Shown: piece after piece, positions 1 to 64,000 of the stretch
Layout: each line of letters begins with the position of its first letter
Numbering within the stretch: the first letter of the stretch is position 1
From: Octopus vulgaris
Taxonomy: Eukaryota
DNA length: 64,000 bases
Direction: 5' to 3'
Assembly (NCBI GenBank): GCA_951406725.2
Contig: OX597816.1
Coordinates: 94,488,001 to 94,552,000 of the forward strand
Translations under genes and position numbers: made by a program
The notes under the pieces: generated by a model
Told to the model about the DNA's origin: nothing
The model's database searches: none
The model's input: only the letters and a program-made list of their open reading frames with translations

Positions 1-734
1 TGACCTTGCCAGCGGAGGGCTGCGCCCTTGCCTTCTTTGGAGGAGGTGAGTCATGGTGCTTCCACTGCATTGACTGGGCTTTGGTCTCTGGATCATAGTG
101 ATGGACCCAGGTCTCATCCTGTGTAATCAGTCTTTTGAAAAATTTTGACTCATCTTCTTGGCACATCCCTAAATTCATCCTCGAGGACTCGACGCGTTCT
201 TGCTTCTGGAAAAGTGTGAGCAACCTGGGAATCCATCTGGCAGACACCTTTTGCATATGCAAATGGCTATGAATGATAGTTTCCACAGACCCGGTACTAA
301 TCTTGACCTCATGGGCTATTTGGCGAATAGTTATGCGTCGATCTTTCAAAATGGCAGCCTCAACTTGACAGACAGATGCCTCATCAATGGCAGAAAGGGT
401 GCGACCAGATCTGGGAGCTGTTTCCACAGAGTTCCGACCATGTTTGAATTCACGATGCCAGCGTTTTACAAGGTCATATGATGGGGCATCATCACCATAA
501 GTTACTTTCATTTCATCAAAAGTCTCCTGTGGTGTGCGTCATTTCAAATACAAAAACCAGATCACTACTCGACACTCAACAGGCTCCATTTCCCACTTGA
601 CTCATTTCAAACACCTGTAAATCAGAAACCACAATTAGTTCGGAGCTGTAATTTGCCACGTAATCTATAAAAATACAGCTAGATCAAACAATGGCAAGTG
701 GGTCAGAGGCATTACTTATTGAACGCCCCTCGTA
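1..734 (-). mobile_element. Mariner DNA transposon, 5' half (runs off window start)
   Basis: Minus strand of 1-125 translates to TGDETWVHHYDPETKAQSMQWKHHDSPPPKKARAQPSAGKV (mariner first catalytic D region); terminus reads TA-CGAGGGGCGTTCAAATAAGTAA on minus, ending at 734. Confidence 0.85.
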
Positions 735-2362
735 CTCGTATCTATGGAATGCTCAACCACTTGCAAGCTAATTCGGGGAGATGAGTTACTGCTATCACTA
801 GATGTCTAGCGTCCATCATTGATGAAACCAAGGAAGGTTGAAATTACGTGATCTGATGATCTCGGCGCTGGCAATGGTGTGGGTTTATATCCCCGCTAGC
901 GATATAAACAAAAGTGCATTTTGCATCAAAACCCAATGTAAGAGTTTCTCTCATGATATCTACCGTAGAATACACTGTTCTAACAGAACATCCATGTTTA
1001 AATGGGGATAAATATTACCATTAATCCAATGCATTGTTGAATCAATTGATCGAATAATTGAAACTTCATCGATGAAACCGACGTAGAGTCATTTAACATT
1101 CAGTACAGCAAAGTCCGTTCAGATGAATATACAAAATTAGGATCGACCCAAACTTTATGAGTGAAACTGAGTGTACGGAAGTTAAATAAAAACCCGACGA
1201 GTGGATTGTAACTGTGATTCAAAAGTTACAATATCGCACACTGTGTCACGGAGATGATTCTGACTGAGAATCACGATAAAGGTAGATATGTTCGTGGAAT
1301 ATTCAGCCTACTATTGCGTATTAATTCAATGAAAAGGGTAGTTCAGTTGATCGAATAACAATTGAACCGGATCCACCTGTGTCTGGTCTAATAATTCATT
1401 AGTACCTGGATTAATGATCGGGTTAATGTTTAGACTGTCATCTAGAAGAGTGTCTCAAGTATCCGTTAGGATTGGTATCTCAATTAAAGTCTGGCTTAGA
1501 GACCTAAATAGGCTAACCCAGTATTTTAGCACATTTTTAACACTTACCATTTAATAATCCAAAACTCTAGCAAGACTGGTGTTTACATTGTTATAATCAC
1601 GGCCACTACGTCACTACACCACCACCCTCATTGCACTGCAACCGCCACTACCACCATCAACTTTATCACAATCAACCCCACACCACAGCAGCAGCATCGC
1701 CATCATTCCCACCACCACTGTCGTTGTCGTCGTCATCATCATCATCATCGTAATTATTAGAATCATTATGACTCCATAGTTTTGGTAATTAATACCAAAC
1801 TTCAAATGTTTTTCCTAGCAGAAATGGCTCGTTTATTATTCGTTAATTACTAAACATTACATTCCTGTTCGACTACTTCTACAGTAACAATTGTTAAAAA
1901 TATAATGAGATGTGATGTACAGCTCATTATATTTTTAACAATTGTGGTATACAATATCATTTAATTGTCATATGAAAGAAAATTAATTTCGCTACATTTC
2001 CAGACAGAAAAAAGTTTCCTTGTTTATATCGACGTTTATGCTAACAAAACAAAGTAACTCAATGGATAAGATATTGCAGGTCAGTGCCTTATCCATTGTT
2101 GTTTCTGGTTTCAAGGAGTGGAGCTGGCTGTGACGTTTAAGAGCATAGCACCTTCTTTCAGATCAAACTATTTTATTCTACATTCCACAAGAATGAAACG
2201 TCAAAGAATCCAAATACTATACGCAAACTACACGTTTTTTCCTCTTACAGATACAAGTCTTCGCCTTTTAAATACAGACCATCTCTGCTGTCAATACCTC
2301 ACTCTCTACTCAAACATCACTCTGAAAAATGTCTGTATGTATTTCCCCTCCCCTAATACTCA

Positions 2363-2364
<2 letters not shown>

Positions 2365-2423
<59 letters not shown>
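2365..2423. repeat. (CT)n microsatellite; representative of many others: (TCTA)n ~3997-4060, (TA)n 4213-4252, (TG)n 4659-4720 and 6384-6424, (TACA)n 24853-24912, (TA)n(TG)n 29570-29696
   Basis: Directly visible. Confidence 0.95.
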
Positions 2424-2426
<3 letters not shown>

Positions 2427-3995
2427 GTTCTTCTCTCCCATGGATATAACCAGTAAAATCTTACTGTTACTTTGAACTGATGTCTCTCCCCCTATTTTTT
2501 CCTTTGAATACCGTTGCCTTTAGTACTCTCCAAACTCTTCCTCGGTATCTCTTTTCTTAAATCCAGAACATCTACCCAATACCACCCTTTTTCTGAAGGC
2601 TATATTTTCGATGACTTCAGAGTTCACTACTTACCTCTACGCTATTCGACATGGTGCTGGTGGTGGTGCAAAAAGAGAAATTTTTAACAATCCTCAACTC
2701 TCCACATCAATAAGTTTGATCTCCTATAACAGTCTATGACCAACACACAAAAATTCCAAACACTGCTTGATCTCTTTCTCACCTTCCAATACAGATTTCA
2801 AATGCAAACCATCACCGTTACTGCATCTATTAGTTTTACCCATCCATAGCCTTATTACGACTATCCACCATGCAACCACATACTATGCAACGTCCCCACC
2901 TCCCGTAGCTGACGTTACTTCAAAATAGCTGATTTATCGGAGCTTCACAGGTTCTACTTTAACTATACCTAGCAGCGCTTGTACTTCAATCCAAAACTGT
3001 CCCTAAAGCAAACTGCTCAGCTTAGAGACAGCTAAGCAGGTGACTGGAAACATCCTTTCAATCATGTTCTTCCACTTTGCATCCCCAAATCCATCCCCTC
3101 CTCACCGTGGTGGGGATGCTGGCAACAGGTAGTGTCAGAGCTATGTCGTCGGGAACTTCGGTTCCTGGTAGGGCCACCCAAGGTGGATTGGTCTGACACC
3201 GAGTGGTATTAGGGCCACAACCCGGCATCCTCGGAGTGTCTGTTTCGGCAACCAGCGGCTCCTCGGTCGTTCTGTCCCTGCGTCTGCGGACAATCTGCAG
3301 CAAACAGGATGTCTCTACATGCGGGATTGATGGGAACCGCTTGTGAAATTCATATTCCCACGAAACTTCTTCCACTGCCATGGTCCGAGATATCTCGAGG
3401 GTGGTGGAAGAAGCCGACTCAACCCGCCCAGAGTGAATGTCGCCACAAGTAAGTACAAGTAAGTACTTCCCACACGCATTCAAAATACAAAACCTAAAAT
3501 ATACCAATACACTGCAAGCTGTGCTGTAGCATAAACTAAGGACGCGGCCTACAATTCTTGAAGAAAAAACAGCGCTTACTGTCTTAAGCATGATTTGAAA
3601 CAGAAAAAGAAGCTCCGTGCTTCAAATGCCCTCTCACTGTGCAAACTGTGGTCGCTTCTTCTGGTCGCTTACAAAACAGATCTCTACTGACTTTATGCTT
3701 ACTACTTGCGACTTCTTGACCATGATGGTTTCGTAAGAACTATTCCCGTCGGGAACACTTAAAATTTGCTGTCGGCTCTGCATCCACTTTACAAAGTCCA
3801 AAACACACCTTATCCATTCTACTGGACTTACTCCCAGGTACTCATACATGCTGACTGAAAAAGTGCTTCTGGTCTCTTAAACCATTAAAACCTCTAACTT
3901 TAAAGTCTCTTCTAGTACCTTCAAACAATAACCCCTGTCATCGCTAAAATCCTTACTTACTCTCTCACACACACGCTCTCTCTCTCTCTCTCTCC

Positions 3996-4061
<66 letters not shown>

Positions 4062-4208
4062 GGCCTGCTCGCTTAGCCAGTGGGGTGGCGTCATTCGAAG
4101 GCTAAAACAATGAGAACGCATTGTGACCAGCGATGTGTAACTTCATCTGATGGACTGGTCGGTCACGTGATCACGTGATCTATCTATCTCTCTCTCTCTC
4201 TCTCTCTC

Positions 4209-4256
<48 letters not shown>

Positions 4257-4270
4257 TATATATGTGTATG

Positions 4271-4656
4271 CATATATGGGTACAAGACGTCACCAACAAC
4301 AAACAGCATGAAATACGAAAACAAATAAGTTACATAAGTAGTTCTCAGGGAGATCAGCACATACACGCTCTCACATACACACGCACGCGCACCTTCGTTT
4401 GTGGATTACCACTACTTCATTATCTCCTCTTCTTCCTAGCCCCCCTGTGTGACCCCTCTGCCAGGCATTCGCCATGATAGATCGCTAACCACTAAACCTT
4501 TTTTTTTTCTTTCCCTGTTTATTTCTGTGTTCCTTTCTGTCGAAGAAAGTAGGCTCGAAACGTAAAAGACTTACTCACTTCCCGAGCGTTAAAGTAACGC
4601 ATGTTTGTTGTTTACACACCCGTCTTCGTCTTCTGTGGGGTTTTTTGTAAATTTTC

Positions 4657-4721
<65 letters not shown>

Positions 4722-4925
4722 ATATATGGGTACAGGACGTCACCAACAGCAAACAACATGAAATACGAAAACAAATAAGTTAAATACGCCAACAACGAGA
4801 GGAAAAATGGAAAACAGGACAAGTAACACAAAGGGCGACCCTTCGTCAGTTGTCGGCTGTCTATCTACTCCTCATTTCGAGCATTGAACGACAATATGAG
4901 TCTTCGAAGACAGTTGCTCCCATAA
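4271..4925. mobile_element. Microsatellite-embedded repeat remnants, probably PLE pseudo-LTR derived; ~60-bp direct repeat at 4271 and 4721
   Basis: CATATATGGGTACARGACGTCACCAACARCAAACARCATGAAATACGAAAACAAATAAGTTA occurs twice after (TA)/(TG) tracts; hammerhead-like fold at 4533-4568. Confidence 0.5.
4533..4568 (+). ncRNA. Minimal hammerhead-like motif (variant core)
   Basis: cttt-CTGTCGA-agaaagtaggctc-GAAACGTA-aaag: stem I cttt/aaag, core variant CUGUCGA, palindromic ACGT stem III, GUA triplet; stem II degraded. Confidence 0.45.
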
Positions 4926-5294
4926 ATACCTGCTAGCTGCTAGAGACTGACATCAAATCTTGACTGGAGAGGGTTACTGCTGGAAGACCATTTGTGTGGC
5001 AGCAAAGATATAAATAATTGACCTTTCAAGTAGAAAAACCAATAACGAGACTATTTCTGATATCCACAACAGTCTACTCCCGTGACTTTAATAAATTTTA
5101 CAGTGTTATCATTACACACAGCAGCCTTCTTAATTGTCTGTGGGTTGAACTATTGAGAAATGAAGTAGCCACGGACACAATGTAACACCGGTGAACAACT
5201 GAGACCGGTTGCCCAGTAACATATCAACATCATCGACATTCATGCGTCAAAAGAAACAGAATAATATCACATTAGAAGTCAGTCACTACTTAAT

Positions 5295-5430
5295 GTTGGT
5301 TTCAAATTTTGGCACATGGTCAGCAAATTTGGGGCGGCGGGTAAGTCGACTACATCAACTCCAGTACTTGGCTAGTACTTATTTTATCGGCCCCGAAAGG
5401 GTAAAAGACAAAGTCGACCTCGGCGGAATT
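5295..5430 (-). mobile_element. SINE fragment, same core as 20924-21147 but with a different 3' tail
   Basis: CCCCGAAAGGGTAAAAGACAAAGTCGACCTCGGCGGAATT matches the core of the complete SINE copies. Confidence 0.7.
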
Positions 5431-5659
5431 TTATTTCCCAACATTACCTCGTGTCCGCTAAAGCCGTGTGGGTGAAATTTGGTAATATGAAATTCTGTGA
5501 AAAACCCACCGGAGAGATCGTTCTTTTTGGTGGTAGACTTAATCAAATATCAGATTTAACATCACTGCCTGAATGTCTTTAGCTAGAATTCACTTTGGTG
5601 CAAACGTTCGAGTTACGTATCGTGTCTAAGAATAATTTCCTTCATTCTTCCCACCAATC

Positions 5660-5950
5660 TGGAACCACATGTGTCTATGGCTACCCGAACAAAGTTACAT
5701 GAACTTGGCTGGGATCTCTTAATCCATCCACCATATTCTTCTGATACTGCACCATCCGACTGTCACTTGTTTTTGTCTCTACAGAACTCATTGCAAGGGA
5801 AAACATTTAACGATTTAGATGGAATCAAAATGCATCTAGATAACTTTTTTTTCTTCAAAACCAGTCAAATTTTGTGCTGATGGAATATTTAAATTGCCTG
5901 ATATATGGGCAAAGGTCATTAATAATAATGGAAATTATTTCCTTGAATAA
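5660..5950 (+). mobile_element. Mariner transposase C-terminal fragment
   Basis: ORF 5671-5880: LGWDLLIHPPYSSDTAPSDCHLFLSLQN, the YSPDLAPSD motif. Confidence 0.8.
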
Positions 5951-6380
5951 AATTTATTTATTGAAAGGTCAATTATTTATATCTTTGCTACCACACATAT
6001 GGCCTTCCAGCAGTAGCTCTTTCCTGCCAATATTTGATATCAGTCTCTAGCAGCTTCACACAGCCGTGTGAATTGAGTCTAAGGTTCTGTTCAAAGATGT
6101 AGGGATGAATTCTGTTGTAGCTACCCATGTCAGCTACAGTGTTCACCGAACATTGATCAGGAGTCATGATGTCGGCAGTTTGATATCCGGCGCGTATCAT
6201 CATAATACAAGTAACTCTTTATCCATATACAGACAATTTCCAGTCCTCCGTGTCAGTTAACTTTTTCTCAACTACAACATTAATACTTTTGCTCTCCAGC
6301 GCCGTTGACTAATCGCCAACACATCAAGCTGTTCCTGAAAAAAGGAGACATAAAACCTCTTCAAATTTAGCCCTAACACC

Positions 6381-6424
<44 letters not shown>

Positions 6425-6426
<2 letters not shown>

Positions 6427-8690
6427 ACAAACCGAAATATGTATTCCGCACTGACAGGAGAGAAGTCATGATGAGAGGGTAGATTGCTGAGAATAAAATA
6501 TCTAGGGTAGATTATTGATGAAAATGGACGCAGACCAGACCCGTCTAGGGCGAATGCAATAAAAAATATGCCTTCCCCGATAAACATTAAAACGTTACAA
6601 GCATTTTTAGGTCTCGCAAATTACTACCAGGTATACATACTGAATATGCACGATTTAAGAGCACTCCTGAATAATTTGTTAATAAAAGATGTTAAGTTGA
6701 ACTGGTCGGACAAATACCAAAAAGCTTTTGAAGAAATTAAAGACGTTTTAATGTCGGAATTGTTATCACATTTTGACCCAAATTTAGAAATAATAGTGGT
6801 AGCAGATGTTAGTGAAAGTGGTATTGGACCTGTGATTTTACCCAAATATGAAGGTGGTAGCCTGAAAGCAGTAGCTCATACTTTGCGTTCATTATTGCCG
6901 GTTGAGAAAAGTTACAGTCAAATAGAAAAAGGGGCATTAGCCATCATATTTGCAGGAAAAATTTTCATAAATTTAGACATGGAAGATGGTTCCGTCTGCA
7001 GACAAACCACCTCCCATTATTGTCGATCTATGCATCAAAAAAGTGTATCCCTACACATACAGCCAAAAGATTGCAGCGCTGGGGAACGATCCTACTAAAT
7101 TACGACTTCAAAATGAAGTATTTGCCATGGCAAAAAATTGGGACATGCAGATGGTTTGTCAAGGTTAATGCCAAAATACAGCGAACCACTAGAAGACACA
7201 GTGATAGCGGCGTTAAAAGCCGAAAATGAAATTTAAAATATATTGTGCAATGTTGTACGTGAATTTCCTGTGACATTGGAGGAAATAAAAAGTAAGACAG
7301 AGACGGACGAGTTTATCATAAAATGAAAAAAATAGTGAGGTCAGAAAAAACAGCAAAAATACGTGTGGCTGGACGTAACACAATTTCGAATTTGAGGAAT
7401 ATGAGGAGTTATGTTTACTGGCCAAAAATAGGTCTAAATATTGAGAGGTTGGTAAAATCCTGCAGAGGTTGCGCTCTGACAGCGAAAGCACCACTTATAA
7501 AATTTCAACCTTGGACCATGGAATATTCGCCCAAGACCGATATTCCATGGTCCGGACTACACATAGACTTTGCAGGACCGTTAAACCGGTCATGCTATCT
7601 AATAGTGGTAGATAGCTTTACAAAATGGCCAGAAATTTAAATGTACAAACCGACATCCACGGTAACAGTGGAATTTCTACACGAACTTTTTGCTAAGTAT
7701 GGCGTCTCGGATACCATAGTCTTCAATAACGGTACGCAATTTTTGCAAGATGTACTCAATTGAACATATCACTACTCCATCGTATCACCCAAGATCAAAC
7801 GGGCAAGCGGAAAGGTTCGTGGATACATTTAAAAGAGCATTAAGGAAATCAAGAAACGAGCTAGTCGATGACGCAGTATTGACACAATTTTTTAGGGTTT
7901 ATAGGATAACACAAAACCCAAACGCTTTTTCGTGCAAGTCGCCAACAGAACTAATGTTTGCTCGAAAAATAAAGTCAGTTTTTGACAAGCTGTTACCAGT
8001 AAGAAAAACAAATAAGAAAACACTAAATATACGACAAAGCACTTTAATATCGGTGACAAGGTGGTTTTCAAAATACATAAAAATGGAAAACAAGGTTGGG
8101 AAGACGAAGTAGTAATAAAAAGAATAGCCAAAATGACATATATGATAAGAAGTGAAAAATGGGAACACAAAAGACATTTAAACTAGCTAAAAAATAGATA
8201 TACGGAAAAGGGAAAAGAGATACCCATGGAAGTGTTCTATGACACCTTTGATGTTCCAGCGCGAAAGAAATCGAACCTAGGCGTAGCAGCACAAGAAAGA
8301 GGAAACAAACAGAACGGTTGGAAGTAGTGCCTAAACGGAAGAAATATCAAACTTTCCTATGAGGAAAATCTCAAAAAGAGGGATGTGATTGAAGGAAAAT
8401 AAATAAATAAATAAAAAATAATAATATTAACTTCCAACAGAAGTCAATCTTAGTGGGGGAGATGTTGTGGCGAGAGCCATTGACATCCTTGGGGGATTGA
8501 AAGAATAGACTAGCCGAACTCTTATAAAGAGTAGCGTATTGGATGAGATAAGAGGTCGGTAGGAGTCATTGAGAAGGCGCTTTTGAGTCTCACGAAGTAC
8601 ATCGTATGAACACATTGATTTTACTTCTGCATCGTTAAATTATATATCTAACATTTGTCAAAGATATAAAACTATGCAATATTTACAGTC
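6425..8690 (+). mobile_element. Decayed Ty3/gypsy LTR retrotransposon (RT end, RNase H, integrase, probable 3' LTR ~8384-8687)
   Basis: LQAFLGLANYY; VVADVSESGIG..YSQIEKGALAI (RNase H); YWP..CRGC, PWSGLHIDFAGP..VVDSFTKWPE, YHPRSNGQAERFVDTFK (integrase); frameshifts and stops; purine tract AAAAAGAGGGA followed by TG at 8384. Confidence 0.88.
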
Positions 8691-9010
8691 AATTGAAACA
8701 CGATACAGAACGGGAGGTTCTTGCAACCTATCTCACCAACGAGAGTTGCGGATGCACCATCTTAGAATATCATGTCTCTAGTGTATGACTTAATCAAGAA
8801 ACTTAATCTAGAACTGATTGGAATTCACTGAGAGAGATCAATCCTCTTGGCTATATTACCCAATATATTACTGGCATCAGATATATCAAGGAATACAACA
8901 ATGTACCAGCTGATATACTTCATACTTCTGCCTCTATTGATTTCGACGAGATAACAGCTAACCAGGAAAATTATGAGCTTTCCGGCCTACGTAATTAGTC
9001 GTCTGTTTTA

Positions 9011-9150
9011 TAAGGTTGTCCCAAAAGTTCGTAGAAAGTCTTGAAAAATAATGATCTTTATTTTGAGGAATAATTTTTGTTGCTTTTGTTAGTACTTGGC
9101 GGGTAAAAATTCAATTTTCGCAAGTGTTGACGAACTTTTGGGACAACCTA
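9011..9150. mobile_element. Tc1/mariner-type MITE
   Basis: 20-bp TIRs AGGTTGTCCCAAAAGTTCGT / ACGAACTTTTGGGACAACCT in TA context. Confidence 0.8.
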
Positions 9151-9269
9151 ATATTATTTCAGATTGACATATTTGCTCTGATATTACTACTGATATTTAA
9201 CGCACTTTTTTTATATAAAAATATCGTTGTGTAACCTTTATTGTGACACCAGATCTACACAGTTGACAT

Positions 9270-9880
9270 TGGCACGCTTTATTTGGACTGATACCAGAGA
9301 GTGAGCCAAGATCTGTAATGCAGAAGTAAGCCTAAAACATGAAACAAAATCGCTTATTTTAGCCGCTCGGGAACAAGCTAATAGAACAGAATTAACGACG
9401 GAAAAGATTGATAAAAGTAAGTCAGAGAGCAAACGCTAAACCTGTGGGAAAAAGGAGACGAAATATAAAAACATTAACCATAATTTAAGTGAATGAACTA
9501 AGCTAGCGCAAAAAGGGTATAAACATAGGCAATGAATTCATGGTAACAGAAAAGCAGGAAGCACACGAACCAGAGGTTTATGATAGTGAGTGAATACTAT
9601 AGAATTTTACAGGATTTTTCCTTAATGATTGACCATACAGTAGAAGTAAGGAGACCAGATTAATATCGTAATAGGCAAAGGAAGTTAACAGTGTAAGATT
9701 ATAGACTTTGCTATACTATATAATAATAGAGTAGATACCAAACAAATTGAAAAAACTGAGATGTATCAAGACCTAGCCAGAGATATGAAAAGATTGTACA
9801 AGGTGACATTTGCTCCTGTATTAATTAGTGCACTTGAAACAACACCCAAATTACTAAGAGGTTGAAGGACATTGATGATC
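9270..9880 (+). mobile_element. Non-LTR retrotransposon fragment with restriction-like endonuclease (R4/Dong/NeSL-like); a further decayed piece at ~10150-10560
   Basis: Broken translation LKHETKSLILAAREQA..KLAQKGYKHR..DHTVEVRRPDL..CKIIDFAI..YQDLARDM (RPD..D motif). Confidence 0.7.
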
Positions 9881-11089
9881 TACAGAAAAGTGTCACCTCA
9901 GATTACTAAAACAATTATATAAACTGGATTGCAACAAACAACAGGGCTACACCTGGTTTTAAATGATCAAGCTGAAATAGTACACGAAAGATCCAATGAC
10001 TGCAGCTCAGAATCAGTGTCTCATAACAAAAAAAAAATGATCAGAAATTCATTTTTGAAGCGCAATATCTAGATGAAGAACTTAAAGGTTTGATGCGATT
10101 ATCGTCCTCTATAATATTGTCGCCCTAACACTGACCGTGTCAGAATATATCTCAAGACATCACAATGCTGCTACCTACACTCGTTGGAAAAGTTAAAACG
10201 ATATAACGGCTGCTGCAAAAAAAAATGCACAAGTATGTCCCAGACTGTGGAAATGGTATGATTTTTGGTAGTATAAAAATAAATAATGACAGTGAATTTA
10301 GAATGAAAGGATTGGACGTTATTATAAAAGACAAGAGCTACATCACTTGTACACTAAGTGATGTAGTTTGTCTAAATGACAAGAAGCTGCTAAAGGACTT
10401 TGAAAAAATCCTTCAGACATAAAAACATAAAGTGGAAATAGCGCGAATGGACACAAGAACAGGTGCAGTAAAATAGAGTACGTGTGCCTTTCACAGGATA
10501 AAAATAGTGTAATTGTGATACTGATATTAATAATGATTTCTTTGTTAACCACAAGAACAGCACAAATACATACTAATAACAGGAGTTGCTTTTATCCACT
10601 TCACACCAGTGTTTTAAATGCTATCCGTGTTATTGACATTTAGTTTTTTTATAAACAGGCAACATTAATAACCTTGCATTGTTGTGAAATTTTCAAGTTT
10701 GCCCAATTTTAAAATTAATTATAAACCTGAAGCAAATAACTTTTCAAATTAATGTTGACATTTTAGCTCATTTCAGAAGAGATTTCTAAATTACATTAGC
10801 GTTCTTGTCACGTTTAAATTTACTCGGGTATTTAAAAAAAAGTTTCTACTCATTCTCATATGTTATATTTCTCCTCTAACTTCTTCTGACAAGATATTCG
10901 GAAAGTTGAGACGATTGACATTTCTTATTTGCAATATCTCTTTCATATACTGGCATTAAAAAAAAAACTCTCTCTTTTGACGATCCCCTAACTACACTTT
11001 GAATGGGCTTGGAAGGTAGTTAACGGACATTATTACCAAGAATATGCCGCAATCTATTTTATTGTAAAAATTCTGTTCCATCCTCATAT

Positions 11090-12810
11090 TCTGCTGTACT
11101 GTAAAGAATCCGTCACACTCTGACTCGAAACAGTTCATAACACTTTAACAAATAAATTGTCTGACATTCTACTGTACTGAAACAGGTCTATCACATTTGT
11201 AGTGATCCTACAACGGCGCGCGCTCGCGCACCGTCCATTTGTATTTCGCGCGTGTTGGTGCCTTTACCAAGGCAGAGAAAGGAAGGGCCCTCTCGCGCAT
11301 GCGCGAACCACCGGAAGCACGACCCGCTTGCCTATCGTGGTAGTTAGCGAGGCAAGGGGGTCGTAGAACGTTTGACCACTAGCAGCAGTCATCGGGGACT
11401 TGGGACCCAGCGATTGAAGGCGACGTCACGCGATATATTTTCTCTCCGTTGGAACTAGCTTCTATCAGTCCTTACCAAATTGTTGCAGACCAACATCGTC
11501 TCCATTGTTCGACGCCATCTTGAATCCCTTTCTGTTTTGGGGCTGAAGATTGTAAATATTACAATCTATTAACTTTCAGCCTTGCGCGCCCAGAATCAAG
11601 GACATCAGATAACACCAGTATTGTTATTGTTTACCAAGAAAGAGAATAAAGTAGTTATATGTATATTTTACGTCTGCGTCTTGTTGTTTCTGACTAGTAG
11701 AATTCTGGATTATTAAAAGCAACGGCTAGTGAGTGATTGCTTTGTGCACCCCAAAAGTGCACAAGACAAGATAGGACTTTCACACACACTAAGTTCGTTT
11801 CACATTCAATACACTAACTCCATGTTTTATTGTACGGTATCTGTTGCACTGAAATGTGCAGCCCATCAAACACTGCTGTTAAAAGTGTCAGTTAAAATGC
11901 AACTGTTATAATATCTGTTGCTCATTACTGTAAAAACCGTCACATTCCATTCGACGCAGTTCGTCATTCTGCATTGTAAATAACCCGATCATGAAGTGTC
12001 TATATCGGCTGTTACACTTGGAATCCGTCACACTAAACTGTACAGTGCTTGTTACACTGTACAGTAAAGTGTTCGTTACACTCAACTACACGGTTGCGTC
12101 ACACAGTATAACCTGTCGCACTGGCCATGTCAATATATTTCATAGCATGAAAATGCTGCTACAGGATCCAAATACTGTTCAGTTACACTGTCTTATACAT
12201 GTATGTCACACTATAATACATTGCGTACTGTACTGCATAATTTGTCACATATTTAACACACTATATTGTGCAAGATCTTATATATCAACTGTACTCTTAT
12301 GTGTATAAACAGCAACTTTCTAAATCATATAATCCCTTCATTGAGCAAATTCCAAACAGTTTACACGATGCCTGTCAGACATTATCATAAAATAGCTGCT
12401 TTATTCTTTTGAACGGGGTTTGTCACAATGTATCTTACAATACAGGATCTCCTCTAATCTTCGATTACAGTCATAGTCCATTACTCAAAATATGTCACCT
12501 CTGTTGGATAGGGTTCGCTATAAACCACTGTACTAAGAATTGTCTACGAACTGATGTTGGTTCAACAAACTCTGTACAGTAGAATTTGATTGTCCATCGA
12601 AGTATGTGATAGATTCTGAGCAATGAAGTACGACGGACGCCGTACAGGAACGTGTGGCCAATATTGTACTGTAGACTATGAGACACGCTTCATCACTTCG
12701 TTCTGTCAGAATACTGTGCAGCCTCAATACACGTTACAGTACGGGACTATTCATCAAATCGTCTGTCACATACTACAGTAGGGAATATACTTTACAGTAC
12801 AGAATCTGAG
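11090..12810. repeat. Highly diverged ~24-bp minisatellite, interrupted by a GC-rich insert
   Basis: GT(C/T)ACAC recurs at 12027, 12051, 12075, 12098, with similar GTCACAC/CTGTA units across the region. Confidence 0.5.
11198..11727 (+). mobile_element. Candidate solo LTR
   Basis: Abrupt CpG-rich block starting TGTAGTG, TATA-like TATATA ~11433, AATAAA at 11645; no CA end or TSD confirmed. Confidence 0.4.
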
Positions 12811-13309
12811 ACCGATATAATTAGGACTAGGCTTACAGAGAATAAGTCCTGAGGTCGATTTGTTCGACTAAAGGCGGTGCTCCAGCATGGCCGCGGGCAA
12901 ATGACTGAAACAAATAAAAGAATAAAATAATAAAATATATTCAGCCTTCCTTAAATATATTATTAAATGTTCGCGAGTTTTGTTCTTGATTATAACACAT
13001 GCACCCAGCCTAATCCATATTACGCCTACATTAACGTACCACGCGACAATGAATACAAGAACCACAAGACAACTCTTTATCGCGTTGCCCTATTTCTTAT
13101 CTTCTACAAAAAGGTGTTTTTACTATATACCAACCCCTACTGATATAAGATATTGATTCTTTTGCTGAGACATAAGATTAAACATTTATTGAGAGGGATT
13201 ACAGTGATTATATATATTTACATGTTTCACTCACTGAACTTGCAGCCATGCTGGGGCCACCGTATTGAAGTGTTTAGTCGGAAAAATCGACCACAGAACT
13301 TATATATAA

Positions 13310-13529
13310 TGTGACCGCGTGTGTACCGTTGGCGATTTTTTTCCCTCTGTCTTCCCTTCTCTGGATCTTTCCTTATCCTGTTTCCGACGAAGAGCTCCGC
13401 TCGAAACGTTAAACCCTCCTTCTTTCCTTCTTTCCTGAGCGTCCAATAATACTATATTTGTTCCACGTCCTCGCGTTGTTGTGTGTTTTTTTGTGCTTTC
13501 TTGTTTGGATTAACTTTTGGATTAACTTT
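13310..13529 (+). mobile_element. (TA)n-inserted ~200-bp repeat (second copy 28584-28782), probable PLE pLTR remnant with hammerhead-like motif at 13380-13414
   Basis: Two near-identical copies flanked by TA tracts; gttt-CCGACGA-agagctccgctc-GAAACGTT-aaac. Confidence 0.6.
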
Positions 13530-13586
13530 ATATATATATATATATATATATAACCAAGAAAAAAGCAACAAGAATGGATCGGTAGA

Positions 13587-13678
13587 TTAGTACAATTGTT
13601 TCATACTTCATACTATAAACATTTTATTTCAAGCTGCAAATATTACAGCAAATATAATGTCAAGTATTCATCAGCTAA
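13587..13678 (-). ncRNA. Type I hammerhead ribozyme with long stem II
   Basis: Minus strand: ttag-CUGAUGA-auacuu...aaguau-GAAACAAUUGUA-cuaa; canonical core, palindromic ACAAUUGU stem III, GUA cleavage triplet. Confidence 0.75.
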
Positions 13679-14923
13679 ATCACATATAGGTTTTCCAAGT
13701 ATCTTGTAGAGTGTAAATATCCTTATGAAGTTATAGGAGTGAGTTCCATGAATCTGAAGTAAGATTCCAAGCATACTATATATGTTTTCCAACAATACAA
13801 AGTTTTAAAATTGATTATTAACATCCCAGAGAAGATAAATCTACTCATAAAAATGTGGGTATAAGTTCCAAGAGGCATGAGGAAAGATGTTGGTCATACC
13901 ACGGTTAAGTCCGCATCTAACTGTTGCAGACAAAATTCTATAGTAGCAAGAAATACAGTGAGGTAGGTTTAGCTAAAGCAAAAGACATCAGAAGAAAAAA
14001 AATGGGGATGTAAGAAGGAATAAAGATACCACAGACAAAGGTCAGTCTATATCTGTGGTGACAGAAAATCTAGGTCAGTGTAGAAGGAATCTTAAATTCA
14101 TAAAAGAACTGTAAGTTTGACCACCACTAGCTTTGAACTGAGAAACTCATAGAATTAATGGTGGGATTGAGAATACAGGAAGAACAAAGGAAAGCACTAA
14201 AGGGGTCATAGGTCATCGATAGAGGGAGATATAGTAAGAAATTTAAGGTTAACACTAGAATAGAAGGTATTTTATTTATTATTGCTTCTATTTTAACTTA
14301 TGTTTATATATGGTAAGAAGGAATTTAGGTCAACATCCAGAGGTCAAATCAATTCAATAGCAAATGATAGGGGAATCTTACTTATTCAAAAATCATAGTG
14401 AAAATCACATGTATCATTAAGGGAAAAATATTGAGATTCTAAAGCATAGAAAAAATAAAAAATCTACTAAATAACCGTATAGAGTTGTGTCAGTCTTGCA
14501 TTCACTCAAAAATCAAAACTCTGAAATATTTCAAATAGAAATTTGCAAGTTCTCCTACTGTTGTTCTTTCTAACTTGCATCTTTTAACATATATAAATAG
14601 TATTTATCGGCGTGTGACAATCATAGTTGTCGATGAGAAGTCGTTTCCCTTCACAAATACATATACTTTTTCCAGTATCGATTGACACTGATATTGAAAA
14701 AGTGAAATCAAACAATGATAAATCTCAGAGCGAGTTATAAACAGTAGCAGAAACACATCGTGACATATATTTGCCATTTGAATGTGGCTAACCCCTAAGG
14801 GTGGATGCTACTGTAGTTTGTAGCCCCAGGAGGACACCTCCTCCAGCTGGCTATAGACACACTTTCTGTGCCCTATCAGTATTTGCGAAGGGAAGCAATC
14901 CTTCCCGTCTTCAACTTATGATA

Positions 14924-14968
14924 CACACGGACTCGAGTTTCAGGGTATTGACCCGTCATCGGCGTGTG
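14924..14968 (-). ncRNA. Type I minimal hammerhead ribozyme, copy 1
   Basis: cacacg-CCGAUGA-cgggucaauacccu-GAAACUCGAGUC-cgugug. Confidence 0.7.
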
Positions 14969-15211
14969 ACAATCATAGTTGTCGATGAGAAGTCGTTTCC
15001 CTTCACAAATACATATACTTTTTCCAGTATCGATTGACACTGATATTGAAAAGTTAAATATATGTCACGATGTGTTGCTGCTACTGTTTATAACTCGCTC
15101 TGAGATTTATCATTGTTTGATTTCACTTTTTCAATATCAGTGTCAATCGATACTGGAAAAAGTATATGTATTTGTGAAGGGAAACGACTTCTCATCGACC
15201 ACTATGATTGT

Positions 15212-15256
15212 CACACGCCGATGACGGGTCAATACTCTGAAACTCGAGTCCGTGTG
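15212..15256 (+). ncRNA. Type I minimal hammerhead ribozyme, copy 2 (predicted cut after C15250)
   Basis: cacacg-CCGATGA-cgggtcaatactct-GAAACTCGAGTC-cgtgtg; 6-bp stem I, palindromic ACTCGAGT stem III, GUC. Confidence 0.7.
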
Positions 15257-15563
15257 TATCATAAGTTGAAGACGGGAAGGATGGCTTCCCTTCGCAAATA
15301 CTGATAGGGCACAGAAAGTGTGTCTATAGCCAGCTGGAGGAGGTGTCCTCCTGGGGCTACAAACTACAGTACCATCCACCCTTAGGGGTTAGCCACTTTC
15401 AAATGGCAAATATACGTCACGATGTGTTGCTGCTACTGTTTATAACTCGCTCTGAGATTTATCACTGTTTGATTTCACTTTTTCAATATCAGTGTCAATC
15501 GATACTGGAAAAAGTATATGTATTTGTGAAGGGAAACGACTTCTCATCGACAACTATGATTGT

Positions 15564-15608
15564 CACACGCCGATGACGGGTCAATACTCTGAAACTCGAG
15601 TCCGTGTG
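15564..15608 (+). ncRNA. Type I minimal hammerhead ribozyme, copy 3
   Basis: Identical to copy 2, 352 bp downstream. Confidence 0.7.
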
Positions 15609-15792
15609 TATCATAAGTTGAAGACGGGAAGGATGGCTTCCCTTCGCAAATACTGATAGGGCACAGAAAGTGTGTCTATAGCCAGCTGGAGGAGGTGTCC
15701 TCCTGGGGCTACAAACTACAGTACCATCCACCCTTAGGGGTTAGCCATATTCAAATGGCAAATATACGTCACGATATATATATATATGTATA

Positions 15793-18012
15793 TTAAGACT
15801 AGCAGAAGCATCAACCAGTTTCAATTCTGAAGATGAATCACTAGTCAAGAACAAAAGTGAACACATCCCCCACAGAGGAAGAAATAAAGATCTTGATGAA
15901 TTCTGTAACCACATTGAGAACTTTCCCTACCATACTATGCATAAACAGAAAGTTAACTCAAATTTTAACACTACACAATGGAAGGAACTGATAGAACTTC
16001 AAAATGATGAGGATATAACCATTAAAGAAGCAGACAAGGGAAATGCAGTTGTAATAATGGATACATCATACTATAGAAATCTTGTAATTTCCTTGCTTGA
16101 TGACGACCTACATTATGAAAAAATTACCAACTACATCCCACAAAAAATAATGAAAACTCTATCTTCACTAATTAAAACCCATGAAAAGGAACTAACAACC
16201 AAAGAGATTGACTTTCTAACAAACTTTAAATGCAAACCTAGCCTTTTCTATGGTCTGCCAAAAATCCATAAAAGCCAAATTATAAATGAAACAATTAAAA
16301 AATCACCAAAGACATACATACACACACCTAACCCGGGGGACCTAAAACTACGACCCATTGTAGCTGGCCCAACCTGTGAAACACACAGACTAAGTATATT
16401 TATGGACATCCTCCTGAAACCTTTCCTTAAACATATCGATAGCCATATCAGAGATGACTTAGATATGTTAAACCACCTCCCAAAAAAAGCCAAGGAAGAA
16501 ACAATCCTGGTTTCATTTGATGTAGTTAACTTGTATACCAGTATACCTCATAATTATGGACTAGAGGCAATACAGTTCTGGCTGGACCAATTTCCGGAAG
16601 AAATACCAAAAAGGATCAGTAAAGAATTCATTACTAAATCAATTGAATTCATCCTACATAATAACCACTTCATGTTTGACAATACATTTTACCGTCAAAA
16701 ATCCGGAATTGCTATGGGTACAAGGGCAGCACCAGTCATTGCGAACCTAACAATGGGCTACATGGAAATAATCATTTACCAGGAATCTTTATCAATCTTT
16801 GGAACCCCACTTTCTCAATACATAAAAGAGAATTGGAAACGATTCTTAGACGATTGTTTTATACTCTGGAATGAAAACACAGATAAACTCCTAAAATTTA
16901 AAAACCTATTGAACAGCATAAACCCAAATATACAGTTCACAATGGAATACAACCAAAAGGAGCTCCCGTTCTTGGATATACTAATTTAAAAAATTAACCT
17001 TAAAATAGAAACAGACATTTTTTACAAAGCCACAGACGCCAAACAATACCTTCTTTTTAATTCATGCCACCCAAGACACACTAAAACAAACATCCCCTTC
17101 AACCTTGCAAGAAGGATATGCACAATAGTGTCAGAACAAAATACCAGGAACTTTAGACTGCAAGAACTCAAAAACACCCTAATTGACAGACATTACCCAA
17201 CTCAACTCATAGAGGATGGGATCAGACGTGCAACAGAAATCAACATAGAAACTTTAAGAAAAGTTCAACACAACAACACACCTTCCCCGAAAATACTACC
17301 TTACATATCTACATACAACCCCAGAAACAAAGAAGCCTTCACCATCATCACCCAGAATTTACCAATACTTCATAAGGACCCCAAATTAAAGGAAATTCTT
17401 AACATACACCAAATCATTAAAAGCTACAAACAACCTAAATCACTTAAAAAGATTCTCACAAAGGCAAAATTGTTTTCTGAAATTACGGATGCAAAAGTAA
17501 AAAAATGTGGTAGATCGAACTGTGCAACATGTCCAAACTTGCTAGAAGGATCAGAATTCCTCTTTAAAGAGGGACAGAAATTCAAGATCAAATCTAACTT
17601 TACTTGTGCCTCTGAAAACATAATTTATGTCATTAAATGCTCGGGCTGCCACCAAGACTACGTGGGATCCACGGGACTATCACTCAGACGTAGATGCACA
17701 CTGCATCGACAACAGATTGCATTTCCAGAATACAGAATGATACCTTTTAGTGAGCACATTGAAAAATGCGCAAAGCAACTACTACCACAATTTTTAATCT
17801 TTCCATTTTACCAATGTGCTATCGGATCATCAACACAAATTAGACTAAACAAGGAAACATTCTTCATTGAAAAGTACAAGCCCAGACTTAACCATGCCAA
17901 CATACTGATACAGAGAAATTCACACCAAGGGAAAGGAAAAAACATTTTTTTAATTTTAAGCGATTATCTCCCTTACACCGGAAGAAATCACTCATTACCT
18001 CCCCTTATTTAG
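15793..18012 (+). mobile_element. Penelope-like element (Neptune-like) RT + GIY-YIG ORF; 5'-truncated, one in-frame stop at 16987-16989
   Basis: ADKGNAVV, FYGLPKIHK, LRPIV, SFDVVNLYTSIP, GIAMGT, RFLDD, LPFLD; same frame continues past the TAA (YKATD..YL..SCHP); CGRSNCATC linker; IIYVIKC..YVGST GIY-YIG; (TA)n tracts on both sides. Confidence 0.92.
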
Positions 18013-18267
18013 AACTCTTTTAAACATAAACATAAAGATAACTCTGTTCAAGATAAACATAACGTCGTAAGAAATTTGAAAAGCTAAACGCGAAACCGGT
18101 CTTTCTTCAAAACTATGTCATTGTAGGGAAAAAAAAAAAAATTTTTAATATTCTTCAGACATATTGACGCAAATATATATATTTTTTAACCTTTAAGCCT
18201 TCTGTAGTTTTTTCACTTTTTACTATTTTCTATATATTCAACCACGTGCTTTCACAAACCAACTTTC

Positions 18268-18319
<52 letters not shown>

Positions 18320-18588
18320 TATGGAATTTAAAAGTTATTGCCATTAATAGAGTCACCATTGGTGTCGCATCTATATTACATTTAACAGTAAAAGGGACTC
18401 GTCAAACTCAAATGGCTGAAGGCATAAAGCTTCTCTACAACTGGAAGAAGAAATACGTAACTGTCAGTTGGTTTTTAAACAAAAAATAATCGTCCGTACT
18501 GCGAGTGGAATGGAGTTATCTCCCTTGCACCGGCTCCGGCCATGGTGATATTCGAAGGAGTGGTGGCAGGAATATTCAACGAATGGAG

Positions 18589-19038
18589 CATATTTATCAT
18601 AAGGGCACACGAGGCACCTACCTGCTAGAACGTGGAGTTAAAACCTTCAACTTAACCACCAATGACACTGAAAAATTTTACAGACAACAGTAGACGGGCG
18701 ATAGAGTAAAAAAATTCAACATACCATCAAAGCTTAATGCTATATAGTTTGGTATTTGGATATACTTGTATCATGATTTCGAGTTTTGGCGAACTCGATA
18801 AGACTTGCTGACGAGAGTTAAAGAATTTTGCCAAAACTCGAAATCATGATATAAGTATATCCAAATACCAAAACTATAGCATTAAGCTGTGTTGGTATGG
18901 TGATTTTTTTTTACTCGTTTTTTTACTCGTTTACTGTTGTTGTCCGTGAAATTTTTCAGTGTCATTAGTGATTAAGTTGAAGGTTTTAACTGCACTTTCT
19001 AGCAGGTAGGTGCCTCGTGTGTCCTTATGATAAATATG
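18589..19038. repeat. ~200-bp-arm imperfect inverted repeat (18589-18790 / 18830-19038), probable inverted PLE pLTR
   Basis: CATATTTATCATAAGGGCACACGAGGCACCTACCTGCTAGAA mirrored by TTCTAGCAGGTAGGTGCCTCGTGTGTCCTTATGATAAATATG; hammerhead at the centre. Confidence 0.85.
18803..18856 (+). ncRNA. Type I hammerhead ribozyme
   Basis: acttg-CTGACGA-gagtt..aactc-GAAATCATGATA-taagt; canonical core, palindromic ATCATGAT stem III, AUA triplet. Confidence 0.75.
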
Positions 19039-20923
19039 AATTTTAATTCTATAGCTATCTAGCGCTATTTAATGCCCGCAGCCACTTATATTATTATTGT
19101 TATTATTATCAATTCTCTATATTTCCCGCAGATGGTAATAACATTCGATTTTGCATATTTACTCCTCACTATATATGTATAATAGTTGTATACTGTCAAT
19201 TTAACGTGACAGTAAGGGATTACACCACCGCTGTTTAGCCCTAGGAAGCATCGAACGCTTCCTGTCGGCTTCGATACATTTACTGTGTCCTTATATATAT
19301 TTACGAAGGAGAGACAAATACCCCCAACAGCTAGGCCTGCATCTAGAGACACACATGTTTCAGGGTCTTTGCCCATCATCATATATATGTATCATATGTG
19401 ATTAAAAATCCCACCTTGCAACTATGTGGTTTGGGGTTCAGTTCCACTGAACCATGAGCAAGTTTATTCTCTTATAACCCCGGCCAGACCAATGCATTAT
19501 GAGTTAATTTGTAGACGAAAACTAATTGTATACTCGACAAGCTTCCACACAGTTTCCGTCTACCAAGGTGCTGTGCAGTGGAACTGATCCCAAAACCACG
19601 GAGTTGCAAAGTAAGCTTCTTAACCACATAAAAAATATAGAGCTGTATTGAGTCGTCCTCGGCATCTTACTAGTTCTTATTTAATCGAAAAAAGGCTGGT
19701 GAAAGCAGAATGAAACGAAAGTGACTAAATGCAGTGTAGAAATTTTCTGCTCCCCTACCGATCTGGAATTAATCGCGTAGGAAGAGATTGATAATTATTA
19801 TTACTAATAATGTAGTACAAACGAATCGAAATACTCTCATTTGGCAGAACAATGACTATAATAATAATAATGGTTGCTAACATTGGCACATTATCCCAAT
19901 TATTGTAGGGGAAATGTTTCATTCAATTACATCGACTCTAATACATGAACAGTACATAAATTATTGACCTCAGAAATACCGGAGTTAAATTTGATGTTGA
20001 CGAGGAAGGGGCTTATGAGAACGTAATTAAATAACAATAGACTAGTTAGTACTCGGTGTGGAACCTTCCAAGAAAAGAGTGAATAAAGGACCTCTGGGGA
20101 GGGTCTTTCGGAGACTGCTAAGACACCGGGTCACCATTTCTTCAGGAACAAGATAATCAGCTTATCCTGCTTTTTCTCCGCCTAACATAGAGTACGTTGC
20201 TTGGAAACAAAAGTATTTGATAAACGATCATAAGTTACTCTGTACGCTTGTAGTAGACATCAACAAAATCATGACCTCCAAGACACATAAACTGTCGTTT
20301 CTTGTAGGTTTTACTGCTTGATATATGCCTCGTTCGGTGATCCCTTTTCTTGACAGTGTTTGCTTCGAGAAAATCTGGATCTTGAGATAACAGCTATCAT
20401 CATAGATTCAAATGGTCGGCCGGTGGTCCCGAAAGAGAACAATAATAAAAATGGTGTCTTCCGACTCTTGGCCTGATCTGACTCGGCTTGAGTCGAAAGA
20501 TCAGGCTTCCCGACCTAAAACGAAATGTCTAGTATGATCCATTGAATAGACTTAGTGAAAGACTAGAATAGTACCTTAGATTCATATTAAAATTGGTTGA
20601 AAGTAAAGAAAAGAAGAAAACTTTGAAGTAGGTTAACAGATGTGTGCAAATCTGGAAAGGTGGAAGTAGTCCCATGATGTCAATATGCACATGTTGGAAT
20701 TATGCGTCAGGTGTAGCAAAAGTATCAAATGGTGACTTGACATGGTGTATTTTAGCTTTTTGACATGCGATACAACTACTGGGCCATTTCCAGATGTCCT
20801 CGTTGATACCAGCCCGTACAAAACAGGACGACATAAGCTACTGTGTGGATCGGATACCAAGATGCGATAAACAGTGCAAAGCGGGAAAAAAATACCTGAC
20901 ATCAATGCTTTTGTGGTACATGC

Positions 20924-21147
20924 GGCGAGCTGGCAGAAACGTTAGCACGCCGGGTGAAATGCGTAGCCGTATTTCGTCTGCCGTTGGGTTCTGAGTTCAA
21001 ATTCCGCCAAGGCCGACTTGGCCTTTCATCCTTTCGGGGTCGATAAATTAAGTACCAGTTACGCACTGGGGTTGATGTAATCGACTTAGTCCGTTTGTCC
21101 TTGTTTGTCCTCTCTGTGTTTAGCCCCTTGTGGGTAGTAAAGAAATA
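20924..21147 (+). mobile_element. tRNA-derived SINE, complete, with TSD
   Basis: A box TGGCAGAAACGTTAG, B box GAGTTCAAATTCC, core GCCTTTCATCCTTTCGGGGTCGATAAATTAAGTACCAG (resembles Meta/MESC SINE domain); TSD GGTACATGC at 20915 and 21148. Confidence 0.88.
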
Positions 21148-21396
21148 GGTACATGCGGGCGTTCATAACAGATACAATCGTTACTCTAAAGAGAAGGAAT
21201 CGAAAACTCTCAAGCATGAATTGAAAATGCTTGAGAGTTAAATATGCTGCCAATAATTCCTGTCCGAAAGTGTTGTATTTAGATTGCAGTCGCTAACTGC
21301 TATACAACACATCTGACTGCAGACCAGTAGGATGCGTGTCGAATCATGTCGGACTCATTAGATATAACATGTAAGATGTAACAAAATGGAGATATA

Positions 21397-21621
21397 TATT
21401 TCTTTACTACACACAAGGGGCTAAACACAGAGGGGACAAACAAGGACAGACAAAGGATTAAGTCGATTACATCGATCCCAGTGCGCAACTGGTACTTCGA
21501 CCCCGAAAGGATGAAAGGCAAAGTCGACCTCGGCGGAATTTGAACTCAGAACGTAACGGCAGACGAAATACAGCTACGCATTTCGCCCAGCGTGCTAACG
21601 TTTCTGCCAGCTCGCCGCCTT
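21397..21621 (-). mobile_element. tRNA-derived SINE, same family, with 21-bp TSD
   Basis: Reverse complement of the 20924 family; ATGTAACAAAATGGAGATATA at 21376-21396 and 21623-21643. Confidence 0.88.
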
Positions 21622-22188
21622 AATGTAACAAAATGGAGATATAACGAGTTTCTGGATGTATTAAAATGAATTGACGAAAGCTAGTCTATACTTATGACAG
21701 ATTTTATTCAAATGCTACGTAATTACACAACAGAGACCAGTTCGAGGCAAACCCAGATATTTGTATTGTGATTCGTCGTCTATTTTCTTAGAAAATCTCT
21801 TGTCCAGTTCTTATAGGTGTCTACCACTTAGTGGAAAGAGGATGGTAATGGGTTCGCTCGAAAGAAGTTTGTCAGTGTGTGTATGTGTGTATGTGTGTGT
21901 GTGTGCATGCGTGCGTACGTGTGTGACCGTGTGTGTGTATGTGTATTGCGTATGTGCAGGTGCGTGCATGTGTGAAAACTAAGTCTCGGCGAAGTTGTTA
22001 AAGATGACAGAAGTAAATTGTATGAAAATTACTGAAGGAGCTGTTTGAAAATCACTGAAGGAACTGTCTGTTTTTTTACAGGTGTTGCGAATATATACCT
22101 GTGTTACTGGAAAAAGAATTGGATGGACCTGTCTAGATTCCCCACGGTTTAACATAAGATGATGGCTAATTTGATAAGTTAAACAAAT

Positions 22189-24142
22189 GGGGGTATCTAG
22201 TTTGTTTCATTTACAGAAGCAGCCCTCTTTAATTTTGCTCAGATTGTTTTCAAATTTGGTGTATTGATGCAATTCTGAATGGTGATTACGCTTAGCTAAT
22301 TACGTTATCTCGTAAATTAAAGAATCTGATGTTATTTGGAATTAAGACTCGGAAAATTTGGGTAATTTTAGGCAATCAACAGACATCAGGCCATTAACAG
22401 CTAGTTACCATGACAACTGCACGTTGTGCTGATTCTTCACACTACGAGATTCACTTCACCTGCACCTTACTTCACCTGCACATTTTGTTTGTGCATGTCA
22501 CTGTTTTTTTTTTCAGAACAATTTATATTTATCAATTAGAATTTTATTGTAGATATTTTTCGTCAATTGTCTTAATATTTTACATATTTTTCATATATTT
22601 TTCATTTATATTTTACGTATATTTCGTGAAGTTTTTCTGTGTTTACTTTTTCTGTCTTTACTGTTGCTTCGAATTGTCGCATCCACATTCAAGCCATTTA
22701 GTTGTACCACTCTGAAGGAGATTTTGAAAACAGAGTGAAAGAACACTTGATGGAGCATCCATTTCAATGGTAAACATATTGACGGAAATGAATATCAAGC
22801 GGTTGTCATCAAGAACGAAACAAGTGAAATCAAGCTGGCTGCTCTGAAGCTGTGTGATGGTAAGGCTGAGACCATTGTGGAAGGATTGAAAAGCGTCTTG
22901 GACAAACTTCACTTGTGGAGCACAATCTCAATGATTATTGCTGATATGAGTGTGAATACAGAATGAAAGAGTAGGGTAGTGATTAGACTGTAGAGAATGT
23001 TCTTGAGCAAAGGCTATGACAAGCCACAATTCATGAGCTGCCAACACCATGTCTTGGACAGAATCCTACACATTGTTATAGATGAGGAGCTAGCAGGCAC
23101 AGGCAATTCACTCAATATCGAACATTTTCTTGTCAAAGAACTCATAATAGTTATGGATTAAACGTCTTGGATCTTTTTCCCTTTTTTTGTTTATTATTCT
23201 ATCAGGGTTCTAGATTTTGTAAATCCACCCAAATGCAACCAAGCATAAAAATTTCAAAGTTGGTCATGGGTAAACATTTTTGATCAAATACAAAAATTAC
23301 ATTGATTTTTCATTGTTTTCTAGCAAAAGCTCATCAGATAATATAATACAGGACTGTGAAGTTACAAAAAGGTGTATACCTAGTGCACACAGCATGGTGA
23401 GAGTCAGTGACCAGGTTTTGGGTAGGTGTTCTGCTTGTTATGGGCAGGTCTTCTCAAGCACGCCAGAGCACCAGCCTTCCCGATCCATTGTCATCTCCTC
23501 CGTAAGGCTCAGCATCTTGAGGTCAGCTTTCCCAACCTCATCTCATACTGCTTGGCAAAGATCTCATAGAGCATTTACTAAGACATTTGAAGATGATGCA
23601 ATACTACTATTGAGTACATCATCTTTATGAAACAAACAAGTATTGTTGCATCATCTTTGAAGGGAATGAGGAAACATTGCATCATAATTCAACAAGTATA
23701 AAACAGTGACAGCTTGCCAACTGTTCAGTTGTCCTTTGGTTTTATAGTTGTAATCCTTCCATGAAATATCAAAGCATCAAAAGCTAAGCTTTGAAGAGAT
23801 TTCACAATCATTATCCAACTTACATAAAGAATGGGAAAAAATTACTTGTGATCTTTATTTAGAAACCTACAATGAACAAGTCATTTCATAGACACTAAGC
23901 TATAAATTTCACACTGCTAAGTTGATACCACTACAATGCAGAACATTTCTGTCTCATTATTAGCTAAAAATACACAATTTTCCGAATTTTAAACGCGTGT
24001 AACTTTTTCGTCAAATTTTTTCTCCATAAGTTCATGGCTTCACAAGAATAAGCGTGGAAAACTGCACGAATATAACCGATTTTCAGATGTTTTACTTCCT
24101 TTTAAAAAATACAGATTCTGTGAATGAAACAAACTAGATCCC
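22189..24142 (+). mobile_element. Decayed DNA transposon, Sola2-like
   Basis: TIRs GGGTATCTAGTTTGTTTCATTTACAGAA / TTCTGTGAATGAAACAAACTAGATCCC; 4-bp AAAT on both sides; transposase relic ~22700-23150 (WSIHFNGKH..GKAETIVEGL..SVNTE..SCQHHVLDRIL). Confidence 0.65.
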
Positions 24143-24940
24143 AAATATGTTTTACGTGCACAATCCGAGGACAATGTAAACGAACAGGAAGACCAAAGTT
24201 TTGTCCCCTGGTTAAACCGAATCAGTGGAATTTGAACATAGATCGTAAAGAGATGCACCGAAACACCACAAACAGCTTATCTATTTCAAAAATACAGCAC
24301 AAAATAAAAAACGCGCCGATAAAAACAATAAAATCTTAATTAACTGATACAGGGGAGGTAACACTTAAGTAGTTTCTCTTAATCTACATCAATTCTTGTA
24401 GAAGGAATCTAACATATCAGTTTCAGTCATAGACATATGAACGTGAGCTAACAAATGAAGAGTTAAATGAACGAAGGAAGACTGATTCTCTTCGACAACA
24501 ACCGTTTCTGACACCCAGAGATAAGGTTTTTATGTGATTATTCAACCCGCTAGAAATATCAACTGAATCTCTCTCAAATATCTCTCCACTGACTTAAAAC
24601 TCGAAGAATACTGACCACCACCACTAAATGTTGGTTTGGATATGTCTCGAAAGCAAAAGAAGAAAAGATGGGATCCTCATGGTTTGAATGCCTTCAACAA
24701 GTGTTTGAACTGAACTATGGTTAGAAGTGAACTATGGTTAAACAACAAGATTAACAACAGCTGTTAAAATAATTGCAGCCAACTGCTTAAAAATCGAATA
24801 ACTGCCTTCGAAAGCAATGAGTAGTAATTTCCCATATTCAACATTTGGCCATATACATACATACATACATACATACATACATACATACATACATACATAC
24901 ATACATACATACGAATTTGTGTGTGTGTATGTAGATAGAT

Positions 24941-27540
24941 ATGTTTCTTTATTAGCCACACAGAGCTGAACACAGGGGGGACAAATTACAAAGTAGAGCT
25001 TTTCTTTTGGGGGAGAAAAAAAAAGGCGGTGAGGGTAGGTTTTCGATCAAAACGGATCGTTAAAAAAAGCATCAATAGGGATCGTGTATCACAGAAATGT
25101 CATGATGTAAAGTGTAAAGGGGGAAACAGATAAGGTTTATCCGTGGAAAGAAAAGCCTACGAAAATACCACGGTAACCTCGGTCAATAATGTCACATGTT
25201 AACACATTTATTTGCAAGAAAGTAACACTCTGCTTTAAATTTTTCCGGTTTCATAGGATTATGCTCAGGTGGCTTCGTCATTCATACGTACCATCCTTGC
25301 TACATTCATTCATCTTTTTTTTTTTTGAAACATTCGCTCGACAAAACTTGATTCTCTACTCTTACTTTCCTTTTCAAGTGATACTTGAAGAAGTTGATAA
25401 GAGATTGACCAAATAGGAAAGTGTTTGTCTCTAATCCTTTCAGATGCGTCCACCAAATACATTTTTTCGTCATAGCCACAAGTGTGATGAAAATAGCTCT
25501 TCCTTCCCGTTTGAAGGAAGGAGGCGTGACGATATTGACGATAGACTCGGCTGATAAACCGACTCGTTCCACACGTGACAGCAGTCGTTCGACATAAGCC
25601 CACAGGTCGGAAATGGTTGGACACTTTGACTACATCTCGGGCAGGTCGGCCCTGTGTTTCTCGAGTCGTGTCGTAGAGCTTATCCCGAACGGGTAGCGCT
25701 TCTCGGTAGCACTGCCAGGCCAAGGATCTCTGGAAGTTGTCCTTAGGTCCCGGCCCGAGAGTCGTCTTGAACAGGTGGGTCAGGTATTCCTCGTCGATGC
25801 CCAGGTTCGCCCCGAGATCGTCGTCGTACCTCCCATCCACTAATCCCTTATAGAATGCTTTGGTTGTGTTGAAGTCGCTCATGGTCGACCCGGGACGGTA
25901 TAGCTGCTTGAGAGTAACGCGACACTCGCGGTGCCATTCGCCCTCCCTCGGCCTCTTTTTGATCCACGACTGCAGTTCGGTCATGGAGACGAGCTGCGGG
26001 AAAGCGTACCTCACAAACGGTGACCACACCTGTTCACTGTCGTCTACGTAGAGCCGGAGATGTCGCAGTCTCAGCGCGTGTCTGCGCATCATCAATCACG
26101 GCATGCCCAGCCCTCCTTTTAACGGGTGTTAATAGCAAATGGATCGCCTGACCATCGGGACGCATTTTCCCACAAGAAGCGGAAGACAATGTGTTCTAGT
26201 TTGGTGATGGTAGGGTCAGGACAAGGTACGACGGTCAGGCAGTAGTAGATGACGGATGCGACGTACGTGTTCACCACCTCCGCCCGACCTTTTAGAAATA
26301 GTTTCCTCTCGGCCTATTGCCGGGCAAGAGTGACCACCCTACTCGTTATCTCGTTCCAGTTTTTCTCCATTTGAAGGTCTGGACCGAACCAGACCCCGAG
26401 TAACTCGACTGGACCGTCGGTCCAGCGTCCCACGACGGAGGCGCCGGTGGACGGCATGGGCTTGCTTCTCCAGGTGCAGAGCCGCAAGCCCACTGACTTT
26501 TCCCGGTTGATTTTCGCTCCTGTTACCGCTTCGTAGTCTTTCAGTGTCTCGCCGACCAGTTCGATGTCCTCGTGGCTAGACACTATGACGGTGATGTCGT
26601 CCGCGTATGCAAACACGCTAGTCCCGCATCCCAATTCTCGCGGGATGCCCCTCAGAGTCGCCAGCTTCCGCAGTAGTGACTCGAGAGTTAATACGTATAG
26701 AAGCGACGAGAGGGGGCATCCCTGACGGACCGAACGTGCAATGTCGAAAGGTCTCGATAGATGTCCATTTACGCGAATTACCGAACGGATACCTCTGTAC
26801 AAAGCAGCTATCCAGCCTCGGAAGACGGGGCCGAAACCAGCCGCTCTGAGGACAGCCTCCAAGTATCGATGGTCTACTCTATCGAAAGCTTTCGATTGAT
26901 CCAAATTGATCAGAGCCCCACCCATGCCAGGTTCCTTAACTACCCTGTCTATGATGTAGTGCATCAGATGGAGGTTGTCATGGATGCTCCGGACCGGCAC
27001 GGCTCACGTTTGTACCTTGTCGACCAGTTTCTCGATGACAAGCGCCAAGCTCTTGGCTAACACCTTGTCCAAAATTTTCAAGTCTGCTTTAAGCAGTGTG
27101 ATGGGCCTAAAGTTATCTATTACGTCCCACTTCTTTGGATCTTTCTTCAGCAGTGTTACGGCTCCTCGGCTCACAAAACCGGGGATGCTCCCGTTTTGCT
27201 GCCAGTTGCAGTACACCGCTGCCAAGACATCTCTAAACAAGTCTGGCATACAACTGTAAAGTTCGTAGGGTAGACCATCCAAGCCCGGCGATTTGTCCCT
27301 CGAGCATTCTGCCATCGCGTCTCGCACTTCCGCCGCTGTGATGGCACATTCGCAGCGCCCTGCTTCTCTTGTCGAGAGTCGTGGCAGGCTGTGTAGGTAG
27401 ACACTGAAGTCCACCCTGCGTTCTCGCCCGCCACTCGTCCCGAACAGCCGGGCAAAATGCTGTTGAAAGGCCTCACACATTTTACTTGGCTCGAGTAATT
27501 CGCGCCCCTGTTCATCTACCAGAGACCGAATGGTGGCTTT
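24941..27540 (-). mobile_element. Tx1-like (L1 group) LINE, 5'-truncated ORF2 with stops and frameshifts
   Basis: KSPGLDGLPYELY, NFRPITLL, LDQSKAFDRVDH, VRQGCPLS, YADD, C-terminal AWQCYREALPV; 3' end abuts (TATC)/(TATG) microsatellite. Confidence 0.88.
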
Positions 27541-28583
27541 AGAAACGCCGTGATACTAAACGCTTTATGGACGTGAAGCCGAAGATAATCCCATAGAAAG
27601 CAAAATGCTGATTCGAAGACTACAGATACAAGCTGTCACTGGAACGGAACAAATCTGTAAAACTTTCCAGAAGTTTATCATCTAAGTATATATATGCAGG
27701 TCTATATATGCAACTATATGCATGACAACACATACATTAAACAAAGCATACAAATCTGCTCATGTACTGATTCCAAATACTGCCTTCCAGCTTGTTTTCA
27801 TGTAAAAGGTAGTCTATAATTCTTTGGAATTATAGTACTATTGTAAGACTGAAACTAAAGCTCTCCAGCTGAAATACTTGGCCAGTAGTAATTATTGTCG
27901 GGACGCAACACAGCATAATAATTTGCACAGCGTCCCTTGATAGTATTAAATACTTGTAAGAATATATTTTCTTACTTCTGTCATCTAATTTGGGCAGCTA
28001 GTTATCATATAGATGAATTTATTAAGAAATCAACTAACTCCCATTTGCTGTTATCGTTTATTTGTAATTTGTGTTCGTCAGAGTTTGTCACTTGGCTCGA
28101 TGTACATCAAAACAAGTTGCAAAACTAAAGCTATCTGAGAATAAATAAAGCTGTTATGTTTCCAACACTCTTAGTGATAACAAAACCAGATACCAAATCA
28201 AAAAGATGATAATAATCTTTCTAAAACGCACGGTTAGCAACATTTGAAGTAAACAAATATAAATTACTTGAAAATGTACGAGCGTAAGAATTGAAAATTT
28301 CAAAATATGTTAGAAATTATGCAATCAATATTTATGTTGTGATACTTCTTATAAAATGTTTATTTGAAAGCATTTTCTGGTTACGTATTAGTTTCTGTAC
28401 GTTTGAATTTGAAATGTTCAGTACATATGATTTGAGGAGAGCACGTGTATATCAGCTGGGTTTTATTGAAGGTCGTATGCTGCTTGCATAATCTGTTGTG
28501 GAGTCTGCATATGAGAGAGAGGTGGGAGCGAGGAAGAGAGAGAGACAAACAGACTGACAAACAGACAATATATATATACAAAA

Positions 28584-28782
28584 TGTGACCGCGTGTGTAC
28601 CGTTGGCGATTTTTTCCCTCTGTCTTCCCTTCTCTGGATCTTTCCTTCTCCTATGTTTCCGACGAAGAGCTCCGCTCGAAACGTTAAACCCTCCTTCTTT
28701 CCTGAGCGTCCAATAATATTATATTTGTTCCACGTCCTCGCGCTGTTGTGTTTCTTTGTGCTTTCTTGTTTGGATTAACTTT
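28584..28782 (+). mobile_element. Second copy of the 13310-13529 repeat; hammerhead-like motif 28655-28689
   Basis: Near-identical to 13310-13529, flanked by TA tracts. Confidence 0.6.
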
Positions 28783-28793
28783 ATATATATATA

Positions 28794-30372
<1,579 letters not shown>

Positions 30373-30479
30373 AGATAAATTCCTCTATTTACATAATATC
30401 GAGGTTTCATTCATTCTTTTGTTGTCTTACTATTACTATTAATAGTTGTGCAAAAACTGAGGTGTTTGCGATAGTTGAA

Positions 30480-33400
30480 GCTGAAGTTGTTGAGTCCGTT
30501 TGAGGAACGGTGGGAACTGAAAGTAAGTCCTCTTCGACGAATGCTTTTTTTAAGCGATCATCAGATACAATATTTCGTTTTCTTCCGATATCGAGAACGA
30601 AATACTTTGGTTCTTCTTGGATTATGTTGTAGGGCCTGGAATATGGTGGCCGAAGTTGAGAAGGTATTCCATCATTTCTAACGAAAACATGCGTCCAAAT
30701 ATTGATGTCCTTTGGGATATGTGAAACGACGTTCTGTTATCTGGGGCCTGCAGGGGACAAATGGGACATAGACGTCCGTAAGCGGTGAACATATTTTGCT
30801 GGGTCCGGAAAGTCTTGTGGTGAAACAAGGTCGATCATCTGACCAGGTAAGGCGAGTGCCGTGCCATAGACCAGTTCAGCCGGAGTATGTCCAACTTCCT
30901 TCTTAACCGTGGATCGAATACCAAGAAGGATGAGAGGGAGATATTCCAACCAGTTGGAGCAGTCTGAATATGCTTTTATAGCCCCCTCCCTCCTTCGAAA
31001 TTTACCAAGCCAAGAAATTCCTGCAATTTGCGGAGAGATGAGGGTGGTGGAAAGTCTACGATGGCTTTGACTTTCTCGGGAAGCGGGTGAATGTCATCCT
31101 TATCGACGATAAGCATGTGTCGAAAATTCTTGACAGCGAGATACACTGCCGGTAATTCTCGACCGAAGGTACAGTATTTAGTCTCGGCGGATTTTAAGCA
31201 CTTGGTGAAGAAGGATACAGGTTGCCAAATACCGTCAGTGAGTTAATGGAGCACACCTCCAACTCCGGAACCGGATGCATCAACTAGTAGATGGAAGCAC
31301 TCCGTCGGTTACGACGATGAGGGTTCCGGTTGATCCGAATCAACGGAACAGCCTGCTCGTGAAATTAACGTGTAAGTGGCTGAGCACTCCACAGACACGT
31401 GTACCCTTAACGTAGTTCTCGGGGATATTCAGCGTGACACAGAGAGTGACAAGGCCGGCCCTTTGAAATACAGGTACAACAGAAACAGGAAGTAAGAGTG
31501 AGAGAAAGTTGTGGTGAAAGAGTACAGCAGGGATCACCACCATCCCTGCCGGAGCCTCGTGGAGCTTTAGGTGTTTTCGCTCAATAAACACTCACAACGC
31601 CCGGTCTGGGAATCGAAACCGCGATCCTATGACCGCGAGTCCGCTGCCCTAACCACTGGGCCATTGCGCCTCCACGCATCAACTAGTACAAACAGTGGGG
31701 CGTCTGGTTTGGGATACACCAGCATGGTAGCATTGAGATAGTTAGATAACGCTTTTTTCAAAGCAGCGAATGAGACAAGTTGTTCTTCACTCAGGGCAAT
31801 GTTTTTACATGTTCGCTGTCGCAGCAAATCTATGAGCGATTATGCTGTCTCTGCACAGTGGGGTAAAAATCTCCGGTAGAAATTTACCAAGCCAAGAAAT
31901 TCCTGCAATTTGCAGAGAGATGAGGGTGGTGGAAAGTCTACGATGGCTTTGACTTTCTCGGGAAGCGGGTGAATGTCATCCTTATCGACGATATGCCCGA
32001 GAAAATGAAGGGACGCAACTCTGAACGAACATTTGCTGGGGTTGATACTACTGTATTCGCGCAGACATTGGAATAGCAGGCGCAGGTGTTGATCGTACTC
32101 TTTGTCTGAGCTACTAGCTACGATTACGTCGTCTATGTATGCATAGACGAAAGGTAATCCTCTGGTAACTGTGTCTATAAAACGTTGGAACGTCTGTGCC
32201 GCGTTACGTAAACCGAAAGGCATACACAGGACTTCAAACATTCCGATAGGCGTCGTGACTGCTGTCTTCGGAATATCCGCAGGTTCCACAGGATTTGATT
32301 CTAAGCTCGCACAAGTTCGATCTTTGAAAAGATGCAGAGAGCTACAAAAGTCCTGTAGAAGTGGGCAAGATATGCTTCAGGTACAGTGCAGTTATTTAGC
32401 GATCGATAATCACCGCAAACTCGCCAATGATGACTCCTTAGGAATGCAATGTATTGGCGAGGACCAGTTGCTGCTAGACGGGCGGATGATTCTACGGTCG
32501 AGCATGTGCTGGAATTCTTGCTTGACGGCCTTGAGACGATCTGGTGGTAACCTTCGAGGTCGTGCAGTAACAGGTGGACCGCGGATCTTGATGTGGTGGG
32601 TGACTTCATGTTTGCTAGGTTGTCTATGGATATTGGTCGAACGACGTGCAGGTATTCTTTAAGGGTAGTACTGTGACGGGTTGTCGTTGTTTGCAAAATG
32701 GTTGGACTGACTGTGACCATATGAACGGTTATACCGCGCACAGTAAACTGAGTGGTGCTGTCGACAAGTCTTATGTACTTAATAATCACCAGGAGACCGA
32801 AATGATAAAAGAAATCGGCTCCTAAGATAGGGATCGGCAGTTTAGCGATGACGAATACCCACTGGAAGGTGCGGCGTAGTCCTAAGTTCAGTGTAAGGGA
32901 CTGTTCACCGTAGGTTGGAATCGATGAGTGGTTGACTGCCTGAAGACAGACTGGTATCTCTTTTCTTTTGCCTGAAGTGCAAGAAACAGGGATTATGCTG
33001 ACTTCAACGCCGGTATCAACAAGGAAACGCGTGCTTGTTACAGGATCGCAAACGAAAAACAGGCGACTTTGTGGGTGAGAGCCAGAACTTCCGTCGCGTT
33101 CAATTCCTGGCTGTGTCGTTTCCCGAACGGGATGCTGAAAACGACCATTGGATCGTGCATTTCTACACCCGTGTTCCGAACCGTCTACCAAATCGACGCG
33201 TGGTGCCAAGCGATAGGGCTTGTATCTGCTCTGTCAGGACCAGTACTTGTGATGCCCGCTGCGCCACCAATGAAGCACTGATCGCAGAAAGGAAAGGATT
33301 TGCAGGCTGGCGTCACCGTTGATACCGTTGAATATCTATGTGGTACCTCGGTGATTTTGTCAGCTAGTTCTGCCAGTTCCTCAATGGAAGTGGATTCTCG

Positions 33401-33880
33401 TGTGGAAGCGAGAACTACCTGCGTGTAGGAGGACAGACGCTGGAGAAAAAGTTGCTTAAAAATCTTTTCGGGGAGGATCTCATCTCTCAGAAGTTGCTTC
33501 ATTCTTCGTAGAAGCTGGGAAGGCGTTCTATCTCTCAGTTCTTCCGATGTAAGGAGCTAGTGAGTCGCTTTTGTTGGGACTCTGAAGCCCTGTTGATCAG
33601 GATGGTTTTAAAAGTGTCGTATGACACAGAATCGGGTGGTCCCATAATGAGATCACGGACCACGTTCAAGATCTCTGGTGATAGGGAACCGATTACGTGC
33701 GTAAGGAGAGACGCATCGCTAACTATTCGGTTGGAAGAAAACTGGGCCTCGATATGGTGAAACCATAATGCAAGATCGTGTGTCCAAAATGGTGGAATCC
33801 TCAGCGTAATCGCAGCCTGGAACTGATTATTCTCTTCAGAGCCAGAAAAATGTTTAAGTCTCCAGCGTTGTTAACATTCT
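30480..33880 (-). mobile_element. Decayed, rearranged Ty3/gypsy gag-pol
   Basis: gag LRIPPFWTHDLALWFHHIEAQF, QLFLQRL; protease FLVDTGVEVSII; RT KTAVTTP..MPFGLRNAAQTFQR..YIDD; RNase H; integrase end LPLILLGIRS..TPAELVYG; 30997-31110 duplicates 31879-31992. Confidence 0.9.
31290..31675 (-). mobile_element. tRNA-derived SINE (second family) nested in the gypsy RNase H region
   Basis: Head GGCGCAATGGCCCAGTGGTTAGGGC..GGTTTCGATTCC on minus; 13-bp TSD GCATCAACTAGTA at 31277 and 31676; decayed relatives at ~740, ~1280 and 47655. Confidence 0.88.
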
Positions 33881-33959
33881 GCATAACACAAGTCAGGTTC
33901 ACAATGCACCATGGGGTATTACTTACACATCTGAAACGGTGCTGCTACAGCACACACTC

Positions 33960-34280
33960 TAGATCCTGGACCGCATCTAGAGAAGGGCCACTTGAGTGAT
34001 TGGCTTTAAATCACTCATAAGCACATTCCAGCTTCTGACTCCTAGGTGTGCTGCCTCCTCTCTTTATGTCTTGCCTATTTTAACATTATTGTAATAGGCT
34101 TTATTCCTTAGAGCTGGCTAGTATTATTCCTCCCCAACTCAGGCACTTCTAAATCACTTGTCTCCCCACCTCTCACTACCCTTCTTGCATCACTCCCGCT
34201 GAGGCCCAGCTCTGACTACTATGTCCAAACTTTTCTCCCCAGAACACCAGATCTCTGGAATCTCCTCCCAGCCTTTACAT
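33960..34280 (+). mobile_element. Decayed LINE (CR1/Jockey-like) 3' fragment
   Basis: Broken ..FSPRT..LWNLLP-like C-terminal motif near 34230-34270. Confidence 0.4.
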
Positions 34281-35255
34281 GGTGTAGGTTGTTATTGTTG
34301 AACCACCTAATATGATTCACTCAGAAAGCTGTGATCTCATTTGGTAGTAGACCCGGATGAAGAACATATCAACTAGGTTGTAACCTTAAACACGTTTATT
34401 GTGGCCACACGTATATACACAACTAATGATAAACAAAATGGTTGGCGTACTGAGACCATGGTCTTCTGTGCCTTGCTCCTGTCTGACCTGTTGTATAAGA
34501 GAAACCCCAATTTAGTTACGTCCTCACTGCTCGCGTGTCAGTGCAGAAAAAAAAAAGAGAAAAGAGTGTTTGAACCTTTATGTTGTGTAACGCCCTCTAT
34601 ATCTTTGCTTGACTCACTGTCAAGTGGGGCAACTGCGCCTACAGAATCCCATGTCTTTCCTGCCAGTGCCGACTTGCAACGGTTCGAATAGAACATTAAC
34701 AGTTTCAGTCTCACCGGTCTTGGAGAGCCTGCGGTTATTATCGACACTATTCTTGCCTTCAGACCAAGCAAGTAAAGTAAAATAAAATATGAAAATATAA
34801 ATTTTTCAAGAATTGGTTAAGGTGTTGAAGGAAATATCAAGAGGAAAAAGTAATACTGAGGGCGTTGGTTCGTTTGCAGTGGATCTTATTACCGGGGAGG
34901 GCACGCAGAATGAGACGCAATACCAAATAATAAAATTGCAACGGACTGTCGCCTACGTCAGTCCAAGTGACATTGCCCTCCTCTGCCGTTCAAACGTTGA
35001 GATCAAACATTGTTATTGTCGATCCCCTTGCTCCGCTGTCGAGGTCTTGAAGAGAGTTGGTCGTGTTCAGTCTGCGTTGTCTTTTTCGACCTTAACGCCA
35101 TGAGCGTCCCTATAAGGAGTACAAAACTTCCGACGACGACAGTATCAACATCATTGAACCACGTAAGCCCTCCACCACCACAAAAAAGCGAAAGTATTAA
35201 AATATTAATTACTCAAAATACCGACACAGTCCCCCACTCACTTGAACAGGCGATC

Positions 35256-35423
35256 CTTCGGTATAGGTACCGTAAGTACCGGAAGTGGCTTTGTTTACAT
35301 TGCTGAAGATAACAGAAACCCTTTTCTCCCCCCGCCTAACCCTAACCTACCCCCCCCCCCCCATATATATAAAAAAAACACTTTCTTGAAATGTATCCGG
35401 TACTTCCGGTACCTATACCGAAG
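35256..35423. repeat. 28-bp inverted repeat pair enclosing CCTAACCCTAACC; small MITE or Helentron-like element
   Basis: CTTCGGTATAGGTACCGTAAGTACCGGA / TCCGGTACTTCCGGTACCTATACCGAAG. Confidence 0.6.
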
Positions 35424-35613
35424 TTACGCCCTTGAACATTATAACAAAGAATAATGACATTTCCATCCAAAAAAGTTCAAGGCAACCTAGAGCATTCACA
35501 TTACTGTGCTGAGAGACAATGAAAAATATCATATGATATTTCGGGAAGATAAGATTTCCACAATGACAAAAATTACTTGTCAACGACCCAGCTTTTCTCA
35601 AGAAAACTAAAGG

Positions 35614-35705
35614 CACTAGCGTAGCTAGAGTGTGTGTCGCCGGGGCAGCCCTGCCGTTTGTTGACAGCAGACCAAAAGTACCGCCCCCTACTAGCTACGC
35701 TAGTG
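35614..35705. mobile_element. 92-bp hAT-type MITE
   Basis: Perfect 15-bp TIR CACTAGCGTAGCTAG / CTAGCTACGCTAGTG; 8-bp TSD ACTAAAGG / ACTAAAAG. Confidence 0.8.
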
Positions 35706-36404
35706 ACTAAAAGTGCATGTGAAGCCGGAGCGTATATTACGGGTGTGCTAAGTGTACTCTGCACACCCATCAAAAATGGCAAATTCATTTTAACTATTAA
35801 CCTATTAACCTTAATCATAAATCTAAATAGAAAACTTTTGTTATACTCCCTTCTTGAAATTTGGTGGCAACACACCCAATATATAACAACCACAATAAAC
35901 CATATGTGAAGTGACGGAGGATTGAAACTGGGACACATAATCAACTCACTAACAATTAATTGCTATACTATATTTTATGCCTTAAATGTATAAATAACAT
36001 CCTATCTATCTGCTTGAGTCGTTTGTATCTACTTACAGCTGACACTAATCTGTAAAAGAGCTGATAAGTTTTATCAACTGTCAGATACTATACTTATTTT
36101 TAACATGGAGAGCATCACGTATGGAATAGTTTTTATTTTTATACTTAGATAATTTATAAATGATATTTTTACTTATTAAGATTAAAAAAATCAATATTTC
36201 TGTATTTCACATAAATGTTTATTTACAATTATCATGTAATCAGTAAAAATACTGGTAACAATTGCTTTATATAGGCATGTGGTGCATCATGCAGGATACT
36301 ATATATTCAGTTCCTTTTTTTTTTTTTTTGTCACATGGTCATAGTTTCTGTGTTCAGCGCAAGTTCTGTTTGTCGCAACTCGGATTCTTTCACAGTTGTT
36401 GACA

Positions 36405-37571
36405 ATGTATGTGAAAATAATAACCATTCTAATCTTTGAGACTGTTGTCTCAGGCTTCGTTTTAAAGCCGTTTGATGGCAAATGTGTTACGGATGCTTAT
36501 CCACCAAAATCTTCCACTACTGTCCCGAACTTGACTATCAACTTAGATCTACCTGCTCACGACCGATGGAAAGAAGTAGCTATAAAGTATAAAGATTCTA
36601 TGAAAAGTCTCATCGGAGATCTCAAGAAACTGGTGGGAAGCGTACCCGTTGTGGGAGACTTAATCATCAAAATTATTGATAATGAATTTGAGAAAATTAT
36701 CCCCACACTTCCCGCTCCTTACGCTGATGAACTGTTGGGTATGGCCGATTACTCTGGTATCAACCGCGGCGAGATACTCTTATATAACATCTTCTACGAA
36801 GTATTTACGGTGTGCACATCGATCATTGCTGAAGACAAGAATGGTGAGTTGTTTCATGCTCGAAATCTTGACTTCGGTTTATTTATGGGATGGGACCTTA
36901 AAAAAAATGACTGGGCCATTACAGAGGCCCTTCGGCCCATGATTATGAACTTGGATTTTCAGAAAAACAACAAAACTGTTTTTAAATCTGCAAGCTTTGC
37001 TGGTTACATCGGAGTCCTGAGCGGTGTAAAACCAGGTGTCATTTCACTCACTTTAAACGAAAGATTCCAACTTAAAGGTGGCTTTATTGGAATAATACAG
37101 TGGCTGTTGGGTCAAAGAACAGCTAAATGGTCAAGTTTTTTAACGAGGGACACCCTTACATCTGCAACTTCCTATCAAATGGCTAAAACTGAGCTGTCCA
37201 AGACGGAACTACTAGCACCCGTATATTTCATCTTAGGTGGAACAAAGTCTAAAGAAGGATGTGTTATCACAAGATCCCTAAATAAGACTGATAATATATG
37301 GGAAATGTCTGCAGCGGGTGGCTGGTACATACTGGAGACAAATTACGATCACTGGTTGCCTCCACTGTTTATCGATGATCGCCGAACCCCAGCTACGTTG
37401 TGTATGAATGAACTCACTCAAAATAACCTTACAATGGCTGGACTTTACAACGTACTCAGTACAAAACCAGTACTCAACAAACTTACAACATACACTGCAT
37501 TAATGCAGGCAAAAAGTGGATCTTTAGAAACACACATCCAAAAGTGTCCTGATCCTTGCTGGCCTTGGTAA
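36405..37571 (+). CDS. ASAH1: Acid ceramidase (N-acylsphingosine amidohydrolase), single-exon CDS, 388 aa
   Basis: Signal peptide MYVKIITILIFETVVSG; INLDLP..RW; NIFYEVFTV-CTSIIAED (Ntn nucleophile Cys); HARNLDFGLFMGW; LETNYDHW..DDRRTPA; VLSTKPVLNKLTTYT; CPDPCWPW end; no stops or frameshifts. Confidence 0.95.
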   Translation: MYVKIITILIFETVVSGFVLKPFDGKCVTDAYPPKSSTTVPNLTINLDLPAHDRWKEVAIKYKDSMKSLIGDLKKLVGSVPVVGDLIIKIIDNEFEKIIPTLPAPYADELLGMADYSGINRGEILLYNIFYEVFTVCTSIIAEDKNGELFHARNLDFGLFMGWDLKKNDWAITEALRPMIMNLDFQKNNKTVFKSASFAGYIGVLSGVKPGVISLTLNERFQLKGGFIGIIQWLLGQRTAKWSSFLTRDTLTSATSYQMAKTELSKTELLAPVYFILGGTKSKEGCVITRSLNKTDNIWEMSAAGGWYILETNYDHWLPPLFIDDRRTPATLCMNELTQNNLTMAGLYNVLSTKPVLNKLTTYTALMQAKSGSLETHIQKCPDPCWPW

Positions 37572-37774
37572 CAAAATATTTTAAGTAATATTTTTTATAA
37601 AAATGAAATTCTAGTTTTACTGCTTTCTTTTTGTGATGATACTACTTTATTTTCCATAAACTCTAAACTGTCGCAGCTGAGTGTCTTAACGTTTTAATTT
37701 TCTTTTCTAATTTGTCTTGTTTTGTTTGGAAATTTTTTTTTTGTAAAAACTTTCAAATACCAAGTTATTTTTGT

Positions 37775-37780
37775 AATAAA
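37775..37780 (+). terminator. Candidate polyadenylation signal of ASAH1
   Basis: AATAAA ~200 nt after the stop codon, in a U-rich 3' region. Confidence 0.5.
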
Positions 37781-38795
37781 TATTTTCTATATCATTAAAT
37801 CTAGACGTCATTTTATTGCATCCTACTTAACACAAACCACAACTGACCTCACCACCTGACTGAAAGAGTTTGGGCGTGGTGTGTTTGTTTATTTGTTTTG
37901 TTTCTTTTCTGACGATAGTGGAGTTTCGAAAATATCTTGTGAAATTATGCAGCTATGTGAATAAACCATTTTTAATTAATACGACAGCGAAAAGTAAAGT
38001 TACGCACTGGGGTCGATGTATTCGACTTAATCCCTTTGTCTATCCTGCACTACTATAACGAAGGATGCTACTATAACTCGTTCACTATTTGGCATCAAAC
38101 GTTTTCGAGAACCTTTATCATGATACTGTATTTTTACCGATATTTCTACTGTATGAAGACGAAAAAATAATAATGATACTTAATTTCACCAAACACCTTA
38201 AGTTTCATCACGCTTCGTAACCATGGGAGACCAGTATTTATTTACTTACGGTCCAGTTTGATGGAAATAGCTATCATGAGTTTGTTGTCTTTTAGAGCCA
38301 GGTCATCCCCGATAATCAAAGGAGCTCCGATCATGACTACTCTGTCTTTCTGTATATAGAACTGCATTATTAGTGTGTCCTTCCATTTTTAAATTGGTAG
38401 GATGTTGAGGGAATTTTGGTTGCTATTTCTACCCGTTCGAACGACCGCGTAGATGTCTTCTTGTCTCGTAATTGTTAAGGCTGTTATCAACAAATGTTTA
38501 GATAACTAACTACTATTTTGCTTAGCTGTACACAATTTTCATAGCCTTTTTGCTCAATGTTTCTCTTTTCGATTGAAACCAGTTGTATTTTACTACTTGA
38601 TCCTACTTTTATTTGAAAGCTTTCAACTACTGATCACATCACTTAAAATTAACATTTTCGTTTAAAAAAAAAAACAACAAAATTATTCAAACAGGTTAAT
38701 TTTCAAGGTTTTATCTAAATTCTCACATACTATTCCATCCAACGTTCTTTTTTTTTTTTTTTTTTTAGATATTTAAGTGGGCTAATGACACCTCA

Positions 38796-39115
38796 AGAGG
38801 AGGTGCTAAAAAGTTCCTGGCTTTGGGTAAAAGAAAATACGGGAGGAACAGCTAGTTATGATTTTTATTCAAGATTTCAGTTTGTATCGGCAAAGTTTTT
38901 AATTATTAGTATCAGGTGTGGCTTAGGTCACGAGCAGGTAGAATCATTAGCACGGCGGACAAAATGCTTATCGGCATTTCGTTCGTCTTTTGTTCTCAGA
39001 TTCACAGTGGTCCTTCAGTTCTTCTAAGCCCCATAAAAGAACTCAGAAGGTTAGGCCTCCAACTAGGCTTTTAGCGATACTTTTAAAGCCATGAACTTTT
39101 CAGCACCCAGTCATA
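38796..39115. mobile_element. Mariner-type MITE with an internal SINE fragment
   Basis: GGTGCTAAAAAGTTCCTGGCTTT / AAAGCCATGAACTTTTCAGCACC inverted ends. Confidence 0.6.
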
Positions 39116-39573
39116 TATAACACTTCGTTTTTGTATTTGGTTTGCCAGATTCTTGAAGTGAATTTGTGTGTTGAAGCAAATCTTGTGTTGCGGGGGGTCA
39201 TTATGCCAAATAAAATTAAAACAAACACACGCACTGTTTCAATGCCATTTCTTTATTTTACCTACCAACTATTGAATTGTTTAGTTGGTAAAAATAAAGA
39301 ACTTATCAGCGATCAACTAGACTTGCATCCAGTTCTCATCAGTATGCTATGCAACTTCCCAAGTGTCATAAAACACTTTACAGTACCAGTTTCTTCCCTT
39401 GCACTTCTGAACTTTGGAATTCCCTTCCACAGTCTTGTTCCCCTCTTCAACATGACCTCCAGTCTTTTAAGTCTAATGTACATCGTCACCTATTGACTTC
39501 TGTCTAGCATCCATTTTATTCTAGTAGCTCTTGCATTTTTGGTGGTCTATGGACCTTGTAACGAGCAAGTGCT

Positions 39574-39803
39574 TTAACCCTTTTGATACCAACCTGCCTG
39601 AAACCACCTCTGGCACTGTAGTGCGAATGTCTTGTTTTCAAAAGTTCTGAATTAAAATCTTCCTCCAAACCTTAGTCACAATTTATCTACCTAACACTAG
39701 TTTAATGATAAGTAAGTTACTTTACTAAATTCTTTGTTACATTTAAAATTAATTGAAAGACACACAGAGCATCTCAACAGAAATATGGTCAGAAAAGGGT
39801 TAA
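39574..39803. mobile_element. piggyBac-type MITE
   Basis: TTAA-CCCTTTT...AAAAGGG-TTAA. Confidence 0.7.
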
Positions 39804-40322
39804 AGAAAGAAAAAGACATTTATATTCTTAGTGCAAATAGATTTTTAAAAAAAGATTGGAATAAAGGGAATTACAATTTTACTTTTATATAAAATAGTAT
39901 ATTTTATTCCTGGTATTAATGAATGAGACGGATATCAGTATTTGGTTACCTTTTAGAATAAAATAATAAAAAAAAAAACAAATGTAAAAATAATTTCAAA
40001 TATTCAACAAATCATTATTTTCCAAAACTATATTTAATAATTGAAAAATACTAATGACTGCCACATACTTCATAAAAGTTTGCTGATGTAAAAATATCAA
40101 CTTCAATATTTAACAAAAAGAGCCTCCAGTTTCTTTTTTTAAATACTTTTTATGTGTGTATCTTTGTGTTTGTCTCCTACACCACTTGACAACCAGTGTT
40201 ATGTCCTTATAATAGAGAGAAAGATGATGATGGTAGTGGTGAAGGTGGCGATGGTGAGTGCATAGAAAAAGTATTTTTTTTTAAATTGAACTAAGTTTTT
40301 CATATCATTTATCACTTAATGC

Positions 40323-40600
40323 ATGCACATCCCAAACTTGTCATTCACTTTAGAAAGAAACCAGTTTCCTGTTTGCCTGTCATATGCAGTTACTATAAAT
40401 AAATCACAAGGGCAGACATTTAATAAAGTGGGACTGTTCTTGCCTGAACTTCTATTTGACCATGGTCAGCTATATGTTTCATTCTCAAGGCATGCAAATT
40501 ATCTGATGTGAGAGTTAAAGTTATCAACACAGACAAACAACGGAAAAGAATAGGGAGAACTTTCATGAAGAACATAGTCTGCAAAGAAGTATTGGATTGA
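40323..40600 (+). mobile_element. Helitron PIF1-helicase C-terminal remnant
   Basis: FTLERNQFPVCLSYAVTINKSQGQTFNKVGL..HGQLYVSFSR. Confidence 0.85.
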
Positions 40601-41951
40601 AAGGTATATGCAAATTGAAATGTGTATTGGCTCTGACCCATTGCCTTGGCTTATAAGTTATGATGTGGCTTTCAGAGTATGCCATGTTGCATTAAATTTT
40701 TACCCATATGTGACCCACTATATTTTACATATAAAATCATTTTTTTTTACCATAAAATTTTTCTTTTCTAGATATGAAATTGTGACCATGTAAATTTTAA
40801 AATGTAATTTTTTTACAGTGTCTGAGAAAAATGGTAAAATAAGAGCGAAATATTTATTTTATGAGTGCTATGTATTAAGTTTATAAAATTGTGCATCATA
40901 TTCCGATTTCCTTCACTTTTCAATGAATAGCTGATGAGTGACTGTCTTTTGATACAGACACAAAACAGGCTATGCTTTCAGGATTTTGGGACAAAGTTTT
41001 CAGGAATAACTTTTAATTTCATGAAATATTCACAGATCCTGCTTGTACATTTATTATTACACTTAAGAGGATACTCCAACAAAGTTTCTGATTGTGACAT
41101 GTGTTAGTAATCACTATTACACAAAAAAAAAAATATTCCAATTAAAAGTAATTGTAATCTCATGACTCCACCATTTATATAGTTGTTAATCCCAACACAT
41201 GACCTCAGACCACAGCCATGTGCCAAACATGTTCAACTCAGGAATATTTTACAATAATATTTACATAATAGATCAAATGAATAAAGTTCAAAACTTTATT
41301 TCTTCGTTGTTTATGAATGCACAAGTGAAACTAGATGATCAAAAGTCTATTTTTCAAGTATAAAACAATGCGCTGACCTCTTCTAAAGCATTCAAAGCAA
41401 TGCAGAACGAACAATATCTGCTGGGGAACTGAAAGTGCTCAAGGGTAATGTTGATTTGACACAAGATTTAAGAAGACCAGAGAAGGAAGGTATGACCATT
41501 CTAATGTAATGGTGATGATTTAGTCTTTGTATAAGGAAAATATCTATGTAATTAGAATTCTTGATATGTTTTTTCCTTTACAGTTAAGCTATGCTGGGAT
41601 TACTACCTTAAAGTAATATTATATTTTTTGAACAGTAACACAGTGGAGGAAGTATATAGTATTTTTAATAAAAGTGAATATAATTTCAGGTTTTTTAATG
41701 GAACAAGAAGAAATACACTCCCTCCTTCACAATTTTAAGTAGGGATGTAGTTGATAGCTGTACTTTACTTTTCAACCTTGAAAGAAGAAAAGATAGTCAG
41801 CCGTGACAAAATTTGATTCAGATAAAGATTTGTAAGGAAATGGCAAAAGACATGGATACTACTACATTGCAATTGTCTTCTAAACTATATAAACAATTTG
41901 CAATTCATCTCAATAAACTCTAAACATTTGTAACATTTCACATGTTAAAAC

Positions 41952-43395
41952 AATAATAATAATAATAATAATAATTGTGTACAGTGCTCAGGTGCACTAC
42001 AACTCATCTATAATCAGGTGTAGTTTCGGCGGATTTCGGAAAGCATGAGGGCCTTAAAGGATGCAGTGTCATGGCAGTCAACAACTGACGCAGGCAGTTT
42101 ATTCCATGCTTCAGCAACTCTGAGCGTGAAAAAATGTTTCCGAAAGTCATGGGAGCTGTGTTGTTTTCTGACTTTGTAGGCATGTCCACGTGTGTTAGAC
42201 ACATGGAGATCAAAAAGGTGTTCAGTGTTGTTGTTGGTGAGGTGGTTGATAACTTTGTGGGTGTTTACCAAGTCCGTCGCCAGACGCCGGAGCTTCAGTG
42301 AATCCATGCCCAGGGAAACAAGGCGCTCAGAATATGGTAGGTGTCTGATGGAGGGTATGCGTTTGGTTGCACGTCTCTGGACAGATTCCAGGAGGTCAAT
42401 GTTCTGAGCAAGATAGGGGTTCCAAACTGATGATGCGAATTCCAAGTGTGGTCGTACCATAGCTGTATACAGTTTTAAATAGATGGCTGGAGAGCGGCTA
42501 ACAAAAGTCTTGCTGAGTGATGCCAAGACACCCTCGGCCTTCTTGACAATTTTAGAGATATGCTTTGTCCAACGCAAATCACTGCTGACAGTGATGCCTA
42601 GGTCACGCTCGCAAGAGGATTTCTTGATATCAGTGTTGTGGAGGGAGTATGTGGACGCAGGGTTTTTTCTCCCAAAATGCATGGTGGTACACTTGTCCAC
42701 AGCCAGTTTCAGTTGCCAGTCTGTGATCCATTGCTGCATTGTGTCTAGGTCTGATTGCAGGAAAGAGTTGTAGACATCAGGATCTGTCCTCTTGATTTCA
42801 AGGTACAGCTTGATGTCGTCTGCATATTTCAATACTGTGGCATTCTTTAAATTGGCATCTATGTCATTAATGTATGCCACAAACAAGAGGGGACCAAGGA
42901 CAGATCCCTGTGGTACACCCGATGACATCTCATATGGTGTAGAGTGCTGTCCTAGAACTGTGACTACCTCCTTTCGGCTGAGGATGAAGGATTTCAACCA
43001 GTTAAAAAGGTCATCCCCCACACCCATTGCAGAGAGTTTCACCATAAGCCTTTTGTGTGGCACAGAGTTGAAAGCCTTAGCAAAGTCAAGGTAGACAACA
43101 TCCACCCATGAGCCACTGTCAGTGATCTGAGTAATGTCCTCAAGGAACTCGACAAGCTGATCACTGCAGCTGGAGTTAGGGACAAATCCATATTGTGAGG
43201 GTCGGATGAGACTGTGAGAGCTCCAGAAGTTCCAGAGTGTTTCTCTGACACACGATTCCATCAGTTTTGCAATACAGCTAGTGAGACTGACTGGGCGATA
43301 GTTGACAGGTGATGTGCGGTCGCCCTTTTTGAACAGAGGAATGACACTGGCAGTTTTCCACTGCTCCGGAGTAGCACCATTGTTGAGACAGTACT
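41952..43395 (-). mobile_element. CR1-clade LINE, 5'-truncated, open RT frame, (ATT)n tail
   Basis: ORF 42014-43261: QYGF, YLDFAKAFNSVPH, GVPQGSVLGPLLF, YADD, ERDLGI, VRPHLE, WNKLP. Confidence 0.92.
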
Positions 43396-43415
43396 AGAAG
43401 AAAATAGAAAGCTGG

Positions 43416-44133
43416 TGAACCCCATACATTGTAAAATGGTTAGCAATATGAAGGACGTCCAACCATATATGAAGTAGTACCCAGACTAGTTCTGTAGCAT
43501 GCCAATTGATGGCAGTACCTGGTTGTATGTGCAGTGAGAGCTAGCAGTGTATAAATGCTAGCATCAGTTTTGATTTGATGCCAATAACAACTTGAACTAG
43601 ACTGAACTCTCACTGCTCAACTTTGTACTTACACACTGGGGAGAAAGGGAATATTATAGAATTGATATCATTATCCTCAAAGTTAAATTGTTAGACAAAA
43701 CAAAGGTTAGGGAACAACTTGGTGGCAGACAAAAATTTTGTCTGCATTCAAAATTAAAAACTACCCATTGATAGAAGTACTCTAAATAAACTCTAAGACA
43801 AAAAGTTATGTAATATAAGTTGCTTCAACACCTAAAATATTTGCAACATTATTGCTTAATGCAATATAACATTTTAATGTTATTTAGTCTGGTCATATTG
43901 ATACCTATGAATTTGTGTAATTAACAGTTTCTATATTTCCTCTCTGCCCCAACACTTAAATGCTGCAGACAATGCAAATTTTTTAGTGCTGAGACTAGGT
44001 ACCATGATAAAATGAACCCCATACATTGTAAAATGGTTAGCAATATGAAGGACGTCCAACCATATATGAAGTAGTACCCAGACTAGTTCTGTAGCATGCC
44101 AATTGATGGCAGTACCTGGTTGCATGTGCAGTG
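43416..44133. repeat. 121-bp direct duplication (43416-43536 / 44013-44133)
   Basis: One visible mismatch (GTTGT vs GTTGC). Confidence 0.9.
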
Positions 44134-45039
44134 TATAAATTTATTTAACAACTTGTTATACATACATACAAACATACTTATGCATATACACACATACAAT
44201 CATCCATAGACTCATGCAGATAGATAGATAGATACATATTGTAGAATAAAGTAGATTATATAATAAATTATAATTAAAGGTTATGAAAATATATGTCCTT
44301 GTTTTGCAACAGAAAAAGTTAGGGGAAATTGACAAAATGACACCATAATCTAGTGTATTCAGTTTAAAAGTGTGCATACTAACTAGAAACATTTCCAAAA
44401 ACAGAAAACCCAACCATTTGGATATAAAGATAGTTGATAAATGGAAGTAAAATTAAAATGGTATAAAAATTAAATATAATGTATACTAGCTCATTACTTG
44501 TTGCTACACTGCTAGTAAAAATATTTACTAAACATGTAGTCTGTTTTTGTTTTGTCTATATGTTGAAAGACATACAGAAACACACACATACACACACAAA
44601 TAACCAAATAAAAAGTAACTATATGTATTGTATATATGCATATAGTCTTTTTCTGAAGTCTGTGTTATGTTGACTTGCACTTAATATTCCCTCATTTTTA
44701 ATCAAAACTTGTTAGTCACTAAGGTGACAACATTACCTATTTATCTATCTTTCCAACACACGTATGCTCTCTCTCTCAACAACTTTTTCTCCTCTCCTCC
44801 TTCCCTCTCTCTGCACTGATGTTGTTATGGACAGACAGATAGAGAACAGCTTCTCTTTATAATATAAGATTGCGGTGCAAAAAATGTGTATCACAAAGTC
44901 TGAAAAAGATGGGTTGTGAGGTCAGAAACACTATAAAGTGCCAGCAAAAACCAAGTTGTATAAAAGGAATCAAGTTATTTTAGAAGATAAATAACATTTG
45001 GGGAAACTTATATGGATATGGAATCAACAGCAATGAATT

Positions 45040-46070
45040 TAGTGTACCAAGGCTCAGTTCTCAGCCTACTCTTATTCATTATACTCCTCCTGGCCATAAC
45101 AGAGGAATTCAAAACTGGATGCCCATGGAAACTGTTATATGCTAATGACCTTGCCCTTATTGCAGAATCTTTAGGAGAATTGGAGAAGAAATTCCAGGTA
45201 TGGAAGCAAAACATAGAATTAAAGTTAACCTAGCAAATACCGAAGTTGTTGTTAGTAAGGAAGAAGTCCTTCTGTCAGGTAAATGGTCCTGCTCAATATA
45301 TAGGAAAGGAGTTGGAAGAAATTCCATTCACTGCAGCCAGTGTAAGCTATGGACACATAAGAGGTGCAGTGGAATCACAAGTAGATTAACAGATAAAGTT
45401 GTCTTAGTATACAGCAGATGTGCAGGAACAATTAGTACTAAGAGCACACAAGACTTAGATTCTCTCAAATTCCCAGGAGGCTCTCTTGAGGTTCTAGATA
45501 GTTTCTGTTACCTAGGCAACCAAATTAACAATGATGGAGGAAGCTCTGAAAGTATTGTTTCTAGAATAAGAATAGGGTGGAGGTAATTCAGAGAGCTATT
45601 ACCTCTGTTGGCAACAAAAGGACTCTCTCTTGGAGTGAAAGGTACACTATGATGCTTGTGTGTGAACAGCTATACTCCATGGTAGTGAGATATGGGCTCT
45701 GAATGCAAAAGGATTGTGTAGACTGGAGAGAAATGACAGCAGTATGCTCTGTTGGATGTGCAACATCAGTGTGCATGTACGACAAAGTGCAAATGTATTG
45801 AGAGAAAAGTTGGGTATAAGAGGTATCAAATGTAGCATGCAAGAGAGAAGACTATATTGGTTTAGACATGGGATGTATATGAATGAGGACAGCTGCATAA
45901 AGAAGTGCCAATCACTGAAAGTGGATGGCACCTGCGGAAGTGTGAGGCCCAGGAAAACATGGAATGAAGTGGTAAGGACCGATCTCGGGATGTTGGACCT
46001 CATGAATGAAATGACAATGGACCGACATGTCTGGCAATATAAGGTTCTTGAGAAAACCTGCCCAAGTCAG
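45040..46070 (+). mobile_element. Decayed RTE-type LINE fragment
   Basis: QGSVLSLLLF..LLYANDL; CSQCKLWTHKRC; FCYLG; RPRKTWNE. Confidence 0.85.
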
Positions 46071-46232
46071 TGAATGGAATTTCTTCCAACTCCTTTCCTA
46101 TATATTGAGCAGGACCATTTACCTGACAGAAGGACTTCTTCCTTACTAACAACAACTTCGGTATTTGCTAGGTTAACTTTAATTCTATGTTTTGCTTCCA
46201 TACCTGGAATTTCTTCTCCAATTCTCCTAAAG
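46068..46232 (-). repeat. 165-bp inverted duplicate of 45169-45333
   Basis: Apparently identical reverse complement; ORF track gives the same peptide on both strands. Confidence 0.9.
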
Positions 46233-46764
46233 CAAAACTGAGTTCTAGAAGTGCTATGTGTTCCACCCACACGTAACAAGAAAACTTTTCACACACCCTA
46301 CCCCAACAAACCAAACTACATCTCTACATTTCTTCTCTTCCTCACATTTCCTCTTTCATGCATTATCCTTACCTCCCACTACCCAATCCTGTCCTCATGG
46401 CCCTGTTTCTCTGTATCATTGCTATCCAGTTGCCCCTACTACTCCATATGCCCAAGTTTTTCACCACTCATTCCATTCCCCTTCCCACTCTCTAATCATG
46501 CATCTTTGGCAATGTCCTGCCTCTTATATTATGACCTTTGAACCACAAGGGTATGCCCTGGCACTTGTCACCATCTATATCTCTCTCTTCTTTTACTCAA
46601 CCATCTCATTTATATTTTGATCCATGTTCCTTGTGAGTATGCCTGGCACTTTGCCACCATCTCTATCCTGCTCCCCCCTCTCTCCTCCTGTTCTTCCCTC
46701 AGGCTGGATAACCATTGTATCTCCTTGGCAGCAGTAACCCCACAGACCGACCATATCTATCTTT

Positions 46765-47238
46765 AGCATAACTACAGATGTGTACCCCTACCCCGGGTAA
46801 TACAAAAAATTTTTTAAACTTTTTTTTGTCATTTCGAAGGCTGTGGTTTTAAAAAAATAGGAAAAAATTCCCGTCAAAACGGAGTAGTTCCAACTTATAT
46901 GGTCTTCCTGATCCGAAACTCCTCTCCCCACCTCCTCGGAAAAATTTCCCCGCAAATTTCTTTATAATTGTAATCTATGTCGTTTGAAAGCCATTTGTAT
47001 AAAATTTCATTGAAAGATATCCATTTTCCTGAAAGTTATGAGAGAAAAAAGTCGGAGAGTGTGAATTTTCCGAAACTCTTCTCCCTATACCCTCGGAAAA
47101 ATTCCTTCCAATAAATTCTATATACTCTGAATCCACAGCATTTAAGCGGTATTTGTTGAAAATTTCGTTAAAAAGTATCCATTTTTCTGGAAGTTATGAG
47201 ACAAGAAAGTCAGTGAGGTACACATCTGTAGTTATGCT
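46765..47238. mobile_element. MITE (hAT or MULE type) with internal ~170-bp sub-repeats
   Basis: TIR AGCATAACTACAGATGTGTACC / GGTACACATCTGTAGTTATGCT; 8-10-bp TSD (T)CTATCTTT(A). Confidence 0.85.
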
Positions 47239-47654
47239 CTATCTTTATATAGTCTACTGCTCTATAACTTAGTGTGTTTCCCGTTATCAGTCTGCGGCAC
47301 AGAGTTGCCCAATATTGTGCAACAACCCGCAGAAGACTATTATTGTAATTAGAGTTGTCTTCCCATTACTCCTGCTTTGGCCTTTACTGTGTGTACAATA
47401 GAACCATTTATATTAACATATAGAAGATTAGTTTTATAGCCTAGTCAGTCACAACATTGGAATCACTTGCTATTGTTTTTCAGCCATGGCCATCTCGAAT
47501 ATTGTATATATAGTTCTACATAATCTAGTGTGCCGTCCCTTTTCAGACTGTAGGATGGAATTTTAGAAAACGATTTCCCAGCCATTTCTACTGGTCGAAA
47601 ACGAGAAAGTTTGAAGACTCAGTTTATATTTGCAGTTAAAGAAGCAACAGTGAA

Positions 47655-47972
47655 AGCGCGTGGATTCGCTTTTAGAGTATTCGGCTCACGAACGTAAGTC
47701 GTGAGTTCGATTCCCGGCGACACGTCGCGTCTTTGAGCAAGACTCATTATTTCGTAATGTTCTCGTCCACTCAGTTTACAAAATTTTAGTTGTGTCTGTA
47801 ATTCAAAAAGCCAGTTTAGTCACATTCTTCGCTAAGCAGAATCTTGATAACTACGTTAATCGTACGCGTATCTGTGGTATGTTCAACCACTTGCACGTTA
47901 ATTTCACGAGCAGATTGTTCTGTTGATCAGATTAACTGGAATACTGGTCGTCGTAACCGACGGAGTGCCAGT
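47655..47972 (+). mobile_element. Decayed tRNA-derived SINE (family of 31290-31675) just upstream of NFKBIL1
   Basis: GAGTTCGATTCCC B box; tail CGTCGTAACCGACGGAGTGC. Confidence 0.75.
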
Positions 47973-47995
47973 TGAGGCAACATCAACACAACTTG

Positions 47996-48011
47996 TGATT
48001 GGCTACTTCCG
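47996..48011 (+). promoter_or_regulatory. Candidate CCAAT box (reverse, ATTGG) plus ETS motif (ACTTCCG)
   Basis: TGATTGGCTACTTCCG ~45-60 nt upstream of the ATG. Confidence 0.4.
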
Positions 48012-48054
48012 CTTTCAACACTGCAGCCTCTGTGCTCTATAACATCGTTTTAGG

Positions 48055-48251
48055 ATGTCTTCATACGATAGCTACCGACACGATTTGATGAATAAAGTTA
48101 TTACCTATATTAAAGATAATCGTCCCAGTCGTGCGAAAGAATACATAAGGAAACATAAGCTCGGAAAATATCTGAAGAACGTGACAATCGCCAGTGGTGG
48201 AAACCTCCTTCATATGTGTTGTTCTTCCACCAATTCAAGACGTTTTCTCAG
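48055..48251 (+). CDS. NFKBIL1: NF-kappa-B inhibitor-like protein 1, exon 1
   Basis: MSSYDSY..GGNLLHMCC..RFLR; donor AG|GTATGT, phase 2. Confidence 0.75.
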
Positions 48252-49630
48252 GTATGTATATTTATATATACACACACACATACATATATATATAGCGTGT
48301 GTGTGTGTGTGAATTTTTAAAACGTTTTACAATCTCTTATCTAAAATGAAATTTTTTGCAAGTCATACAACGAGCGTTTATTCAACTCAAAAGTTATATA
48401 TTATACTATTTGTGTACAATACTACAATGATTTTAAAACTACATTTGGATAATCCTTCAAAAAAAAAGTTTAAGGTATATTTCTTATGACTTAACCACAT
48501 TTGTAATTACCGATTCTTCACCATAGTTCGAGGGATTAGGCCGTTTGCTCCAAATTTTCCCATCAAGAACACACTATTAAAAAACCCTCAAAGTCGCTTT
48601 AGGCAAAGTCTTAGCATCTACAATCACAAAACTGTATAAAGTGTCTACTACTAATGATCTTGAATGTACTTCAGTTCTCAGTTACGTCGCTAACACTTGC
48701 TTCTGTATATTAATGACATTTTTAAACTTTTAACCGTGACCTTCCTACGTAGATGAAACTATTCATTCCTTCTTAATCATCTGCACCAAGTAACCTAAAT
48801 ATATCATTCAAGATGTGTGTTGCTCCAGTGAACAAACCTCGGTACTAGTGGGATACAATGAGCCCGACAATATCCCCTGTGAATTCTTGATTGCTTTTAA
48901 TCTAGTTTTTTTACAAAATTTATTATATTAGTTCATTTTATTGTGATATATGATAGAATTAATGGCGCTTCTTTAGAAACGCACCTCTCCAAGAAAATGG
49001 CACTTAATTGTAAAAAAGAGTTATGAAAATGGGAAATATATCCAAAATAAATGAGGTGTGCAAAAAATGAAGATTCATCTATTTTTAAATATTTTATACT
49101 AAAATATTAAAAAAAGGTAAACGGACACTCGTAAACAATCATGTCGGACGATACAAGGGGAGGTAATTTACTTTTACTACGTGGGGCCAAAAAGCCACTG
49201 AGTTATATGTTCTGTAATTTATTTCCTCTGTAAACTGAAAATAAAAATAGCAAAACTTGCATATGTCTTAAATATATTTATTGTATTGTATCATAATTAT
49301 TTCTATCGTATATCACATCATAAAATGGGCGAAAGTAAACCCTAAAGCTAACATACTTCAGCCTCTATATGTTGCTCAGTTTGTCTATTAAAATCACATG
49401 AAGTTCTGTATTGTGGAAATAGTCTATAGAAGGGTCACTTAAATGCAATCCTATTTATCCGTTTGCTTTAACTGTGGTGCATATGCAGAAATAAATGTCA
49501 GTCATATTGTCCATGATTGGTTTGAATTTTATTATTCCATTACATATTCTGACTATCTCAGTTATCTTATAAGGCCTATTCAGATTTAAGGCGAAAAATA
49601 TGTTTGCCCTTAGCAATGTGATCATTCTGC

Positions 49631-49998
49631 AGGCGAGCTGGCTGAATCGTTAGCACGCCGGGTGAAATGCGTAGCCGTATTTCGTCTGGCGTTACGTTCT
49701 GAGTCCAAATTCCGCCGAGGTCGACTTTGCCTTTCATCCTTTCGGGGTCGATAAATTAAGTACCAGTTACGCACTGGAGTCGATATAATCGACTTAATCC
49801 GTTTGCCCTCTCTGTGTGTAGTAAAGAAATAGGTATTTCGTCTGTCTTTACGTTCTGAGTTCAAATTCCGCCGAGGTCGACTTTGCCTTTCATACTTTCT
49901 GGGTCGATAAATTAAGTACCAGTTGCGTACTGGGATCGATCTAATCGACTGGCCACTCCCTCAAAATTTCAGGCTTTGTGCATAGAGTAGAAAAGGAT
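49631..49998 (+). mobile_element. Tandem dimeric SINE (20924 family) with two different tails, in NFKBIL1 intron 1
   Basis: Core repeated twice; tail 1 GTAGTAAAGAAATAGG, tail 2 GGCTTTGTGCATAGAGTAGAAAAGGAT. Confidence 0.85.
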
Positions 49999-50116
49999 AT
50001 AAGCTAGAATAAGGTATAATGTTAATCTGTAATGCGCATTTCTCTAAAATAGGATTACCTTGGAATTTGGTCTATTAATGATTGAGTAATGTTAATGATT
50101 TTATATTTTAAAACAG

Positions 50117-50232
50117 ATATCTTTTACGTAAAGAAGTTGATCCCTTACAAACGGACTGTAATGGAAATTTACCTCATCACTATGCAGTGCACCAGCTCCT
50201 CTATATTGATGATCCACATGAAGCACAGTTTG
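50117..50232 (+). CDS. NFKBIL1: NFKBIL1 exon 2 (ankyrin-like)
   Basis: AAACAG| ... G|GTAAGT; YLLRKEVDPLQTDCNGNLPHHYAV; phases 2 to 1. Confidence 0.82.
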
Positions 50233-50989
50233 GTAAGTAACAATTTCTGCAAAAATAATTATCAGCTTCACTTTCAAGGGAATACAATCTGGTAACTTGT
50301 ATCTTGCTTTCTCTAATTGTTTTAGGCACCTGTGTAGTTGCAAGTAGAAATAGAAACCCTCTTGGCCTTCCCACCTTTAACCCAGCAGAATATAACAGCT
50401 GGAGAGAGAGCTGCACCAGCAGTTCGCTAGTACTCATTTTCAGCTGAGGCAAACAGCATGAAATGATGTGCCTTGCTCAGGAATTAAACCCACAACCTTA
50501 TGACTGTGAGCTCAGCACCCTAACCACTAGGCCACATGTCTTCATAAAGAATAATTAACTATAATAACAATAGTAAAAGTCAACTAGTTTAAGAATTAAT
50601 TCATAACTTGTTATTAGAGTTAAGTGCTTAAAGAATTAGACTACCCACTCATGGGTTCTGTGTTCAAATCTGCTATTGCAGTTCATTTTATGAGCCGTAA
50701 ACTTTAGTGCTCCATTGCTTCACCTTACTGTGAAGAAATGGATACCAGATCAATCTATGCAGTCTCATACCAGAGCTATCTTGGTCTACTACTTTGGTAT
50801 CTGACCTAATTTCAAATACAAATTGTATGCTACCTAATGTGCAACAGTCTATTCCATCATCAGGAGGACATCTTCCTCAGCTACTAGGTAATCCCATCAT
50901 TTTGTCATATTCTGCTTTTTTATATATGTTTTGACATTTAACTTACAATGATCTCAAGTGTTTGGCTATAAATCCCTCTTCGTTGAGGC

Positions 50990-51860
50990 TTAATCCTACT
51001 GTCAGTCTTCACTATGTCCTGTGTTTTCCTAGGTCTCCTTTCACATTTAGTGATCAGCACTTCTTTATGTAACCATTTTCATCTATATATATCACATGAC
51101 CATACCAGTAGTCTTCTCTCTTGCATACTACATCTGATGGCTCTTATGCCCATTCTTTTTCTGTATACATTTGTATTTTGTCATACATGAACACTGACAT
51201 TGCACATTCAGCAGATCATTCTTTCTTTATTTGTTTCTAAGTTTTTATTTGTCCTCTACTGTCATGGCCCACGTTTCATTACCAGGCAGCCTTGCTGTTT
51301 TTATGCATACAATCTGCCTTTCACTCTGAGAGGTAGGTCTTTTGTTACCAACAGAAGTAATAACTCTCAAAACTTTCTCCAGCTAGCTCTTCTAGCAACT
51401 ACGCTTTCAGAACATCATCCTCCACTGTTAATCATCATCATTTAATGTCCATTTGCAATCCAGAGAGCTTCAGTCTGATTTGGCATGGTTTCTATGGCTG
51501 GGTGCCCTTCCTAATGCCAACCACTTTACAGAGTGTGCTGGGTGCTTTTACATGGCACCAGCACAGTAATTAACAAAAATTATCCACCACCTCTAAGAGT
51601 CCTCCTGGGTATTTGAGAAAATCTATTTCTCTGTTAATCTCCTGTGATTATACTGCACCTGTTACGTGTCCACAGTTTGCATTGAGTACACCATTTAGAA
51701 TTTCTACCTACACTTTTTCTACTTATTAAATGGAACCCTATTGAAGGTTTTCTCCAAATCAACTAATGCAAAGTACAGCAGTTTACTTTAACTATAATGT
51801 AACTCCTATCGACAACTTTATCAATGTATACAGCCAAGTGTTAAATAGGATTCATGACTA
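50990..51860 (-). mobile_element. Old RTE LINE relic related to 45040-46070
   Basis: Minus-strand similarity to the RTE C-terminus, plus an ALVDLEK-like RT motif near 51750. Confidence 0.5.
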
Positions 51861-52009
51861 TATAATAGCCCATAGTATGACTTCTGATTGTACACTTGAA
51901 ATGTTGTACCAGTAATACATTTAAAACTATTTAAAATAACTTTACAATGTTTTACCCTCAATATCTTTAGTTTTATGTTACTAAATACCTTTTCTTTATT
52001 CTACTTCAG

Positions 52010-52134
52010 TCTACCAAGATTTTGTTCAACCATTTCTGAATGCTTTCCCCGGTGGTTTGATACTTAAAAACAGGTTTGGAGAGTCAACAGAAGATTTGTT
52101 GTTACAATTTTTTCATTATCAAAATATTTATCAG
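52010..52134 (+). CDS. NFKBIL1: NFKBIL1 exon 3
   Basis: CTTCAG| ... CAG|GTAATT; VYQDFVQPFLNAFPGGLILKNRFGESTEDLL resembles vertebrate YTDFFLPLL..KNKDGETP; phases 1 to 0. Confidence 0.85.
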
Positions 52135-52924
52135 GTAATTTTACTTTATTACACAAGTATTTCATTAATACTGAACAAAAGTCAGTCGGTTATATTGTGG
52201 GATATGTATGTGTTTCCGAAAAGAATTAAATAGCTACAACTGAAATTTGAAAATATACCATAACTTTGCTCATTAAGTTATTACAGCTATACAATCTATG
52301 GATCATCATCATTTTAACATCCACTTTTCCATGCTTGCATTGGTAGGACAGAATTTTATTTAGGCAAATTTTCTATGACCTGATGCCCCTCCTATCACCA
52401 ACCCTTACCTTTTTCCAAGTAAAGTAATATTTTTGCCATTGCCAGACATGATCTTGCAGAATATTGCTGATTAATGATACTGCTTGTATGAAAGTGACAG
52501 TTAATTTACAGCTATCATTTGGTGTCAAGACAAGGAGACACACACACACACACACATATGATGGGCTACTTTTAGTTTGTGTCTACCGAGTCCATTCACA
52601 AGGCTTTGGTTGACCTGGGGCTACTGTAGAAGACATATACTCAAGGTGCCATACAGTGGGATTGAACCAGGAACCATATGATTAGAAAGCAAATTTCTAA
52701 CTGCCCAACCATACCTGCAATTAGACTTTTTCACTTCTGAAATATTTGATGAAATGCTTTTGAGTATACTATATAATAAACTATAAGTATATGGGTTACA
52801 AAAAAAACTGGAGAATATTTCCCCAAGAAATGAATCAAAAACATTAATTTTACTAAATGTTTGCAAAATTGTTTTTATTGAAATATTAAAAAGGAGTCTC
52901 AATGTTAAAAAGTTGAGAGCTACT

Positions 52925-53555
52925 GGTCTGCACTAATTTTCATCCAGATTATTGAAATGACCAGAGACCAAGACCTTTGGAAGTATGCTGTGCGTGGGAA
53001 GACCTGGCAGGACAAGTGAGACCATAACCCGTGGCCTCTACCTGGGACGTAGCCAGCCCACTTATGCATACCGTTCCTTCTTGTGACACAAACCCTACTT
53101 GTGAAGACCTGTTGAGGCAAGTGAAAATCAAAATCGAAACCTTTCAACATCAATGGAAATTGTAGCTGAGATACCAGTGCCGGTGGCACGTAAGAGAACC
53201 GTCCGAACGTGGCCGTTGCCAGCACCGCCCCGACTGGCCTCCGTGCCGGTGGCACGTAAAAAGCACCATCCAATTGTGGCCGTTGCCAGCCTCGTCTGGC
53301 CCCTGTGCCGGTGGTACGTAAAAAGCACCATTAGATCATGGCCGTTTGCCAGCCTCGTCTGGCACCTGTGCAGGTGGCACATATAAAGCACCCACTACAC
53401 TCTCGGAGTGGTTGGTGTTAGGAAGGGCATCCAGCTGTAGAAACACTGCCAGATCAGACTGGGCCTGGCGCAGCCTCCTGGCTTCCTAGACCCCCAGCTG
53501 AACTGTCCAACCCATGCTAGCATGGAAAACAGATGTTAGACGATGATGATGATGG
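52925..53555 (+). mobile_element. Retroposon (RTE-tail SINE-like) with internal ~60-bp tandem GTGCCGGTGGCACGTAAAAAGCACC units and (GAT)n tail
   Basis: Four visible units 53177-53390; tail CCATGCTAGCATGGAAAACAGATGTTAGACGATGATGAT. Confidence 0.65.
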
Positions 53556-53919
53556 TAGGGTTGTGGTGTTACCGAATACACTGGAAGGATGAATTGGCTG
53601 CTTTATGATGATCAAATATTTAAGTCCAAATTTCATTTGGTTCAATTTTTTTTGTTACCCTTCTAAATATGTACTACTAATATAAATAACCTTAAGTCAT
53701 TTGACTACATCTTTATTACAAGTATGATCTGCTTTAGAAACTAATCTAAAAAAAGTTATTGTCTCTGATTGCTTTTTAGGTTTCATTCTGTTGCCTGTAG
53801 TTGCCAGGCACAGCATCTAAACTAATATTTTTCATAAATTTTTATATCTGTATCATAAATATTTATAGCTGTATCATTATGTTGTTAACTGCCAAACTAA
53901 CCAATTGATCCTTCTTTAG

Positions 53920-54034
53920 TCAGCAGATATCATAGATGAAAGTGAATATATAAATGAAGCACAAGCATGGAAGAATAAACTAGAAGATATCTTTGAAGAT
54001 GAATATGAAAGAAGTTGGGGAAGATACGAGAATG
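53920..54034 (+). CDS. NFKBIL1: NFKBIL1 exon 4
   Basis: CTTTAG| ... G|GTTTGT; AWKNKLEDIFEDEYERSWGRYEN resembles vertebrate EWRQKLQGELEDEW..GRFE; phases 0 to 1. Confidence 0.85.
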
Positions 54035-56307
54035 GTTTGTTTATTGTTAATACCTTTTTTTTGTGTGTGTTCTTATTAGTGTTGAAGAAGGAGTTTTGTA
54101 TTTGTTCCTTTATGAGTTGGCTGAATCTGTAAATCTCTTCCCCTTCACTTGTTTCAGTCATTAGACTGCAGCCATACTAGGGCACCATCCTATAAAACTT
54201 TCAGTCAAATGAATTGACCCCAGTACTTATTTTTTTGTTAAGTCTGGCACTTATTCTATCGATCTCTTTTGCCGAACTGCATAGATACAGGGATATAAAC
54301 GCAGCAACACCACTTATCAAGTGGTAGTGGGAGACAGACACACACACACACACATATATATGCACAATGGGCTTCTTTCAGTTTCCATCTTACAAATCTA
54401 CTCACAAGGCTTTGGCCAGCCTGAAGTTATTAGTTGAAGGCAATTGCCCAAGGTTCCACATAATGGAACTGAACCCAGAACCATGTGGTTGGGACACAAA
54501 TGCCTTACCTCAGTCATGTCTGCACCTGTTGATATTTTACATGTATCATAGTTATTGAATTTAATGTGAAACCATTCTTGATAATAAATACATCATACTG
54601 ATAACATTCTCTGTTTGATCACTCTGACTAAACTTGATCCTTCAGTCAGTAATCAAATTGTAGCCATCTTTATAATTGTTGTTTTGAAGATTTAGGATTC
54701 TGGGTTTTTTCCTCTACCTTTAAGATTTTACAGAGATTCTTGAGAGATACTTGGATATTGCATTGATAAGTAGAGTTACCATGTAGAGACTCTCACAAGT
54801 TTTATATTTTTATATTTATTTGATGATGCTCTAGATTAACTAAGTCAATTGTGGCATGATTTGAAATCAGAACACTTAGCATCTCATCAATATTACTGTT
54901 TTATAATTTTGGCTTTAAATCTAGATTGCTAACTTCACTGTCTTATTGGGCTAATAATTGTCTTATTTTGTACTAAATTTGTTATTCTGAGATATCAGGA
55001 TTTCCAATATGTGTCCTCGAATTTTTAAGTGGCAGAGTCTGGATACTATATTAGGAAGCTAAATAACTGACACTGAACTTCCTTCGATGAGATATATGTC
55101 TACATTCAGCTAGTTTGGACCAATTTGTTTATGTGATCTTTATTCAAAGTTTCATTTTATTTTGTAAAAGGTTCGAGTTTACTTTTAATAACTGATTAAA
55201 ATGAAGTGTGAAATCCCATTTTGTGGTGCTTTTTTTAATTCACTGTAAATAGATTAACTATTTACAGAGTTGGTTTAAAACAAATGAACCAAGTGAGATA
55301 TAGCAAGCTTTTATTTTTTGTTAAATATATTTAATTTTAAAGAAAGATTATTTAAAATATTAATAAGAGAATAACAATCAAGTAATGTTGGAATTAAGGA
55401 TTATTATTGGTAAATTTAAAATAAGTAAGAAATCAGGCTTAGAATTTGACCTCATCAATTGTTTACCAGAAAAATGTTTTTAGTGGACTTAACCAGACTT
55501 GATGATTTCAGATATAGAACATTCATAACTTGAAATCTATGAATTACTCAAATGGTTTACTAGACACGGCTAAGAATTCTATTCCTTAAGTGACCCGAGA
55601 GTAACAGTAGTGAAAACATAGTAGCTACAGTAAGCAAGGGGTGGAAGAAATTTTAAGATGTTTTCACTATTGATTATAAAGAGCATGTCTCTTTGTACAA
55701 AAGACAAACTAAATGAAAAGTAGCTCTGAATCTGAGTGGTTGGACATTAAAGCTGAAAGCCCTAGAATGGAATAATGAATGCAAGGGGATAAATAGCATG
55801 TGCTGTTAGTGTAGAGTATTTGTAGCAGAGAATAACTATAACCAGAGGTAGTAAAACCTGCTGAACCCTCACATACAAAAATCTAAGATGAGTGATGATA
55901 AGTCAGATGTGTCTACCATGCAGTAAATGTTGATGTAGAAAGTTGAGCATTGAAACCATGACAACAATGACTTTACTGATTAGCAGAAACTATACTTCCA
56001 CTATTTTACAGTTAAATTACCAGGTTAGACCAATTTATTACAGTTAAATTACCAAGTCAAGCTGAACAGAGATTTATATTTAACATTGCAGTAATAAAAA
56101 GCAGATGCAGGATTGATACATTTGGATTGTCATTATTTATTAAATAGCTATCTACATTAAAATGTAGTTGGTATCGACTTTATAACACATAAGGCTTCAT
56201 GTCAACATGTAATGACTTTCAAAGCATTCACTTTTGTTCTTTTGATTTATATTACAGAGATGTACTTGCATAGCAAGTGACCTGATCTGCAATCATGTGC
56301 TGGAACG

Positions 56308-56567
56308 AAAACAATTTCAGTATAGAAGGTGTTTATAAGCCATTTAAAAACCGTTAGATTCACTTTAACATTTAAATTTAATTTGCCAAAATATTTTTGT
56401 CATTTTGAGACTGCGACCTGATCACTGACAAAATTCCGGAATTTTGTCAGTGATCAGGTTGTGGTCTTAAAGCAACGAAAATATTTTGGCAAATTAAATT
56501 TAAATGTTGAAGTGAATCTAACGGTTTTTAAATGGCTTATAAACACCTTCCATGCTGCAATTGTTTT
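56308..56567. repeat. 260-bp spacerless palindrome centred on TTCC|GGAA (56437/56438) in NFKBIL1 intron 4
   Basis: 130-bp mirror arms with scattered mismatches, mostly transitions. Confidence 0.92.
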
Positions 56568-56658
56568 TGATTCATACATTGCTGAAAATTTTATTTTATT
56601 AATTGTATAACAAAATTGAGATTCACTTAGTAATAAAAATTATATTTTTCTTATTCAG

Positions 56659-57185
56659 ATTATTTTGAATGTGATAAAGAGTGGGAATCTTACGATGCAT
56701 GGGCCAACAGAATATCATCTGAGAGAAAGAGGAAAAAGGAACCATGGAAATATGAGTTCAGTTTTAAGAAAGCTCATAAAAAGTTACACAGAGGGAATTC
56801 AAACACACACACTCAAAATCATGTTTCACGACCTAAAAGAAAACATTCTGAGAGAAAACTCACTGAAGTGGAATTTTTGAGGAATGAAAAAAAATACAAG
56901 AAGTTGTTAAATGGGGACCAGAAGGAAATTCTTTCTTATGATCGCTTTCCTTGGCCAACAGACAGCCAGGGAATATGTCTTTCTTATGAAGGTGTAGAAT
57001 CTCTTCATATTGACAATACATTAGAGAACAAAATGCTGGTCCGAAAACTGCAGCGCCGATGGCATCCTGACAAGTTTATACAGAACTTTGGAAACCGTTT
57101 GCTTGAATCAGATAGGGACCACATTATTAAACAAATTAATGAAATAGCCAAAGCACTGAACAAAATTAATGAAAAATTAGTTTGA
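56659..57185 (+). CDS. NFKBIL1: NFKBIL1 exon 5 (terminal)
   Basis: TTATTCAG|; ESYDAWANRI..FPWP..VRKLQRRWHPDKFIQNFG..IAKALN*; total CDS 1080 nt = 359 aa; AATAAA at 57241. Confidence 0.88.
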
Positions 57186-60100
57186 AAAGCATGTATTGTG
57201 TTGAAATTATTCTGTTGCTATAACTTCAAACTAACTGTAAAATAAAAAATAAAATACTTGAAATGCCTTACTTGTAGGGCGTGCATTAAATAAAATATTT
57301 TATGTATTTGGATCGTTTAAAATTTTCTTTATTTTTTACACTTCAGTGATTTTATTTGAATAGGATGGCTTTCACAAATTTGTACCTATTCGAGAAGTGG
57401 CAGTGTAGCACATTAAACAATCTGCAGCAGACTGACACAAAAGATGCAATCTGCCTACAAGTGGTACAGCACAAACACTATTGTTCTGGTTAGGAGACAA
57501 AGTTTATCTTCTTGGGAACTGTTTACCGAGTGATGAGAAATGTGGATTGGAAGAAAAAAAAATTTGTTTCATGTGTGTTGTGTAGGGACAAGGAAAATGG
57601 GCTACAATTTCAGTGGCTTTATCTACAGGAGTGCTACTCAAAGAACTGTATCGGTTAAGAAATTATAAGAATATCCTAGAGATACTCTTGGCCAGGGTTG
57701 CAACTGAAATGATGAGAGAGTTTTTTCAATGATCATCTTACAGACATTGTGGTGGTTTATAAATACCTTTGTCCTTCACTTCCCTGTATGAACCACGTAG
57801 CAGTTTTGGTTTTGTCAGGGATATCTGCTTAGCTGGTTAAGTTGAAGCACATTTGTTACAGCAATAAGCATTGCTCCAACCATTGTTGTGGAACAGTTCA
57901 CTTAGTTAAACTATTAGTTTGGTAATCTGATGATTAGGTTTCAAGATGAGAAAGTGAGCACAAATGTATGGAAAATCAGTGTGTCAAGGAAACAAACAAA
58001 AGAGAAAAACTAGCTGATTTGTGATATGTTCCTTAAATATTAAACCTGAATAATTTCTGGAATTGATTGGCCAAGCTTTCTTTTTCATTATTAACAACTT
58101 TACACTTAGAGGTATTGCAGAGAAGTTTCCTGTTATGTCCATCAGATAACTAGAAGATGAGCTCCCTGTAAGTCAACAAATATTGAGCTTGCAAGTTTTT
58201 ACATGGTTGCTTGACCTGCTGCAAATAGCAGCTAAAGCTTCACAAGTCATACTCAAATGGCTTTTTTCTTTAAAAAAAATGGGACACTTTGGACAGTGTA
58301 AATCCTGACATAGAAAATGATGGAATGATCATGATTAAAATGCTTTTAATCATAGGTCTGTTTCATCAAAGTTAAGCAACATTCAATAGTGGGAGGTAAA
58401 GGTTTTCACTATGATACTGGTGAAACAATACAAACCATTAACCCACTGACTGACACTTTGTCACCTTCTCAATTCAAACAACTATAAAACTAATAACAGA
58501 CACAAAAATCAATTAGCATAGATATATTTTGTTATACAGTACAACTTTGTATTTTAATGAAAAAAATTTTCAGGTATCTTTAACTTTACTTTATGAAAAT
58601 AGTTAAAATTTATTTGTTTTTCAAAATGTTCATTAACATTTAATATAAAATTTAGTGGAAGTTTATACTGAACTATTTTAGAATTTTAGTGCCACTTATT
58701 CCAGATGCTGAACCCATTGCCTTTTGATTATCATCCAAACATTCCTAACCACTAAGCCACATGCCTTCACCAGCTGGACTATCTACAGGAATTGATGATT
58801 TGCTCAACAAAAATCCATGAATTTTGGTTTCTTCTTTCATCTCAAACACCTAAAGTTCTTTACATCAAATAAAAAAAAAGGAAACCTAATAGGAATAACA
58901 ATACAACTGCTGGACAATTCTTAGTCTTATATGCAGAGATTTGTGGAATTTAGTCCAGCTTAACTCTACATCCACCACCAGCTAATTACACATAATTCAT
59001 ACATATTCTTTTCTCTTTGAGATCACTTTTCCAATCCATCTCCTCTAACCATATTACATTGTTCTTGAATAACTTTTGTTCTGTTCCCTTCACTTCCCAC
59101 TTCGTATTGCATATTCTTATAAAATACACCTTTTCTGTCTCATCACTACATACACAGTTACCTACATGCTAAAAAAGCAACCAAGTTTTCAAATGACACC
59201 TAACACCTTTTTTTAAATGATGCATTGGGCTTTGGAGTTTTAAATACACTGTATCTGAATAAAGGATAGTCAAAACTGAACTGCTTATGCTTTTACATAT
59301 AGATTGTTATTCCAGTGTATTCAGATGTTTAAGTGCATGTATATTATATATATATGCATGCATGCATATGTGTGTGTGTATGGTTAAGAAGTTTGCTTCT
59401 CAACCATGTAGTTTTTAGGTTAAATCCCACTGTGACACTTTAGGCATGTGCCTTCTAGTATCTATCTATCTATCTCAATTTCACATTTTTTGAATTCTCT
59501 ATATTAACTATCAAATTGTTGCCACTAGTAAGAAAGTACTTGTATGCCAGTTGCTATAGGCTTGCAGAGGTCATGAACACTTCCTTTGCAATCATTGTCA
59601 TTCATACATTAATACATATACCATCATCACTTAAAATTCATCTTCAATGCTAGTAAGAGTCAGATGGTTCAACAGGATCTGATGAGACAGAAGGCTACAT
59701 TGAACACCTATGTTTGCTACAGTATGGTTTCTACAGCTGGATGCTCTTCCTAACACCAACCACTTCCCAAAGTGTATTGGGTGATTTTTTTTCTTGTAGA
59801 ATGGGCACAACGGAGGTTACCATGTAATTTGTAAGACAAACAAGTTCCTTCAACTGAGTGGGTTTGTAGCAGAGATTGAAGTGACTTTATATCAGATGTT
59901 GAGAGACTAAAATATGATAGCAGGACAAAGAACTGTAGTCTTTTGATTTGTTATACTTAGAAGTTGTAAAGCTCTATAAAATATTAACTGGGCACAGTAA
60001 TCACAGGAAAAGTTAAATACTGTGTAACCTAACATAGTATTAGTGGGAAAATGATTTAGCAAAGGAATTGCCTCGAGATGTATGGTCACAATAGATATAG

Positions 60101-62499
60101 AATGAAGGATATGAGATGCTGGTGGTTGTGTTGGGTTCGGGCTGCATAAAATGAATGCACAACACTCATGAACAATAAACAGAATTTTATTTCACTGCGC
60201 AAAATTTTCTGTGTTGGCCATGATTTTAAAATGCAACAACAAAATTTACACCCAAGAAGGACGATTCTGCAGCTATTAGAAATAGTTGATTAAGAAGGCT
60301 TTGTAATTAAGCTGCCAAGACAAGGCTTATGTTGGCAAACTGTAGCTGTTGTCTAGGTTAAGTAAAGAGTTGTGAGAATGGCTGCTAAAAGCAGCAAAAA
60401 TGAGATTATGGTTAGCATAGCTGCAAGTGACCACAAACTGAAGTTTGGTGCTCAAAACGGGTCTATTTATAAGTTCTAGCAGATACTAGAAAGATGCATT
60501 ACGTGATGTCTCGATCCTATTTGGTCCATAACACGGGAAAAACTGTTTCTAGGCCCTGATTTTAACTTGGTAATTTTGATGATTTGGTTTTGGATTTTGC
60601 TACAAAATCAAATTGAATCTACCCGTCGTACTACAGTGTTTGCCAAGTGCTCTATAAAAATTATTTATTATAATCATTCAGGATCAAAACTTTACAATTG
60701 ACGAGCCAATAAAGTTATTCCGACCTGCTAGAAATAATATCAAATAGTGAGATATATTTCATGGCTGAATCTGTAATAAACTGTATCTGAAGAGATGGGA
60801 TAGTTCATGGTGAAAATACCTTTGATCAGGGCTGACCTGGGGCTAAACAACAACTTTCCAACAGTTTGAGCACCTTCTAACCTACATTTTTTTTATTCAC
60901 CAGGGTTGAACCATAACTATTACTTATAAACAAATATAAGTATGTAGAGGGATAAAAGTAAACGAACTGTTATACTTTCAATCACGCTCCTTGATAATTT
61001 GATCTTTTATACTGTTAATAATTTTTCTTTCTTTTCTTCTTGTAAAAATATGTTGGTAATAAATTTGCCTCTGATAATAATAAAAAATTAACAAAATATT
61101 TATTAAAGGTGAGAATATATTGTGACACTAAGGAAAGATAACTGATACTATTTAGAACTGGTCAAAGTAAATAGGAGATTCTCTGTCAGCAAACACCGAT
61201 AAGGGAGATGACTCTTATGATTACCGCAACTACCACAAATGTTTTGACCCATGTCAAGTGAGTGATATATTACTTTTTACTCTTCTTCTCTCTATTTCTG
61301 CAGCAGTTAATTACTTTATTCTCTTGTGTATTCGGGCGTCTTTCTCTTTCTGTAGAAACTATTTACTAAACAATTTAATTGAATTATTTATTAAAATAAA
61401 ATGTTTAATTTAGAATTCAGCAAACAATTCTTTCATGTCCGAGCCATAATAATTGTTATGTTTTTTTACCGTTGATTGTACGATCGTGAACATATAAAGC
61501 TAAATTACTGAGGCCAAGTACTCTGAATGAACATTTTGACTAATCTTTTTTTTTTTCTTCTTTTCTTAAAACTACAGAAATCTCTCCTTTATAATAGTTT
61601 GTTTCATTTCCTCTTCCTATATAACTCAAATATTTCGCCCAGTTTTTTTCCATCTCCTAATTTACGAAGACTTAATTTAACTGCTCCACCCTCACAACGT
61701 TAGAGCATCCTACTGGTTGATTTGACCATTTCCCTTCCAGTACTTCGCTTTAGTCAAAACCTAAATACACTTTTGTGTTTATAAGTTGTGAACATATACA
61801 CTTCTTACTTGATGTATCTATTCTAGTGTATAAAGTGTTACTGTCAACGCACTCCAATGTTATCCATCACTATATGTTTAACTGGTTCCAGATTTATCTG
61901 ATCTACCGCGGGATGGTGTTACGTTGTTTTTGTTTGCCTAAATGACTTGTTTGAGTATATTCATGGCTCTCAGTTATCAATTTATATCCTGATACAGACC
62001 TAATCTTGATTTTGGATAAACTGTTTAACTGGAGTTGCTTTCTTCATCACGGTTCAGCCGCCGTGTCCTATTTAATTGCTGACTTTGTGTCGTATTTTGA
62101 GTTCAAATCTCGGTATAGTTGACTTCAATTTTTATTCCACCAGAGTTGACAACATAGTACCAGTTGTTGTTTAGGCACAAGTGAACTGTGATTAAGCTGA
62201 TTCATTCGGTCATAGTTTGTCTCGGACTTCTTTATCAAGTATCTGTGACTTTCCGTGTTTTAAGACTAAGCTCCGGTTTGAGGAAGATTTAGCTGCTATT
62301 TTTAGCAGATCGAGTTACCACTTAGAAGCGTCTTCATTGGTTCGCAAAGTATCAATAAATGAATATAACTTATTTCTATAACCAATTTCAAATATCTCAC
62401 ATTTTTCAAGAGTAGAGTTTATTAAGCTGACACATATACTATGCATGCTTATATAGAACTGGTATTTCTCTGCTGCATATCATACAACTCATTGTGCCA

Positions 62500-64000
62500 T
62501 GAACGTTGAGAGATTTAGGTGTAAGGTTGGTTAGAATGGTATGTCAGTGTGCGAGAGTTGGGGAACTGTGTTGTAAAGATGAAGAATGGGAAAAGTGATG
62601 CATAGTGAAAGTTGGAGTGCATCAGGGTTATTATTAAGCCCACAACTATTTGTACTTGTGAGTGAGAAGCTGGTTTGAAGTGTAAACGACAGTTTATTTT
62701 GATAGTTTGCTGTATGCAGATGATATGGTATTAACAGCAGTGTGTGTGGATGGATTGAAGGAGAAGAGGAATGAGTGGAAGAAATGTGTGGAGGGAAAAG
62801 GTTTTGAAGGTGAATATTAGAAAGATAGAGGTGATGTCATGTGGTGAGATGGAAAGATTGGGAAGTGGATGTGTGCTGGAAAAGATGGAATGAATTTCGT
62901 TAAATATATAATATACTCCAGATGGGTTCATCAAAAATGCAGTGATATGAGAGAATTATAAACTAATGTGGCTCCTACACTTGATTATGAGGTGGTATCA
63001 AAGAGTTCCAGGACTAGTTATGTTTAATAAAAAAAATATAAAATAACAAGTTTTAACATCATTTCCTTCAATACAGCAGTCCCAACATTCCTGCCATTTT
63101 TGGAATCCGACCTGGAAGTCATTTTCTGTAAGTGAGTTGAGGACCTTCTGCGTTTCACTCTTGATCTCGACAATGATGTTAAAAGAGTGACCTTTGAGCT
63201 GCCTTTTCATCTTGAGGAAGAGATGGAAGTCTACATGTACTAAATCTGGCATACAGGTTGGGTGCAGAAGCGATACTACCTTGTTTTTGGTGAGAAACTC
63301 ACAAAAAAAGAGAGCTTGGTGACAAGGTGCATTATTATCTTGAAGAATCCAGACGTTAAGATTGCCTGCATGGACCCCTACGACAGTACAAAACATCAGC
63401 AATGTCATTGATTGTCCTCTAATAATCCTCATGCACAAGCTGATGAATTTTCTTCATATTTCCAAGGGTGACACTCATGATAGATCTTCCAGGGATGTTC
63501 TTTCACTTTTGAAGTCCTTTGAAACATTGCATATGACCCATTGTCTCATTACCACAAGCTGGCTGAAGCATGCTCAATGTCTCTCCAGCAAACTTCTCAA
63601 GTTTAACACAAAATTTCACGTTGGCTCTTTGTTCCAACTTCCTGTCCATGACAAAAATCACAGACTACAGGATACATGTGATCACAAAAACACAAATTTC
63701 ACAACTTGCAAAGTAAACACAGCAATGTCACTTGGCACACTGCCTCATGAAAGTCACTGCTAGATCTCCCTGTACACAGAACCATGTGCTGTCATCTGTT
63801 GGCACACTACAGAACTAGTTTGGGTATTTTTTTAAATACCACCATGTATGAAAAGAGCTACAGATGAAGAAAATGTTTGATTCTGGAAATTGCTAGAGTA
63901 AGATGCATGTGGAAGAAGTTCCAAGTTCTGAGTAGCATACTAATGAAGATGGGATTTTTACTGAAACTGAGGAGAAAGGTATGTGCTACATGTGTGAGAA
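62500..64000 (+). mobile_element. Decayed RTE-type LINE relic interrupted by a mariner element
   Basis: VGVHQGLLLSPQLF..LLYADDMV near 62610-62730; resumes after 63850. Confidence 0.6.
62986..63848 (-). mobile_element. Internally deleted mariner element
   Basis: LQDNNAPCH..HPTCMPDLVHVDFHLF..FQKWQECWDCCI; degenerate TIRs TA..GGTGGTAT / ATACCACC..TA. Confidence 0.75.

What the first reader, a model, noticed from the sequence alone, without database searches (positions are those of the whole stretch)
14606..15775. 352-bp ribozyme-bearing tandem-plus-inverted array next to a Penelope RT: candidate retrozyme / circular RNA locus
Seen: two plus-strand copies place hammerheads exactly 352 nt apart (cuts after 15250 and 15602), and 1.3 minus-strand copies diverge from them. 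Stem II varies GGGT/ACCC vs GGGT/ACTC, a G-C to G-U change that keeps pairing. The unit has further hairpins (GGGAAG..CTTCCC, GGCACA..TGTGTC, TAGCC..GGCTA, GCCAT..ATGGC). The leftmost copy breaks inside the ribozyme core at 14606. No copy of the unit occurs at the 3' end of the adjacent PLE ORF, and a (TA)n tract separates them, so it may be a non-autonomous passenger rather than that element's own pLTR. Known: tandem hammerhead repeats of a few hundred nt yield circular RNAs in metazoans. Inference: read-through would release a 352-nt monomer that could circularise and be copied by PLE RT. Caveat: the core is CCGAUGA (U4C) and the base of stem II is a C/U mismatch.
Basis: partly seen in the sequence, partly recalled or inferred. 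Interest (0 to 1): 0.82.

Follow-up and report, generated by a model that had tools for sequence, protein, structure and literature searches.

The report
Ribozyme mini-transposon with its own parasite
This 352-base repeat is one of hundreds of protein-free copies of an element carrying a predicted self-cutting RNA, likely pasted around the genome by Penelope-type retrotransposon enzymes and possibly through an RNA circle, and its older and sister versions are interrupted at one fixed spot by a second retrotransposon.

Summary
Observation confirmed. The array is one insertion of a genome-wide, ORF-free 352-nt family with a type I hammerhead (646 exact cores, controls 0). It is not the terminal repeat of the adjacent Penelope-like element (PLE): that copy is 5'-truncated, ends in its own hammerhead-like motif, and the unit is absent from 29 other 5' and 29 other 3' loci of that family. 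Copies carry the PLE footprint: two fixed 3' ends 32-56 nt apart, head-to-head arms (46 of 58 two-arm insertions have one end of each kind) and (TA)n targets. Arms run through the cut site and past one unit, so the template was uncut: a circle or a read-through RNA. Cleavage, circles and the autonomous partner were not shown. Unexpected: L1/Tx1-type LINEs sit just 5' of the hammerhead in older copies (29 of 35 ends) and in a 362-nt sister family (20 of 20 young copies, 17-bp duplication). Retrozymes and Tx1 targeting of other elements are known; two literature searches found no paper on this pairing. The scan noted PLE palindromes and a Tx1 aimed at PLE ends before, in other genomes. Verdict: new variant of a known kind.

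The parts
15072..15423 (+). Retrozyme unit, copy 1 (352 nt, GC 0.44)
15424..15775 (+). Retrozyme unit, copy 2; its last base is the commonest 3' end of the family (unit position 352, inferred RT start site 1)
14606..15059 (-). Inverted arm, unit 49-352 plus 1-151; stops inside the core and abuts the neighbouring repeat without microhomology
15060..15071 (.). Head-to-head junction (last bases of a preceding plus unit)
15212..15256 (+). Predicted type I hammerhead 1: stem I 15212-15217/15251-15256, core 15218-15224 (U4C), stem II 15226-15229/15234-15237, palindromic helix III, predicted cut after 15250
   Evidence: sequence
15564..15608 (+). Predicted hammerhead 2, predicted cut after 15602
14924..14968 (-). 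Predicted hammerhead 3 on the minus arm, predicted cut between 14930 and 14929
15424..15473 (+). 'Tail' segment (unit 1 to about 39-50): second family-wide 3' end, inferred RT start site 2; internal in this copy
15549..15561 (+). Position (unit about 126-144, reaching to 15567) homologous to the site where L1/Tx1-type LINEs sit in older and sister copies; empty here
15776..15793 (.). (TA)n tract between the array and the PLE
15794..18268 (+). Neighbour, not part of the element: 5'-truncated PLE (RT, CxxxxCxxC linker, GIY-YIG), stop codon at 16987-16989
18069..18107 (+). The PLE's own minimal hammerhead-like motif (U3-A8 core), unrelated to the unit
13530..14605 (-). Neighbour: older 1.2-kb (TA)-ended repeat; 14432-14605 is inverted relative to other copies

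Best explanation
The array is a single insertion of an ORF-free 352-nt repeat family with a predicted type I hammerhead, likely copied in trans by a Penelope-like (PLE) reverse transcriptase from an uncut, probably circular, RNA. Shown: family size, lack of ORF, two fixed 3' ends, head-to-head arms, TA targets, arms that cross the cut site and exceed one unit, both arms from one subfamily. Inferred: read-through of a locus with two ribozymes (this one is among 5 of 178 arms with two or more) gives a multimer; the palindromic helix III lets two hammerheads pair and cut; a host ligase closes a 352-nt circle; a PLE protein nicks AT-rich DNA and starts cDNA at two internal sites (unit 352 and about 41), one for each target strand, giving two arms of random length. 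The adjacent PLE is a separate insertion in the same TA tract. I put non-autonomous PLE-type mobilisation at about 0.9 and the circle at about 0.6.
For: No PLE ORF is joined to any arm in 166 unit loci: PLE hits in 8 loci lie beyond TA or other DNA; no shared 3' continuation in 264 flanks except across TA. 120 distinct pattern-found insertions: 58 two-arm, 46 of 58 with one arm ending at 340-352 and the other at 32-56; 165 of 181 arm ends fall at these two sites. This is the tail/inversion signature described as particular to PLEs (PMC8557442, PMC3846280) and explained by two internal RT starts (PMC11167929). Simple repeats flank 85 of 120; 15 of 35 others show 8-13 nt duplications. 21 of 178 arms exceed 412 nt, one is a 9-mer; 22 of 59 second arms pass the cut site, with no pile of 5' ends there. 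Arms of one insertion disagree at 45 of 708 diagnostic sites against 37.7% for random pairs. Stem II G-C is replaced by A-U in 42 segments (two subfamilies), and sister families swap C3-G8 for U3-A8 and keep palindromic helix III. Monomer fold z -4.96.
Against: No cleavage or RNA circle was observed. The window's core has U4C and a mismatch at 10.1-11.1; U4C is reported to lower activity in vitro (PMC3088659), and it is fixed in three of four younger subfamilies while the oldest keeps U4. Rfam found no hammerhead and the isolated ribozyme region does not fold as a hammerhead in RNAfold (z about -1 to -1.5). A PLE in vitro used uncleaved RNA (PMC11167929). Eight of nine retrozyme dimers tested in a recent preprint did not cleave. 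No autonomous partner was found. The two plus units share two variants that the minus arm lacks, so this dimer may have arisen by local duplication or conversion. The same-locus partner was strictly the nearest sequence in only 24 of 158 comparisons. The 8-13 nt duplications had no chance control.
Confidence: 0.58

Rival explanations
1. Same non-autonomous, PLE-mobilised element, but copied from uncut linear read-through transcripts of dimers and arrays; the ribozyme is weak or dispensable in the young subfamilies and no circle is made.
For: U4C is derived and fixed in three younger subfamilies; a 9-mer and several dimers exist as possible sources; cleavage is not needed for PLE insertion in vitro (PMC11167929); arms that run from the unit on into an upstream LINE (L182, L402) show templates larger than one unit.
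Against: Covariation in stem II and the core across families points to long selection on the fold; tandem overlaps within an arm are no more diverged (3.6%) than the two arms (4.3%), as expected of one circular template (weak); dispersed multimeric arms are frequent in the sister family; tested animal retrozymes make circles (PMC7229834).
Confidence: 0.32
2. The units are solo or truncated terminal repeats of an autonomous PLE family that I did not sample.
For: Only part of the family was seen (120 insertions from contigs C1-C5 plus identity-ranked hits, of 646 cores); vertebrate retrozymes are often homologous to pLTRs (bioRxiv 10.64898/2026.07.22.740005).
Against: In 166 loci every arm either stops at a random point or runs on into another unit; the only recurrent 5' flank among 77 is the LINE; none continues into a PLE ORF or 5' leader.
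Confidence: 0.07
3. The unit is the pLTR of the adjacent PLE.
For: Adjacency and same strand.
Against: 0 of 29 other 3' loci and 0 of 29 other 5' loci of that family hold the unit; the family continues upstream of 15794 with ORF sequence and has its own hammerhead-like end.
Confidence: 0.01
4. A DNA-level satellite or fold-back element; the hammerhead likeness is chance.
For: No Rfam hit; palindromic layout.
Against: Fixed 3' ends with random 5' ends are the mark of reverse transcription; covariation of stem II and C3-G8/U3-A8.
Confidence: 0.02

Closest known systems
Metazoan non-LTR retrozymes (mussel 350-390 nt, axolotl Rtz_353 with HHR_Amex2; Cervera and de la Pena 2020, PMC7229834)
   Same: About 350-nt ORF-free unit, GC below 50%, type I hammerhead with short palindromic helix III, mismatch at the base of stem II as in HHR_Amex2, self-paired monomer, monomers to multimers.
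   Different: Mostly dispersed one- to two-unit head-to-head insertions; U4C core; here the PLE tail and inversion footprint is counted genome-wide, whereas that paper proposes PLEs as 'a strong candidate' mobiliser. Cleavage and circles are shown there, not here.
Vertebrate non-LTR retrozymes as PLE derivatives (Li, Clavereau, Pollet 2026, bioRxiv 10.64898/2026.07.22.740005)
   Same: Non-autonomous, co-occurs with PLEs, monomer/dimer/multimer mix.
   Different: Their link is pLTR homology and co-distribution; here no homologous autonomous pLTR was found and the link is insertion anatomy.
Penelope-like elements, tail and inverted pLTR (PMC8557442, PMC3846280, PMC11167929)
   Same: Two 3' ends 30-60 nt apart, inverted 5'-truncated copy, AT-rich or microsatellite targets.
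   Different: No ORF; the whole element is the repeat.
Target-specific Tx1-clade LINEs (Tx1L into Tx1D, Keno into U2, Tx1-Mar into Mariner-N4; PMC4494074)
   Same: APE-RT LINEs at one position of a multicopy sequence, tandem copies separated by the target duplication; a sister group here sits at U1 snRNA.
   Different: The target is a hammerhead retrozyme, 3-15 nt upstream of the core, which is left intact downstream of the LINE. Placement in the Tx1 clade is recalled from domain order and behaviour, not tested with reference sequences.

Membership tests
Non-LTR retrozyme | Type I hammerhead inside a 150-450 bp tandem unit | tested here: met
   352-nt unit, core and three helices in sequence, covariation; no Rfam hit
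Non-LTR retrozyme | No protein, no LTR architecture, GC below 50% | tested here: met
   Longest ATG ORFs 57-79 aa; GC 0.44; PBS and PPT were not searched for
Non-LTR retrozyme | [quoted passage not shown] | tested here: met
   15212-15256 and 15564-15608, with U4C; 5 of 178 arms have two or more cut sites
Non-LTR retrozyme | Target duplications longer than 4 bp when visible | tested here: inconclusive
   8-13 nt matches in 15 of 35 insertions with non-simple flanks, no chance control
Non-LTR retrozyme | Self-cleavage of the transcript | not testable with these tools
   needs in vitro transcription
Non-LTR retrozyme | Monomeric circular RNA in tissues | not testable with these tools
   needs RNase R northern or raw stranded reads
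pLTR of the adjacent PLE family | Unit present at the 3' and 5' ends of family members | tested here: not met
   0 of 29 other 3' loci, 0 of 29 other 5' loci
PLE-mobilised insertion | Optional 30-40 bp tail at one end only | tested here: met
   46 of 58 two-arm insertions; 165 of 181 arm ends at two sites
PLE-mobilised insertion | Inverted 5'-truncated copy; AT-rich or microsatellite target | tested here: met
   58 of 120 two-arm; 85 of 120 with a simple-repeat flank
PLE-mobilised insertion | Identified autonomous partner with related terminal repeat | tested here: inconclusive
   none among 166 unit loci or the PLE pieces beside them; no genome-wide PLE library built
Target-specific Tx1-type LINE (the inserted elements) | ORF1 with zinc knuckle, ORF2 with APE, RT and zf-RVT | tested here: met
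   L355 and L370; nearest solved protein human L1 ORF2p, E 1.7e-66
Target-specific Tx1-type LINE (the inserted elements) | One target in more than 20% of flanks, duplication on both sides, tandem copies | tested here: met
   29 of 35 ends; 20 of 20 young copies at 16 places; 5'-truncated copies with target on both sides
Target-specific Tx1-type LINE (the inserted elements) | Phylogenetic placement in the Tx1 clade | not tested
   homolog search returned no informative names; tree had no reference families

The most novel reading that the evidence does not exclude
A three-tier system: PLE enzymes spread circular-RNA retrozymes, and a long-standing lineage of L1/Tx1-type LINEs inserts just upstream of the retrozyme hammerhead so that the host ribozyme trims the LINE transcript's 3' end (leaving target-matching sequence) while the PLE machinery also carries the LINE along as cargo. 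The targeting and one case each of independent and hitch-hiked copies are shown; use of the ribozyme by the LINE is the untested part.
Probability: 0.35. Interest if true: 0.75.

Novelty: new variant of a known kind. Interest (0 to 1): 0.55.

Why it matters
Which enzyme moves animal retrozymes has been argued from co-occurrence and terminal-repeat homology. Here hundreds of young copies carry the PLE two-start-site footprint, with the start sites mapped (unit 352 and about 41), which gives a ready template for the existing in vitro PLE assay and a direct test of circle versus uncut linear RNA. Natural U4 and C4 subfamilies of similar age allow a test of how much ribozyme activity spread needs. 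The LINEs that sit beside the hammerhead include intact young copies (ORF2 1140 aa) with a 17-bp duplication at one site, a new sequence-specific endonuclease target and a possible case of one mobile element using another's ribozyme.

Tried and rejected
Rfam scan of 10000-22000 at E<=1: no hammerhead family, only hairpin-like hits below gathering scores; Rfam also missed the sister-family ribozymes. Expression: no RNA holder listed; contigs of runs guessed to be RNA cover the unit and the PLE, but they are contigs of unrecorded library type, show no molecule ends, and were not used for or against. Search for the autonomous partner through flanks of 166 unit loci and PLE pieces beside them found none. 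The recurrent 5' flank first taken for a chimera or a PLE body proved to be a LINE inserted with a target duplication. A two-template model (each arm from a different RNA) found no support: arms agree at diagnostic sites. A pile-up of 5' ends at the cut site, expected if cut linear monomers were templates, was not seen: 7 of 37 short second arms stop at 168-189. The 57-aa ORF across the unit junction starts at a hairpin and lacks its ATG in older copies seen; not pursued. Homolog search of the LINE ORF2 gave no clade names. Literature searches with no relevant hit: hammerhead ribozyme + octopus, Tx1 + Penelope + hammerhead + inserted into (0 papers), retrozyme + Tx1 (0 papers).

Full report
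Observation. The stretch 14606-15775 holds two plus-strand 352-nt units (15072-15423, 15424-15775) and a minus arm of 1.3 units (14606-15059) set head to head. Each full unit has the parts of a type I hammerhead: a 6-bp stem I, core CCGAUGA, a 4-bp stem II over a C/U mismatch, GAAA, the palindrome CUCGAG and GUC ending at 15250, 15602 and (minus) 14930. Rfam does not call it and RNAfold of the isolated region gives a different fold. The cut-to-cut monomer folds much better than shuffles (z -4.96). The two helix III segments can pair with each other (-11.3 kcal/mol), the arrangement described for dimeric hammerheads (PMC4209133).

The family. Exact patterns give 369 CCGAUGA and 277 CUGAUGA cores in G000, with 0 for reversed controls. 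For architecture I used 128 loci found by pattern (51 of the 60 returned, the 9 overlapping views of one array being replaced by one longer stretch, and 76 further listed places; all from contigs C1-C5): 5 were duplicates, 3 belonged to another hammerhead family, 120 were distinct insertions. Fifty-eight have two divergent arms; in 46 of 58 one arm ends at unit 340-352 and the other 32-56 nt further on. Over all arms, 165 of 181 ends fall at these two sites. 5' ends are spread along the unit. Simple repeats, mostly (TA)n, flank 85 of 120; 15 of the 35 others show 8-13 nt duplications (no chance control). Papers describe this tail-plus-inversion layout as particular to PLEs (PMC8557442, PMC3846280), and an in vitro study shows the tail is the distance between two internal RT start sites (PMC11167929). 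The arms of one insertion come from one subfamily: 45 of 708 diagnostic sites disagree against 37.7% for random pairs; divergence is 4.3% between arms, 3.6% between tandem overlaps and 9.9% between loci, though the same-locus partner is strictly nearest in only 24 of 158 comparisons.

Not the neighbour's terminal repeat. The adjacent element has RT, a CxxxxCxxC linker and a weak GIY-YIG match (the linker points to the Neptune or Nematis type by PMC8557442). It is cut off at 15794: 29 other copies continue upstream with ORF sequence and none holds the unit. None of 29 other 3' loci holds it, and the family has its own minimal hammerhead-like motif (18069-18107 here). Several 5'-truncated copies of this PLE abut (TA)n, so a shared TA tract explains the adjacency. 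In 166 unit loci no arm is joined to a PLE ORF or leader. The mobilising family is therefore unknown.

Template. A cut linear monomer could give at most about 170-215 nt of cDNA from the two start sites. Yet 22 of 59 second arms (chosen without regard to the core) pass the cut site, there is no pile of ends at it, 21 of 178 arms exceed 412 nt and one is a 9-mer. The template was uncut: a circle or a read-through multimer. I favour the circle (about 0.6) because tested animal retrozymes make circles (PMC7229834), the fold is conserved, and dispersed multimeric arms are common in the sister family. Against it: U4C lowers activity in vitro (PMC3088659); it is fixed in three younger subfamilies (C in 63 of 67, 21 of 23, 34 of 38) while the oldest (6.7% diverged) has U in 31 of 32 and one young subfamily U in 18 of 19; a PLE does not need cleavage in vitro (PMC11167929); 8 of 9 dimers in the 2026 preprint did not cleave. 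In the window the two plus units share two variants absent from the minus arm, so this dimer may be a later local duplication or conversion. The left arm's end at unit 151, fused to an older repeat with an inverted piece, is unexplained: deletion or template jump.

Selection on the ribozyme. Within the family stem II pair 155-166 is G-C in 137 and A-U in 42 segments (inherited by two subfamilies, so few events), pair 156-165 G-C in 154 and G-U in 34, and the base of stem II is nearly always a mismatch. A 362-nt sister family (alignment score 138 against 63 +/- 8 for 200 shuffles; 969 exact cores) and further relatives have the U3-A8 core reported as a natural covariant (PMC4209133), new stem I and II sequences that still pair, and palindromic helix III in most. 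The sister family shows the same two ends (362 and 61-64), inverted arms and TA flanks.

A parasite of the retrozyme. Five of the pattern-found loci had the same foreign sequence joined at unit 134. In L220 it lies between unit 53-143 and 135-352 with a duplication of about 15 nt. In 30 loci found with its 3' end, 29 of 35 distinct ends are followed by the unit 134-144 target (9 or more of 11 matches) and 19 run on into the unit; others lead into another copy of itself. In 30 loci found with its 5' end, 7 follow the unit and 16 follow another copy; 7 had no call, and some loci overlap. Intact relatives encode a zinc-knuckle ORF1 and an APE-RT-zf-RVT ORF2, nearest to L1 ORF2p among solved proteins. 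One young family sits in the sister retrozyme: of 30 loci examined, 20 (96-100% identical, 16 places) carry the same target, 17 followed by the hammerhead and 3 by the next LINE; the other 10 are mostly more diverged and end elsewhere, one at a U1 snRNA gene. Most full-length copies have the target on both sides, two long 5'-truncated copies and one 69-nt stub also have retrozyme on both sides (independent LINE insertion), and one (L402) was copied through the hammerhead into the LINE by the PLE route. L361, L362, L366, L367 and L370 link further LINE lineages to further retrozyme relatives, while six others among the 20 fetched have unrelated targets. A FastTree tree (6 near-identical rows left out, one partial outgroup) puts retrozyme-associated LINEs on both sides of the root and the other targets nested inside, which suggests an old association but is weakly rooted. 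The window's own copies are empty, and all five interrupted copies in the pattern sample have the older core. The Tx1 label is recalled from domain order and behaviour. That the LINE uses the downstream ribozyme is inference.

Comparison and novelty. It works like a metazoan non-LTR retrozyme and meets the sequence-level criteria; cleavage and circles are untested. Tx1-clade LINEs aimed at other transposons and snRNA genes are known (PMC4494074). I found no paper on this pairing or on such a family in cephalopods (the host group is my guess, from no call). Repbase could not be searched, most subscription papers are not held, and the supplement of PMC7229834 and of the preprint could not be read; they may list related families. 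Earlier scan notes report small PLE palindromes and a Tx1 aimed at a hammerhead-bearing PLE end in other genomes; these are unchecked and not used as support.

Papers seen: bioRxiv 10.64898/2026.07.22.740005, parts 1-3 of 5; PMC7229834, parts 2-4 of 6; PMC11167929, parts 1-2 of 4; PMC4209133, parts 1-2 of 4; PMC4494074, passages and section 15; passages only of PMC8557442, PMC3088659, PMC3846280, PMC7761336 and PMC10886601 (reference list hits only). Other titles were seen in search listings only.

Verdict. Real; a non-autonomous hammerhead retrozyme family with a clear PLE insertion footprint, circle unproven, plus LINEs that target it beside the ribozyme. New variant of a known kind; interest 0.55.

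Noticed in passing
window 13378-13415: A further minimal hammerhead-like motif with a C4 core in a common short repeat that ends in the TA tract at 13530; a second copy at about 28653. Four TA-ended elements crowd 13300-18300.
   Followed up: no
window 13530-14605: Older 1.2-kb TA-ended repeat (357 first-look candidates, best 92-94%); 14432-14605 is inverted against other copies; one relative (L264) follows PLE RT and EN fragments.
   Followed up: partly
L184 4400-7550 (G000:C2:14086400-14089550): Nine-unit tandem array of the family, not flanked by TA; a possible source locus for multimeric RNA.
   Followed up: partly
L182 1689-9609: 8-kb composite: several LINE derivatives in tandem inside a retrozyme, with an inverted arm that includes LINE 3' sequence.
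   Followed up: partly
L398 1733-1896: A sister LINE subfamily ends at the first bases of a U1 snRNA gene; several relatives end at the same short motif.
   Followed up: partly
L134, L135, L241: Another hammerhead family sharing the CUCGAG helix III but with no other likeness to the unit.
   Followed up: no
L353, L354, L363, L364, L365, L369: Related intact LINE families in tandem arrays at other short targets, not identified.
   Followed up: no
window 18589-19038: Fold-back element with nested inverted repeats of 101, 37 and 46 nt, MITE-like.
   Followed up: no
window 36345-37571: Uninterrupted 408-aa frame for an NAAA/acid-amidase-type enzyme (CBAH and NAAA-beta); intronless gene or retrocopy.
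   Followed up: no
window 25310-27555 (-), 42014-43393 (-), 6511-7098 (+), 31840-33233 (-): Fragments of an L1-group LINE ending in a microsatellite, another LINE RT, and LTR-retrotransposon pol pieces (labels recalled).
   Followed up: no
window 15403-15576: A 57-aa ATG frame crosses the unit junction and tail in each copy; probably incidental.
   Followed up: no
window 56637-57185: 182-aa open frame without Pfam match, probably a terminal exon of a host gene.
   Followed up: no
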